Of a stretch of DNA of 64,000 nt, positions 1 to 64,000 are shown one piece after another. The translations under genes and the position numbers were made by a program. Origin of the DNA: Schmidtea polychroa (lineage: Eukaryota); assembly GCA_044892525.1 (NCBI GenBank), contig CM097885.1, positions 11,410,001 to 11,474,000 on the forward strand, given 5' to 3'. How positions within the stretch are numbered: the first letter of the stretch is position 1; every line of letters starts with the position of its first letter. The notes beneath the pieces were generated by a model. That model was given only the letters and a program-made list of their open reading frames with translations. It did no database searches and was not told the DNA's origin.

Positions 1-98
1 TGCAGAGCTTGGTAATTTGTACATGGTGTTGAAAAAATGAATTCTAAACAAAAAACCGTTTGTTTAAATCAATCAATAACCAATTAGAAATTAACCAA

Positions 99-536
99 TT
101 AGAAATCGACCAATGAAATTATCTCATTTCGAACATTGTCAACAAATTCTCTATACTCCAAATTTCTCAACCCCAGCATGACAACCTTTCCACTAGCAAA
201 CACGTTGACACATATAGGGTTATATTTTAATAGTCTTAGTGCCGGAAACAATTCCGGTTCAAACATACAATCACATTTTTTCGACATGTTATATAGATTG
301 ATACTATGTCCCATATCCATAGTAACGGTAATTGATTGGATTTTAATATTATTTATTCGATATTGTAATTTATTAATATCCAAAGGTTTCTTACATCCCA
401 TGATTCTGCATTTACCAGTCTTGAAAAATATTATCGGATATTTCCCGCTTCTATCGATAATTTGCTGTGGTTTCCCTGGTGGGAACCTCATATTCGATAC
501 ATCAAAATTTCCTCGATAATTTATATTTGCTAACAT
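99..536 (-). CDS. TATA-box-binding-protein-like (TBP fold) protein, 145 aa
   Basis: Two TBP repeats: LANINY..IIFFKTGKCRIMGCK resembles LQNIVS..LIFSSGKMVCTGAK; KIQSITVTMD..FEPELFPAL..VNVFASGKVVMLG resembles KIQNMVGSCD..YEPELFPGL..LLIFVSGKVVLTG. Confidence 0.88.
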   Translation of the reverse strand: MLANINYRGNFDVSNMRFPPGKPQQIIDRSGKYPIIFFKTGKCRIMGCKKPLDINKLQYRINNIKIQSITVTMDMGHSINLYNMSKKCDCMFEPELFPALRLLKYNPICVNVFASGKVVMLGLRNLEYREFVDNVRNEIISLVDF

Positions 537-635
537 TATTAAATCATTTATGAAAATTAGTCTTTATATACAAATTGAGCACGAGTTCATTAAATCATCG
601 AATATAAACAAATACACATTTATAAAATCTTTGAA

Positions 636-1262
636 ATGGAATTAAGAAATGATGCAGTATACCAAATCGTTGGTCCGAGTGGTAGTGGAAAAACATTATT
701 TGTTTGTAAATTACTAAAATCCAATTTATTCAAATCAAAATTCAACAGGATTTATTGGCATAGGGGTGCTGATGAAGAACATGGATTAACTCAATCAAGT
801 TTCTGTAAATTAAAAAACATGAAAATAGTAAAGGGATTCGATAAAAACTGGTCCAGCCGATTAAAGAAAGGCGATGTCATTATTATCGATGATTTGTATC
901 AAGAAGCTAATAAAGAAAAAGATTTTAATAATTTATTTACAAAGATCAGCAGACATGTCGGTGTAACAGTTATTTTCATAACACAAAATCTATTTCATCA
1001 AGGTGGGGCACATCGAACACGTAATTTAAATGTACAGTATTTAGTTATTTTCAAGAATCCTAGAGATGCAACAGTGATTGATTTTCTTGCACGTCAAGCA
1101 TACCCTAACAATCGTAATTTTCTTATCAGTGCATTTCAAGATGCTACAAAAATACCTCATGGATATATATTTCTTGATTTCACACAACAATGTCCCGATG
1201 ATTTACGTGTAAAAACAGATATTTTCAACCCAAAAGGTGCCATGGTTTATAAACAAAGTTGA
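636..1262 (+). CDS. Polinton DNA-packaging ATPase (A32/FtsK-like)
   Basis: Walker A GPSGSGKT, Walker B IIIDD, SRH arginine motif, ITQNLF. Confidence 0.93.
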   Translation: MELRNDAVYQIVGPSGSGKTLFVCKLLKSNLFKSKFNRIYWHRGADEEHGLTQSSFCKLKNMKIVKGFDKNWSSRLKKGDVIIIDDLYQEANKEKDFNNLFTKISRHVGVTVIFITQNLFHQGGAHRTRNLNVQYLVIFKNPRDATVIDFLARQAYPNNRNFLISAFQDATKIPHGYIFLDFTQQCPDDLRVKTDIFNPKGAMVYKQS

Positions 1263-1270
1263 AAACCTCT

Positions 1271-1813
1271 ATGAATAATAATGTTTCTAAAAGCAAGGGT
1301 GAAAAATATTAGGAAATTAAGAAAGGTATTAGAAAGACTATTAAAGTTCCAAAGGTTCCACCAACAACTAGTTATACACCATCTAAAAAACTTGTAACTG
1401 AAAATTTCTCTGCAATGAATCTTATTTCGAAAAATCCTAAACCTAAACGTAAAACCCGTAAAACCTGTAAAACCGGTAAAAAAGTAGTTAAAAATCATCG
1501 CAGTTTTCCATTTTTTAATGCATTGTTAAAGGCTCCGAGTATGAAAAGAATGAATATATTGCAATCATTCCCAAATTTTGTTGTCGATGATTTACTCAAT
1601 ATTATACTTAAAGTAGTCAAAGGCAAAATTAAAATCAGTAAATCAAAAAAGCATTTATTGAGCAAACATAAGAAACCTTTATTATCTTTAGTAAATAATA
1701 AAAATCGTAAGCAAATGAGGAAAATTATATATAAACAACAAGGTGGATTTATTGGTGCATTGATACCTCTGGCATTATCATTATTAGGTGGAGTTGTAGG
1801 AAATCAATCATAA
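1271..1813 (+). pseudogene. Basic core protein with adenovirus pX-like C-terminus; in-frame TAG at 1310-1312 leaves ORF 1415-1813
   Basis: ATG 1271 is in frame with 1415. Lys-rich; ends QQGGFIGALIPLALSLLGG, similar to adenovirus pX GGFLPALIPIIAAAIG. Confidence 0.65.
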
Positions 1814-1816
1814 ACA

Positions 1817-2044
1817 ATGGGTGCTAATCCTTCATTGCCCGACATTAAATTTAATTTTAAATCTTCTTGTTGTAATGGAGAAGATTTGGACGAACCCAGA
1901 AGACGAAGCCGGTTTCGGTGGAGTGGCAAAATTAAACAAAAGAGTTCCGAATTCGAAAAAAGAAACCCAGAAGTGGTTATCAGATCAGCTTGCGTACAGT
2001 TTGAACAAACCAATGCGGAAAGGATTTCCAACAAGAGCGTATAA
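1817..2044 (+). CDS. Candidate small acylated protein overlapping the integrase 5' end
   Basis: ATG in aacaATGG context 3 nt after the previous stop; MGANPS fits the MGxxxS myristoylation pattern; SSCC motif; basic tail. Confidence 0.4.
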   Translation: MGANPSLPDIKFNFKSSCCNGEDLDEPRRRSRFRWSGKIKQKSSEFEKRNPEVVIRSACVQFEQTNAERISNKSV

Positions 2045-2262
2045 AACATTTGGTATTGACGATTTATGGCAAATGGATTTGATGGAGATGATACCATATT
2101 CGAAAATTAACAATGGGAATAAATATATTTTAACATGTATTAATGTATACAGCAGGTTTTCACGAGCAATACCGGTCAAGGCAAAATCTGCAGAAGAAAT
2201 GTCCAAGGCAATTAATATTTTATTTAAAGATGGACATCCTAATAACTTGCAAACAGATTTAG

Positions 2263-2339
<77 letters not shown>

Positions 2340-2710
2340 GGTGGGTTACTGATGGTGGACTAATTACGCTTTTATGCTGTTACCAGCGTAACCCAACACA
2401 CAACATGGTTTTCCTCTTGGTACCCGTTGAGCAATCAATGTTGGTACTGTACCAAGGGGTTGAGTACTCGCAAAAAGTGAGCGCGTCAAGCACTATAATT
2501 GTCGAGCACTCTATGGGTTCACGGACGCCGATAGAAGGCACGTGTCCGATTTGTTTCGGTCCCTCATCGAGATTGTTTCCCCAAACGCCTTTTTACCAAT
2601 CATCTTGTTTTAGACAACAGCAAAGTTCAATCTCATACTCATCAGGTAACGGATCATTTATTTAATCACTACTAAATGACAAGGTTTGTTTACGCACTCT
2701 CGAACGTCTC

Positions 2711-3196
2711 TCAGGATTGTGGATTGGCTTCCATTTCTTTCAATTTCTCCTGTTCGGCTAGCCAGGCCCTCTTCAATTTGTCACGGGTATTCCGCCCTAG
2801 CCGTTTGCGTTTCGGCTTGCTTGCCTGGACTGGTGGGTATATCTGGGCCAACTCCACGGAAAGTGGACGAATCTGCTCGCAAAGGGTGTCCTGGACAAAT
2901 CTTTCGTTCAATTTACTCTCGAGCGAGCGCACTTGTAGCTTCAGCGCTCGGATCTCGAGCTGATCTTGCTCCGCCTGGGTCTGGAGTTGTGAGATGCGCG
3001 TAGTTTGTTTTTTCATGTCGGCCGGACTGAACCACGTACTTTCGAGTTCTCGGCACTTGATCTTGAGTTTCTCGACCCGACTTCGAAGTTCTTCGGCTTG
3101 ATGTTGGGCCTGTTCACGGTCCTTTCGTAGGTTTTCGAGGAATTTGTACACTAAATGGAGGAAAAATGAAGCTCTACCACTGGTCTCCATATGCAT
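2711..3196 (-). CDS. Coiled-coil protein of unknown function within the insertion
   Basis: 161 aa ORF, GC-richer than flanks, heptad-like E/K/L/Q stretches, NLS-like PKRKR. Confidence 0.5.
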   Translation of the reverse strand: MHMETSGRASFFLHLVYKFLENLRKDREQAQHQAEELRSRVEKLKIKCRELESTWFSPADMKKQTTRISQLQTQAEQDQLEIRALKLQVRSLESKLNERFVQDTLCEQIRPLSVELAQIYPPVQASKPKRKRLGRNTRDKLKRAWLAEQEKLKEMEANPQS

Positions 3197-3474
3197 AAAA
3201 GCGATACAATTAACTATATAGAATTAACAGACGAAGGATAGGGAGGGTCATCCTGTCCCTGGGGGTACCCCTTACGCAATATGACTCATATGCAATGTCC
3301 AAAAGATGAGCTATACTACGACAAATGTGCACGCCGAACAATCACATAAATGTTTTAATAATAAAACAAATTTTACAAATTGTCCTAATTACTACAAGAA
3401 CAAAACAAAAAAAACATATCTGGCACAACATAATATCACTAATTATATCACTCCGCATTGTCACTCCCGGTGAG

Positions 3475-3843
3475 CTAGACCGGGTTCTTGCGGGGCCTCC
3501 CTCGTTTTCGTGGAGGGGCAACCGCCCCCTCCAGCTCCTCTAGGGTTTTCCCTTCTGCTTCGGCTCTGATCTGGAGTTCTATCCTCCTCAGCCGCATCTG
3601 GGCCGCTTCCAACTCGATCAATGCCCGATCGCGGGCCTCCTGTAACAAGTCATTGTCCGATTCCACCTTCACCCATGCCTGGGCATCGGGTTCTGGGCCG
3701 GTCCGGATAATCCGATTGGAACAGTCCAGATCCCGCCCCTGACACCATCGATGAATATGGTGCCAGATGTACCGCGTGCGAAGGCGGGTGATTGTCCATT
3801 GTTCGTCCTCTTCGCTGCTGAGGTTATCGTTTGGTGGTGCCAT
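3475..3843 (-). CDS. Small AT-hook protein within the insertion
   Basis: 122 aa ORF ending PPRKRGRPRKNP (canonical RGRP AT-hook) after a short coiled coil. Confidence 0.6.
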   Translation of the reverse strand: MAPPNDNLSSEEDEQWTITRLRTRYIWHHIHRWCQGRDLDCSNRIIRTGPEPDAQAWVKVESDNDLLQEARDRALIELEAAQMRLRRIELQIRAEAEGKTLEELEGAVAPPRKRGRPRKNPV

Positions 3844-6079
3844 GCCTGGAATGTAAACGTTAATACCCGTTTAACTCGCGTCAATTATTAATGGTCGTCA
3901 TAATAAAATACATCGAATTAACTCACATATCAATGACTAAGTTTATTACGATTGTTATAACTACTTTTATCAAAGAAAAAAAATAAGTTTTGTTTATAGG
4001 TTTTCCCAATTTAATTTTTAACTACTTAAAATTAAATAACTTTAATGAAAGAAAATTTAAAGTTGGTGTATAGGTTTTACCAATTTAATTTTTAACTACT
4101 TAAAATTAAATAACTTTTATCCAAATTTAATCATTTACAATTATTATCGTCACCCTGACTTAAGGCCCTTTGTTTTATCACAGTAATCGTTGTTTAATTA
4201 GCGAAAATCATGGCCGTTTTATGAGAATTTAAATGAATTGTTCCCCCGGATCTTTTAAAGGTGATGCAAGTCATTACAGCAGGGTTGTAGAAACAGGCAA
4301 CTGGTAATTCTTTGCATAATTTTTAGTTTTTCTTTTAAAATTTTCCAAATACAGGCATCAAGCTAGAGAATCAGAACCTAAAGACTTTGATGTTAATATT
4401 GCCGAACAGAGATCACTTCCCTCATCAACATATAAATACTTAGGAGGATTGCCTGATGTAAATTTATTATTATTTTTAAATATTCAACTATGAATTTTAG
4501 AAAACATCATTAAGTACTTATCCAGAATTTTGTTAGCAAAAGAAAATTAATCATTAGGAACTTGACAACGGAATGCCGAGGTTTTCTGCTGAAGCTATTG
4601 ATAGTCCTCTTTTTGATGCCAATTATAATGATGATGGATTTCCAAGACATCGCCTTGGATTTGATAGACAACAAATGGAAACAACCTATTGAGTTGATTA
4701 TGTTTATCCTTATCCTTTTCAACATGTCGAAATTAAAATAATATTTTGTCCTTGTCATTCAAGAAAATTTATCGTTAGACCAAAGGTCCAGATTTAACTA
4801 AATCGAATAAAAGGTGTTTGTCTCAATTTTCGGATCCAGGTGAATTTAGCCGTCCAGGAAATAACACATGTGGGATGAATCATGAATGTATGCCAATTCC
4901 CATCTGCAGCGTCAAGGATGTCTTACCGATAATCTATACGGGCCTTTTGTTCAAGAGTAAAACAAAATTTGTCTTGTTATAACTATTCCATAAAATGGAC
5001 GTACAGTCGTATTAAATTTTTGAGTAATAATCTATAAAATGACGAGTAATGGGTGTTTTGATTTAAACATTAATGTTAGGGTAGCCAATTTCAATCATGA
5101 TTTATTTATCGTACTTTTACTTAGGTATTTCATTGACAAGAATGCTGAATTAATTTACACTCTGTCAGTTTGATTTGTACGAATAAGAAATAATAGCATG
5201 TCATTTTGTACCTCGATATCATTGTTGTGTAACGGTATTGTAATTGGGTAAATCATAATGTTATTTGAGCTCTTGGCAGCTATTGGGGAGTAACGTTGGT
5301 AATGTGACATGAGCGGGTGGCTGTTAGTTAACGACTATCGTTAGGGGGATCTGTTCTATTTAACTCCTTTTATTGCCTCTTTCTCATTGCTATCCAAGCA
5401 TATTGTTATATGAAAACCCTAATTTCTAATTCAAATAACTAAATATATAAATTATTTATAAAATTCCATTATATTTTCTACCTTATATTTTAAACTAGAT
5501 TCCATAATTTATTAAAGTTACACTTCAGGTATTTATAACTTACACATTTAATCAAAGTATATTTTATAATAAATTATATATTTAAGTGAAAGGGCATAAT
5601 TCTACTTTATAATCTAGGTTTTTATAAATGATCCATTGAGGTATTATGGAATTATAATTTATAACTCCGACATTTATAAGTTATATTCTTTATATAAAAT
5701 TTTAGTTTCTGGTTTAGATATGTATGTATTTAAGTGGATTATCAAATTCTAGCTCATAATTCAGAACTATTATACATTTACACATTATGTTCTTGGAGAT
5801 GCATCTTGTACTTTAACGTTTATGGATTGTGAATAAGGTTGTATTTCATCATCACGCAATAATACATTGCATTTTTAAGGCTAATACAAAGGTATATATT
5901 ATAATTCAATGTTCATAGCTTACGCGTTAGGTATAATATAACGGTATATTTACCCTTTAGGATTATTATATCTTTATATGTTATATATTCAATAAGACCT
6001 ACAGTTCAGCTTTATTATGAAATACTTACAAGTTACGTTTTCGAGAACAATATAAAGTTAGATTTCATCATTTAATATT

Positions 6080-6560
6080 TATAAATTATATTTTTAAGTG
6101 CGATATCAAATTACTTTTTATACTTTAGGAGTATCACATAGTTATACATTATATTTTTAAGTTCGATATAGAATTATTTTCATACTTTAGGAGTATTACA
6201 TATTTATACATTATATTTTTAAGTTCGATATAAGATTATTTTCTATTCTGTAGGAGTATTACATATTTATACATTACAATATCAAATTATTTTATAATTT
6301 TTAGCGATAGTACATATTTATGAATTATATTTTTAGAAACAATATGAAGTAAAATTTTATAAATTAGGATTTTTCACATTCATCAATTATACGATATAAA
6401 CTTATATTGATAATTTAGAGGTATTACATATTTATCAAATATAATTCTAAGTACAGTAGTAAGTTATAGTTTACCATTTAGGAATTCTAAGTATTTAGCG
6501 ATTCTAACATATATTCTATAGTTTAGGAATATCATATATTTATAGACTGATGTTTAAGTG
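6080..6560. repeat. Degenerate minisatellite, unit about 60 bp
   Basis: Recurring ttatatttttaagttcgatat...tttaggagtattacatatttatacat units. Confidence 0.6.
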
Positions 6561-8595
6561 TAATAGGAGAGTATATAGTTCATTTTACGATTCACGCTTG
6601 TCGAACTTCTTTGTGAGCATTATTACGGTTAATTTCGAGAAAGATATTTACACTGATACGAAAAATTATTTCTCAATGAGGTTCGATAAACGTGTAAGTG
6701 GAGAGGTCTTAACCGACTACATTAGCTGAATTGTAATTGCTGTGTTCAATTTGGGTCTGAGATCTACTCGATTAGAATCCTAGTGTAATTTAGTGTATAG
6801 AATTTTTAGTGGTGATTTTAATTGTGTAATGCATTCATAGTCGGGAAGAATGCTTGCTTACACGGCCCCACTGTGACCGCTACGACAAGCCCTACTGTTG
6901 TGTTGAGTCGAAACATCACTGTCGACCGATAAATAAAGTATATGGAGCCATAGCGGAGGGGTTTTATCGACACAACTCCATGGTAGGACCATGAAGTGGC
7001 CGACCTCCGATGACCAAACAAAAAAAAATATATAAGGTATATTGCGTGTCTGCATGTGCTATAGATTTTACAAATTGATCGAATGTAGGACTGATCAGAG
7101 ACGCATATGTATCAATACGCCGCCGATCCTTCTTACATGAGATAAAAATGATAAGCATGGTTTGATCTAAGCATAATTAATATTAACAATAACGATCAAA
7201 GTTAAGTTAAAATAAAAAAAAAATAATATCATTATACATCAAAATTCAAATAACAAATACTCACTATCTTCAAGTTTTCGCAAAAAAAAGAATTTGGCAT
7301 ACAAAGTGATTCTTGTGACTGAAACGTGTCAGTATATATACCTATTTTGTACACGTGTATGTATTGATGCATTAAAACAAACTCGAATTCTTTTTATTCC
7401 AGAATTTTCTATTTCATGATTTTTATATTTTTTGTGGAAATTTTAGTGCTATAATTTTTGTTTTTATTTTTAAATTTTTATTTTTTAATTATTTTTTCAA
7501 TAATTTACGTCCATGATGGATTTGGAACGGTTCCAGAACATTCTATTTTACTTTTAATTTAATTTTTATTTTAACTGATGTTTTTATGAATTTCTTTTTG
7601 AGATTTTTTATTTTTAATACTAATTTATTTATTTTCCTTAACTTTTGTTGTTCTAGATGACTTTTGTGATGGTCATCGCCATTTTATAGAATGTTCTGGG
7701 TTTTTCTGGAATGTTTTACTATTTTTATCGTCTTTTAAGTTATTCGAGTTTGCTTTTGGTAATTCTATGTTTGTTTGGTTATTTTTGAGTTAGATTTTTG
7801 CATCACTTCTTGCTTCTGTATAATTTTATTTAATTTCTTTGTTTATGTTTTTGTTGCTTTCTCCTTTAGTTAATATTGTTTATTTGGTGTAGGTTTTAAT
7901 ATTTAACTATACTTTTTGCTTTTTACATGTTGTGTACCTGCACGTTTCAGTCACAATTAGTAGTTTGGGTCTAGAAATCAGTTCTAGCCCAACATTATTA
8001 TTATTATTATTATTATTTTAGGTAAAGAATTCTACAATAGCAAAGTTAAGCAAATCCTCGATAAACTGAAAATAAATCACTACTCGGTACATTCTCAATA
8101 CAAAGCTGCCCATGTTGAAAGATTTAATCGAACATTGAGAGATCGATTAAAGAAATTGTTCGTGCATCAAGGTAATAAAAAATGGGTAAATGCTTTACCG
8201 AAAATAATAACAAGTTATAATCATTCATAACATCGAGGACTGAATGGATTGAGACCGGTTGATATTACATCAAAAACATCATTGACTTCTAAGAAATCTG
8301 TAAAAATTACAAAACCTAAATATAAAGTCGGTGATCATGTTAGAATTAGTAAAATTAGTGCATCACCATTTATTAAAAATTTTGATACAAATTGGAGTGA
8401 TGAAGTCTTTGTAATTTCAAAAATAAATACTAAACAGAATCCTGTAATGTATGTCATCAAAGACAATGATAATAATATTGTACAGGGGAAATTTTATGAG
8501 CAGGAATTACAAGTCATTCCTCCCCCAAAAGTATTTAGAATTCAAAAAATATTGAAATCTAAAAAGGTCGGTAAGGATAAACAATACTATGTCAA

Positions 8596-9663
8596 ATGGC
8601 ATGGTTATCAAAACCCGTCATGGATATCAGCAAAAGACATAGTAAAGTGAATTTTTATACTATTTTGCCGAGCAATAGTTGTCCATTAATTCATCCAGAA
8701 AATCAAGCAAGCAAATTCATCATCGAACTCCAAAACCCTACCTATTTGGATAATGACTGGGAAGTTGCTCTGTTGGATTTTACATTTGTATACAATTTAT
8801 TCCCAATCTATAGCAAATCTGTTATTGAATATAATAAGAAAGTAGCAGTAACGGAATATATTAGTGTTCTTATTGATAAAGATAATTATAACTTGACGAG
8901 TTCATCGAAATCAAGGAAACCTATAATTTATGATGATGGTCAATATTTATACATGAATTGCTTGAATAAGCCATTCGAAATTATATTTTCTACAGTGGCT
9001 GATGCTAAACGTCTTGGATTTACTGATTTACGTAATGTATTTAATGATACAGTCAAAATAAATCTCTCTACACTTCCGAAAACTAATAATTTAGTGGAAT
9101 TCAAATTTAAGCTGTCATACATTGAAATAACAGAGCATGCATATACTTTTAAAGATAATTTATATATTACAGACCTCGAACAATTACAAACTTATTTAGG
9201 TGACAATTGTAGCGATATTTTAACAGTTTTTGAGCTTCAAAAAGATAAAGTATTTAGATTTAGTATAAATTCTAATCTTAGTCAAGTTAAATTTGACTCA
9301 AATTTGACAAAAACATTAGGATTGACTAAACCAGTATGTACACAAAATGAACAAATTTGTGAAGGAACAAACAAACCGAAAATCCTTAAACATCATCAGC
9401 AAATGTTCATTTACAGTAATATCGTGGAACCAGTTATTGTTGGCGATTCTAGTGTTCCTTTAATGAAATCTATATGGATTGAAAAACATGATCAAGATGA
9501 AGTTGTACAAATCAATGTAGAAAATCCCATGTATCTACCTGTTTCAACATCTTGTATAAACAATATAGAAATAAATATAAGAGATGATTCTGGTCAATTA
9601 ATCGAATTTCCAAAAGGCTCAAAAACTCATTTGACATTACATTTTCGTAAAATAAATGGCTAA
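8596..9663 (+). CDS. Polinton minor capsid (penton) protein; true start may be near 8647
   Basis: N-terminal FYTILPSNS..PEN..F...L......WEVAL and C-terminal FIYSNIVEP..VGD...PL..IEINIRDDSG..LHF motifs; located after the integrase. Confidence 0.88.
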   Translation: MAWLSKPVMDISKRHSKVNFYTILPSNSCPLIHPENQASKFIIELQNPTYLDNDWEVALLDFTFVYNLFPIYSKSVIEYNKKVAVTEYISVLIDKDNYNLTSSSKSRKPIIYDDGQYLYMNCLNKPFEIIFSTVADAKRLGFTDLRNVFNDTVKINLSTLPKTNNLVEFKFKLSYIEITEHAYTFKDNLYITDLEQLQTYLGDNCSDILTVFELQKDKVFRFSINSNLSQVKFDSNLTKTLGLTKPVCTQNEQICEGTNKPKILKHHQQMFIYSNIVEPVIVGDSSVPLMKSIWIEKHDQDEVVQINVENPMYLPVSTSCINNIEINIRDDSGQLIEFPKGSKTHLTLHFRKING

Positions 9664-10027
9664 TTCTGATATTATTAGTATATATAGTGGTAGCCAATCT
9701 GGTGGTGATTTACCATATTTTATTGGTAAACAGTACGGATCAGGATGGTTGAGAACAATAGGTAGATTTGCATTGCCTATTCTTAAACGTATCGGTAGTT
9801 TTGGTATGAAAACTGCAAAAGACGTTATTATGAATGAACAGAAAATATTACCATCTCTAAAAACAAATGCTTTAGCAGAATTAGGGAAAGTTTTACCCGG
9901 GGTTGCAGGTATGTTTCAAAAACCAGCTCCAGCTCCAGCTCCAGCTCATGCTCCAAAACGTAAAAGACATGGAATATCACGTATAAACAAACGAATGAAA
10001 GGACATGGAACTATATTTGCAAAATGA
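9656..10027 (+). CDS. PW-like virion protein (QxGxG motif, amphipathic helix, basic tail)
   Basis: QYGSGWLRTIGRFALPILKRIG; lies between minor and major capsid genes with overlapping start/stop codons. Confidence 0.7.
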   Translation: MANSDIISIYSGSQSGGDLPYFIGKQYGSGWLRTIGRFALPILKRIGSFGMKTAKDVIMNEQKILPSLKTNALAELGKVLPGVAGMFQKPAPAPAPAHAPKRKRHGISRINKRMKGHGTIFAK

Positions 10028-11244
10028 TTTGTGGTAAATCCGAATTATGTATATTTGATAGACCGTCGCCCCAGGCTGTAATAGAATTTGGGGCATTTGA
10101 GGAAGTTTTTCCTATGAATTCAATTACAGATAGTAGAAATGATATCGAGTTTTATATTAATGGTTCACAAACCGAATATTTAGATTTGAACGATACTTTA
10201 TTGACTGTTCAGATCAAGGTTGTAGATAAAGATAGAAAAGTTTTGGATGCCAATGCAGATGTAATACCGAACAATTTCCTGTTTCATACTCTTTTTAAAG
10301 ATGCAGTGTTGGGATTTAATAATATCAAGATTGAGGGTGGAAATAATACATTCATTCACAAGGCATTAATAGAAACTATTTTAAATTACAATTCCGATAC
10401 TAAAAATACATGTCTTACTCCTATGGGTTATGGCAGTGATGATGAAAGAAAAAAGTGGGTAAAAGGCTCAAAGGTTTTCACCATGTGCTCATCATTACAA
10501 CTTGATTTTATGGATCAACCGAAATATTTACTACCGGGGGTTAATGTACATATTAGATTGAAAAGGTCTGATTCTGCATTATCTCTTACTAGTGCAACTG
10601 GTGCACCAATATGTCAATTAGTTGATGCAAAATTATTGGTGAGAAGAGTACGACTAGACCCCTCAGTATTAGCAGGTCATCAATTGGGTCTTAATTCAAA
10701 ACATGCAATTTATCCATTAAAAACAAAGGAAATTGTACAATTTGCTATTGCTAAAGGTGCTTCATTTTTCTATAAAGAACAAATATTTGGTGACAGAAGA
10801 ATGCCTAATTTTATTCTGATAACATTTCAAAGTGAAGCACAATATAATGGATCATATACTGCGTCCAGCTCAATTTTCAAAAACTTTGGTGTTACATCAT
10901 TGACTTTGTCGAAAAATACTGATTATAGAGAAACATATATTCAAGATTTCGAGAATGACAATTACTGTGCGACATATATGCAGAGTATTGTTAGAAATCT
11001 GGGTTATTTAGATAAAAATTTGAATTGCGGAATAACTCTAGAAGATTTTAAAAGCAAATACCCATTTTTTACATTTGTTTTAGCCCCTGATTTTGATTTA
11101 AATCAAAGTCAATTACCACAAAACGGGAATTTACGACTGGATATAAAGTTTGCAAGAGCCATTACAGAACCAGTACATGTTATAATATATGGAGTATTTG
11201 AAAATGAAGTTCAAATTACTGCAAATAGAACCGTGCTAGTATAA
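10024..11244 (+). CDS. Polinton major capsid protein (double jelly-roll), intact, 406 aa
   Basis: KSELCIF..Q..I, IEFYING..EYLDLNDTLL, QPKYLLPGVNVHIRL, GNLRLDIKF motifs. Confidence 0.92.
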   Translation: MICGKSELCIFDRPSPQAVIEFGAFEEVFPMNSITDSRNDIEFYINGSQTEYLDLNDTLLTVQIKVVDKDRKVLDANADVIPNNFLFHTLFKDAVLGFNNIKIEGGNNTFIHKALIETILNYNSDTKNTCLTPMGYGSDDERKKWVKGSKVFTMCSSLQLDFMDQPKYLLPGVNVHIRLKRSDSALSLTSATGAPICQLVDAKLLVRRVRLDPSVLAGHQLGLNSKHAIYPLKTKEIVQFAIAKGASFFYKEQIFGDRRMPNFILITFQSEAQYNGSYTASSSIFKNFGVTSLTLSKNTDYRETYIQDFENDNYCATYMQSIVRNLGYLDKNLNCGITLEDFKSKYPFFTFVLAPDFDLNQSQLPQNGNLRLDIKFARAITEPVHVIIYGVFENEVQITANRTVLV

Positions 11245-11270
11245 ATGTATATTGAAACACAAAAAGTATC

Positions 11271-11656
11271 ATGGAGTAAGTTGTTTTTTTATACTCTGGA
11301 TTTATTTAAATAGTTCTGTTCAGGTCAATAAAATCGGAAAACAGATATTGGGAAATGAATTTGTTGGAGTTTTTCCTCTTGATAAAATTCCTTATTTGAG
11401 CAATAATCAAGCAATAATCGTCAATACTCAATCGTCTCATCTTGGTGGAGAACATTGGATAGCTATATATGTGAAACCTGGTAATATATTCGTGTTCGAT
11501 CCTATGGGTTTCTATTACCCAGCTTTGTTGATATCAAAACTACAAACAATGGGAAAACCTATTGTGTATAATAAAACTATGTTTCAAAATCCTTTGACCC
11601 AAACATGCGGTCAACATTGTTTAGCTTGGTTATTGTACAAAAAATTTGATGTTTAA
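11271..11656 (+). CDS. Adenain-type cysteine protease; exons 11271-11275 and 11314-11656
   Basis: GEHW, FDPMG, Q..TCGQHC catalytic motifs. ATGGA|gtaag..atag|TTCT splices to MDSVQV; the same intron is in the second copy. Confidence 0.9.
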
Positions 11657-11753
11657 AGAAAAAAATGTTTAATAAATTTGATGTTTAATAAATGTATCCT
11701 TTCCTTTGTTGTTGTGTTATTATTATTATTATTAATAATATTATTATTATTAA

Positions 11754-11838
<85 letters not shown>

Positions 11839-11964
11839 ATTATTAATATTATTATTATTGTGAAAAATATTATTATTATTGTGAAAAATATTATTATTGT
11901 GAAAAATATTATTATTTTTAATTATTTTTATTATTATTCTAATAAATATTATTATTTGTAACAT

Positions 11965-12215
11965 AAAGACTGCCTTTGCCTGAGGCATGCACAGTGCAAG
12001 TTAACAAAGGCATGACTAACAAAGGCAGTCACATGTAATTCTGACTGATTTACATTACATACATGCATGCGTGTGATTGGTTGAGAGAGTAAAATATTCA
12101 GTGTATATGTGTGTGTGTCTATATTCTCATTGGCTGGGACAGGAAAATATTCATTCTCTTTATAAACATTGACAAATCTAAAATTTGTCACAATTATTTT
12201 AAAATTTTGAAAATC
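11965..12215 (+). promoter_or_regulatory. pPolB promoter region, shared with 15420-15677
   Basis: Near-identical in both Mavericks; two inverted CCAAT boxes (ATTGG), then TATAAA followed by a GACAAAT..ATTTGTC palindrome upstream of the ATG. Confidence 0.6.
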
Positions 12216-13059
12216 TATTTCACAATCAATTCGAAAAAAACCAAAATGGAAAACAACAATAATCGAGTATTGAGAGGTCTTTTGACGAATGGTAATTTAT
12301 TTTTTTTTTCTATTTTATTATATTTTATTCTATTTTATTTAGAACCATTCGACTGGTATGAGGTTACCGAAAACGATTCGCTTTTAAATGTAGAAAATAT
12401 CTTTGGTAAATTTATAATTTTAATTTTTATTAAATTAATTTTTGCATTTAGAACCTAGTATTATTACTATTAGCGACGACGATGAAGAAATTAATGCCGA
12501 ATCGATTTTAAATACGGAAAATATCATCGGTAAATTTATAATTTTAATTTTTATTAAATTAATTTTTGCATTTAGAACCTAGTATTATTACTATTAGCGA
12601 AGACGAAGAAATTAATGCCGATGAGGATTTGATATTTATTGATGCCCCAGTTAAGGATGTTGGGCAAAACAAGGTTTTCGAAGAAAAAAGTAAATTTTAT
12701 TATTTTTCACTTTATTAAATTAATTTTTCATTTTAGAAAATGTTTCAAATGTTTTCAAATGTTCAAATTCAAATGTTTTCAATGTTGACATTGATGCCGA
12801 AGATTATGAAATTGCTGAAGATGATGATTCCGATAATAGTTCTAATATGGACGAAATGAATGACATCGCTTCTAATGAGGAGGACTCTGATTCCGATATG
12901 GAATCGAAATGTAAGATTCATTTATTTTTATATTTTTTATATTAAAATTTATTAAAATTTCGTAACAACTTTTTAAATATTTTCATAAAAAAAAAAACAT
13001 TTTGATAAAAAATTTTTTAAATATTTGGATAAAAATTATAATGAAACTGTTGAAGAAAA

Positions 13060-13540
13060 TGATTTTATGATGAAAATATGCCAAAAAATTGATGAAAAAA
13101 TGATTTATGAAGAAAATGATTATGATGAAAATATGAAGAAAATTTATGATGAAAATGAATTATTATGATGAAAATGATTTATTATGATTTATGACCAAAA
13201 TTATGATGAAAATGCTTTATGACCAGAATTATGATGAAAATGCTTTATGACCAAAATTATGATGAAAATGCTTTATGATTTATGACCAAAATTATGATGA
13301 AAATGCTTTATGATTTATGACCAAAATTATGATGAAAATGCTTTATGATTTATGACCAAAATTATGCTGAAAATGATTTATTATGATTTATGACCAAGAT
13401 TATGATGAAAATGCTTTATGATTTATGACCAAAATTATGATGAAATAATGACGAAAATTTATGATGAAAATACTTTATGACTAAAATTATGATGAAACTT
13501 ATGACGAAAATTATGAAGAAAATGATTTATGAAGTAAATA
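13060..13540. repeat. Minisatellite in the pPolB intron
   Basis: Tandem ttatgaccaaaattatgatgaaaatgctttatga units. Confidence 0.85.
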
Positions 13541-13638
13541 CTATGTTTTTGAAATTATTATGAAAATATTTAAAAAGTTATTACAAAATTATAGTTATAA
13601 AATCCTTGTAGTTTGCAATGTGCATCTACAATAGTTAA

Positions 13639-13720
<82 letters not shown>

Positions 13721-13795
13721 TAATAATGTAGTCTACAGTAAGCATGTAGCTACATAGTAGTCTACAGTAAGCATGTAGCTACTTCTCTTTTATAA

Positions 13796-13847
<52 letters not shown>

Positions 13848-13933
13848 TAATCTGACCCTTCTACTATAGTCTACAGTAAGCATGTAGCTATATAGTAGTC
13901 TGCAGTGAACATGCAGCTACTTCTCTTTTATAA

Positions 13934-13970
<37 letters not shown>

Positions 13971-14335
13971 GTAGGGTAATGTGTGGACCCGGGAACAAAG
14001 ACATATGACGTCATCGATGACGTCACAAAGACATATGAGTCATACCCCCGGGGGAGGGGTTTTTTTTTTTAAATTTTTTTTTAAAATTTTTTTTTTTAAA
14101 TTTTTTTTAAAAAATTTTTTTTTAAAATTTATATTACGTTGCGGTATTTTAAAATATATATTACGTTGCGGTATTTTAAAATTTATATTACGTTGCGGTA
14201 TTTTAAAATTTATTATATTTTAATTATTAAATATATTACGTTGCGGTATTTTAAAAACTTATTGATAAAAGTTTAATAAAATAAAATTATTATTACACAC
14301 ACACAATATAGTCTACCCGACAAAATATTCTGTTC

Positions 14336-14816
14336 ATCATTCTATAAAGAACAAATATTTGGTGACAGAAGAATGCCTAATTTTATTCTGGTAACATTTC
14401 AAAGTGAAACACAATATAATGGATCTTATACTGCTTCCAGCTCAATTTTCAAAAATTTTGGTGTTACTTCATTGACTTTGTCGAAAAGTACTGATTATAG
14501 AGAAACATATACTCAAGATTTCGAAAGCGATAATTACTGTGCGACATATATGCAGAGTATTGTTAGAAATCTGGGTTACTTAGATAAAAACTTGAATTGT
14601 GGAATAACTCTAGAAGAATTTAAAAGCAAATACCCATTTTTTACATTTGTTTTAGCCCCTGATTTTGATTTAAATCAGATTCAACTACCACAAAACGGGA
14701 ATTTACGACTGGATATTAAGTTTGCAAAAGCTATTACTGAACCGGTACATGTTATAATATATGGAGTATTTGAAAATGAAGTTCAAATTACTGCAAATAG
14801 AACCGTGCTAGTATAA
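14336..14816 (+). pseudogene. 3' fragment of major capsid gene fused to the left TIR
   Basis: Near-identical to 10763-11244; begins immediately after the TIR. Confidence 0.92.
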
Positions 14817-14843
14817 ATGTATACAGAAACACAAAAAGTTGTC

Positions 14844-15228
14844 ATGGAGTAAGTTTTTTGATACTGTTTAATTTTATTAAAGTAGTTCTGTTCAGGTTAA
14901 TCGAATTGGAAAACAAATATTAGGAAATGAATTTGTAGGAGTTTTTCCTCTTGATAAAATTCCTTATTTGAGCAATAATCAAGCAATAATCGTCAATACT
15001 CAATCGTCTCATCTTGGTGGAGAACATTGGATAGCTATATATGTGAAACCTGGTAATATATTCGTGTTCGATCCTATGGGTTTCTATTATCCTGCTTTGT
15101 TGATATCAAAACTTCAAACAATTGGGAAACCTATTGTATATAATAAAACTATGTTTCAAAATCCATTGACTCAAACATGTGGTCAACACTGTTTGGCATG
15201 GTTGTTGTATAAAAAATTTGATGGTTAA
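14844..15228 (+). CDS. Adenain protease, second copy; exons 14844-14848 and 14886-15228
   Basis: Near-identical protein to copy 1; 37-nt GT-AG intron at the same position. Confidence 0.88.
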
Positions 15229-15274
15229 TAAATGTATGATTTTTATTTGTTGACTATTTTAATTATTTGTTAAA

Positions 15275-15341
<67 letters not shown>

Positions 15342-15696
15342 ATTATTAATATTATTATTTTGAAAAAATATTATTATTTTTAATTAATTTTATTATTCAA
15401 ATAAATATTATTAATTCTACATAAAGACTACCTATGCCTGAAGCATGCACAGTGCAAGTTAACAAAGGCATGACTAACAAAGGCAGTCACATGTAATTTC
15501 TGAGTGATTTACATTACATGCATGCATGCGTGTGATTGGTTGAGAGATGAAAATTTCAAGTTACTATGCGTATGTGTCTAATTCTGATTGGCTGGGACAT
15601 GAAATTTTTCATTCTCTTTATAAACATTGACAAATCTAAAATTTGTCACAATTATTTTAAAATTTTAAAAATCTATTAATAATAATATTTAACAAC

Positions 15697-16004
15697 ATGA
15701 ACAACAATATTCAAAGAGTTGACGGAAAGATCGTTGGAGGAATTAATGGTAAATTTATTATTTTATTATTTTATTATTTTTAATATGATTATTAGGTACT
15801 AATCAACAAATGAATATCGACGGACAAGCTGTAGACATGAATAGAATAAATGGTAATAGTTTACTATTATAATCATTATTATTTTATTATGCTTTTAGAT
15901 GGAATAAATACTTCTGCTGGTTCTGATGCTGGAAAATTTCTTTCGAAAGGACGAAAATGTAAGTATTTATTTATTGTTATAAGTTTTTAAGTTTTTTAAA
16001 CAAT

Positions 16005-16058
<54 letters not shown>

Positions 16059-16609
16059 TAAAAGAAGAAACTTATGAAAAGAAGATTTTTTCATGAAAAG
16101 AAGATATTTTAAAAGAAGATTTATTTATGAAAAGAAGATTTATTCATGAAAAGAAGATTTACCTATTTATTTATTTATGAAAAGAAGATTTACTTATTTA
16201 TTTATGATTATTTATTTATGAAAATGAATTAAATTATATATATTTTATAATATTTTTTATAAGATACTATTTAAAAGATAATTTTGAATAATATCTTACG
16301 AAAAATATCTTAAACTTTAAAAATGATTATTATCTTAATATTTTTTAAACATTTTATGATAAAAATATTTTCATAGGTTTGAAATACCAAAACTTTTGTA
16401 ATAGTCAATATCATAATGACTGCGATGATATAATGGAAAGATATTATAGTCATAAATATAACGGTGTCACCTACATCCTATGCCCTAAATGTGAGGTTAT
16501 TGAAGTTATAACGTATAAGGAATTTTATAATAAGCATAGACTCCATCTCCAACAATTTAAACCTTCTAAGAAGTCTCTTTTCTATAGCTTATATGAATCG
16601 TTTGTTAAC

Positions 16610-16658
<49 letters not shown>

Positions 16659-19600
16659 TCAACAACAACAATAATAATAATATCAACAACAATAATAATA
16701 ATAATAATATCAACAATAATAATAATAATAATATCACCAACAATAATACTAACAGCACCAATAATAATAATAATGATATAAACGAAATAAATAATCTAAA
16801 AGATCAAGTAAATAAATTAAATGAACAAATAAATAATCTAATTAATATGAATAAAAGAAAAAATAATGAAAAAATAAATTCAATACCAAGTAAAAAATCT
16901 AAAGTTATTGATGTAATCACAATAAGTGATGATGATGATGAAATAATCAACATAAGTGATGATGAAATTGATAATAATAATAATAATAATAATAGTAGTA
17001 GTAGTAATATTTATTATAATAATTGTATTAATAATACTAATCAAATAGGTTATGGTGTCGTAGATGTCACCAGTGATTTAAATAATAATCATATTATATT
17101 AAAAATGGACGTTTCGTCTTTAGATTTAAAAACGGTCTCTGTACCAGAAATTTTAATAAATAAATTAAATTTATATGTAAATAAATTAAAATCATGTAAA
17201 ATTCAATTTTGTCTAAAGGTGGAATTTATAAAAGATGATGAGTTACAATCTTTTGTAATCTCGAATTCCGCCCGAGTTTGGAGCGATACATTCATTGACG
17301 AAGGTATTGCTCGTTTAAATGAAAAAATAATTAAAATTAATGAGAAAGGTAGTAATTGGACTATCAATAAAATAGAATACATAAGCTTTGTTCTTACTAA
17401 ATTTGCTGAAATAAGTCGATTAAGTGGTAGAAGTTTTATTGAAACCCCAAAATCTTTAAGAAACTTAAGCTGTCTCATTAATGTAGTTAATAATGACCAC
17501 TTCTGCTTTTTGTATAGTTTCTTGTCAATTATTAAATATGACTGTATAAATAGGCAATATAGAAATCGCCCTAATTCCTACAATCTTTCTGAAATTAAAT
17601 TTGATCCTAATGATATGCCGATGAAACTATCAAATATAAGTAAATTTGAACAACAAAATCCGGGTTATAGTATTAATGTTCTTACTTATAACGAAAAGGC
17701 TTTGATTGACATTTCCGATGAAGATGCAGTTATGAAACATCCCTTTATTGATATAATATATAGGAGTAAGATAGTAGGAGCCATACCTATCAATTTATTA
17801 TTAATCGAAAAGAATGATAATTATCATTATCTTGGAAATTCCAAGTTGGAATCACAGACCTAAATAGATTTCTTAATTGTAGGAATAGTTCAATCACTCC
17901 TGTTAGGATTTGTAGTCAGTGGTGCCCTAGATGTTTAAACGGTTTTAGGAATGATGACGCTTTTAATAGACATAAGGGTCTTTGCGATAAAAATCAGCTT
18001 GGTACTACCTTGTACACATTGCCTAAAAATAAATATTTAGAATTTACTGATTGGAGTAAAACAGTTACTCCTCTCTTTGTTATTTACGCTGACTTTGAGG
18101 CTATCTTACTAAAGACACTCGCTACTTTCAACGTCATCTGCCTATTTCTGCCGTTATGCTTTTTATTAATAATTTCACAGGCGTAAAAATTTATAAGTCG
18201 TTCACCGGTTTAGATTGTGTCGATCAATTTCTTACTGAAATTGAAATGATAGGGAAATATATTGTAACTCCTTATTATTATAAAAATTATCAAAAGAAAA
18301 TGATAATTACAGATGAGCAACAATTAATGTTTGAAAACAGCACATCATGTTATTTGTGCAATAAGCCTTTAGTTAGTCCAGTTAGGGACCATGATCATTT
18401 TAGCGGTCTATATCTTGGTGCCGCTTGTACAACTTGTAATCTGTCGAGGCAAATTAGACATACCCTTCATGTAGTATTTCATAATTTAAAGGGTTATGAT
18501 CTGCATCATATCTTGAAATTTGGCCTTTCAAAATATCATTCATGGAATATTAGTTGTATTCCTTTAACCAGCGAGAAATTCCTTAGTCTTTTTGCTAGGA
18601 TTGACTCATTAACTGTTAAATTTATAGACTCTTATCAATTTGTCAGCGAGTCTTTAAATAATGCTGTCAAAACTTTATCATCTTTACCCTTGACCGAATC
18701 AGAATTTCAGGGTACAATAATAACTGCAAAGGGAATTTTTCCTTATGATGTCGCAACTTCATTAGAGGTTTTACATAACACTCATCAGTTACCACCTATT
18801 TGGAAAGATGTGACTCCTGCTAAATATGAGACAGCTCAGCGAATTTGGGTTGAAACTTCATGTACTTCACTTTTCGATTACATGATGGTTTATTTAAAAC
18901 TTGATGTTTTCCTTTTAGCCGATTTTTTCCAGCAATTTAGAGCTAAGTCCATTGCTCATAACCGACTAGAGCCATTAAATTTCTTAGGGATTCCAGGTAT
19001 GTCTTGGAATTCAGCCTTATTAACTTTAAACTCTCCAATTGAGCTCCTCACCGATATGGAGATGTATAACTTTTTCGAGGGCGGTATCCGTGGCGGACTA
19101 ACTTTTTGTAAATAAACATTATGTAAAAACAGACCCGGATACCGCTTTGCTTTACATAAATATAAATAATTTATACGGTTGGGCTTTAAGTCAACCATTA
19201 CCTTGCAGTGACTTTGAATGGGTTACTGATGATAATTTATTAAATAATATAATTGTTGAATGCACAACGGTAGATTTAGATCTGCTTGATTATGGTTATA
19301 CCATAGAAGTGGATTTAGAAATACCGACGTCAATTCACGACAAACTGGACGATCTTCCCGTTGCCGCTGAAAAGATGTGTGTACCGGGTTCGAAAATAGA
19401 GAAGCTGTTGCTTACACATAGCCCCAAGAGGAACTACGTTCTTCATTGGAGGCTTCTACAAATATTTATTAAATTAGGTGTTAAAATATCAAAAACACAT
19501 AGAGCAATTAAATTTAAACAAGATAAAATTTTCAAAAATTATATTAACACAAATACGGCGTTACGAGCAGCGTCGACAAATAAACTCGATAAAAATTTTT

Positions 19601-20499
19601 ATAAATTATTAAACAACAGTCTTTACGGCAAGACTGTTGAAAATCTTAAAAAACGTATTAATTTACGTCTGTGTAATTCTTCACAGAGATTATTAACATT
19701 CTGTTCGAAACCAACTTTTCGTAAATCCACGAAAATCGATGATGACTTGATTTCGGTTTTATTGAGGAAGGACATAGTGTGTTTGAATAGACCTAGTTAC
19801 ATTGGTCAAACCGTACTTGATTTATCCAAACTCAGGATGTACCAGCTGCAGTATGAAGAGTTGCAAAAATATCGCGACGAATTCAACTGCGAAATTAATA
19901 TCGTTGCTGGAGACACAGATTCCTTCTTCTTGGAAATTAAACATTGTAGTCTTGACATTCTTTTACCTGCGATGATTAGAGATCAATTATTAGATACTTC
20001 GAATTATGACCCAAATCATCCTTTATATAGTAGGAACCTTGATTCTGTCATTGGCAAATTCAAAGATGAGAATAAAGGGTTATTATATAAAGATTGGGTG
20101 TTCTTGAGACCTAAATGTTACAGTTTGATGGGTGATGAGGAAAGTATGAAGGCTAAGGGGATAAGTATGAAAGATACTGGACTAACACATCAGTCGTATC
20201 TAGATTGTTATTTAAATGATAAAATATACACAGTCCCTCAGTTTAGAATAACGTCAAAAAATCACCAACTTTTTAGTATTAAAAATAATAAAAGAGCATT
20301 GACATGTAGAGATGATAAGCGAAATTGGGTGGATAAAAATCAAAGTTTGGCATATGGCCATTATAGGGGCGGTGACACCGATATATTTATAGATTCAACG
20401 GAAGCTATCTCAGCAGATGATACAGATGATTTCCATGATACAGATGATTTCCATGATCCAGCAGATGATAATTATTTTGGACATGATTATTTTCGATGA
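15697..20499 (+). pseudogene. pPolB of Maverick-2; exons 15697-15748, 15796-15852, 15899-15958, 16377-20499; frameshifted
   Basis: Phase-1 micro-exons splice in frame to CLKYQNFC; frameshifts near 17840, 18115 and 19105; motif A reads YININNLYG where copy 1 has YIDINNLYG. Confidence 0.9.
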
Positions 20500-20697
20500 T
20501 GTGTTTAAATTATTTAATAAATGTATTGATTTTATTGTCTTGATTATTTTTAACAGTAACTTTGTGAACAATTTTTATACATTGTAATAATAATAATAAT
20601 ATGTTAAAGTTTTGTTAGTTACCTTTATGACCTTTACCCAGTGTGTTAATAAATTTTAAAATTGAATTATTTTCATTTAAATATACTATTAAAAACA

Positions 20698-21461
20698 TTA
20701 ATTTTTATTCATATATCTACAGAAAATATACATTATAACAACTCCAGTTGTAAGTTTTATATAGTTTTTCATTTTTCTTTTGATTTCATCAGTTTCTTTA
20801 AAATTGCAGGCCAGTTTATTTAATACACCCCATCCGCCATTGGCTTCTATCCATGGGGTAAACTTGGAGTTGATTATCTAGAAATGAATATTATTAAAAT
20901 ATAGATTATAAAAGAAATCCTACTTCTAAAGACCAATGATAATAATGTTCTGAATCATGTTGACCTTTTGCAATGATTATCTTCATGTAGGTGAATCCTA
21001 CAATTATCCTTGTCCATTTCATGTCTTCATCGAAAAGACACTGAAATATTCTATTGAAGTAATACTTCTTGGTTTCCAGGGATTCCGTCTCCATCATCTG
21101 CTGATAATCGATATGTTCACCTTCAATGATTTGTTCGGTTCGATTGATCAGGAAATTGAGGCTGTCGACTATATTCGCGGTGACAATTCCGTTTAGAACA
21201 TTTTCCATAAAATTTGGTTGCGACATTTCTAAAATAATTTAAAATATAATGTTTTTATTTATACTAATACCATATGATTTTGATTGGTTGATAGACTATA
21301 AATGTAAAAGAAAGGTTTTGATTTGATACACCATAAAAACTATATTGCTAATTATTATAACGAGTGTGTGCTAACACAATACCTTAATTTTATAATATTC
21401 GACTATGTTTTTTGTTAACCATGATTTGTGATAGAAATTATATAATAATAATAATATCAAC

Positions 21462-21492
<31 letters not shown>

Positions 21493-21568
21493 TATGTTTT
21501 ATTACATTGTTTATTAATACTCTTGCGAGTTGTTGAGCGTGACCAGTACCCTTCTGAGCAGTACCCAT
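20698..21568 (-). CDS. Bcl-2-family protein, about 185 aa; exons 21568-21521, 21295-21271, 21228-20924, 20877-20698
   Basis: BH1-like LFDEDMKWTRIIVGFTY, BH2 WIEANGGW, C-terminal hydrophobic tail LTTGVVIMYIFC flanked by basic residues. All four exons join in frame; the first two exons are less certain. Confidence 0.85.
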
Positions 21569-22191
21569 AGGGGGACAGAATATTTTGTCGGATAGACTCG
21601 GAGTATATAGATTAATAATATATCAATGAGAACACTAACTTGTTGCGTGTGTGGACACTAATAATATTTTTATACATTGTGTGTGTGTGTGACCATAGGG
21701 GAACAGAATATTTTGTCGGGTAGACTATATTGTGTGTGTGTAATAATAATTTTATTTTATTAAACTTTTATCAATAAGTTTTTAAAATACCGCAACGTAA
21801 TATATTTAATAATTAAAATATAATAAATTTTAAAATACCGCAACGTAATATAAATTTTAAAATACCGCAACGTAATATATATTTTAAAATACCGCAACGT
21901 AATATAAATTTAAAAAAAAAATTTTAAAAAAATTAAAAAAAAAATAAATTAAAAAAAAAATTTAAAAAAAAATAAAAAAAAATACCCCCCCTCCCCGGGG
22001 GGTAGGGGGTATGACTCATATGTCTTTGTGACGTCATCGATGACGTCATATGTCTTTGTTCCCGGGTCCACACATTACCCTACTACTACTACTAATAATA
22101 ATAATAATAATATAATCTGACCCTTCTACTATAGTCTACAGTAAGCATGTAGCTATATAGTAGTCTGCAGTGAGCATGCAGCTACTTCTCT

Positions 22192-22269
<78 letters not shown>

Positions 22270-25200
22270 TAATCTGACCCTTCAACTATAGTCTACAGTA
22301 AGCATGTAGCTATATAGTAGTCTGCAGTGAACATGCAGCTACTTCTCTTTTATAAAATAATAATAATAATAATAATAATATAATCTGACCCTTCTACTAT
22401 AGTCTACAGTAAGCATGTAGCTATATAGTAGTCTGCAGTGAGCATGCAGCTACTTCTCTTTAATAATAATCTTACTCGTCTAATATTTAACATATAATAA
22501 TCTGACCCATATACTAAAATCTCTCTGATATTCTCTATTAACCTATTTTCTATAAGGATTTATCATCATTTGTTATATAGTTCATTTGAATTAAATAACA
22601 AATGATGATAAATCCTTATAGATGTAACAATTAATAACAATTAGAAAAAAAGAAAAATCTTTAATTTTATTATTTAACAGGTAGACTATACCCAAATTAT
22701 TGTCAAGCTGCAAATGGACATAGCGATAAATGTCATCGCACAATGAAAAAGTACTACAAAAAGACGTTTAATTCCGTCAACTTTTTTATATGCCCCAAAT
22801 GCATGACTAGCGAAAAAATAAAATATAGGGAATTTTTTAATAAACATCATAGTCACTTAGGGCAATTTTCGATATCAAAAAATGTTTTATTTAAAAAAAT
22901 AAATAAAAAAAAATTACAAAAATATTTATCAAAAAATTTACCAAAAAATACTATTAAAAAAGATATAAAAAAAGATATTAAAAAAGATTTAAAAAATATT
23001 AAAAAAAATATTATAAAAGAAAAAACAGATTCTATTAAAAAAGATGCTATTATTATTAAAAAAGATACTATAAATATTATTAAAAAAGATATTATAAATA
23101 TTAAAAAAGATTCTATTAAAAGACCTGCTGGTTTAATTAAAAATTGCATTCCTAATAAATTATCGCGACCTGAAGTGGTAGTCATCAGCAAAGATGAATG
23201 TGTAGCTTCAACATCGTTTACACAACAAGCACCCATTACACAACAATCACCCATTACACAACAAGAAGTGATAGTCATCAATGATGAATGTGTAGCTTCA
23301 ACGTCTTTCAACATATGTCAAATAGGCGGCTCTTTGTTTGAACCAGTTGTTGAATCCGATTTGAATGGATCACGTAAAACTTTAAAATTTAATATAAGAA
23401 ATGAAAACCTGTTTAAAATAGCCCTAACATCAAAAATTGAAGAAAGATTAATAGAGGAAATAGAAAAGATGGGCAATGTAAAAATCCAATTTACAATTTT
23501 AATTAAATTTGAAAAAGATGGGGAGATCCGGGATAATTATTTTTCAAACAATGCGCAAGTTTTTTCAGCAAATTTTATAAACGAGGGGGTGAGCAAATTA
23601 AATGAAAAGATTGAGCAATTCACCTATTTAGGAAGCGGGTGGCGAGTAGTGAATATTTTAGAGATAGATTTTATTTTAACGAAATACGCACCCGTTAGTA
23701 GATTATCCGGACATAGCTATATAAAAACCCCATCGGCTTTAAAATTAAAACATGCAATAATTAACGTTAAAAACAACGACCATAAGTGTTTCTTATATAG
23801 CATTCTTGCACTTTTAAAAAGAGAAGAAATAGATCGTAATCACCAAAGAGCCGCCAAATATATAGAATTTTTACCTCTATTAAATTATGACGAAGACACC
23901 GATTGCCCGATGAGGCTATGTAACATTCCTAAATTTGAAAGGAAAAATCGTGATTTAAATTTAAGCATAAACGTTCTTTCGTATAATCCAGCCAGTACTG
24001 ATAGTGATATTTCTCAGGATTATGTAGCTCACCACCCTCATCTTAATATCATACATCGCTCCAAGGTTATAGATGGTAGGCCAATTTATTTATTACTTTT
24101 GAGTAATAAAGATAAATATCATTATACGGCCGTGACAGACTTGGACAAATTAATGAATTGCCATTTAAATGAAAATGTTAACGTTCAAATAAGGTGTAAC
24201 TGGTGCCCACATTGTTTAAATGGCTTTAGATATAAGAATGCTTTCGATCAGCATGTTGCTCTATGCTGTAAAAATCAGACTGGCACAACCTTGTATACAC
24301 TTCCTAAAAATAAGGATTTATTATTCACAGATTACGCAAAAACAGTTACACCTCCCTTCGTAATTTATGCCGATTTTGAATCGGTTTTACCAGAACATGA
24401 AACATATCATCAAATACATTTACCCATATCAGCAGGTCTTTTATTAATTAATAATTATACAAACACAAAATTTTATTATTATTTTTTTGGACCTAATTGT
24501 ATTTTGGATTTTTTGAGGAAAGTGGAGGAAATTGCTGTCACAATTGTCCTGCCATATTATGATCTTGAAGGTCGTAAAGGTATGTCTACTTTGTCTTTTG
24601 CTCAGGAGCGTGCCTTTCGATCTTCCACTATTTGTTATTTGTGTAAAAAATCTATTATTAATCCTGTGAGAGATCATTGTCATTTTACAGGTAGATATGT
24701 CGGAGCGGCATGTAGGAAATGCAATGTCTCTCGCAGGATTAATAAATTGTTACCTGTTGTCTTTCATAATTTACAAGGCTATGACCTCCACCATATTTTA
24801 AAACATGGTCTCAGTGATTTTCCCCTTTGGGAACTTAATATTATACCTACCTCTACAGAAAAATTTATATCTTTAATTGCATATATTAACAAATTGCCTG
24901 TTCGTTTTATTGACAGCATGCAATTTGTTAATTGTTCTTTAGCAAAAGCTGTGAAAACCTTAACTACTTTTCCGTTAACTTCGTCTGTCTTTCAAGGGTC
25001 GATGATTCACTCTAAAGGTATCTTTCCATATAATTTCGCTACTTCTTTGGATGTTCTTGAATCGACTTTAGAATTACCTCCTATTTGGTCTGATGTTACG
25101 GAAGATCAGTACCCTGAGGCTCAACTAATTTGGAGTCAGCATAACTGTAATAATTTGTTAGATTATATGTTAATCTACCTAAAATTGGACGTATACCTCC

Positions 25201-26967
25201 TCGCAGATTATTTTCAGCAATTCCGCGGTAAGGCAATTGCTTACAATGGTCTGGATCCTCTTAATTTCTACGGGATTCCCGGTATGTCATGGGCCTCAGC
25301 GCTTATGACATTAACGGAACCAATAGAACTTCTGCAGGACATGGAAATGTATAATTTCTATGAGGGAGGTATCCGGGGTGGGTTAACATTTGTTAACAAA
25401 CATTACACGGCTACTTCAGATGATACAGAATTATTGTACATTGATATAAATAATCTGTATGGTTGGGCTCTTAGCCAAAATCTTCCGTATGGTGATTTTT
25501 CTTGGGTGAATAATAACTTGAATGATGTTTTACTTGAATGTATGAACACGGATATTGATAACCTTCCATATGGGTATACTATGGAGGTCGATATCGATAT
25601 TCCGGAATGTGTGCATGACTTTTTGAATGATTTTCCGCTTGCGCCAGAAAAGTTGTGCCCGCCTAATTCAAAAGTTGAGAAGCTTATGCTTACGCATTGG
25701 CCAAAGAGGAACTATGTTCTTCATTGGAGGCTTCTCAAATTGTATATAGAATTAGGTGCGGTTGTTGTAAATATTCATAGGTGTATAAAGTTTAAACAAG
25801 GACCTATCTTTAAATCCTACATAGACACCAACACCACTTTACGATCTCAGTCTACTAGCGAGATATATAGGGACTTGTTTAAATTGTATAATAACTCTCT
25901 TTACGGTAAATCGGTTGAAAATTTGAAAAAAAGAATGAATTTGAGGTTGTGTAATTCATCCGAAAAGATGATAGTATACTCCTCAAAGCCGACTTTCAGA
26001 AAGTCCATAAGAATCGATAACGATCTGATTGCGGCACATTTGGAAAAAGATGTGATTTGTTTAGACAGACCTAGCTACATTGGTTAAACAGTACTAGATC
26101 TGTCTAAACTGCGGATGTACCAGCTCCAATATATTGATTTGGAGAAGTACAGACGCCAATATAAATGTATAATTAATATTATTGCCGGTGATACCGACAG
26201 TTTCTTTTTGGAAATAAAAAATTTAAAATTAACAACTCTATTACCTCAGATGATCTCTGATAATTTATTGGATACGTCAAATTACGATCCAACACACCCC
26301 TTATATAATAGGAACCTTGACTCTGTCATCGGGAAGTTTAAAGATGAGAGCAAGAGATTAGGTTATTCTGAATGGGTTTTCTTACGCCCTAAATGTTATA
26401 GTCTTTTAGGTAGTAAGGAAACAGTAAAAGCGAAAGGGGTTAAATTACCAGGGACATCAATAAATCACGAATCATATCTAAATTGCTTTCATTCAAATCA
26501 GGTGATTTCTGTACCGCAGACTAGAATAGGTACTAGAAATCACCAACTTTTTACTTTTAAAAATTCGAAAATTGCCCTAAGTAATAATGATGATAAGCGC
26601 GCGTGGCTAGGAAAAAACATAAGTTACGCATTTGGGCACTATTTAGGAGTTGACGATTTAAGCGAATATGATGAGGAATTCAGTGCAGCTCCAAGTCCCA
26701 GTTTTGACGACAGCGAATGGGACGAAGATCAAATTTAAATAGAAAAAACTTTATATTTTTGATTTATAAAAACTTGTATAGTGATTTCATGATTTATAAA
26801 AAATTGTATAGAAACATTTATTTAAAAACTTGTACAAAAACCTGTATATTGTATAAAACTTGTATTTATATATACATATTCAATAAAATTTTTAATCAGA
26901 TTTTTTTTTTAATTTTTTAAGTATTTGGTGTTTTATTATAATTTTTTATATTTAATGGTGATTTTTA

Positions 26968-27157
26968 TATAGTCTGCAGTGAGCATGCAGCTATAACAGT
27001 TTTTTTTATATATAGTCTGCAGTGAGCATGCAGCTATATCAGTTTTTTTTTATATATAGTCTGCAGTGAGCATGCAGCTATAACAGTTTTTTTATATATA
27101 GTCTGCAGTGAGCATGCAGCTATATAAGTATAGTCTGCAGTGAGCATGCAGCTATAT
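26968..27157. repeat. Tandem palindromic repeat TAGTCTGCAGTGAGCATGCAGCTA, five copies
   Basis: Read directly; same unit at 13729-13920 and 22130-22452. Confidence 0.9.
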
Positions 27158-27164
27158 CAATCAC

Positions 27165-27303
<139 letters not shown>

Positions 27304-27332
27304 CTTTAAACAGCTTGCATAATAATAATAAT

Positions 27333-27394
<62 letters not shown>

Positions 27395-27547
27395 GATATA
27401 TGGCTCATTCGAAAGGTCTTGGATTGAGCTTTAAAATGAGCTATCGATTATTAATTTTCGTTGGCGGGAATTTTGAAAAATTAAAAATAAAATAATAATA
27501 TTTTTAAAAATAATAATAAAAATAATAATATTTTTTAAAAATAATAA

Positions 27548-28380
27548 TATGACCTTGATGAGTCATCGCGATGACTCATATGACCTTGGGAATGACCTTG
27601 GATGAGTCATGTGACCTTGAAAATGACCTTGGTGAGTCATAGGATGACGCAGATGACCTTGAAAATGACCTTGAAAATTTTGATGAGTCATCGGATGAGT
27701 CATATGACCTTGAGAATGGCCTTGATGAGTCATATTATGAGTCATATGCCCTTGAAAAAAATTTTCAAGGTCATATGAGTCATACTATGAGTCATATGCC
27801 CTTGAAAATGCCCTTGATGAGTCATACTATGAGTCATATGACCTTGAAAATGACCTTGATAAGTCATATTATGAGTCATATGGCCTTGAAAAATTTTTCA
27901 ATGGCATATGAGTCATGCTATAAGTCATATGACCTTGAAAATGACCTTGATGAGTCATATTATGAGTCATATGGCCTTGAAAAATTTTTTCAAGGGCATA
28001 TGAATCATACTATGAGTCACATGACCTTGAAAATGACCTTGCTGAGCCATACTATGATCTTTGTTTCAATGACCTTGATTAGTCATATTATGAGTCATAT
28101 GACCTTGAAAAAAATTTTCATACTATGAGTCATATGACCTTGAAAATGACCTTGATGAGTCATGGTCTTTGTTTAGATGACCTTGAGGAAATTTTTTTTA
28201 CCTTGATGAGTCATAGTATGAGTCATATGACCTTGAAAATGACCTTGATGTGTCATATGATGAGTCATGGTCTTTGTTTAAATGACCTTGAAAAATTTGA
28301 TGAGTCATAATATGAGTCATTGTCTTTGTTTCAATAACCTTGATGAGTCATATGTCTTTGTTTAAATTTGACCTTGAAAA
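27548..28380. repeat. Subterminal minisatellite built from TGAGTCA and TGACCTTG motifs
   Basis: More than twenty copies of each motif; homologous array at 32190-32735. Confidence 0.9.
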
Positions 28381-28492
28381 AAAATGTACTTTTAGACTTA
28401 GAATATTTTTGAAAATCTTACCGACGGGGGGAGGGGGGGGGGGTACTGTGCTAGCTGTGCCCTGTGCCAGCGGTGCCCAATCCATCTACTCT

Positions 28493-32858
<4,366 letters not shown>

Positions 32859-33759
32859 TCGCTTTCGCAAAACGATAGCATTTACAGAGAAATATCTAAA
32901 AATCTAAAGAAATATTAACTTCAAAAATATTTTATAAATAGTTCTTACGATGTTTTGTTGTCATTTTCTCGAAAGTTCAAAGTAGAGTTGTTCTATTTAA
33001 AATCTAAAATTTTTTCCCCCATGAATTTTTAATATATTAAAAATAATGATATGTTAACAATATGTTAATTACTTTTAACTTTCGGAATAAAAATGCTATA
33101 ATAAATTTGCATGTATTTTATATTATGTGTGCTGTGTTTGTATGTAAAATTATTTTTCTGTCACTTTCTCAATTCCTTTAATAACACTTTTAACTTTCGG
33201 AACATTAAACTTTTACACTCAGGTAAGTTTGTTTGTTCCTATACTATAATTTTATAGATTTTTTTTAGATTATAGAAACTTATAATTTGGATTTAGGTAT
33301 ACAATTTCACCCACAAGCAATCGCCAATGCATCATTACGAATGAATAATTAATCATAAGTGCAGATAATTATTACTTTTTGATTTTTTTTGTTTTGAACA
33401 AGTCAGTTAGTTTTAACAGTCATTTGAAAAGTGTATTTCTGTTAGGATTAGTTTATGTTATATATTGGATCTGTAAGTATATATTTTATGTATATGTATG
33501 ATTAAATATTTTAAGTATATATATTTGTAGTGAAATAAATACTTCTGGTGTATGAGTGAATAGCTCGATTTATGTAGGATATATATTAATCCTTGAAATG
33601 GAATCTTCCGAAGAAGAAATCATTGATGAATATCAAAGCCTTAGTTCTGATACGGATAGTGATTTTAGTGACGATAGTGATGAAAGCTGCGTTTTTTATT
33701 TGTAAAATATATAAAAGTATTGAACAAATCAAATCTAATTAAACGAAAAATCACTTTTT

Positions 33760-33845
33760 TATTCACATAAATTATCATTTTCTTGACTCCAAGATTATAA
33801 GCCAGCAAAGCATGTTCTCGAGTTTGACTATTTTTTGAAATCCCA
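33760..33845 (-). pseudogene. EF-1alpha fragment
   Basis: [29 protein letters not shown] closely matches eEF1[30 protein letters not shown]. Confidence 0.85.
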
Positions 33846-33859
33846 ACTCCAATAACCAT

Positions 33860-34284
33860 CAGACCTTTTCATATAAAGGGCTTTTGCATTCACCGGCTGG
33901 TTAGCAAGCACCGCATTGCAACATTTGATTGCAGTTGATCCCCGGTTAATTTCAAATCACAGTGATCCATATTCAAATATAATTTCACAACTCGGCCCAT
34001 CGAATATTCTCCTCGTCATCTGTAACTAACGGCATAATATATAATATATCCAATCCTCGTAAATATATATTGAGTGCAATTTCATAAAGGTTTTTTCGAA
34101 CAGCAGCATAGGCATGATTTCGACATTGAACAACTAATTTAATAATTTCATAGAAAGGCAATTCGAATCTTTCATCAATAGATTTTTTGACAAATGGAGT
34201 AAAATCAGATATATAATTTCTTTTCAGCATTCGACCTTCTTTATTTTTATCATTAAATTCAAAATCAGAATCCTCCGTTGACAT
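33860..34284 (-). pseudogene. Frameshifted TPR-domain gene fragment, FKBP6/Shutdown-like
   Basis: YEIALNIYLRGLDIL, then in shifted frames KLYLNMDHCDLKL and AIKCCNAVLANQPVNAKALY, a typical FKBP TPR pattern. Confidence 0.6.
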
Positions 34285-34895
34285 TTTTTTCAAGTATTCA
34301 AACACAAAACAATCAATTAAAAAATTTCCAAAATTCTCGAATTCCATTATAATTCCAAAATTCGAATATTGATAACTTTACAATTGACAACTTTTACACA
34401 GACGCGATAAAACCGAAATAATAGCAACGCGCACACTAACGCGACAAAAATTAAAAAAACCACAAATAATGCACACACAGACGCGAGCCCAAAATTACAC
34501 AGCCATTCACATGGAGAAGTTATTCCTCCACCTGACTGCTCTAAAAAAGTATTGAGATATTTGTAAATTGAATTTATATTATTCTAAGTTTGTTTTAATA
34601 TTATATATTTTAAATATCAAATAATTTTTTAAATAATTTTGCTAAATTTTAACGAAAATCATAAAAATTCCAAAAATTTAACAGAAAATTCAAATAATAT
34701 CGAGTAACCCATAGATACCAGAAAATAATTTTGAAAATATTTTAAAAATATAAGAAGATAATAAAAAATCTTCAAATTTTAAATAATTTCAACAAAAATA
34801 TTCAGAAACCAATAGAAAATTTTAAAATTTCAGAAAATTATATAAATATAAATTTTAAAAATTTAAATAAATACTCGAAAAATAATTTTAAACCA

Positions 34896-35612
34896 ATGAA
34901 AAAATTAGAAAATGTAAACAATCCAGAACCTAATTCAATTAATCTTACTAAAATAACAAACAAATCTGAACTACCTTCAATGATAAAAACCAAGAACCAA
35001 GATAAAATTTACCCCCTTACAGTTCGTCGTAATAGATCAAGGACGAAGTCGAAATCATATTCTCCCGAGCCCAAAAATAATTCATATAACAGAATTGATC
35101 ATAAATATCAATATAATGATAAACCTGAAAAGATGGGACCGGTGAAGAAAGAATTTGTGAATATGCGTCTAACTGGATTATTAGCCGAAGAAACTAATAT
35201 GTATAAAGGAGTTAAAATAGTATACAACGAACCGTCAGAAGCTGCTATTCCAACTGATAAATGGCGGTTGTATAGTTTTAAAGGAGATGAATCCTTGCCA
35301 ACGATTCACCTCCATCGCCAGAGTGCTTATTTGATTGGAAAACACAGGGGTATTTGCGAAATCCCAATGGATCATCCAAGCATCAGTAAACAACATGCTG
35401 TTATTCAGTTCAGACAAATAGATGCTGTAGTCAAACCGTATTTAATTGACTTGAAGTCGACTAACGGCTCGTTTATAAGCGGAATAAAAATTGAGGCACA
35501 GAAATATTATGAACTAAGAGAACAAGATGTTTTGAAATTCGGATTTTCAACTCGAGAGTACGTTTTACTAACAGACAAATCACTCGCCTCTGACGACGAA
35601 GAGGATTCTTGA
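34896..35612 (+). CDS. SNIP1: SNIP1/Pml1 FHA-domain protein
   Basis: GLLAEETN, YNEPSEA..P...WRLY, HRQSAYLIG, DHPSISKQHAVIQFR, STNG, LKFGFSTREYVLL. Confidence 0.9.
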   Translation: MKKLENVNNPEPNSINLTKITNKSELPSMIKTKNQDKIYPLTVRRNRSRTKSKSYSPEPKNNSYNRIDHKYQYNDKPEKMGPVKKEFVNMRLTGLLAEETNMYKGVKIVYNEPSEAAIPTDKWRLYSFKGDESLPTIHLHRQSAYLIGKHRGICEIPMDHPSISKQHAVIQFRQIDAVVKPYLIDLKSTNGSFISGIKIEAQKYYELREQDVLKFGFSTREYVLLTDKSLASDDEEDS

Positions 35613-36344
35613 AATATTTTTCATTTTTGTAAATAGATTTTGTTATTTTTTCTTTAATTATTTATATTTATAATTATCGCGCTTCAAAAATGCTAATTTC
35701 AATTATATTCAGATAAAAAGAATTGCCCCCATATATTCCTAAGATGGAGTCTTTAAAGAAAGATACTATTAGCTATTTTTTTAAATAGTTTACGAACTCT
35801 CATATACGTTTTGCACTTTGGTGAAGAAGTGCAAAGGGATCCACAATTTCTTGTGTTTTTGTTTATAACTGACAAAATTTGTTTCAATAGAAAAATATTA
35901 AATTTTCTACTGCTTAAATGCATTCTTAATGGTGGGTTGCGGTCTTGCAACAAAGGAACTGCGAAAGCTGTTAAATTGTTAAATATTTTATTTTGTAAAA
36001 TAAATTCTACTAAAAATTCAAAAATTAAAATACTTAATAAAACTTTGATAGGTCTGTATTTCCTACATAATTGCGATTTGTACTGGGTAACTGTAACAAT
36101 ATTAGAATTAAAAATTAGAATTTTTATTTCCATTTAATTTGTAGTATAATTTATAATTTAATGAATAATTTTAAATAAAAAACGCTATGAAAACAAATTT
36201 CAAATGATATAATAATAAAATCTTTCAATAATGAACATTTATTTAAATAGACTAATAATTAAAATTAACTTATTAAAATGAATCTAGTTATTGATCATTT
36301 TTTGAATTCAATTCTATTTAATTTTTGAATAACATTTAACGGAA

Positions 36345-36704
36345 ATGAGGCGTTATCCACGTACTTCGAACATGTCCGGTAATTATACCGTTCAGTATTA
36401 TTCTTTTCTTATTCCACAAGATAGTCCATTATTAGATACATTCCTAAGGAGGAATAATAATTATGTCATTCCTCAGATTGAGAAAATGTGTTCCTGCTCC
36501 ATAAAGGTTTCACCGGCAGTTTCTAGACAAACTCCAACTTATGTTTCATATTATTTAGTGGAGATTAACTACGAATTGCCAAAAGGTAATCATTGGGCTT
36601 GCATGCAAATGCTGGAGAAATATTCAAGAAATGGCGAAGGCTCCGGTTGCTTAAAACGCATGAGATGTGAACATGTTAAAACTATAGTTTGTAGTAATCC
36701 GTGA
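36345..36704 (+). CDS. Hypothetical 119 aa protein, possibly a degenerate KH fold
   Basis: Clean ATG-TGA ORF in very AT-rich flanks; FLIP...IPQIEKMCSCSIKVS pattern but no GxxG. Confidence 0.45.
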   Translation: MRRYPRTSNMSGNYTVQYYSFLIPQDSPLLDTFLRRNNNYVIPQIEKMCSCSIKVSPAVSRQTPTYVSYYLVEINYELPKGNHWACMQMLEKYSRNGEGSGCLKRMRCEHVKTIVCSNP

Positions 36705-37974
36705 CTGATTTCAAATTTAAATGTCAATGTCGCGTTATTTATCATGCATAATTTAGGATAATTTTAAAAGAATAATTAATTTTATATTTATAAAAGTCTT
36801 TGTAAATTAATTCATTTTGTGAAGTCATTTCACACCTTTCAATTGTGATTGAATTATGTTTTGATTTTATTAAATATATATTTTTAATTTATAATTTTCA
36901 ACTTGTTTTAATATTTTTTTTCTATTGTCTAAATTTGAGTGGACGTTAGGCCATATTGGTTAATTAAGGTCTAATAATGAATTACTAGTAAGTCGAGATT
37001 ACTTAAATTGATTACCAAACAGCAGTGGCGTAGCTATGGTGGGGCGGGGCGGGGGCGGCATATTCGTGATGAGATCGTCTGTATGGTTCTTAAACCTGAA
37101 TGCACTAAAATAAATATATACGTATATATCCACGAATAGCAAGAGCTTAACAATAACTTATTTATTATTTTAAGAAATGTTGAATTTAAGAAACTTGCCA
37201 GTCATAAAAGGCTGCCCTATAGATACAAATATATTACCCTATCCGAAAATTTGGCGATTTTTTAGAATCGGTAAAAGTCGAAATTTCAACAGATGTTTTC
37301 CATTATTTGTTCAAGTCGAGTAAGTGCTTTATGGTACCTAATAACAAAGAGAGTCGGAGGCGAATGAAGCGACTTAAGAAAAATTTTACCTATTTTTTAC
37401 GACGGTTATGTCACAGAAAGGCGAGATAAGGTACCTATTGTTTGTATAATAGAGTTTTAATTCAATTCGGCAAATTGAAACAGCGAAGCAGCTTTCTTCT
37501 AGTTTTAAGCATAAACAGATGTGTGAAAATAGTACACTTTAGGATAGAGAAATATTTCATTAAATTTTGTGGACGTGACGGTGGCGTGTGCAGCGTAAAA
37601 TTTGTGTCAGTGATTTCGTGGTCTTCTGAAATTCTATAATTACAACTTTATACAAGGTAAGTCAAATAATATTTTTTTATTTTGTTTTTATGAAATTCTT
37701 GAAGTACGTTTTAATGCATCATTGTATTTATTTATATACAAACACAATACATGTGTTTTTTTGGAGGTTCGAAATTACAAATAAATTTTACAATTCAAGG
37801 TTGTTAAAATTAGGTTATGAAATTATAAAAATAACACAATTACAAATAAACACCATAATTGAAAAAATCATAAAAAATCCATTTGTTTATTTGTAAACTT
37901 AAAATGAATCACTCCAACCTGCCTTATACAAAAATTAAAAATTGAATTAATCACCTTGTATTTCTTCAGATATT

Positions 37975-38290
37975 TTGTATTAATAAATTATAATGGTGTA
38001 GTGTAAACGATGATATAAAAGTGAATGTTATTGTATTTATGTATAAATTAGATAAAGGATTACTTCTGTATTATTTTAATAATTACTTAAATAGAGGTAT
38101 AGATTTACATAATTATAATACTAGAAATAATAAAAAACTTAAAAAAGCCAAAAAGGCTGTAAAAGTAAATATTGTACTTGAGGAGGGATAATTTACAAAG
38201 GAGTAGAAATATAATAAATTACCGGATAAAATAGTACAAATTGAAAACATTGATAAATTTATAAGAGAAGTAAAAACTCACCATTGGTAA
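37975..38290 (+). pseudogene. Degenerate 3' end of a LINE ORF2
   Basis: Translates to FMYKLDKGLL..YF..HNYNTRN and NKLPDKIVQIENIDKFIREVK, typical LINE RT C-terminal motifs. Confidence 0.65.
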
Positions 38291-38698
38291 AGAAAAACTC
38301 GACTAGTGTTCAGTTAAAAAATTAAGTGTAATTTAGCATAAAGTATTATATATAGATTATTCATGTAATTAGCTAATAAACAGCCCTGTAAACAACAAGC
38401 AGGGCCCACCTTTATCAAATTCAGTAGAAAATAGCTAATAAGCTAAAGTTGTTAAATAAATAATAATTAGAGATCAAACTAAAAATAAATTAATAAAAAA
38501 ATAACAACTAACAGGAAAGCACTAAAACCTGTCTGATAACAATTATTCTTTTAATTTTGTAGTTTCTTAAATATTAGAAAATATTAATAATGAATACAAT
38601 ATTAATAAATGTTATATTTTTTGAGAAATTAAAATATTCTTTTTAATATAAAAGTTAAATATATAGCTCATAGAGTATAAAGCTCATAGAGTATAAAT

Positions 38699-41273
38699 CA
38701 AGGGTGGGCACGCATGAGTTCAATGAGAGACATTTTCCGAAAATTTATTTTTTAAAGAGCCACCATAGTGAACTACATATTTTTTTTATTTCATTAATTT
38801 GATTAAAAAAGACTTAAACGCTATTAAAAACAATTATTTCAAAATTTAAGTAAGAAACATAAAATATAATAAAAATCCATTAATAAAAAGTAATAAAATT
38901 TCTTGAATTAACGAAGACTTTTGGTCAAATCTTTGAAATTTGGTGTATACTTTGTTAAAGCTGTTCGCAGCAATTCTGTAAGATGCTGATTGGTCAACTG
39001 TGAACGATATTTTGACTTCACGAACTTCATTGTGGAGTACAAAGATTCACAACAATATGTTGTACCAAAAATTGAAATTAGACGGCAAGCAGCTTGTTTT
39101 AAGTGTGGATATTTTGCCTCTGGTACGAGTTTCCAAAATTCAATTATAGAAGTAACTTTATGGTGCATTTGCAAAGCCTGGTCCTCTTTCATATCTAATA
39201 ACTCCAATTCCCCAACCGCTTTTTTAACAAGTATTACTTCAGAAATTGGAAATCCATCTTCAATAATATCACAAATAAATTGGTTCACAAAAAATGCAAA
39301 TGTAGATTTAAAACTTTTCAAATCTTCAAACCTACATTTGAAATCCGCTTGCAATTCTTCCAATTTTTCACTGTATTCGTTTACTTTTTCTTCTGTGATA
39401 TCAATTTTATTAGCTTTTATTCGTGGAAAATGATTAAATATTTTCGACCTAAGATCGTTCACAAAAAGCCGAAGTTTAGCTTCAAAACTAAATAACGTTT
39501 GTGACAAATCAATAATTATCTTTTCTTTTCCTTGTAAAGCCAAATTTAATATTTGCAAATGTTCCATAATGTCTGTAAGGAACATTAAGTCAGAAAGCCA
39601 AGTTTCATTTTCTAATTCTGGGTATGCTATTCCTTTTTCTTTGGTAAATATTATGATAGGATTTAGGAGTTCCACAAAACGGTCCAAAACATTGTAAGTT
39701 GACAGCCATCTAACAATACACCATAAGGAGACATCATTGGGCAATTCATCTGTTTCATCATTTAATCTTAATTCTTCTAAAAAGTTTTTAAATTGACGAT
39801 GTGTTTTGGCATTTGTTCTAATTAAATTCACAATCTTCAAAACAATCTTCCACACATTTTCGTATTTAAAGTACTTCGCTATGAGATGCTCGCGATGAAT
39901 TATGCATTGAAGAGATAAGAAATGAGGAATATTTGGATCTCTGTTTAAAAGACCAATGAGACCTTGATTTTTCCCCATCATTGCAGGCGCTCCGTCTGTC
40001 GCAACACTTACAAGTTTATCACGCGCCAATTCAAACTTGTCCATCACTACATCAAGCGCAGTTTTGACATCGATACCGCGAGTTGTTTCTTTAAGAGCTA
40101 CTAGGTCTAAAATTTCTTCCTTTACTTTTACGTCAGAAGATACAAAGCGGACAAAAACGGCTAATTGTGGAACATCCTGAATGTCAGTAGACTCGTCGAG
40201 AGCTAAACTGAATGCTGTACAATTTTTTAAATCACACATCAAATTATTTTCAACATTTTCGCTAATTTGGCCAATTCGACGCGCAGTTGTACGACGTGAC
40301 ATAGGAATACGTGAGATCAATTTATGTAGTTTTGAGTTATCCGGATCCAAAACTTTAATCACTTCTTCCAAGTTTCTCTTAATAAATTCACCTTCTCCAT
40401 ATGTACGTTTAGCACGAGCTATATTCCAAGCTATCAAAAAACTAGCTTCATTGGCACTGTCATCTTCTCGACTAAAAGAAAACATTAGTCCTTGTTGGTT
40501 TTGAAGCCCTGATTGCAATGACTTAAGTTTTTCTGTTCGCAATTTTGAATTGAGTGGATATTGAATTGATAAGTGTGGATGACTTACTTCATAGTGTCGA
40601 CGTAAATTGGTTACTTTGTAGTTGGAAATTGTAACTTTACAAATAAGACACAACGATTTACCATTATTGTCAATAAAAAAAAACTTTTCTGTCCATTCTT
40701 CTTGAAAAGTTCTATTTTCTTGTTTGTATTTTCGTTTTTTGATGTTTTCTGAGGTCATTGTAATAATAAATTTGAATAACTTATATTACTGAAATTTAAA
40801 CAAAATAATAAAAAGACATAAATTTAATTTTAATTAATTTAAAATTTTAAAATGCTTCATAAAAAATCTTCTTACCAAATTTTTCAAAAAACACGAATAG
40901 AAAACTATACTAAAATATACAAACGACCGCAATATTGTACAAACAAAAATATTAACTAATCAAAATTCACTAAATTTCACTAAATTTATTTTCATTGCTT
41001 CTCTCTCGTTGTTATAACAAAGCGCCGCCTACTACAAAATAATTTTAAAAAGCAGTAAAATGTGAAAAACAATGTTTCGTTAATTTTTAACATTTATGAA
41101 AATACAATTGCAACAAAAAATTTTTTTTTAAAAATTCAGTTGAAAAAATTTCAAAATAAAAAAATCGAATTCAATTTTCAAATTCAATTATCAAAAATTC
41201 AATTATCAATGAGCCGCAGTTTACTCAACGAAGAGCCGCATGCGGCTCTAAGAGCCGCCTTTGCCCACCGTTG
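38699..41273 (-). mobile_element. hAT transposon (SPIN/Charlie/GTF2IRD2-like) nested in the larger hAT
   Basis: TIRs CAAGGGTGGGCA / TGCCCACCGTTG; 8-bp TSD GTATAAAT. Confidence 0.95.
38908..40758 (-). CDS. Uninterrupted hAT transposase, 616 aa
   Basis: BED finger CLIC..RRHY...H, LDESTD, TDGAPAM, CIIH, RWLS, FGTTYCCESLYS. Confidence 0.95.
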   Translation of the reverse strand: MTSENIKKRKYKQENRTFQEEWTEKFFFIDNNGKSLCLICKVTISNYKVTNLRRHYEVSHPHLSIQYPLNSKLRTEKLKSLQSGLQNQQGLMFSFSREDDSANEASFLIAWNIARAKRTYGEGEFIKRNLEEVIKVLDPDNSKLHKLISRIPMSRRTTARRIGQISENVENNLMCDLKNCTAFSLALDESTDIQDVPQLAVFVRFVSSDVKVKEEILDLVALKETTRGIDVKTALDVVMDKFELARDKLVSVATDGAPAMMGKNQGLIGLLNRDPNIPHFLSLQCIIHREHLIAKYFKYENVWKIVLKIVNLIRTNAKTHRQFKNFLEELRLNDETDELPNDVSLWCIVRWLSTYNVLDRFVELLNPIIIFTKEKGIAYPELENETWLSDLMFLTDIMEHLQILNLALQGKEKIIIDLSQTLFSFEAKLRLFVNDLRSKIFNHFPRIKANKIDITEEKVNEYSEKLEELQADFKCRFEDLKSFKSTFAFFVNQFICDIIEDGFPISEVILVKKAVGELELLDMKEDQALQMHHKVTSIIEFWKLVPEAKYPHLKQAACRLISIFGTTYCCESLYSTMKFVKSKYRSQLTNQHLTELLRTALTKYTPNFKDLTKSLR

Positions 41274-41819
41274 GTATAAATGGTTTAACAAAAAAATAAA
41301 AATATTATATAATAAGATATTTATTAAAATTGATGTGTATTCCCGTTATGAAATTCAATATATTTAAATTAATTTATAAATATTTAAATTAAATACCCTT
41401 TAGAGTTCGTAAGTACTCTTTGAGAGATTTTCCATAAAATAGGACAATCGAACCGACTTTGCTATGCAGAAATTTTCATCGAAATAGGTTAAAAAAGTAA
41501 AATTTAATTATTTTATTGTACTTTAGAATCTGTTATTTTATTAGCTCTAGAATCTAAAGTATCAAGTCAAACATATTTTAGCAAATAATATTGTAATCAA
41601 TTAGTGGAAGTAGAATTATATGTTTATGTTGCTAAACAATTATGTTTGTCTTTTAAGTTAATACTATTGACGCCCTTGAAGAAAGTGCAATTTTGCAGTT
41701 TGAAAATTTATAATTCTCCATTTTCTACATTACGAAGTGGTAAGTTGATTATGCCGAATTATAATAACCATTTTTTAGTTTATTATTTAAGTTTTAATAC
41801 TTTTTTAATCCATTCCAAG

Positions 41820-44428
41820 ATGAAAAGAATGAGAGATAGCGGCGCTGCTTTTAGAAAAAAGAAAAAGACGAAGGAAGAAGAAAAAGAAAAAAGTAAAGGA
41901 GCACTGATTAAATACTTCAATCGTGAACAAGCAAGTAATACAGCGCGTGAAGGATCTAATATTGCTGCACCTGAAGTACATCCTGTATCTGAAGAAATTA
42001 TTATTACTGCGCCAAGTTCAAGTTCTTCTGAATACTTCAATCGTGAACAAACAAGTAATACTGCACGTTAAGGATCTAATATTGCTGCACCTGAAGTACA
42101 TCCTGTATCTGAAGAAATTAATATTACTGCGCCAAGTTCAAGTTCTTCAACTACGAGCGATGAAGTGTCTGCATTTCCTACTGCTAACTTAAAAGACGCT
42201 GGTCTATGGCCGAGCAAAATTAGTGATCACACAAGAATCTTACTAGTACGCCAAGGTGCGTCTGTGATTCAACACCTAGATTCAGATTTCGGTGAAACCA
42301 TTCGTCAAGGTTTATCAATTAAAGGACGGAACAGAAAACTCACTCGCGATTGGTTTTTCCAAACTCTGCCAAATGGCGAAAAAAATGTTACGGTCTTGGT
42401 TAATATATTCGCCTTACAAGAAAGTTCTCTACTGCTTTTGCTGCAGAATATTTCCAGCTGAAAAAGGTTCACATTTTAATTCTTTAGATAGATTTAATGC
42501 TTGGTGGAAACTTAATCCTAGGCTACTCGAATATGAATCCAGTGTGACACACGTTCAAAAATTCATGCAATGGAAGGAGTTGGAAATAAGAATTAGTTGC
42601 GGAGCAACGATTGATTAAATAGAGCAGGAAGCTGTTGAAAATGAAGCGAAGAAGTGGAGACAAATCCTATCAAGATTGTTAGATGTAATTAAATTCTCAG
42701 CGAGACAGAATTTATCTTTACGAGGTCATCGAGAAGAAGATAAGTTTGAATCAATATATAATAATAATAATAATAGAGGAAATTTTTTAGAATTAGTAGA
42801 TTTGTTGTCAAAATATGATCCAGTGCTGAGAGAACATATTCTTAGAGTCAAGCTGGGAAATAAATTCGCCTTATCTTATATGTCACCTACGATTCAAAAC
42901 GAATTTATAGAAATTTTGGGAAATAAAGTAAGAAGCAAAGTTTTAGAACAAGTTAAACAAGCCAAATACTATTCTATAATATTCGACAGCACTCCTGACA
43001 TTTCTCATATAGATCAGACGAGCCAGGTTTTGCATTATGTATTGATTGATGGAGATAAAGTAAAGATAATGGAATCATTTGTTGATTTTATTGAAACGAA
43101 AAGTAAAACCGCCGAGAACATTTCGATAATGATTTTGAAGAAATTAGAAAATGACGGACTTGATATTCAAAATTGTAGAGGACAAGCTTATGACAATGCT
43201 GCTGTGATGGCTGGAAAATGTACTAGTGTTCAAAAACGTATAAAACAAATTAATAGAAAAGCAGAGTTTGTTACATGTACCAATCATACCCTGAATTTGT
43301 CCGGTCTACACGCAGCTTCAGTGGCTATCAATTCGGTAACTTTTTTTGGAGTTTTGGATCGCCTTTACGTATTTTATTCTTCCTTTACTCATCGATGGGA
43401 CATTCTGACATCGGCGACTTCTCAAAGTCTCCAACGCGTAGTAGAAACTCGATGGAGTGCAAGGGCTAAAGCTGTGAGTGTCTTAAAAATTAATTTCTCA
43501 AACATTTTAAATTCTTTGGAAGATTTGACTAGCGAAGAAGAAAACACATGCACATACACAAGCTGGTGTACTACTTGGTGCGTTGCAATCATTTTCATTT
43601 TTGTGTTTCCTCGGTCTAAGGGAATCAGTTCTGGTAAAAATTAATGAAACACAGAATTACCTCCAAACTAAAGGGATAAATATACAAAATTGTGATATAA
43701 AACTTAAGGCTTTAAAGTCATTTTTAATAGATAATAGGAATAAGCTAGTGGAAAATTCAATAATATATGCCAAGGAAATATGTTCTGATTTAGGAATTAT
43801 CATGGAGCGTCAGCGTCGGTGCAAAAAGAAAAAAAGAATGTTTGATGAAGGATCCAATGATGCTGAATTGCCGTATGAAACTGAATTGCGAAGAGAAATG
43901 TATTCTTCTCTAGACAGGGTTATTCAAGAAATAAATACGAGATTTCAACAGATTCATGTTCTTGGTGAAAAATATGGATTTCTTGCCCCATCTAATCTTT
44001 TAAACGAGGATTATAATTGTCAGATAAGTGATGATCATGACGATATTAATAAGGAAGAATTCTTTATTGAAAGAAAAAGATTAATAAGTTTCGTCGCTGC
44101 CGCAGCTATGCGAGACGAAACAGATATATTGAAAGAAAGCCCCTTTGAGCTTTTACAGTTCATTCAAAAATATAATCTTGGAAATTCCGTACCCAATATT
44201 GTCATTTTACTACGAATTTTCCTGACAATTGCTGTAAGTGTGGCTAGCTGTGAGAGAAGTTTTTCAAAATTAAAATTAATTAAGAATTACTTAAGATCTT
44301 CTATGCACAGTTTACGGTTGAGAAATCTTGCCATATTATCAATAGAACATCAATTAACGGAGGAAGCAGACTTCGATGATGTTATTGATGACTTTGATAG
44401 ACGAAAAGCAAGAAGAGTAATTATGTAG
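41820..44428 (+). pseudogene. Disrupted ZMYM1-like hAT transposase
   Basis: YCFCC, LRGHRE, DSTPDISH, RGQAYDNAA, TRW, SVASCERSFSKLKLIK across stops and frameshifts; 120-bp tandem duplication near the 5' end. Confidence 0.92.
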
Positions 44429-45255
44429 ATTGCAGAATATAGTTTATGGGTATTAATGTTCTAAGACAATTAAAAAGTATCAGTTGATGATTGTTATATT
44501 ATATTGTGTTTATTGTTATATTACATTAGTGTCCTTTTTTATTTTAATACCAATTTATATAAACAACTTTTGTATACAATATTTTTAGTTGTTGGCTAAT
44601 TTTATAATTAATTTATTTTGTGTTTTTTACTCTGTAATGATATGTTAATTTTGTATTGTTTTTTTTGTATTGTATTATTTAAAAATTAAATATAATGATA
44701 ATTTGACAATGCTTAATTTACTATATGTTTTAATGTATTATAAAACACTTTGTTTAAATAAGAAAAAAATATTTCATACAAGAATAAATAGTATGTATAT
44801 GTGAAGGGTATGTAGCGTATTTGGAAAGGGAGGCAAAATTAATCAGGCCGTCTGTTTTGGAAAGTTTTTATTTTAAAAAATGTACAAGGGGGGGAGAGGC
44901 GGCAATTTTAAGGATCGCCCCGGGCGGAACATACCCTAGCTACGCCACTGCCAAACAGATTTCGTCGAAATTTGTTGTGAATCGATCTATAAAGATCGAA
45001 TAGTGCAATTCAATTCTCGTCAAAACAATTTACAATCAAAACTTTATTTTTCAAACAAACTACAATCTTAAAAGTTAAAAAGTATTAAATCATTTAAAAT
45101 TGACAAAGATATCTCGGTATTCGACTAACAAAATAACAGCCAATTATATCGATTAAAACTCGAGAGCACACAGAGGAAAGAAATACACACATGCGCACAC
45201 ACACTAGTTGGCTGATGAAATAAATTTATTGAAATTAAATGAAACTTCATTTCAA

Positions 45256-46038
45256 ATGTCAGACAACAAATCTACCGATTCGGTTCAAACCAATAAAAAT
45301 GACAATAGAACTCCAATTAGGCAGATTATGCATTCGAATTCTCAAAAACAAATAATGTTGTTATCCGCAAGCAGCAGATTCAGCCAGTCTTCATTGGATA
45401 TTAAAAGCGTCTCAGATAAGCCAATTCTAACTCACAGATTCAAGCAAATCGGTCGCAAACTCGTCAAGATTATCAATGTGACGAAAATAATCCAAAACGG
45501 GAAACAACCGGCATTAATCGAGGATAGAAATGAGAGTCGAAGTGATAATGATTATGATTTTATTCAGAAAATTGACGAAACCGACATTCCAATCCATCCG
45601 CGCTTTCCATCGACAATGTCACCCGAAGCTCAATATTCATTCTTAAAAGGTTATCAAGACCTAATTTTCCGAAGTATCCATTCCACAAAACAAGCGAAAA
45701 TCGAACCAGCCAATTTGACACCAACTCTACCGAAAATCGAGGGAAATAATTATCTTTACTATGAACCAAAAATCAAGACAAAATATAGCCAATTTGGCTT
45801 TATTCCTTACACATCTCACCAAAAGGGCCACGAAAACCACTTACCGACTCCGATGCAACAGCTTTCTACTTCCTATCGACTTCAGAATGCCATGGACATT
45901 CTCGACTTTGTCAACGACAGCAATGGCAAACCGACATTTTCATATCACTTTAAACGTCATAACATTAAACCGGCTCAACATTTTTTGACATGGGAAAAAA
46001 CATGGAAAAAGGATTTTGAAATAAGAAGTAGATCTTAA
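45256..46038 (+). CDS. Hypothetical host protein
   Basis: Long intronless ORF with ordinary composition; no domain recognised. Confidence 0.6.
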   Translation: MSDNKSTDSVQTNKNDNRTPIRQIMHSNSQKQIMLLSASSRFSQSSLDIKSVSDKPILTHRFKQIGRKLVKIINVTKIIQNGKQPALIEDRNESRSDNDYDFIQKIDETDIPIHPRFPSTMSPEAQYSFLKGYQDLIFRSIHSTKQAKIEPANLTPTLPKIEGNNYLYYEPKIKTKYSQFGFIPYTSHQKGHENHLPTPMQQLSTSYRLQNAMDILDFVNDSNGKPTFSYHFKRHNIKPAQHFLTWEKTWKKDFEIRSRS

Positions 46039-46404
46039 ATGGGACAAAAATGTGGATTTCATTTTCCTTTTCAAAACATTTTTATTAGATTTATAAGATA
46101 TAACATTTGAATTTTACCTAGAAATATATATTGATAATGACAAAATAATTACACATAATAATTCATAAATATCATTTGAAGTTGTTTTAATTGTTTGATT
46201 TATGGATTTCATAAGCCAAAATACACGAGTAAAATTCGAAAATAAATCAAATTACATTATTTTTTGGGGGTTATATTTAAAATACACCAGTAAAAATTTA
46301 TTTGAAAATGTTAAAATCGGTGATTAGAACTTAATTCCTCTACTACTACCGTATTTACGATTTTATCCGCGGGCACCCACCCTACACGGTACACCCAATT
46401 CTGA

Positions 46405-46902
46405 AATTTACGGAAGAAGCACAATTGAGACACCCGCGAGGAAACAAATACGTTCAATCAGATCAAAAAATATTTCAGTCTGTGCTGCTGTTATGAAAAG
46501 TGGTATTAAACTTTTTAAAATAAGTGAAACAGCGTTCAATTCGATCAAATTTTTTGATTTTCTAAGGGAACTAGTTAATGAATTGCATTATCATGGTATT
46601 CAAACTGGAAGAATTATAATGGATAATACTTCGATCCACAAAAAAAGAAGAACAAAGACTTCTTGCTGTCTAATGGTTTTGAACTTGCATTTTTACCTAC
46701 TTATTCTCCTCAGTTAAATCCGATTGAAAAGGTATTTAGCACTTGGAAGCATTATATAGCACAGCGAAACCCAGACACGGTTGCTAATTTATATTCTTAT
46801 ATCAGAGATTCTTCAACCTTAATAACTCAAGAAGATTGTCAAGGATTCTACCACCACGTAAGAAGTTTTGCACTAAAGGGAATAAGAAGAGAGGAATTTT
46901 AA
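46405..46902 (+). pseudogene. Tc1/IS630-type transposase 3' fragment
   Basis: IRSKNISV, IIMDNTSIHK, FLPTYSPQLNPIE with a frameshift. Confidence 0.85.
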
Positions 46903-47221
46903 ATAAATTAACAAATATCAAGATTTCTTTTGGGTATTTTTTCTTTTCCCTCATTTTTGTCATATCGTTTCATATAATTTTAAATATTTTTACTTAATAA
47001 ATGTTTTTTCAAAATTTCCTTAATCAATCGTTAATTTGAGTTAAAAACCTCTATAATTCACGTTGGTGTGCACACCAGTTGAGGTGAGTCACCATTTACG
47101 TGAAAATGAAGTTACTCAATTTCATTTATTCAATTTCTTAAAAATGGTTTTCAGGTAATTTTTTTAATTTCAAGTAACTTCAAGACTTGAATTTGGATTT
47201 TATATAATTATGAGATCATTA

Positions 47222-48688
47222 CAGGGTTTTAAGTTGTATTTTGACAAGCATAATATATTTTTTGACAATATTAACCAGATAATAAACAATATTAAATCTA
47301 TTATTGACAATATATGCTAAATTAATAACAATAAAAGCTTTATTAATGACATTATAAATATATTTTTAGACATTCTATGCATGGCTCGACAAATAAGTCA
47401 ATTTCCTGCTTCCATAGCAAATAATACAGAAATAGTAGTCGAAAGTGATAACACTGCCGAACCAGCTATCCGTAACACTTTTCGAGTACAACGAAGAAAT
47501 AGTACAACTTCAAATGCTGATAGAGATCGTGTTATTACAGCATACGATGACGGGACTTCAATAGTTGATATTTCTCGAATTTTATCAATAAAAAGAACTA
47601 CAATTTATGGTATTTTGAAGAAGTACGATAACACTGGAGTGGTGGAAGCTGATAAGAGAGGCGGCGATCATCCACAAAAATTGACAGAGGATCAAAAAAA
47701 TCAAGTAAAAGAGTGGGTTGATAATAACTGCTAATTATCGTTGAAAGTTTTAGCGGAAAAGGTATTTACAGAGTTTCAAATTAGAATATCCACAACTTAT
47801 GTATATAATTTATTATCTCGTTTTCATTATTCAATGAAAAGACTTCATTTAATTCCAGAGAGAAGAAATTCAACAGAAGTAATTGAAACAAGAAAAGAAT
47901 ATGCACTTAAATTCTCTTCTATACTAAGTATATATTCAGAACAAGAATTAATATTTATTGATGAGGTGGGATTCAACGTTTCTATGAGAACAACAAGAGG
48001 AAGATCACAAATAGGCACTCCTGCAACATTAAATGTACCGACCATACGATCAAGAAATATATCTATAGCATGTGCAATGAACAAAAATGGGTTATTGTTT
48101 TATAAATCTTTTAATCGGGCCCTCAATAAAGAGAAGTTTATCGAATATATAACAGAGCTAAAGGAAGTTTTAATTGATAAAGAGATTCACAGATGCGTAT
48201 TCATAATGGATAATGTTAAGTTCCATAAAAGTCCTGAAGTGCTTAGCGCTATAAATAATGAAAATACAACTGTAAAATTTCTTCCGCCGTACTCCCCTTT
48301 TCTCAATCCTATTGAGAACATGTTCAGCAAATGGAAGGAAATCACCAAAAGAACCAACCCCAGAAATGAAGATGATCTTATGCGAGCAATTTAAAATGGA
48401 AGTACCCTAATATCTTCACAAGACTGTAGTAATTATGTGCGAAATATGTGGTCATATATACCAAGATGTATTGAGGGAGAAATTATTCTTAATTAAATGT
48501 CACTTAATTTTTTTGTCATTACATTTTTTGTAATATATTACATTAATATATGTATTATTGTCATTAATATTATTTAAATTGGCATTTATTTTATTAATAT
48601 TGTCATTAATGTATTTAACATTGTCAAAGATTATATTAAAATATTCAAAAAATATGTTATGTTTGTCATAATACGACTTGAAACCCTG
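47222..48688 (+). mobile_element. Tc1/IS630-type DD34E transposon; transposase 47381-48496 with two premature stops
   Basis: TA-flanked TIRs CAGGGTTTTAAGTTGTATT / AATACGACTTGAAACCCTG; FIDE, MDN-34 aa-E (YSPFLNPIE); TAA at 47732 and 48392. Confidence 0.93.
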
Positions 48689-49656
48689 TATTCAAGTTCT
48701 TAAATATTACTGTTAGTCAGCATTTATAATATAACATTAATAATTAAATTTCAGGTGTTTTTTAGGAATTATATGATATTTTATGCATTTATCTGGAATT
48801 ATTTCGTTAAAATGTAAATTAGATATATTTTTAACTAAATAAATAAACTAATCACCGAATACATTTATTTTTTTAATGCAATCTTCCAAATTCTTGGTAA
48901 TTGTCCCCATTTTCAAAGGCATTAATAAGCCGTATTTTGTTATTTTCTGTATATCTATGAAAATATTAATTTATTAAAATAATTTATTTAAATTTACGAT
49001 TTGCGAATTTCTTTCTAAATAAAGATAAACATGATAGTATAATTTAAATATTGTTAACAATATACATTACATAAAATCAAATGACCCTCACTTGACTATG
49101 AATCAGTAAAGATATCGATGTTTTTTTGATATTCACGAATTTTCCTCACTGCCTTTTTCATGTGATTTGAAAGTTTTTTAATAAATAAAATGTCAATTGA
49201 AAAGAAATCAGTGGTGAAAATTGAAAAAAGTTCTTATAATACTAATTTATTTATTATAAATATTAAAAAAATATTTTAAACATTTAAATTTTTATATTTT
49301 TAAAAACATGGATTGAAAAACAAGAAAAGAGAAGATTAGAGAATAGAGATAAAGATTATTTAAATTTTGCATTGAAGTGATCAGGATCTATTTTAGGTTG
49401 AAATATTTCATTTAGTAAATAAAAGATGCAAAAATTGTTTACCTAGTTATTTATTTGAATTATATTTCCATAAATGATTCCGTTGTCAGCAAATTATTTA
49501 AAAGTTTAGAATACATAATTCGTTCAATTATTCATTTAAAATGGGGATTTATTTATAAATGTAATTAAAAAATCAAAAAAAGCGATTTGAAAATTATTAA
49601 AGAAAACTGGACTTTACTGTCACATAATCTACCAGCAAAATAGGTGGTACAAGCAA

Positions 49657-51171
49657 TCATTTGAAGATATTCACATCATCAAACAACTCATTGTTGATCG
49701 GGGTAACATAATTAAAATACGGACAGTCCAAGTGCTCGGTGTACTTTTCTTTCGTGAAAGATTTTGCTATAACTGAAAGCGAGATGTGATTGTTGAGAGA
49801 ATACATTTTTTTATTCGACGGAATTTTCACCGGTGGTTGATACTCATACATTTTGAACAAGTTAAACCTTTTAAATAAAGGCAAACTCTGAGGTAGCCAT
49901 TTATGATTCGTATTATTCATACAGTCGTGTAAACGAGTGTTTTCGTCGCTTATCAAACTGAAAAATACCGTGATTAGTTCTGGAAACCTTTTGCAACGCT
50001 GTTTCAAAATTGACTTTTGCATGAAACTTTTTGTTTTCCAATTCGATATGAAGTCTGACAATTCTTTAACTTTATCCGAAACGATATGTTTGTATGGTCG
50101 GCATCCAAATAGCAAATGGAAAAATATTACACCTACCGCCCAATAGTCACCTTTATCATCGTAGACGTTTTTTTCTTCTTTTATATATTCAGGTGCCGCA
50201 TAATATCGATTGCCCCACATTCTTCGAGGAGAATATAAGTATGGCTCCAATAGGTGAGAAGACGAACAGCTTGAAGAGAAAGAACACTCTCCTTCGAGTT
50301 CTGTACTCGAACATTTTCGCTTTGCCAATCCAAAATCTATTAACTTCAAATGACCAGAACAAGTGAGTAAAATGTTATTTTCCTTTAAATCTCTATGCAA
50401 TACACCTTGCTCATGCATGTACTTTAGAGCTCCCAACAGTTCAGCGATATAGAACTGTACAATTTCAAATTGACGTTGCGTCAGAAATGGGATATCTATG
50501 ACCATCTTTTCATCAGTAATGCCAGATACCAACAGAGGATAAAGATCAGCTCCATTGTCTATTTTGATAAGTTTCTTCAAATAAGTTATCGTTTCACCGT
50601 CTATAAATTCTTGAACAAAAATTGCTGCCAGTTGACGTTCAATAAAACACGCATAAAGTTTCGGTGTCCACCTCCCGGATAGTCTAATCAAGCTGTCGCG
50701 TTCATTAATCAACTGTGAGTAATGATTCTGAATGTCATCACCTTTTCGGGCGCCTATCATTTTGATTAAACAGATTTTTATCTTCTTCTTGTTTTCATCT
50801 TCCAAACTATATCTCAAAGAAGCTATAAATCCTTTTCCAAAACTTCCTTGACCAATTAACTTATGATAATTAAATTGTTTCCAGGATAATAAAGAAGGCA
50901 TTTTAATCTGTACAGGGAGATTTGTGTTAGGTGCTTGGTTAAGGTTCATTGAGAAATGCCAGGCCAGATATTCTCTGTTGTACATCATGCACTCGGAAAA
51001 GAGAAAATAATCCTTTAACTTTATTATGTACTTATCCCTAACCTGAGCAGGAATTCTGTGCTCATTTACTTCTTCATTTTGACAGAAATTCAGTTTTTGT
51101 TTGTTTTTATGTGATGTTTTGAACGATCTTTTCGGTTTTAGGTAATTTTTCTTATTCATATTCTTTTTCAT
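49657..51171 (-). CDS. Divergent AGC-group Ser/Thr protein kinase, intronless, 504 aa
   Basis: GQGSFG, HRDLKENN, DFG, APE, DYWAVG, QFYIAEL. Confidence 0.9.
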   Translation of the reverse strand: MKKNMNKKNYLKPKRSFKTSHKNKQKLNFCQNEEVNEHRIPAQVRDKYIIKLKDYFLFSECMMYNREYLAWHFSMNLNQAPNTNLPVQIKMPSLLSWKQFNYHKLIGQGSFGKGFIASLRYSLEDENKKKIKICLIKMIGARKGDDIQNHYSQLINERDSLIRLSGRWTPKLYACFIERQLAAIFVQEFIDGETITYLKKLIKIDNGADLYPLLVSGITDEKMVIDIPFLTQRQFEIVQFYIAELLGALKYMHEQGVLHRDLKENNILLTCSGHLKLIDFGLAKRKCSSTELEGECSFSSSCSSSHLLEPYLYSPRRMWGNRYYAAPEYIKEEKNVYDDKGDYWAVGVIFFHLLFGCRPYKHIVSDKVKELSDFISNWKTKSFMQKSILKQRCKRFPELITVFFSLISDENTRLHDCMNNTNHKWLPQSLPLFKRFNLFKMYEYQPPVKIPSNKKMYSLNNHISLSVIAKSFTKEKYTEHLDCPYFNYVTPINNELFDDVNIFK

Positions 51172-52535
51172 GTTGTTTTAAAACAAGCATTTTTATAATA
51201 TTTATTGACGATTTATAAAGTAAATCAATAATAATTTCATACGAGGATAGAGGCACACGAGACAGCCATAATGGCCATTAACACCTTCACTACCTACCTT
51301 TCGAAGGCCCTGGTCTCCCATAGACTGATGTCATATTTTGCAAAATATTGTACCAAAATTCTTCCTATCTTATATCTTCAATGTTTATCTGTTTTCATTT
51401 TAAATGTTTTATTTTGGGGCATTACTTTCTTTAATTGAATTAAAAAAACTTTCCGACCATAATCTAAGTTTATTCAATCGCAGCAATGATATACTACAAA
51501 ATATGTCTTGTTTGTTATTTGAAGTCGTTCATTGTCGGGGGCGCCGCGTCTCTTTGGACGTTATTTTCGACTCTGCTCGGTTGGTTCTGAGTCCCCCGTG
51601 TATCGCCGTTGAAGCGTGGTTATTTCTTGTTATTTAAGGGTGCATTGGGCATCCCCATCAGTATTTTCAACGTGGCCGGCCTGGATGTTCTGTTTCACTT
51701 GGTGAAGGCGCGCGATTGCGCGGTTCACCTCCATGATGGCTTGAAGGCGGGTTAGGGTTAGGGCCGGCTTCAGAGTTTTCACTTCGTTTTTTTGTATTTA
51801 GCATTTCTAAATAATGTCAGTGAAGCTTTCATTGCTTTGTTTTCTATAGATTTTTATCTAGGTGAGTCTAATTCAGAGGAGTCCTTACACCTCATCCAGT
51901 CTTACTCAGCCATACTTACACATCTATAAACATGCGCACATACATTCAAAAATACCTTATTTTAATCCCTAACGTTCAGGTAGGTACAAGCTATTGGGTA
52001 CCTCGAGAGAACAGTGAATGAATGATACCCAGATCCATTGAAAAAATTGAAATCATAACTAGATACTTACTTATGCAATACATGTGGCGCAAAAGGGATT
52101 CTATATCTGTAACTGTTATTAGACCTATTTATTTCCAAAATTAATTACAAATTTCCTAGGATTCGCTTATTTAAAATCACATCAAAAAATTTCCAATTAA
52201 TAATTATTCCAAAAAAATTCGTTTGTTTAAATCCTGGTAAATTTCTCCAACATCAACATTTATTTTTTGAAATTATAATTAACTAAATTTTTAAGAAGCT
52301 TAATTTAATATTTTTTCTTTAGAGAATTTATTATTTACCCTAAGGGAGGACTCGGTCAGCAGTGATTTACTAGTTACATTTTTGGTCCTAATACTTTCCC
52401 GCTGCCATAGTTACTTGCCACGGTTTACTGATCCTTGTAATTTTTAAAATTATACCATTTGTACTTTCAGGGTTTCAGGTAAACGAACGTTCGAGGAGAA
52501 TTTGAACCCAAATGCGTCGTGGAATTTATTCGGAT

Positions 52536-55500
52536 TGGTGGGTTACTGGTAAGCATACATTTTACCTTATCGTGCTGTTTCCAGCGTAACCCACTGTACA
52601 ATGGTGTGTTACCGCTTGATACCCGTTGAGTAATCAACGTTGATAATGTATCAAGTGGGTGAGTACCAGTAAAAAGTGAGCGCATTTCTCCGCACTATAA
52701 TTGGCAGGTATCGCACGGGTTCACAGACTGCCGATAGAAGGCCTGTGTCGGTCTTTCATCTTGGTCTCTTCACCGATAATCAATTTCCTATAATTCGGCT
52801 CTCGTTATAACATTTCCATTTGATATTTACCCTGCTCATACAATAACCGCTATTAAACCCCTCGTCCTCAACCTGCTTTGGTTTACCTCTGATAACTTCC
52901 TTAGAACCAAACCATTGGCTCACCACGGTCAAGTAATAGACCTAGTCCCGATAGTACTGTACACTAGATTTAATCTTATTCGAACCTGTATCATCCAACA
53001 TTCAACTGATTGGGACAAACTTCATTTGAGTTTGGCTAAATTCAAATTTAACTTGATAGAATGCCAATTAAAATAATAAAAATTAATACCTAATTTAATT
53101 TAGATATATCCCGATTAAAATAATAAAGTAAATGTTTCTACGTAAGTGGGCTTAGTTTGACTATTCAAATTCTCGACTTTTATCGAAATTAATTTAGAAA
53201 TTAATCAAAGGTGTTTAAATCATTTATTTTTAATTAGTCATCCTTTGAAGCCTGGTCACTATCATAATCATCCACGTTTCTCGACACTGAACAGGGTATC
53301 TGTGCTGACAGGGCAACTCGTACACTTCATCGGCCACCTCATAATCTGACAGACAAATGGAACCTGTATCATTAGCTGCGGTGATTTTCTTGACTTGTAA
53401 TTTCTCAATATCTGCCTCATTTGCTGGTGGAGGACCACTCTGTTCAAATTGATTAATAATACTCGTTACAAAATTGTCGAAACTTTGATCTGAAAATATG
53501 TAATCTGACGAATCGGATCTAAAATCCAGCGGCAGCAATCCACCAAATAAATTTGATATTAGTTGGCCAAAAACACTATTTCTGTTATCAGGATCTCTTG
53601 GAGTAATATAAAAGGAGCCATCAGTTTCGTTTGTAGTACTTCCATTTTCCATTGAGTTATCACGACTAATATAAAAAACATTCAAGGCATCATCATTTTC
53701 CATCATTTTCCATTTTCAATAAATCCATCATTGCACGTCACACATTTACCATCCTGAGATATGTGAACGTTCCTGTTGCATTGAAGATCATAGTAATTAT
53801 CGTTATTAATTGAAGTCATTAAAGAAAATCCGAATATCAATTTTATTAACCTTCCCGCAAATTCCAATCTTTTAAACAAATCGATCAACAAACATAAAAA
53901 TTCCAGCAATTCCCTGATTACTTTAAACAAAATCAAAATCGATAAATCCAAATCGACTCCTGAGATTCAAAACTTCGATACAACCCGATAATAATTCCAC
54001 AATTCCCTGATTACTTTAAACAAAATCAAAATCGATCATGTTCCATAACAATCCAAAAACTCAACTAAATTTGACAATTGTCCGCGTCTGTGTGCGCACA
54101 TAAATCAAATCCAAAAACAAGTAAAAAGCGCACACAGACGCGAGAACCGATAATTAAACAATTATAATATTACTATTTTGTATTTATGTTAATAATGTTG
54201 AGTTATTAGGTTGGTGACAATGTTGGTAAATTCAAACTTTTACTTTGACTCCAAAGCGTGTTTATTAATTCACAAATTAACACTCTCGAACACGATAAGC
54301 TGTATTAATAGTCACACTGGCTCGTACAAATTCCAATTAAAACCAATTAACTATAAACCAATTTATCACACAGAGCTTATTTCGACACTACGTGTAGAAT
54401 ATCCCTTACAACAATAATCACTAGCCGTTAACCATTCAATTACAGGGAACGATGATCAATTGTTCTCTTTGCTTTGACCACAAATTTATTTACTCCACTT
54501 CCACTTTATATTCAATTTTACAAAAGATTCTCGTCACTTCTCGTTTCACTCTGTTCTGAACTTTGTTTACTTCTCCCTTTAATTGTCCTCACTTTAAATT
54601 GTATTTTTTATTCTCCTTTTTAACTCTCTAAATTTAACTCCTTTTAATTCTCATTTTCTTCTCTTGCTGTCTCGGTTTTGTCTCTAATTTTGCCTGATTT
54701 CTCGGTTAACAGTTCCGCTTTATATAGCCCGTTTCATTTGTGGCACTAGTGACAGATTTTGTTTTCCATTTTCATTTTCATTTTCCTTTGTATTCGCCGC
54801 TACGTCAGCCTTATCCCTGACAGATATCGAGATATACCTTGTTTTTCCAGTTTCATGTTGTGCCGACTTTTCCTGCCATTTCGCTATCTTTGACAGGCTG
54901 TTAAGATACGGCTTTCCCCATATTTTTGTTTTTCCACAATCAGAAATTCCTCCTTCGTTTGTACTTTTTAATTAACAATGACCTTTGTTTTAATTTCTTT
55001 GAGTTATCTTTCTCATTTTTCATTTCTTTTTACTTCCGTTTCCTTTTCTGAGTTCCCATAGATTGACTCGTTTGTCATGACGATTTTCCCCCATGTAATT
55101 TACTCATTTATTGTGCTATTTATCATTTAGGTATCTTCAAAAATAATAATTAAAATTTATAAATTATTTATGGTCATATATGGTTATTTTTAAATATATT
55201 CCCTTTTACATTTATCTTGATGTGCTCTGCCTGTGCTTATCAAGTTGTCAGAATCCCAAGCAGGTTTTCAACTCTTCATCACTTAGGCGAGTTGTCTAGT
55301 TCAGCTTAATCGTCAGTTACTGGACCTTCGGGTAAGCCCTATTTGCATTTTTATGGGGTTAATTCAGAAATCTGTATAATTATTCAAAGTATTTATTCAT
55401 TAAGCTCCGGGTGCAGGATTGTTTATTTTGTTTTTTATTACAATAAGTGCCAGTTATTTTTAAAACAGAAATTTTATTTTAACAGAAGAGTGTATTAACT

Positions 55501-57719
55501 TTCGAAATGGAGTGTCAACAGGGATTTTCTATATAAGTCGACTTATTTCTCACTCAAATCAGCCAAAAAATAAGAGCTTCTAAGTAGAGTTGCAAATTCA
55601 GAAATTGATATTGCAATGTAATTTAGAGCATACCTATTTTACACATCCGAGCTGAGGAAGCTACAGCATTTACCTACACATAGACACGCATATATACAAT
55701 ACAAATTGAAATATATTTGAGGTGATTGTTAATTTTATATTTTTAACTTTATTTGTAATTGTGATAATTTAATAAATTTATTGAACCAGTGTTTCCGTTC
55801 TTATTTATATAGGAACCATCAAGTTGAGGTTTGAGAACCTCAACACTTTTTTATTAAAATGGACTTTGGCTATTTGTTAACTTGTTATTTTACTCAATTT
55901 TTATATCATTGATTACTTTATTTTAGTGTTATTTTAACTAATTTTTATACCTTTAATTGATTTATTTTAGTGTAAATATTAATGAAACTGAAATGGGAAT
56001 TCCAATGAATAAATGGTATTGTTTGCGTTGTTAAATTAACTACTTACCCAACTTGTTAATTGAAAATAAAATTTACACTTGGTTTGTTTTATTATTTTTA
56101 TCCCTCAATTAGTAATTCAATTTTGCAAGTTAGTCGGTACAAAATTTTATTTCCATTTTGATAATTTATCAGTTCGATTAAAACGTGTGGTGAAATTTAT
56201 AGTAGTAGGTTAAGCAAAAAAACTCTACTATACAGTGTTTGAAGTTAAGTGGATTTAGTTTAGCTGTTCATCCCACTTGGCCGACTCGAAGTCGAGAAAT
56301 GAACCCTTAGTGCGGAGTATGATAGGATTAAGTGTTGAGCTTAACTGTGTAAGGTCGGGGATGCACTATAGATCTGATTATTTACAAATCGTATTCGATT
56401 TCCCGGCCGACTCGACATGGTACGTCGAACCCTAATGTTACCCGCAGCTACAGCCGAACCAAAAAGCCTGTTGTAACCGCAGACCAATTACTTAGGTTAA
56501 GTTTATCACCAAGCATTTCATTAAATAAATTAGTCACCACGAAGTATTTTTAAGCGAATACACTACCATGTATACACAGCGCAGTCAACCACCATTCCGG
56601 GTTAATAATCATTTTGTTTCTTGTGCATACAGGTTGTGGACCTCAAATTACTGTATAGAAAAAGTCGTTTATGTGGATCAAAATTACAAAAAATTTCCTA
56701 TAGAGACTTAATTAGTATAGACTTAAAAGTAGGTTTTTTATATATTATTGGAAAATCAAAAAATTGTAAAAATATTTGATTTTTGGGCAGGTGTGCTGCG
56801 ACCTTTTTTAAATTTTTAGTGTGCTGTGAGCGAGAAAAGTCTGAGAAACACTGCTCTAGATCATAGATGAAAAATAAAGACCAAAAAAATTTAAACATCA
56901 TAACACATATTACTTATCGATTTACTTGTCGATTTCTTTCAAAAATTACATAAAATAAATTTGACAAAAGAGTATTTTGTGACTGAAATGCGTCGATATA
57001 TATACCCTATTTTTGGTGTGCAAGTATGTGTGCGTGCAATGATGCAGTAAAACAAATTCCAATTAATTTAATTCTAGAACATTCGATTCTTAATTTTTAT
57101 CAATTTTGATATCGATTTTGCCGTAATAATTTTTGTTTTATTTTTCAAAATTTTATTTTTGAATGATTTTTTGTTAAGTTTACCTCCATGATGAATATGG
57201 CATTTCCAGAACATTATATACTATTTAGCCTGAGATTATTATTTTATTTGCTTTTTTATTAATTATTTTTATGATTTTGTTATTTGAAGCTTAAATATTT
57301 ATGTTTATGGGTTTTATTGGGTCGTTTTGTTACCAGGATGGATTTCACCTTTATGATTGGTTGTTCTGCGTTTTTATTCGTTTTATTTTATTTTCTTTAT
57401 TTTACTTATGACTTTTATAGAAATTTCTTTTAATTTCTTTTTTTATTTTTACATATCGCCTTAATTCGAATTTGTTGCTTGTTGCTATGTATATTTGTTG
57501 TCTTTGAGTAGGTTTCGCGTGAAACTTCTTGCCCGTGTTCTAATTTTCTTTAAATTTCACTTTTTTATTTCTGGGTACGGTGTTTCGCTATCTATACTTG
57601 TTTAATTGATGTTTTTATATATTTTTTTATGTACGCTTAATGCTGGATATGCGTGTTATGTGCTGATGCATTTCGTCACAAACTTAACTTTGCGTCTAAA
57701 AATCCGTTTTAGCCCAATA
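52536..57719. mobile_element. Diverged, mosaic relative of the 2339-7994 element
   Basis: About 220 bp at the 5' end and about 750 bp at the 3' end align by eye with the first copy; ends TAGCCCAATA; interior unrelated. Confidence 0.6.
53230..53819 (-). pseudogene. Intronless frameshifted RNF126/RNF115-like E3 ligase copy
   Basis: N-terminal QCNR..CVTCNDGFIE zinc ribbon; GPPPA..I..L followed by degenerate RING-H2 SICL..LPCQH. Confidence 0.8.
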
Positions 57720-58539
57720 ATACGTATCAAATTATCTAAAAATAAATTCTTTATTTATTTAAAAAGCACGTGGTCTGATGTGAAACTACCTTAAAATACC
57801 TAATAAAATTTAATCTGACACAATAATCCAACCAAAAATATTCCTTTCATTAGGTTTTTTTATTGGCAATATTTCTTAAATCTTTCGCTTTTTATATAGA
57901 ATATAACTTTGATGGGGTTGTCGGTGAAATTAAATATTATCAATTATTGATCTAACTCCAAAGTGTGCCTTCTTTAATAACAATAACGAAATCCAGACAA
58001 TTTAAACTTTATAGATTAACACAATTGATTACATGTTACAAAGACAAATTGAGTACTTTCTACAACCCTTTTACAACCCGAGAAGAATAGCACTTTTAAA
58101 TACAGCTTGGAACTCACAACTATTTGACTACTGTTTCTGGTTTTAATGATCAGTACATTTGATCTAGTTGCTTTCTTATTTTTGACTTGAATTTATTCAA
58201 TAACTTTAGTTTCTTAAATGCTTCTCCGGTAATTTCGTAATTGACGTTGGGTTTCGTTTTACTTATAATTTCTGTCTTATCTTCGCTTCTCTCAACTTCT
58301 TTCTCCACTTTTCAACTCCGTTTTAATACCAGTCTTGTTTCTTTTCTAATGACCCTAATGACCCTCTTATTTTTTTCGAGATGCGCGAAAAAATAACGTT
58401 ATGTGCCCATATTTTGGAAAGTAACCACATTGTGCGCAAGACATAATTTGTTTTGGAAAATTAAGACTTTTTATTATTATAAGAATTTTTTTATTATTAG
58501 AAAAACAAATTCCATTTTAGTTTAATTACCACGTCGAAC

Positions 58540-60500
58540 TTAATTAATTTCCCAAAAATTGAAAACTTTTTGTACATCAATTTCGTCTCCACGCCTTAAA
58601 AATAATTTGATTCGCATGAGATGGTCCAAATGAAATGTCTCCAATCGTTTCTGGCCTTTGCTTTAATGGAATTCATTTGACTAAACCCACGCTCGCTATC
58701 TGCACTGGATGCTTGAAAGGTCGCAGAAATGTCTATTAAAGAGAAAAGCTCTTGAAACTCCTCCTCCTTGTTGGCAAGGTCTACCATATCCGCGAAACTG
58801 CTTACGACATTAGAGTTAAATTTGGTTTGGTATAAAAATTTAAAATTCGAATATTGGCTTAAAATTTCGTTCTTCACTTCTTCAATATAATTTGGAATAA
58901 TTTTCGAGTATTTGTTAAGAAGATTCGGTAAGCTTTGGTTTCCAAAATTAAAGTTGTTGCTGTCTGCGATTCCTATGTGATCAAATGCAGCCCAGTCTTT
59001 CATTTCTTCTTCTGGAAATCTGCACTCTAGATGATCACATAGCTTTGTGATAAATTCAACAATTTCAACAGTATTATCGCTTGTGTTGAAAAGTTTTATT
59101 GCTTCTTCGCTCCAAAAAATTATTTCTCCATGATACTGGCTTAATAATAGATTTTACGTATTGATGAGCTTCCATAGGAGAAAGCACGCTTTTATGAAAA
59201 AATTTGCTCATTTTAACTAATTCAGTTAAAACATCATTTAGCACTGTTAAAGCTAATCGGTTCAAAGAATTATTAAGAACGTTAATACAATATTTAGAGA
59301 TTGGATCATTTGAATTTTCAACTTCACCTTTGCAATACTCAATCAAAACATCATAATTTCGAATAAATGGAATCACTGCAAAGTGCCGCGAAAGCCACCT
59401 CACCTCATTGAGAGGTCTAAAACTCAAAACATCGCATTCCATTACTGCAGCTAAATCTTGAAATTTGCCTTTATTGCACAGATGATCTACTGAACATTGT
59501 GTACACCGTTCTTAATAAAATCTCTAGAGTTTTCATTAAAGGTATTCCCTTCCAAGCATCGTCAATTCCAAGGTCTTCTCTGTGAGCCACACAATACTGA
59601 TCTGATAAATATGGAATATCTCGTTGTAGTATCTTTGCTACTCCATTATAGCCACCCATCATAAAACAGCTCCGTCCGATGTCATCATTACCATTTTAGC
59701 TATATACAACTTAAAATCAGAGTAGAATTTTTTGATAGCTGCCACAATTGATGAAGCGTCACAAGCACTTAACTGAATTATAGTTGCAAAAGAGGTTTTG
59801 TAATCAAAGTTTGTTCTGAATATATGTAAATTATGAGCATTTTATGAACAGAAATATCCGTGCTCTCATCAATTAATAAGCAATGATATTGTGATTTTCT
59901 AATAGCCTTGAAATCTTCATTCTGAACTACTTGGTTTATGCATTCCACGAATTCAAAGGCATAATTTTTGCTGCGCCAACTTTCAGGAATTTAAACATAT
60001 TTTGATACGTGGCTATTTATTTCCTGCACAGAATTCATTGAAGTGTTCAATTTTATTGCCAAAATTACGTTGTCAATTAAAACTTTAGCCATTTTTGGAT
60101 TTGCCTTTTGTCTTCCAGCATTTTCTATTCGTACCTCACGGTCTTTTGGAGTCTCAGTAATCAATCGAACTAATCCACTACATTTTTGAGCTGTAAGAAT
60201 TTCAACCGCTTCAATGTGTGTTTTGTGATTTAGATGACGTTTCAGATAATCCAATTTCCAATCATCCCACTATTTCCCTATTGAAAAATCTCCATCTACT
60301 TTCGCTTTGGTACAAAATTTGCACTTAATTTTACTTTCTTCTTCTTTGAATTCGATTATACAATCTAGTTTCACATGGCAGAGTTCACGTGAAATTGGTA
60401 TTTTGGTCTTAACAAGTTGCAAAAGCCAACCAGGTTTGAAATTTGGACAAACTTTTTTGGATATTGACATTGATTGACTTGAGGAGTTTCTTTTTGACAT
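58540..60500 (-). pseudogene. Disrupted hAT transposase (ZNF862-like)
   Basis: CKFC, LKRH..KTH, DESTD, SDGA, CVAHR, EVRWLSR, SSADSERGFSQMN in broken frames; termini not identified. Confidence 0.88.
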
Positions 60501-61468
60501 CTTTGAAGATGGGATTGAATTTATTTAAAAAAAACAACAAAAATAAATAATAATACATATACCATTTACAATTCCTCGGCACAGCACAGTATAAAATTCG
60601 TAAGAAAATATTAACTTTATTTGGTCGATGTTTGAAATATACTAATTATATTGCTTTATAATAGCAATTAGCAATGTAAAAATAAGCCTACTTTTATTGA
60701 TATTAAAAATTATTTTAATAAACGGTCAATAATTTAAAAAAAATCAGCGAGCAATTTTCTTATGCGCGCAAAATGGAATGCTATGAACAACAATTTTTTA
60801 TGCGCGATTGCGCATGCGCGCAGCCTAAAGGGTACGTTGCTAATGACAATCTAATGACACTTAATGATAATGACTTCAATTTCAATATCTTTCCCCGAAC
60901 ATGTCATTTGGTCATCTCCAATTTTCCTAACATCTCTAACACTTGTCGAGAAATCTAATATTTAGAAGATGCCATCTCCGACTTCCCTGCTCATCTCTTT
61001 TCTTTATCTCGATCCGACTATAGAGATATGCCAATTTATTTTTGATTTCCTCTTCTTGCTTTAAGATGACCTTACCATGTTTCAGTATTTCATTGTTTGA
61101 TTTTTTCCATTCTTTGTTATTTCTCTTTTGTTTTCTAATTTCTTTAACTCGTTCTCACTTTCGAGGATTTTGGAGCAACACACCTTTTATTGTTTAAATA
61201 TCCTCAACCACTTCATCAATTTGACTTTATAACCCCACAAAAGCAGAAGATCAAAATAATAATAACAGATTGAATTAATTAGTAAATTTATTTTTAGGCC
61301 TTCCGTGCTACCCGGGATATTTCAGATAGCAATAATATAATTCAAGAAAATGAAAGTCAAATCCTGTGAAATTTATTTATTTTAAACAAAGCTTAAGTAA
61401 TATTAAATTTATTTATTCAGATAAATTCATTTTTCTTGTGAGAATTTCTAATTTCGTTGGAAATAAAA

Positions 61469-61729
61469 TCACGACGAGCTGCCATTGTTAGATCCACAGA
61501 GCTGCTGTTGTACAGGGATAGTCAGGTCGATTTTCTCATAAATTGTGGGGTTAAACAGACCGCATCCACGCAAACCATTGAGAAATACTGATGGCTTGGG
61601 GACACTGGAATAATTATCCCGTTTCGTTTGTGAATATTGTTCCCTGAGTGATTACATTGTTATTTTGTTGAATTCATATTATTATTTATTTTTATTATTA
61701 TTTATTTTTATTATTATTTATTTTTATTA

Positions 61730-61783
<54 letters not shown>

Positions 61784-61867
61784 TATAATTATTATTTATT
61801 TATTATTATTATCATCATTAATATTATTATTATTATTTTTATTATTTTTTATTATCAATTTTTATTA

Positions 61868-61931
<64 letters not shown>

Positions 61932-61969
61932 ATTATTATTTATTATAATTTATTATTATGATTATTTAA

Positions 61970-62004
<35 letters not shown>

Positions 62005-62034
62005 TTTATTATTTTTTATTATCAATTTTTATTA

Positions 62035-62098
<64 letters not shown>

Positions 62099-62136
62099 AT
62101 TATTATTTATTATAATTTATTATTATGATTATTTAA

Positions 62137-62171
<35 letters not shown>

Positions 62172-62453
62172 TTTATTATTTTTTATTATCAATTTTTATT
62201 ATTATTTATTATTATTATTATTTATAATTATTATTTATTATTATTATTATTATTATAATTATTATTATTATTATTTATTTATTTATTATTATTATTATTA
62301 TTTATTATTATTACTATTATTAATTATTATTATTATTATCATCATTAATATTATTATTATTATTATTATTATTATTTTTATTATTTTTTATTATCAATTT
62401 TTATTATTATTTATTATTATTATTTATTATAATTTATTATTATTATTATTTAA

Positions 62454-62529
<76 letters not shown>

Positions 62530-62696
62530 TTTATTATTTTTTATTATCAATTTTTATTATTATTTATTATTATTTATTATTATTATTATTATTTTTATTA
62601 TTATTATTTATTTATTTATTATTATTATTATTATTATTTATTATTATTACTATTATTATTATTTTTATTATTATTTATTATTATTATTATTCATAA

Positions 62697-62756
<60 letters not shown>

Positions 62757-63467
62757 TGAAATTGCGTTAAATAGGAGCGCGTTACATTGAAGTTCCACTG
62801 TACTAGTAAGAATGAAAAAACTATTTACTTTGGTAAATAAACCTGTGAGATATTATCTCTTTTGAAATGGCTGAGATTTGTTTGCATGGACTTTGTCACC
62901 TTTTTCCGCAAATTCGCCTAAAATTGAAATAAATATTCAAATAAATTTCAGAAGATTTCTACTAATTTAATAGCTTGTCTTCTCATCTCCCATTCATTCC
63001 AATAGTAATTACGAACAATACAGGACTCAACGAAATGCGTGTCAGTTTGGCATTCCACCTCGTTCCTTGCAATCGGTTTCTCAATCATATTTATACTGTT
63101 AGATCCAGGCTGCAAACCGATAAATATATTATTATAATTATTATAATTATTATTATAATTAATATGATAATTATCAACCTCCGTGGTGATAGAAGAGAAT
63201 TGTTGATGCATTTCCAATAACTGTATTAATTCTGCATTTTTCTTTGCAACATTTCCCACCCCTGTCATATAACTAATACAATTATGATAACCATAGCTCA
63301 TATTCAATTATTGTTATCATACTCTTCAACGTTATTAACAAATCTTTTAGCAGCTTCTTTATTTGAAAATGCATAATATCCATCTTTATAGTGAAGGACA
63401 CCAATATTAGTATTTCCAGGAACAAGTAACCCCGAGTTCTCCGTTATTAGAACAGGACAAAAACCCT
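61469..63467 (-). CDS. CFAP206: 3' exons of cilia- and flagella-associated protein 206
   Basis: GFCP..GLLVPGN, ELIQLL..HQQF, QTDTH..WNEWEMRRQAIKL|ANLRKKVT.SMQT..SHF, QTKRD..GLRG..DLT; exons include 62917-62829 and 61643-61469. Confidence 0.85.
61677..62755. repeat. About 1.1 kb imperfect (ATT)n microsatellite switching to (AAT)n, in the last CFAP206 intron
   Basis: Read directly. Confidence 0.95.
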
Positions 63468-64000
63468 AAATATAAAATAAGCAAAACTATATATAATATT
63501 AGATGACATATTTTGCTTATTAATTATCACTCTCTGCCAAATAGGTATTACATATAACATCTAAAGGATTTCTGGGTGCAAGAACAATATCAAGCAGATT
63601 CAGATATTTATCTTAATTTAAAAATGATTCCAGATCTAAATTAATTACAAAAAATATAAATAAAGATTAGGGGGCGATGACCCCCCTTATTATATTTGGA
63701 AAAATTTTTTTAGCAATTTTTACTTGGCTTTTGCAGCCCTTTATAAAGTAAGGTTATACACTGTTATAAATTATATTTTGAAATTATTGAAATTTGAAAT
63801 ACAATCATTTTGATGAAGACTGGAAAGTTTAGTTGTTAGACTAGTTTGAGTAAAGTTTGAGTATCACTCTTCTACTGTCTTAATCTATGTAATGTAGCTA
63901 TAAAATGACGCCATATATTGGTATCCCAATAGTCAGATTTAAAATACGCACCGCACAACTTTATTAAAATTCATATTACTCAATAGACCTAATTTATTTC

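Follow-up and report, generated by a model that had tools for sequence, protein, structure and literature searches.

Predicted spliceosomal introns in the protease, integrase and polymerase genes of two nested Polinton/Maverick elements

Described Polintons and the elements of the window

As the earlier note stated, Polinton genes are usually described as mostly intronless, and for core genes the accessible text of two papers agrees: those of intact vertebrate Mavericks lack introns (PMC8097293), and a nematode Maverick carries introns in its cargo genes only, the core genes being intronless (10.1101/2022.07.12.499685). Spliceosomal introns inside an element, as in the DNA studied here, are described in the accessible part of a paper on Polinton-like proviruses of dinoflagellates (PMC11957031). 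There they are introners – mobile and repeated – whereas the introns reported below have unrelated sequences, and the position of one is conserved between distant elements. A literature search of partly accessible sources (the 2006-2007 descriptions, Repbase and supplements lay outside it) returned no account of Polinton core genes with spliceosomal introns that are passed on by inheritance.

The window (the whole stretch of 64,000 nt that was analysed) contains two elements, Maverick-1 and Maverick-2, that resemble animal Polintons/Mavericks (polintoviruses, adintoviruses) in having a protein-primed polymerase (pPolB), a retroviral-like integrase with a chromodomain, an A32-like packaging ATPase, an adenain-like protease, terminal inverted repeats and AG...CT ends. 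They depart from a descriptive rather than defining trait of Polintons, the intronless core ORFs: unlike in the vertebrate and nematode Mavericks cited above, predicted introns interrupt the genes for protease, integrase and polymerase. Maverick-2 (13970..22093, no strand assigned) is internally deleted, lacks the integrase and is nested in an (AAT)n tract within the last pPolB intron of Maverick-1; a 6-bp target site duplication would be indistinguishable from the surrounding (AAT)n. The terminal inverted repeats (418 nt, 91%; AG...CT ends) were judged on Maverick-2, the left end of Maverick-1 being outside the window. Both copies are broken, and neither therefore shows present-day function.

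Three genes of Maverick-1 are single ORFs: a TBP-domain gene (99..563, minus strand; PF00352, E 1.5e-15), which needs no intron, the packaging ATPase (636..1262, plus strand; PF04665, E 3.5e-07; 76% to L013, a metagenome locus) and a putative major capsid protein (10024..11244, plus strand), named from its size and position. The latter (406 aa) has no Pfam match and is 54% alike to the L013 ORF adjoining the protease. The ATPase and protease profiles (PF04665, PF00770) score above their curated cut-offs. Maverick-2 also contains a Bcl-2-like gene of two exons (20713..21226, minus strand; PF00452, E 0.0008, below the curated cut-off) with a predicted 46-nt phase-0 intron (20923-20878). Its second exon encodes a W-x5-GGW motif and a hydrophobic tail, and matches in the PDB are weak (A1/BAK, E 0.21 and above); Bcl-2 homologues have already been reported from adintoviruses in the accessible text of PMC8502044.

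In total 12 introns are predicted. Nine are 37-51 nt long, the range given in the earlier note, and three are long (418, 5759 and 9770 nt). The short introns have GT-AG ends, are AT-rich, and their removal restores the frame of conserved proteins; in the pPolB leaders exon GC is 0.32-0.35 vs 0.06-0.15 in the short introns. A GT..AG/AT-rich filter, chosen after the introns had been seen, recovered four introns in 12246-12915 (shuffle P=0.005) and two in 15697-15965 (shuffle P=0.038). Across the window the same filter gave no enrichment (63 seen vs 68±10 shuffled), and a blind AT-island test picked up only two of six. Splice-like motifs often arise by chance in this DNA and alone thus prove little: the case rests on frame, homology and relatives, and on these grounds real spliceosomal introns are very probably present in core Polinton genes.

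Introns of the protease and integrase

The cysteine protease of Maverick-1 (11271..11656, plus strand; PF00770, E 3.9e-06) comprises a 5-nt exon 1, an intron (11276-11313) and exon 2; that of Maverick-2 (14844..15228, plus strand; intron 14849-14885) encodes a protein 98% identical to it. Both introns are in phase 2, two bases past the ATG. It had been claimed that the protease intron differs between copies while the exons are conserved, and this is confirmed: the introns measure 38 nt in Maverick-1 and 37 nt in Maverick-2 and are identical at 29/38 positions, compared to 306/327 in exon 2. Because the start codon sits in the 5-nt exon, production of the protease would need splicing; the first Met of exon 2 comes after the His of the GEHW motif.

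L013 is a distant element whose gene order differs from that of the window elements. Its protease shares 49% identity with that of the window and is interrupted after ATG+2 by an intron of 39 nt, so that the intron position is common to Maverick-1, Maverick-2 and L013 while the sequence diverges. At the DNA level, sharing of the predicted intron position is thereby shown for the protease. At the protein level, four of the best 30 protease matches seem to read through an intron at the N-terminus, up to the Ser that a phase-2 acceptor would give (one of the four belongs to the window's own family), and eight start directly with M-[DNSE]-[TSGN].

The integrase of Maverick-1 has its first exon at 1875..2262 (plus strand; rve, E 2.5e-05, below the curated cut-off), with a phase-1 donor at 2263. 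The predicted intron (2263..8021, plus strand; 5759 nt, phase 1, GT..AG) is a (TAT)n tract containing an inserted element of ~5.6 kb, the end regions of which match 52526-52749 and 56952-57285. Exon 2 (8022..8650, plus strand) carries the chromodomain (Chromo, E 2.3e-05) and a premature stop (8228-8230); it is 61% alike to L013, in which the gene is continuous. Two related proteins (P0260 and P0261) end just past the motif found here, and at the protein level a shared intron position is suggested. Against it, 8/14 relatives read through the intron site, and an 8-nt repeat at both intron ends allows an alternative reading as an insertion footprint.

Leader exons of the polymerase

Upstream of pPolB in Maverick-1 lies a region (11962..12219, plus strand) that is shared with Maverick-2 (241/259 identical to 15419-15677) and contains a TATAAAC box at 12161; the first ATG past the box is at 12246. 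The predicted leader (12246..12910, plus strand) encodes an acidic low-complexity peptide in five exons – 12246-12291, 12343-12405 (63 nt), 12452-12529 (78), 12576-12689 (114) and 12737-12910 (174) – separated by four phase-1 introns of 46-51 nt (51, 46, 46 and 47 nt). The last intron (12911..22680, plus strand; 9770 nt) holds all of Maverick-2 and would measure ~1.65 kb without it. In Maverick-2 the leader (15697..15958, plus strand) consists of three exons (15697-15748, 15796-15852 of 57 nt and 15899-15958 of 60 nt); two phase-1 introns (47 and 46 nt) separate them, and one of 418 nt (15959-16376) comes after the last. All introns of both chains are in phase 1 and every exon is stop-free: the five and three 5' exons, their phase and their internal lengths are exactly as the earlier note had given them. 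The note's statement that both sets join the same Cys codon also holds – a split Cys codon closes each chain ahead of the long exon (22681; 16377) – yet calling the two sets unrelated was an overstatement, since a weak relationship links the first exons (p=0.006 for a local nucleotide match, this being one among 45 pairs compared; 35/52 identical globally). Within the window there is neither an in-frame Met before the split Cys nor a TATAAAC box near the long exons.

In adenoviruses the E2B mRNAs for the polymerase and the preterminal protein take their start codon from a small upstream exon, and this shared exon adds only a few residues. The elements of the window are alike in that a protein-primed replication protein would start on a small upstream exon; unlike in E2B, the leaders are multi-exon, encode about 57 and 158 residues and are family-specific, and the protease is split too.

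The long exon of Maverick-1 (22681..26738, plus strand; premature stop at 26085-26087) encodes a Cys/His domain, a linker, putative TP and vOTU domains, an exonuclease with an EndoVII insert, and the polymerase. A fold search with the whole protein found phi29 polymerase as best match (E 7.5e-11), which names the polymerase part only. Two domains before the exonuclease are confidently modelled (residues about 222-334 and 340-490); in the second a Cys is conserved and a His invariant. This resembles the TP-vOTU-EXO-PALM organization in the accessible text of 10.1101/2024.03.18.585575, beyond which the protein of the window adds the N-terminal Cys/His domain and the spliced low-complexity leader; neither 'intron' nor 'splic' matches in the main text of that paper. 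The Maverick-2 body (16377..20499, plus strand; PF03175, PF02945) is in four ORF pieces, 33-62% identical to Maverick-1, with gaps that read as frameshifts and not as GT-AG gaps. Outside the polymerases the two copies are far closer: capsid protein, protease and promoter are 93-98% alike.

The sequence 12372-12486 matches that 124 nt downstream at 104/115 bases, and introns 2 and 3 of Maverick-1 are identical, from which it follows that exon 3 is a chimera created by tandem duplication of an intron-spanning unit of ~124 nt (12372..12619, plus strand, the end coordinate being set by the unit length). Duplication of such a unit gives a symmetric, same-phase exon without import.

Comparison with sequencing reads covered 11945-13010. 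Runs X13 and X17 yielded no contigs for it, which says nothing about expression. In run X12, which we guess to be RNA, three contigs leave the stretch exactly at 12689, the end of exon 4 of Maverick-1, and continue in frame with exon-5-like letters. The run also covers promoter and intron sequence, including an unspliced piece across intron 4, and the join at 12689 may have a DNA form, the loose ends of run X1 having been considered among those listed. No joint at any predicted intron and no exon-skipping joint was found among the joints listed for 11945-13010. Variants of exon 2 keep frame across 16 codons (by eye, nine residues are unchanged, five of them through synonymous change). In run X1 all seven indels (at six sites) past the ATG, among those listed, fall in introns (P=0.003), with the proviso that indels favour poly-T runs regardless. 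Loose ends at 12213 in both runs mark the boundary between alike promoter and diverged polymerase.

Of 15 metagenome loci, four reach the 5' end of the polymerase (L001, L002, L004 and L013) and one includes the protease (L013), the others being incomplete or only remotely related. The IMG/VR scans and the prokaryote genomes searched yielded no relative. Matches to SNIP1 are at much the same distance in animals and in some fungi and do not place the host, and five of six window proteins lacked an entry in an exact-match collection. In L001 the leader has two phase-1 introns (45 and 40 nt) and the polymerase core two more (43 and 44 nt), exactly where tblastn changes frame; at the second of these core sites a related protein (P0028) carries an insert of 15 codons that resembles an intron. 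A 13-nt match links exon 5 of Maverick-1 to exon 2 of L001 (p=0.002 among 45 pairs), which we treat as possibly chance. The polymerases of L002, L004 and L013 start intron-free, just ahead of the Cys that is split in the window elements, with a Met 2-4 residues before it and 34-48 nt past a TATAAAC box. Of these relatives, which the earlier note had proposed to survey for the same exon structure, L013 has the protease intron and L001 a phase-1 leader; L002, L004 and L013 are leaderless. In a tree (built without P0049, whose cover was low, and without four proteins already represented by loci) relatives with and without introns are intermingled, so that the introns may have more than one origin.

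Inheritance, regulation or shuffling

We consider it probable (roughly 0.75) that these elements belong to a Polinton lineage with short, host-spliced introns that were gained in core genes and passed on with the element. Under this hypothesis its genes would be transcribed in the nucleus of the host, whose major spliceosome would remove the introns. Protease, integrase and polymerase would have acquired short AT-rich GT-AG introns, which were then inherited with the element, DNA-to-DNA copying allowing them to be kept. The polymerase mRNA would begin behind the TATAAAC box, and splicing would complete the first Cys of the N-terminal Cys/His domain, the leader exons being a poorly constrained tail ahead of it. 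The number of leader exons may grow as units of intron plus exon are duplicated locally in tandem, those that keep the reading frame being retained – a step seen for exons 2-4 of Maverick-1 – and whole polymerase genes, leader included, may be swapped between families behind the shared promoter.

That the introns arose after integration in the host (as introner-like or microsatellite insertions in dead copies), or are chance GT..AG pairs in AT-rich spacers, is very improbable. In favour of this view, both copies are broken, the motif filter lacks window-wide enrichment, and the introners of dinoflagellate proviruses were mostly gained after integration according to the accessible text of PMC11957031. 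Against it stand the same protease intron site in L013, which weakens that explanation, and the exon variants that keep frame with synonymous change. Dispersed near-identical copies, as expected of introners, were absent among 12 short introns compared, in which likeness is confined to the tandem trio of Maverick-1.

The earlier note proposed exon shuffling, possibly with alternative splicing: imported or skipped phase-1 exons would give polymerase/terminal-protein isoforms with different N-termini. In keeping with this, every internal exon is in phase 1 and a multiple of three, exon number and exon sequence vary among the leaders of Maverick-1, Maverick-2 and L001, and the excess of phase 1 has P=0.006 if 11 introns are taken as independent. 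However, a conservative count gives 5/7 (P=0.11), tandem duplication explains exons 2-4 of Maverick-1, the first exons are related, each leader accompanies its own diverged polymerase body, and exon-skipping joints are missing from those listed. Shuffling is not borne out, the reads speak neither for nor against alternative splicing, and we regard the leader as a shuffled or alternatively spliced module as quite unlikely. Unlikely, too, is a regulatory gate, in which tissue- or stage-specific splicing would license transposition or virion maturation. In its favour, integrase, maturation protease and polymerase are the genes with introns, and in two of them an intron follows directly on the start codon; single ORFs encode the ATPase and the capsid-like and TBP-like proteins; the protease position is kept over about 50% protein divergence; and X12 contains joined and unspliced forms at intron 4. 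Yet the leader or the integrase intron is missing from close relatives, an element that replicates as DNA retains introns even in the absence of selection, and the mixed forms may be DNA or pre-mRNA. Most likely, the introns are constitutive and tolerated, and not a shuffling device. An animal-associated Polinton clade in which host splicing switches protease, polymerase and integrase by tissue or stage, and the precursor of the terminal protein gains varied N-termini from a leader that is exchangeable and prone to duplication, is conceivable and in our judgement unlikely.

Large surveys apply prokaryotic ORF finders to Polintons on the stated ground that endogenous viruses are without introns (accessible text of PMC10120064), and one defines intact vertebrate Mavericks as those with intronless ORFs (likewise PMC8097293). 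ORF callers do miss or mis-start intron-bearing core genes, as the earlier note had proposed for the polymerase N-terminus: methods based on intronless ORFs would give protease, integrase and polymerase of this lineage a wrong start or break them up, and spliced copies would pass for decayed ones. That elements about 50% diverged have an intron position in common implies long nuclear residence and reliance on the spliceosome of the host, as adenoviruses show it. Intron positions would thus serve as markers for Polinton history and host range, and junction reads as a simple read-out of when such elements are expressed.

Organization of the two elements

Maverick-1, a Polinton on the plus strand, occupies the first 28 kb of the window and carries a TBP-like ORF, an A32-like ATPase, an integrase, two capsid-like ORFs, a protease and a protein-primed family B polymerase (pPolB). 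Nested within it lies Maverick-2 (13970-22093; 418-nt inverted repeats, 91%), an element with an internal deletion that retains the 3' part of the capsid gene, a protease, a pPolB and a Bcl-2-like gene; its insertion site is an (AAT)n tract within the last pPolB intron of Maverick-1, where a tandem unit of ~110-157 nt with (AAT)n spans 13631-13969 and 22094-22470 (related short repeats reappear at 26962-27167). Neither element is intact: premature stops interrupt the integrase (8228-8230) and the polymerase (26085-26087) of Maverick-1, and the Maverick-2 polymerase is split over four ORF pieces. Arrays of repeats containing TGAGTCAT, with a G-run at the end, lie at 27571-28450 and 32212-32810; one probably marks the right-hand terminus of Maverick-1 (~28447) and the other a related terminus.

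The short TBP-domain ORF (99-563, minus strand; PF00352, E 1.5e-15) stands head-to-head with the packaging ATPase. The metagenomic locus L013, a near-complete relative with a different gene order (protease 49% and polymerase 46% identical), has a similar ORF (judged by eye) upstream of its ATPase, two tandem homologues (L013 6515-8622) of the putative minor capsid ORF at 8581-9663, and its polymerase on the opposite strand. The interval 34896-60300 is host-side, with a single-exon SNIP1-like FHA gene, a protein kinase, a RING gene, and hAT and DDE_3 transposases, one hAT apparently nested inside another. The host sequence is AT-rich and of animal-like eukaryotic character.

Probable introns in protease, integrase and Bcl-2

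Every exon size and phase proposed in the earlier note is present in the sequence; its intron size of 37-51 nt describes nine introns, but not the last pPolB introns (9770 and 418 nt) or the integrase intron (5759 nt). GC content is 0.32-0.35 in leader exons (the short 5' pPolB exons) versus 0.06-0.15 in their short introns. A splice-motif filter, chosen post hoc, gave local enrichment in the two leaders (P=0.005 and 0.038) and none over the whole window (63 against 68±10 expected), while blind segmentation flagged only 2 of 6 introns. Motif evidence being weak by itself, the case for introns rests on comparison.

Exon 1 of the protease is 5 nt long and holds the start codon, and exon 2 has no Met until after the GEHW His; an unspliced message therefore yields no whole enzyme. 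Between Maverick-1 and Maverick-2 the protease exons are 94% identical and the introns 76%. The L013 protease has, at the phase-2 site used in the window, a 39-nt GT-AG intron. Among the best 30 protease matches, eight start directly with M-[DNSE]-[TSGN], and four (P0273, from the window's own protease family, P0274, P0275 and P0292) have F/Y/L/I/N-rich N-termini whose last residue, immediately ahead of the conserved start, is Ser, the pattern that an ORF caller reading through the acceptor would be expected to produce, as judged from the proteins.

In the integrase, the intron consists of a (TAT)n tract into which an element has inserted, and the alternative is that the interruption is a footprint of the insertion. 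The other copy of the inserted element lacks such a tract, which favors, short of proof, a prior intron. The L013 integrase is continuous, and of 14 short relatives two end right after the motif at the intron site, eight read through and four are uninformative, in a sample of 70-224 residues whose size range favors truncated calls. The inserted element (~5.6 kb, 2339-7993; related copy at ~52.5-57.7 kb, 52526-57720) appears to have 43-50 nt GT-AG introns of its own near 4300-4500. P0259, a 98%-identical integrase passing from the intron site straight to the C-terminal end, fits a family member with an internal deletion.

In the Bcl-2 gene, a cargo already known from adintoviruses (PMC8502044), the W-x5-GGW motif and hydrophobic tail are reached only after removal of a 46-nt intron. 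A 42-nt GT..AG segment directly upstream of its start (21229-21270, minus strand) is a possible 5' UTR intron, with an ATG at its donor that would be out of frame.

The polymerase leader

The long pPolB exon begins with a Cys/His domain (model pLDDT ~90). In the metagenomic loci L002, L004 and L013 the start Met lies 2-4 residues ahead of its first Cys, 34-48 nt downstream of a TATAAAC box; in the window the last pPolB intron interrupts the codon for this Cys, no in-frame Met lies ahead of it, and exon 1 of both elements starts at the first ATG downstream of the box. That ORF callers would miss this start was correctly predicted: several database homologues are called from a Met inside the domain. 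In the window the box occurs at 603, 1248, 9982, 12161 and 15619 and precedes several Polinton genes, and it also precedes the polymerases of L001, L002, L004 and L013; other copies fall inside ORFs.

In the metagenomic locus L001, phase-1 introns accompany two leader micro-exons (40 and 24 nt), and two more interrupt the conserved polymerase body where tblastn switches frame; in the database homologue P0028 the second of these core sites holds an in-frame insert that resembles an intron. A tree of 61 rows pairs Maverick-1 with Maverick-2 as sisters (97/85) and, in a separate subclade, L001 with L013 (98/92); L002 and L004, which have no leader, fall into a third group. With leader-bearing and leaderless relatives thus placed across the tree, the leader would have been gained more than once, or gained then lost.

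Read comparison covered 11945-13010 in four runs, of which X13 and X17 yielded no contigs, and no run containing the stretch is on record as RNA. Among the joints listed there, none falls at a predicted intron. In run X12, whose RNA status is a guess and which also covers promoter and intron sequence, three contigs part from the window sequence precisely where exon 4 ends, after base 12689, and what follows is in frame and resembles exon 5; the run also has a 61-nt piece that crosses intron 4 unspliced. Exon-2 variant loose ends keep frame over 16 codons (by eye, nine residues unchanged, five of them synonymous, and seven replaced). All seven indels listed downstream of the ATG in run X1 lie in introns, at six sites (P=0.003 under uniform placement, inflated by poly-T runs). 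The departures, variants and indels hint at splicing and coding constraint, short of proof.

Origin of the leader exons and place among Polintons

Exon shuffling, advanced in the earlier note for the polymerase N-terminus, is unsupported. Maverick-1 introns 2 and 3 have identical sequences, which intron 4 resembles, and over 12372-12486 the sequence repeats at a lag of 124 (104 of 115 bases). The symmetric exon 3 is made up of the end of exon 2 and the start of exon 4, the product of a local tandem duplication that took in 46 bases of intron and 78 of exon; events of this kind give exons that share a phase and preserve the frame, with no need for shuffling. Once the high share of G at codon position 1 (0.47) is taken into account, the excess of phase-1 introns has P=0.006 by a liberal count and 0.11 by a conservative one. 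The first exons of the two elements are weakly related.

Maverick-1 and Maverick-2 agree at 93-98% in capsid, protease and promoter, against 33-62% in the polymerases, so that the unit of exchange appears to be the whole polymerase gene. The boundary is sharp (12213-12219 in Maverick-1, ~15677 in Maverick-2), and family contigs from two runs depart from the sequence at 12213, suggesting polymerase-gene exchange. The leaders are of unlike charge (acidic residues 43/154 versus 4/54), as expected of a tail under weak constraint. Should the vOTU domain set the terminal protein free, a role suggested for it in 10.1101/2024.03.18.585575, the tail would remain on the terminal-protein part.

The description of Polinton genes as mostly intronless, repeated in the earlier note, agrees with three sources: intact vertebrate Mavericks are described as intronless (PMC8097293), a nematode Maverick has intronless core genes and cargo with introns (10.1101/2022.07.12.499685), and gene calling has been premised on endogenous viruses without introns (PMC10120064). 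Polinton-like proviruses carry introners in dinoflagellates (PMC11957031) and group I introns in cryptophytes (PMC12220804). A literature search outside Repbase, supplements and older subscription papers came upon no description of Polinton core genes with inherited spliceosomal introns. The introns described here are very probably real, and we put at roughly 0.75 the probability of the full explanation: a Polinton lineage carrying inherited spliceosomal introns in its core genes.

Follow-up and report, generated by a model that had tools for sequence, protein, structure and literature searches.

The closest described systems are the adintoviruses or animal Mavericks, in which passages of PMC8502044 report Bcl2 and IAP homologs; a Bcl-2 cargo in adintoviruses is thus already known, as the first-pass annotation of this locus had stated. 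The element studied here resembles them in that a Bcl-2 homolog sits in an animal element with protein-primed DNA polymerase B (pPolB), integrase and capsid genes. It differs from what those passages describe, which is without such detail, in that the gene is spliced, sub-terminal, moving between element ends, and has a likely donor in the same genome. The portion of the PMC8502044 supplement that was searched yielded no Schmidtea or planarian entries, and a literature search, of incomplete coverage, turned up nothing published on a Bcl-2 gene in a flatworm Maverick or LTR element.

Two further groups invite comparison. The homologs E1B-19K, BHRF1 and A179L are, like the present protein, small and virus-borne, with a Bcl-2 fold that is predicted for the Maverick protein, and the virus-encoded homologs listed in passages of PMC7022251 are pro-survival; their function is proven, whereas that of the Maverick protein, a delay of cell death, is only predicted. 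E1B-19K also differs in that exon 1 of the Maverick gene has no match to its profile PF01691, and the tree points to a local host capture. Bcl-xL and A1, the best PDB matches, share with the Maverick protein the BH1 and BH2 motifs, the GGW and a C-terminal hydrophobic tail, but differ by NWGR becoming KWTR, by a degenerate BH3 in the Maverick protein and by an identity of only ~20%. What is new here is the test of two micro-exons, the tail evidence for mRNA capture, an end-to-end move that left a scar, and a Bcl-2-like domain in an LTR polyprotein.

The window, a stretch of 64,000 nucleotides of Schmidtea polychroa, contains one Maverick inserted in another:

~-10,925 (~10.9 kb before the window) to 32850: outer Maverick, host of the inner one, with target-site duplication CTTCGC
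13970..22084: inner Maverick, internally deleted (after 14335), with a capsid 3' piece, protease, pPolB pieces and the Bcl-2 gene
13970-14335: left repeat remnant of the inner Maverick
16349..20499, plus strand: pPolB (PF03175), split over three reading frames, its 3' end facing that of the Bcl-2 gene
21440..22084: right terminal inverted repeat of ~600-650 bp, ending in ...CCCTACT

In sister copies there are genes for ATPase, integrase, capsid proteins, protease, pPolB and a TBP, while the window copy is without the left part. The Maverick/Polinton gene set, namely pPolB, integrase, packaging ATPase, capsid genes and adenain-type protease, is thus found in these sister copies, the capsid genes being labelled by position and size, with no Pfam match. 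The terminal inverted repeats start with AGT, and matching 6-bp duplications flank 6 of 8 copies that are paired (Bcl-2 gene at both ends) and 8 of 10 that are unpaired; the duplication of the inner Maverick is ambiguous because it lies in a microsatellite. Elsewhere in the window, segments 34746-35612, 38908-44428, 47321-48394 and 49657-51177 hold an FHA-domain gene, two hAT transposases, a DDE_3 transposase and a protein kinase frame.

Structure, splicing and conservation of the gene

The Bcl-2-family gene at 21226-20698 is real. It lies on the minus strand, where two coding exons, 21226-20924 and 20877-20698, encode a protein of 160 amino acids:

20924..21226, minus strand: coding exon 1, 101 codons, from the ATG at 21226 through the BH1 region to ...HWSLE
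21016-21008, minus strand: BH1 motif KWTR, within exon 1
20878..20923, minus strand: GT-AG intron, phase 0, 46 nt (GTAGGA...TTCTAG), not at the family's usual GGW position
20698..20877, minus strand: coding exon 2, 59 codons and TAA (20700-20698), with BH2 WIEANGGW and the tail
~20760-20710, minus strand: predicted tail anchor, a hydrophobic stretch in exon 2 followed by basic residues

Exon 2 starts with IINSKFTPWIEANGGW. The first-pass annotation had proposed a 46-nt intron, 20923-20878, between the BH1 exon and one that carries WIEANGGW and a hydrophobic tail, and had suggested looking for RNA junctions across it: the sequence agrees, and contigs skip the intron. The joint 20877>20924, with CT..AC ends, is found in two of the four runs compared, X1 and X2, in one contig per run, with a short side of 30 letters in X1 and 39 in X2; it is not found in the DNA-like run X3, of which 26,185 contigs were placed. 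Runs X1 and X2 come from one study, and their status as RNA is a guess of the tool used. Run X7, of another study, has no cover over the Bcl-2 gene. GT-AG introns of host genes are spliced in X1, X2 and X7 and not in X3, so that the first three behave as RNA.

The intron stands at the same codon in 52 of 55 tblastn rows of fetched loci, some of these rows being one copy counted twice; the other three are truncated or deleted. Its length is 46 nt in 36 of the 52 rows, 44 in 4, 45 in 5 and 48-60 in 7, and across four Maverick subfamilies its position is constant and its length varies from 44 to 60 nt. The window copy has the donor GTAGGA, against GTAAGA in 34 sibling rows, a difference at +4; splicing is therefore shown for the transcript of the family and is not tied to the window copy. 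Introns of a neighbouring host gene measure 40-45 nt.

Pfam profile PF00452, which the first-pass annotation had proposed to search with the spliced protein, matches exon 1 with E 8.6e-4, but the score of 20.3 bits is under the 31.4-bit cut-off; exon 2 alone has no Pfam match. The same profile gives up to 34.5 bits for sister copies read through in-frame introns, and 32.5 bits for an intronless Maverick homolog treated below. An HMM built only from seven host paralogs, the donor candidate left out, assigns 27.1 bits to the two-exon reading, 15.4 and 10.0 to the single exons, and at most 9.0 to 300 shuffles. Searches of the PDB place Bcl-2-family chains first for each exon alone, without significance, and the family profile retrieves 134 sequences at E <=0.01, with Bcl-xL and Bax first (E ~1.5e-6). 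In the Atlas, the query P0001, which is 97% identical to the window protein, scores 0.93 to a PF00452 cluster; a second match has PF06227 on 11% of its members, and a lead to PF01691 (0.85) concerns 20% of members only. Neither exon matches PF01691, the E1B-19K profile, at E 0.1. Homolog searches gave 0 of 28 longer candidates, and the near homologs were only three unspliced gene calls of the same family. The structure model, made for the distant intronless homolog only, is all-helical with pLDDT 52.5; with this low-confidence model the top Foldseek rows are Bcl-2-family chains, at E 0.05 or weaker, and a viral fold search returns nothing at E 0.001.

The BH1 and BH2 motifs follow each other in the order and spacing of the family, and the alignment to the host paralog is gap-free across the splice junction. 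The reading of WTR in BH1 in place of WGR holds, and the glycine is also absent elsewhere: the motif is KWTR here, WSR in the host donor and WSK in the distant Maverick family. The 17-aa stretch of the tail has a moderate hydropathy of 1.29 in the window, within a range of 1.29-1.71 in four of four subfamilies, all with a basic end. The canonical BH3 core carries Gly-Asp; the position aligned to BH3 reads LINRTEQ, with no such core, which argues against a killer of the Bax/Bak type. Lack of that core, and grouping apart from the multi-exon host genes L033 and L035, both set the protein off from Bax/Bak-like effectors.

Between subfamilies, dN/dS is 0.07-0.21, with dS partly saturated; the window gene against four representatives of other subfamilies gives 0.21, 0.08, 0.09 and 0.18 (Fisher p 3e-9 or lower). 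Purifying selection is measurable only between subfamilies, and there are only 1-3 changes within the young subfamily. RNA contigs, intron position, profile matches and purifying selection together bear out the earlier claim of a spliced, tail-bearing Bcl-2 homolog in a Maverick.

The window's subfamily has at least 150 copies at >=96% identity (150 of 2,388 candidates scored), and the subfamily with a 44-nt intron also has at least 150 in the genome. The homolog is carried by at least four Maverick subfamilies and by a second, distant Maverick family; in other subfamilies several copies are frameshifted. The window gene differs from its close siblings at 2-5 of 529 nt, and the family is thus young. 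The first-pass annotation had also remarked that the Bcl-2 frame is intact while pPolB is broken. It is true that pPolB lies in three frames, but the contrast is expected by chance (P 0.71-0.79), given a young family and a 480-nt gene set against a 4.1-kb gene with 2-3 breaks.

One part of the first-pass annotation was not confirmed: two micro-exons upstream of the ATG, 21568-21521 (A) and 21295-21271 (B), that would add 25 amino acids. The region reads as follows:

21521..21568, minus strand: proposed micro-exon A, within the terminal inverted repeat, probably no exon
21281..21287, minus strand: CCAATCA box, a predicted promoter element, inside micro-exon B
21256..21263, minus strand: TATAAATA (TATA) box, predicted promoter, 37 nt before the ATG, overlapping an AATAAA

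The sequence of A is present at both ends, the gene-less end included, in 8 of 8 elements. That of B runs into a CCAAT box which all subfamilies retain, whereas the splice sites of B are not conserved. In the contigs of the runs compared, no RNA joint upstream of the ATG was found, and contigs from sister subfamilies span the upstream region unspliced, including the 42-nt gap between B and the ATG. The 25-aa N-terminal extension is therefore probably wrong. A longer form confined to the window's subfamily, which would be compatible with the main explanation below, strikes us as improbable. Within the 46-nt subfamily, 34 of 36 rows show all five of its signals, the 42-nt gap would suit a typical host intron (40-45 nt), and the AG before the ATG is kept in L071; but the subfamily is >=97% identical, so that conservation there means little, the form fits 0 of 17 rows of other subfamilies (4 of them mis-anchored by frameshifts), the contigs cross the gap unspliced, and the TATA box would fall inside the 42-nt intron. 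Trans-splicing at this AG was considered and rejected: the AG is not conserved in most subfamilies, and no loose contig end lies there.

All 7 terminal-type genes examined have CCAATCA at -60 to -69 and TATAAATA at -33 to -37; the CCAAT box recurs at -57 in the distant intronless family. From their conservation we infer that the two boxes are the promoter. One X2 contig, which belongs to a sister subfamily, stops at the start codon (21226) with a run of A and appears to be polyadenylated through the AATAAA that overlaps the TATA box; some upstream transcripts may thus end before the Bcl-2 gene. Such an early end may insulate or attenuate the gene. Every Maverick family examined has a gene for a short TBP-like protein (PF00352), and the Bcl-2 gene has a conserved TATA box; such frames lie at:

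window 99-563, minus strand: TBP-like frame
L047:5065-5550: TBP-like frame
L060:6894-7361: TBP-like frame

Host relatives and the probable capture of the gene

The closest host match to the window protein is a gene of contig G000:C1, L032/L078, with E 2e-16 against 4e-6 for the next paralog. It is single-copy, with flat single-copy cover in X3, and no Maverick genes lie within ~15 kb. Its two coding exons are split after GGW by an intron of 2,972 nt that is spliced in three of three RNA-like runs. The host protein and its relative P0004 share with the element's protein a BH1 without glycine (WSR and WTR), a 5-residue deletion common to host and Maverick proteins, a collinear tail and membership in one clade. 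They differ by an identity of 21-27%, by the element's intron of 44-60 nt, which stands 13 codons earlier than the host's, and by ~15 residues near the N-terminus that the element's protein is without.

The tail carries the argument for the route of capture. Host exon 2 (42 aa) aligns gap-free to the tails of four of four terminal-type proteins, each beating all 20,000 shuffles; it does not align to the distant Maverick or LTR proteins. The element thus combines sequence from the two host exons and is without the intron between them, which is what a processed mRNA would give; its own, new intron stands elsewhere. The likely donor is the single-copy gene L078/L032, probably captured as a processed copy. 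Since the donor's BH1 reads WSR, the missing glycine was probably inherited rather than newly lost in the element.

A distant Maverick family, with another gene order, has an intronless Bcl-2 homolog of 143 aa between TBP and pPolB:

L060-L061 (G000:C1:15.40 Mb and 247.54 Mb): distant Maverick family with the intronless homolog

This homolog is 45% identical to host L032/L078 and 22% to the window protein. The first-pass annotation had suggested a tree with the host Bcl-2 paralogs: L032/L078 and the Maverick genes group together at 93/94, and at 99/98 when 14 of 38 database matches are added, together with four unnamed proteins. One near-duplicate row was left out of the 99/98 tree, and the LTR domain discussed below out of later trees. 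The multi-exon host genes L033/L035 group apart from the Maverick genes, with weak deep support. Topologies that place these genes with host L021 (p 0.023) or host L028 (p 0.040) are rejected, and AU tests do not separate one capture from two (p 0.28). As the trees are unrooted, the direction from host to element rests on the intron evidence.

Three further observations concern relatives in the same genome. A many-copy LTR retroelement has a Bcl-2-like domain (PF00452, ~26-29 bits) in a gag-type frame of ~3,050 aa, directly before a Monjiviricetes-type fusion glycoprotein:

L076-L077 (G000:C1:113.81 Mb), L058, L070, L073 and dozens of further rows: LTR retroelement with Bcl-2-like domain

Of 15 sequences compared, this domain matches the intronless Maverick homolog best (E 2e-5), followed by host L032 (E 2e-4); in the tree it has a long branch, at 64/91. 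Locus L097 (G000:C1:2.24 Mb) is a decayed Bcl-2 relic, 44% identical; its intron stands at roughly the same place, and the 10 kb fetched there contain no Maverick core gene. Loci L021-L027 (G000:C4:89.9-90.8 Mb) form a tandem cluster of seven near-identical Bcl-2 genes of the NWGR type.

Position of the gene at the element ends

The first-pass annotation had noted that the outer Maverick has no Bcl-2 gene behind pPolB. For that position this holds, with none at the right end, but a 64%-identical paralog stands just inside the left repeat, ~2 kb before the window start. For the 44- and 48-nt subfamilies, six fetched copies place the gene in the left arm, upstream of TBP and ATPase (the right end was seen for one only). 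Wherever the window exon recurs without a mismatch, in 20 of 20 cases, the end of pPolB comes next. Eight fetched pairs have the gene at both element ends. Among ten unpaired copies, eight were followed to the far end: none of the eight has a second gene there, and all eight complete elements have a 95-nt remnant of the gene's last codons and 3' flank. Both samples are biased, having been picked as paired or as unpaired; among the 150 matches listed, there are 15 convergent neighbours within 35 kb. The eight hand-picked pairs had suggested that the gene belongs regularly to both terminal repeats; this is rejected, since none of the 8 complete unpaired elements carried a second one.

Elements with the gene on the left only, at both ends, and on the right only with a scar at the left end point to movement of the gene between ends. 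The simplest order, to judge from these arrangements, would lead from left only to both ends by extension of the inverted repeat, and then to loss of the left copy. Inverted duplications of 3-5 kb also copy pPolB ends or TBP/ATPase from end to end (L041-L044, L056-L057), and suggest frequent terminal template switching. In the 44- and 48-nt subfamilies, a further frame lies upstream of the Bcl-2 gene on the opposite strand; it is absent from the window's subfamily:

L064:8603-9106, L071, L075 and L053:7140-7560: coiled-coil-like frame of 168 aa

Proposed function of the protein

Our preferred explanation, to which we give a probability of about 0.6, is that the spliced 160-aa gene of this young, high-copy Maverick is a processed capture of a host paralog, and encodes a tail-anchored pro-survival decoy that delays host-cell death during replication and integration. 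The anti-apoptotic role is read from viral precedent, from the persistence of BH1, BH2 and the tail, from the way the donor gene is laid out and from the absence of a BH3 core. As to layout, passages of PMC8998228 describe the boundary after GGW as conserved and two coding exons as typical of pro-survival genes, and the donor's two coding exons, split after GGW, fit this pattern. The gene would be transcribed from the adjacent CCAAT and TATA promoter, possibly aided by the element's own TBP, and the predicted tail would insert into the mitochondrial or ER membrane. The protein would then bind a narrow set of host death proteins: threonine where most members have the BH1 glycine predicts a narrow or non-canonical binding, and passages of PMC8998228 report that, once this glycine is lost, a functional BH3 groove is unlikely in one placozoan protein, while in mouse Boo the selectivity changes. 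The replaced glycine also counts against the decoy reading, as do the moderate hydropathy of the tail, the single contig per run and single study behind the splice joint, the X2 contig that stops at the start codon and the poor structure model of the intronless homolog. Such a decoy would postpone the death of a cell that accumulates linear element DNA and breaks made by integrase. Its gene would have been captured through mRNA, would then have gained a new intron of host size, and, as the terminal repeat lengthened, would have reached the right end too before the left copy was lost.

The altered BH1 glycine also fits a Bcl-2-fold protein acting outside apoptosis, for example by blocking autophagy or innate signalling. 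Passages of PMC7022251 describe M11, E1B-19K and A179L as targeting autophagy, along with mechanisms that do not use the groove, and the second Atlas match has PF06227 on 11% of its members; we consider this reading unlikely, as BH1, BH2 and the membrane tail are all retained under purifying selection, and E1B-19K is described in the same source as a potent apoptosis inhibitor too. A probably narrowed groove, descent from a host paralog that may act for or against survival, and a very high gene dose, with two subfamilies of 150 or more near-identical copies each, could instead point to a dominant-negative or pro-death protein that titrates a host pro-survival partner, in order to release particles or remove cells. 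Hundreds of expressed killer copies would burden the host, however, and both the missing canonical BH3 core and the grouping away from L033/L035, weak as the deep support is, speak against it, so that we hold it for distinctly unlikely. Finally, the gene could be a functionless passenger near the terminal repeat: the 1-3 changes within the young subfamily are too few to measure selection, and frameshifted copies occur in other subfamilies. This reading is scarcely credible, being largely refuted by the dN/dS of 0.07-0.21 between subfamilies; in addition, splice sites and promoter boxes are conserved, the RNA is spliced, and one gene copy is retained in every end arrangement examined.

The decoy may be part of a wider pattern, which we offer as a tentative conjecture. 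A host paralog lacking the glycine would have been captured three separate times, by two Maverick families and by an envelope-bearing LTR retroelement within its 3,050-aa polyprotein, which would mark it as the survival switch of cells with active elements; one family would then have gained the intron and moved ends through repeat extension. For a planarian host, passages of PMC8532177 are relevant, according to which polintons and LTR elements escape silencing as cells differentiate normally and are kept in check by PIWI.

As a rule, viral Bcl-2 genes have diverged too far for their origin to be followed. Here, a likely donor, a processed intronless relative in another Maverick family, a gained intron and the steps from end to end stand in one genome, and make a capture by a virus-like element readable. 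If the protein does block death, hundreds of element copies would feed into the cell-death balance of their host.
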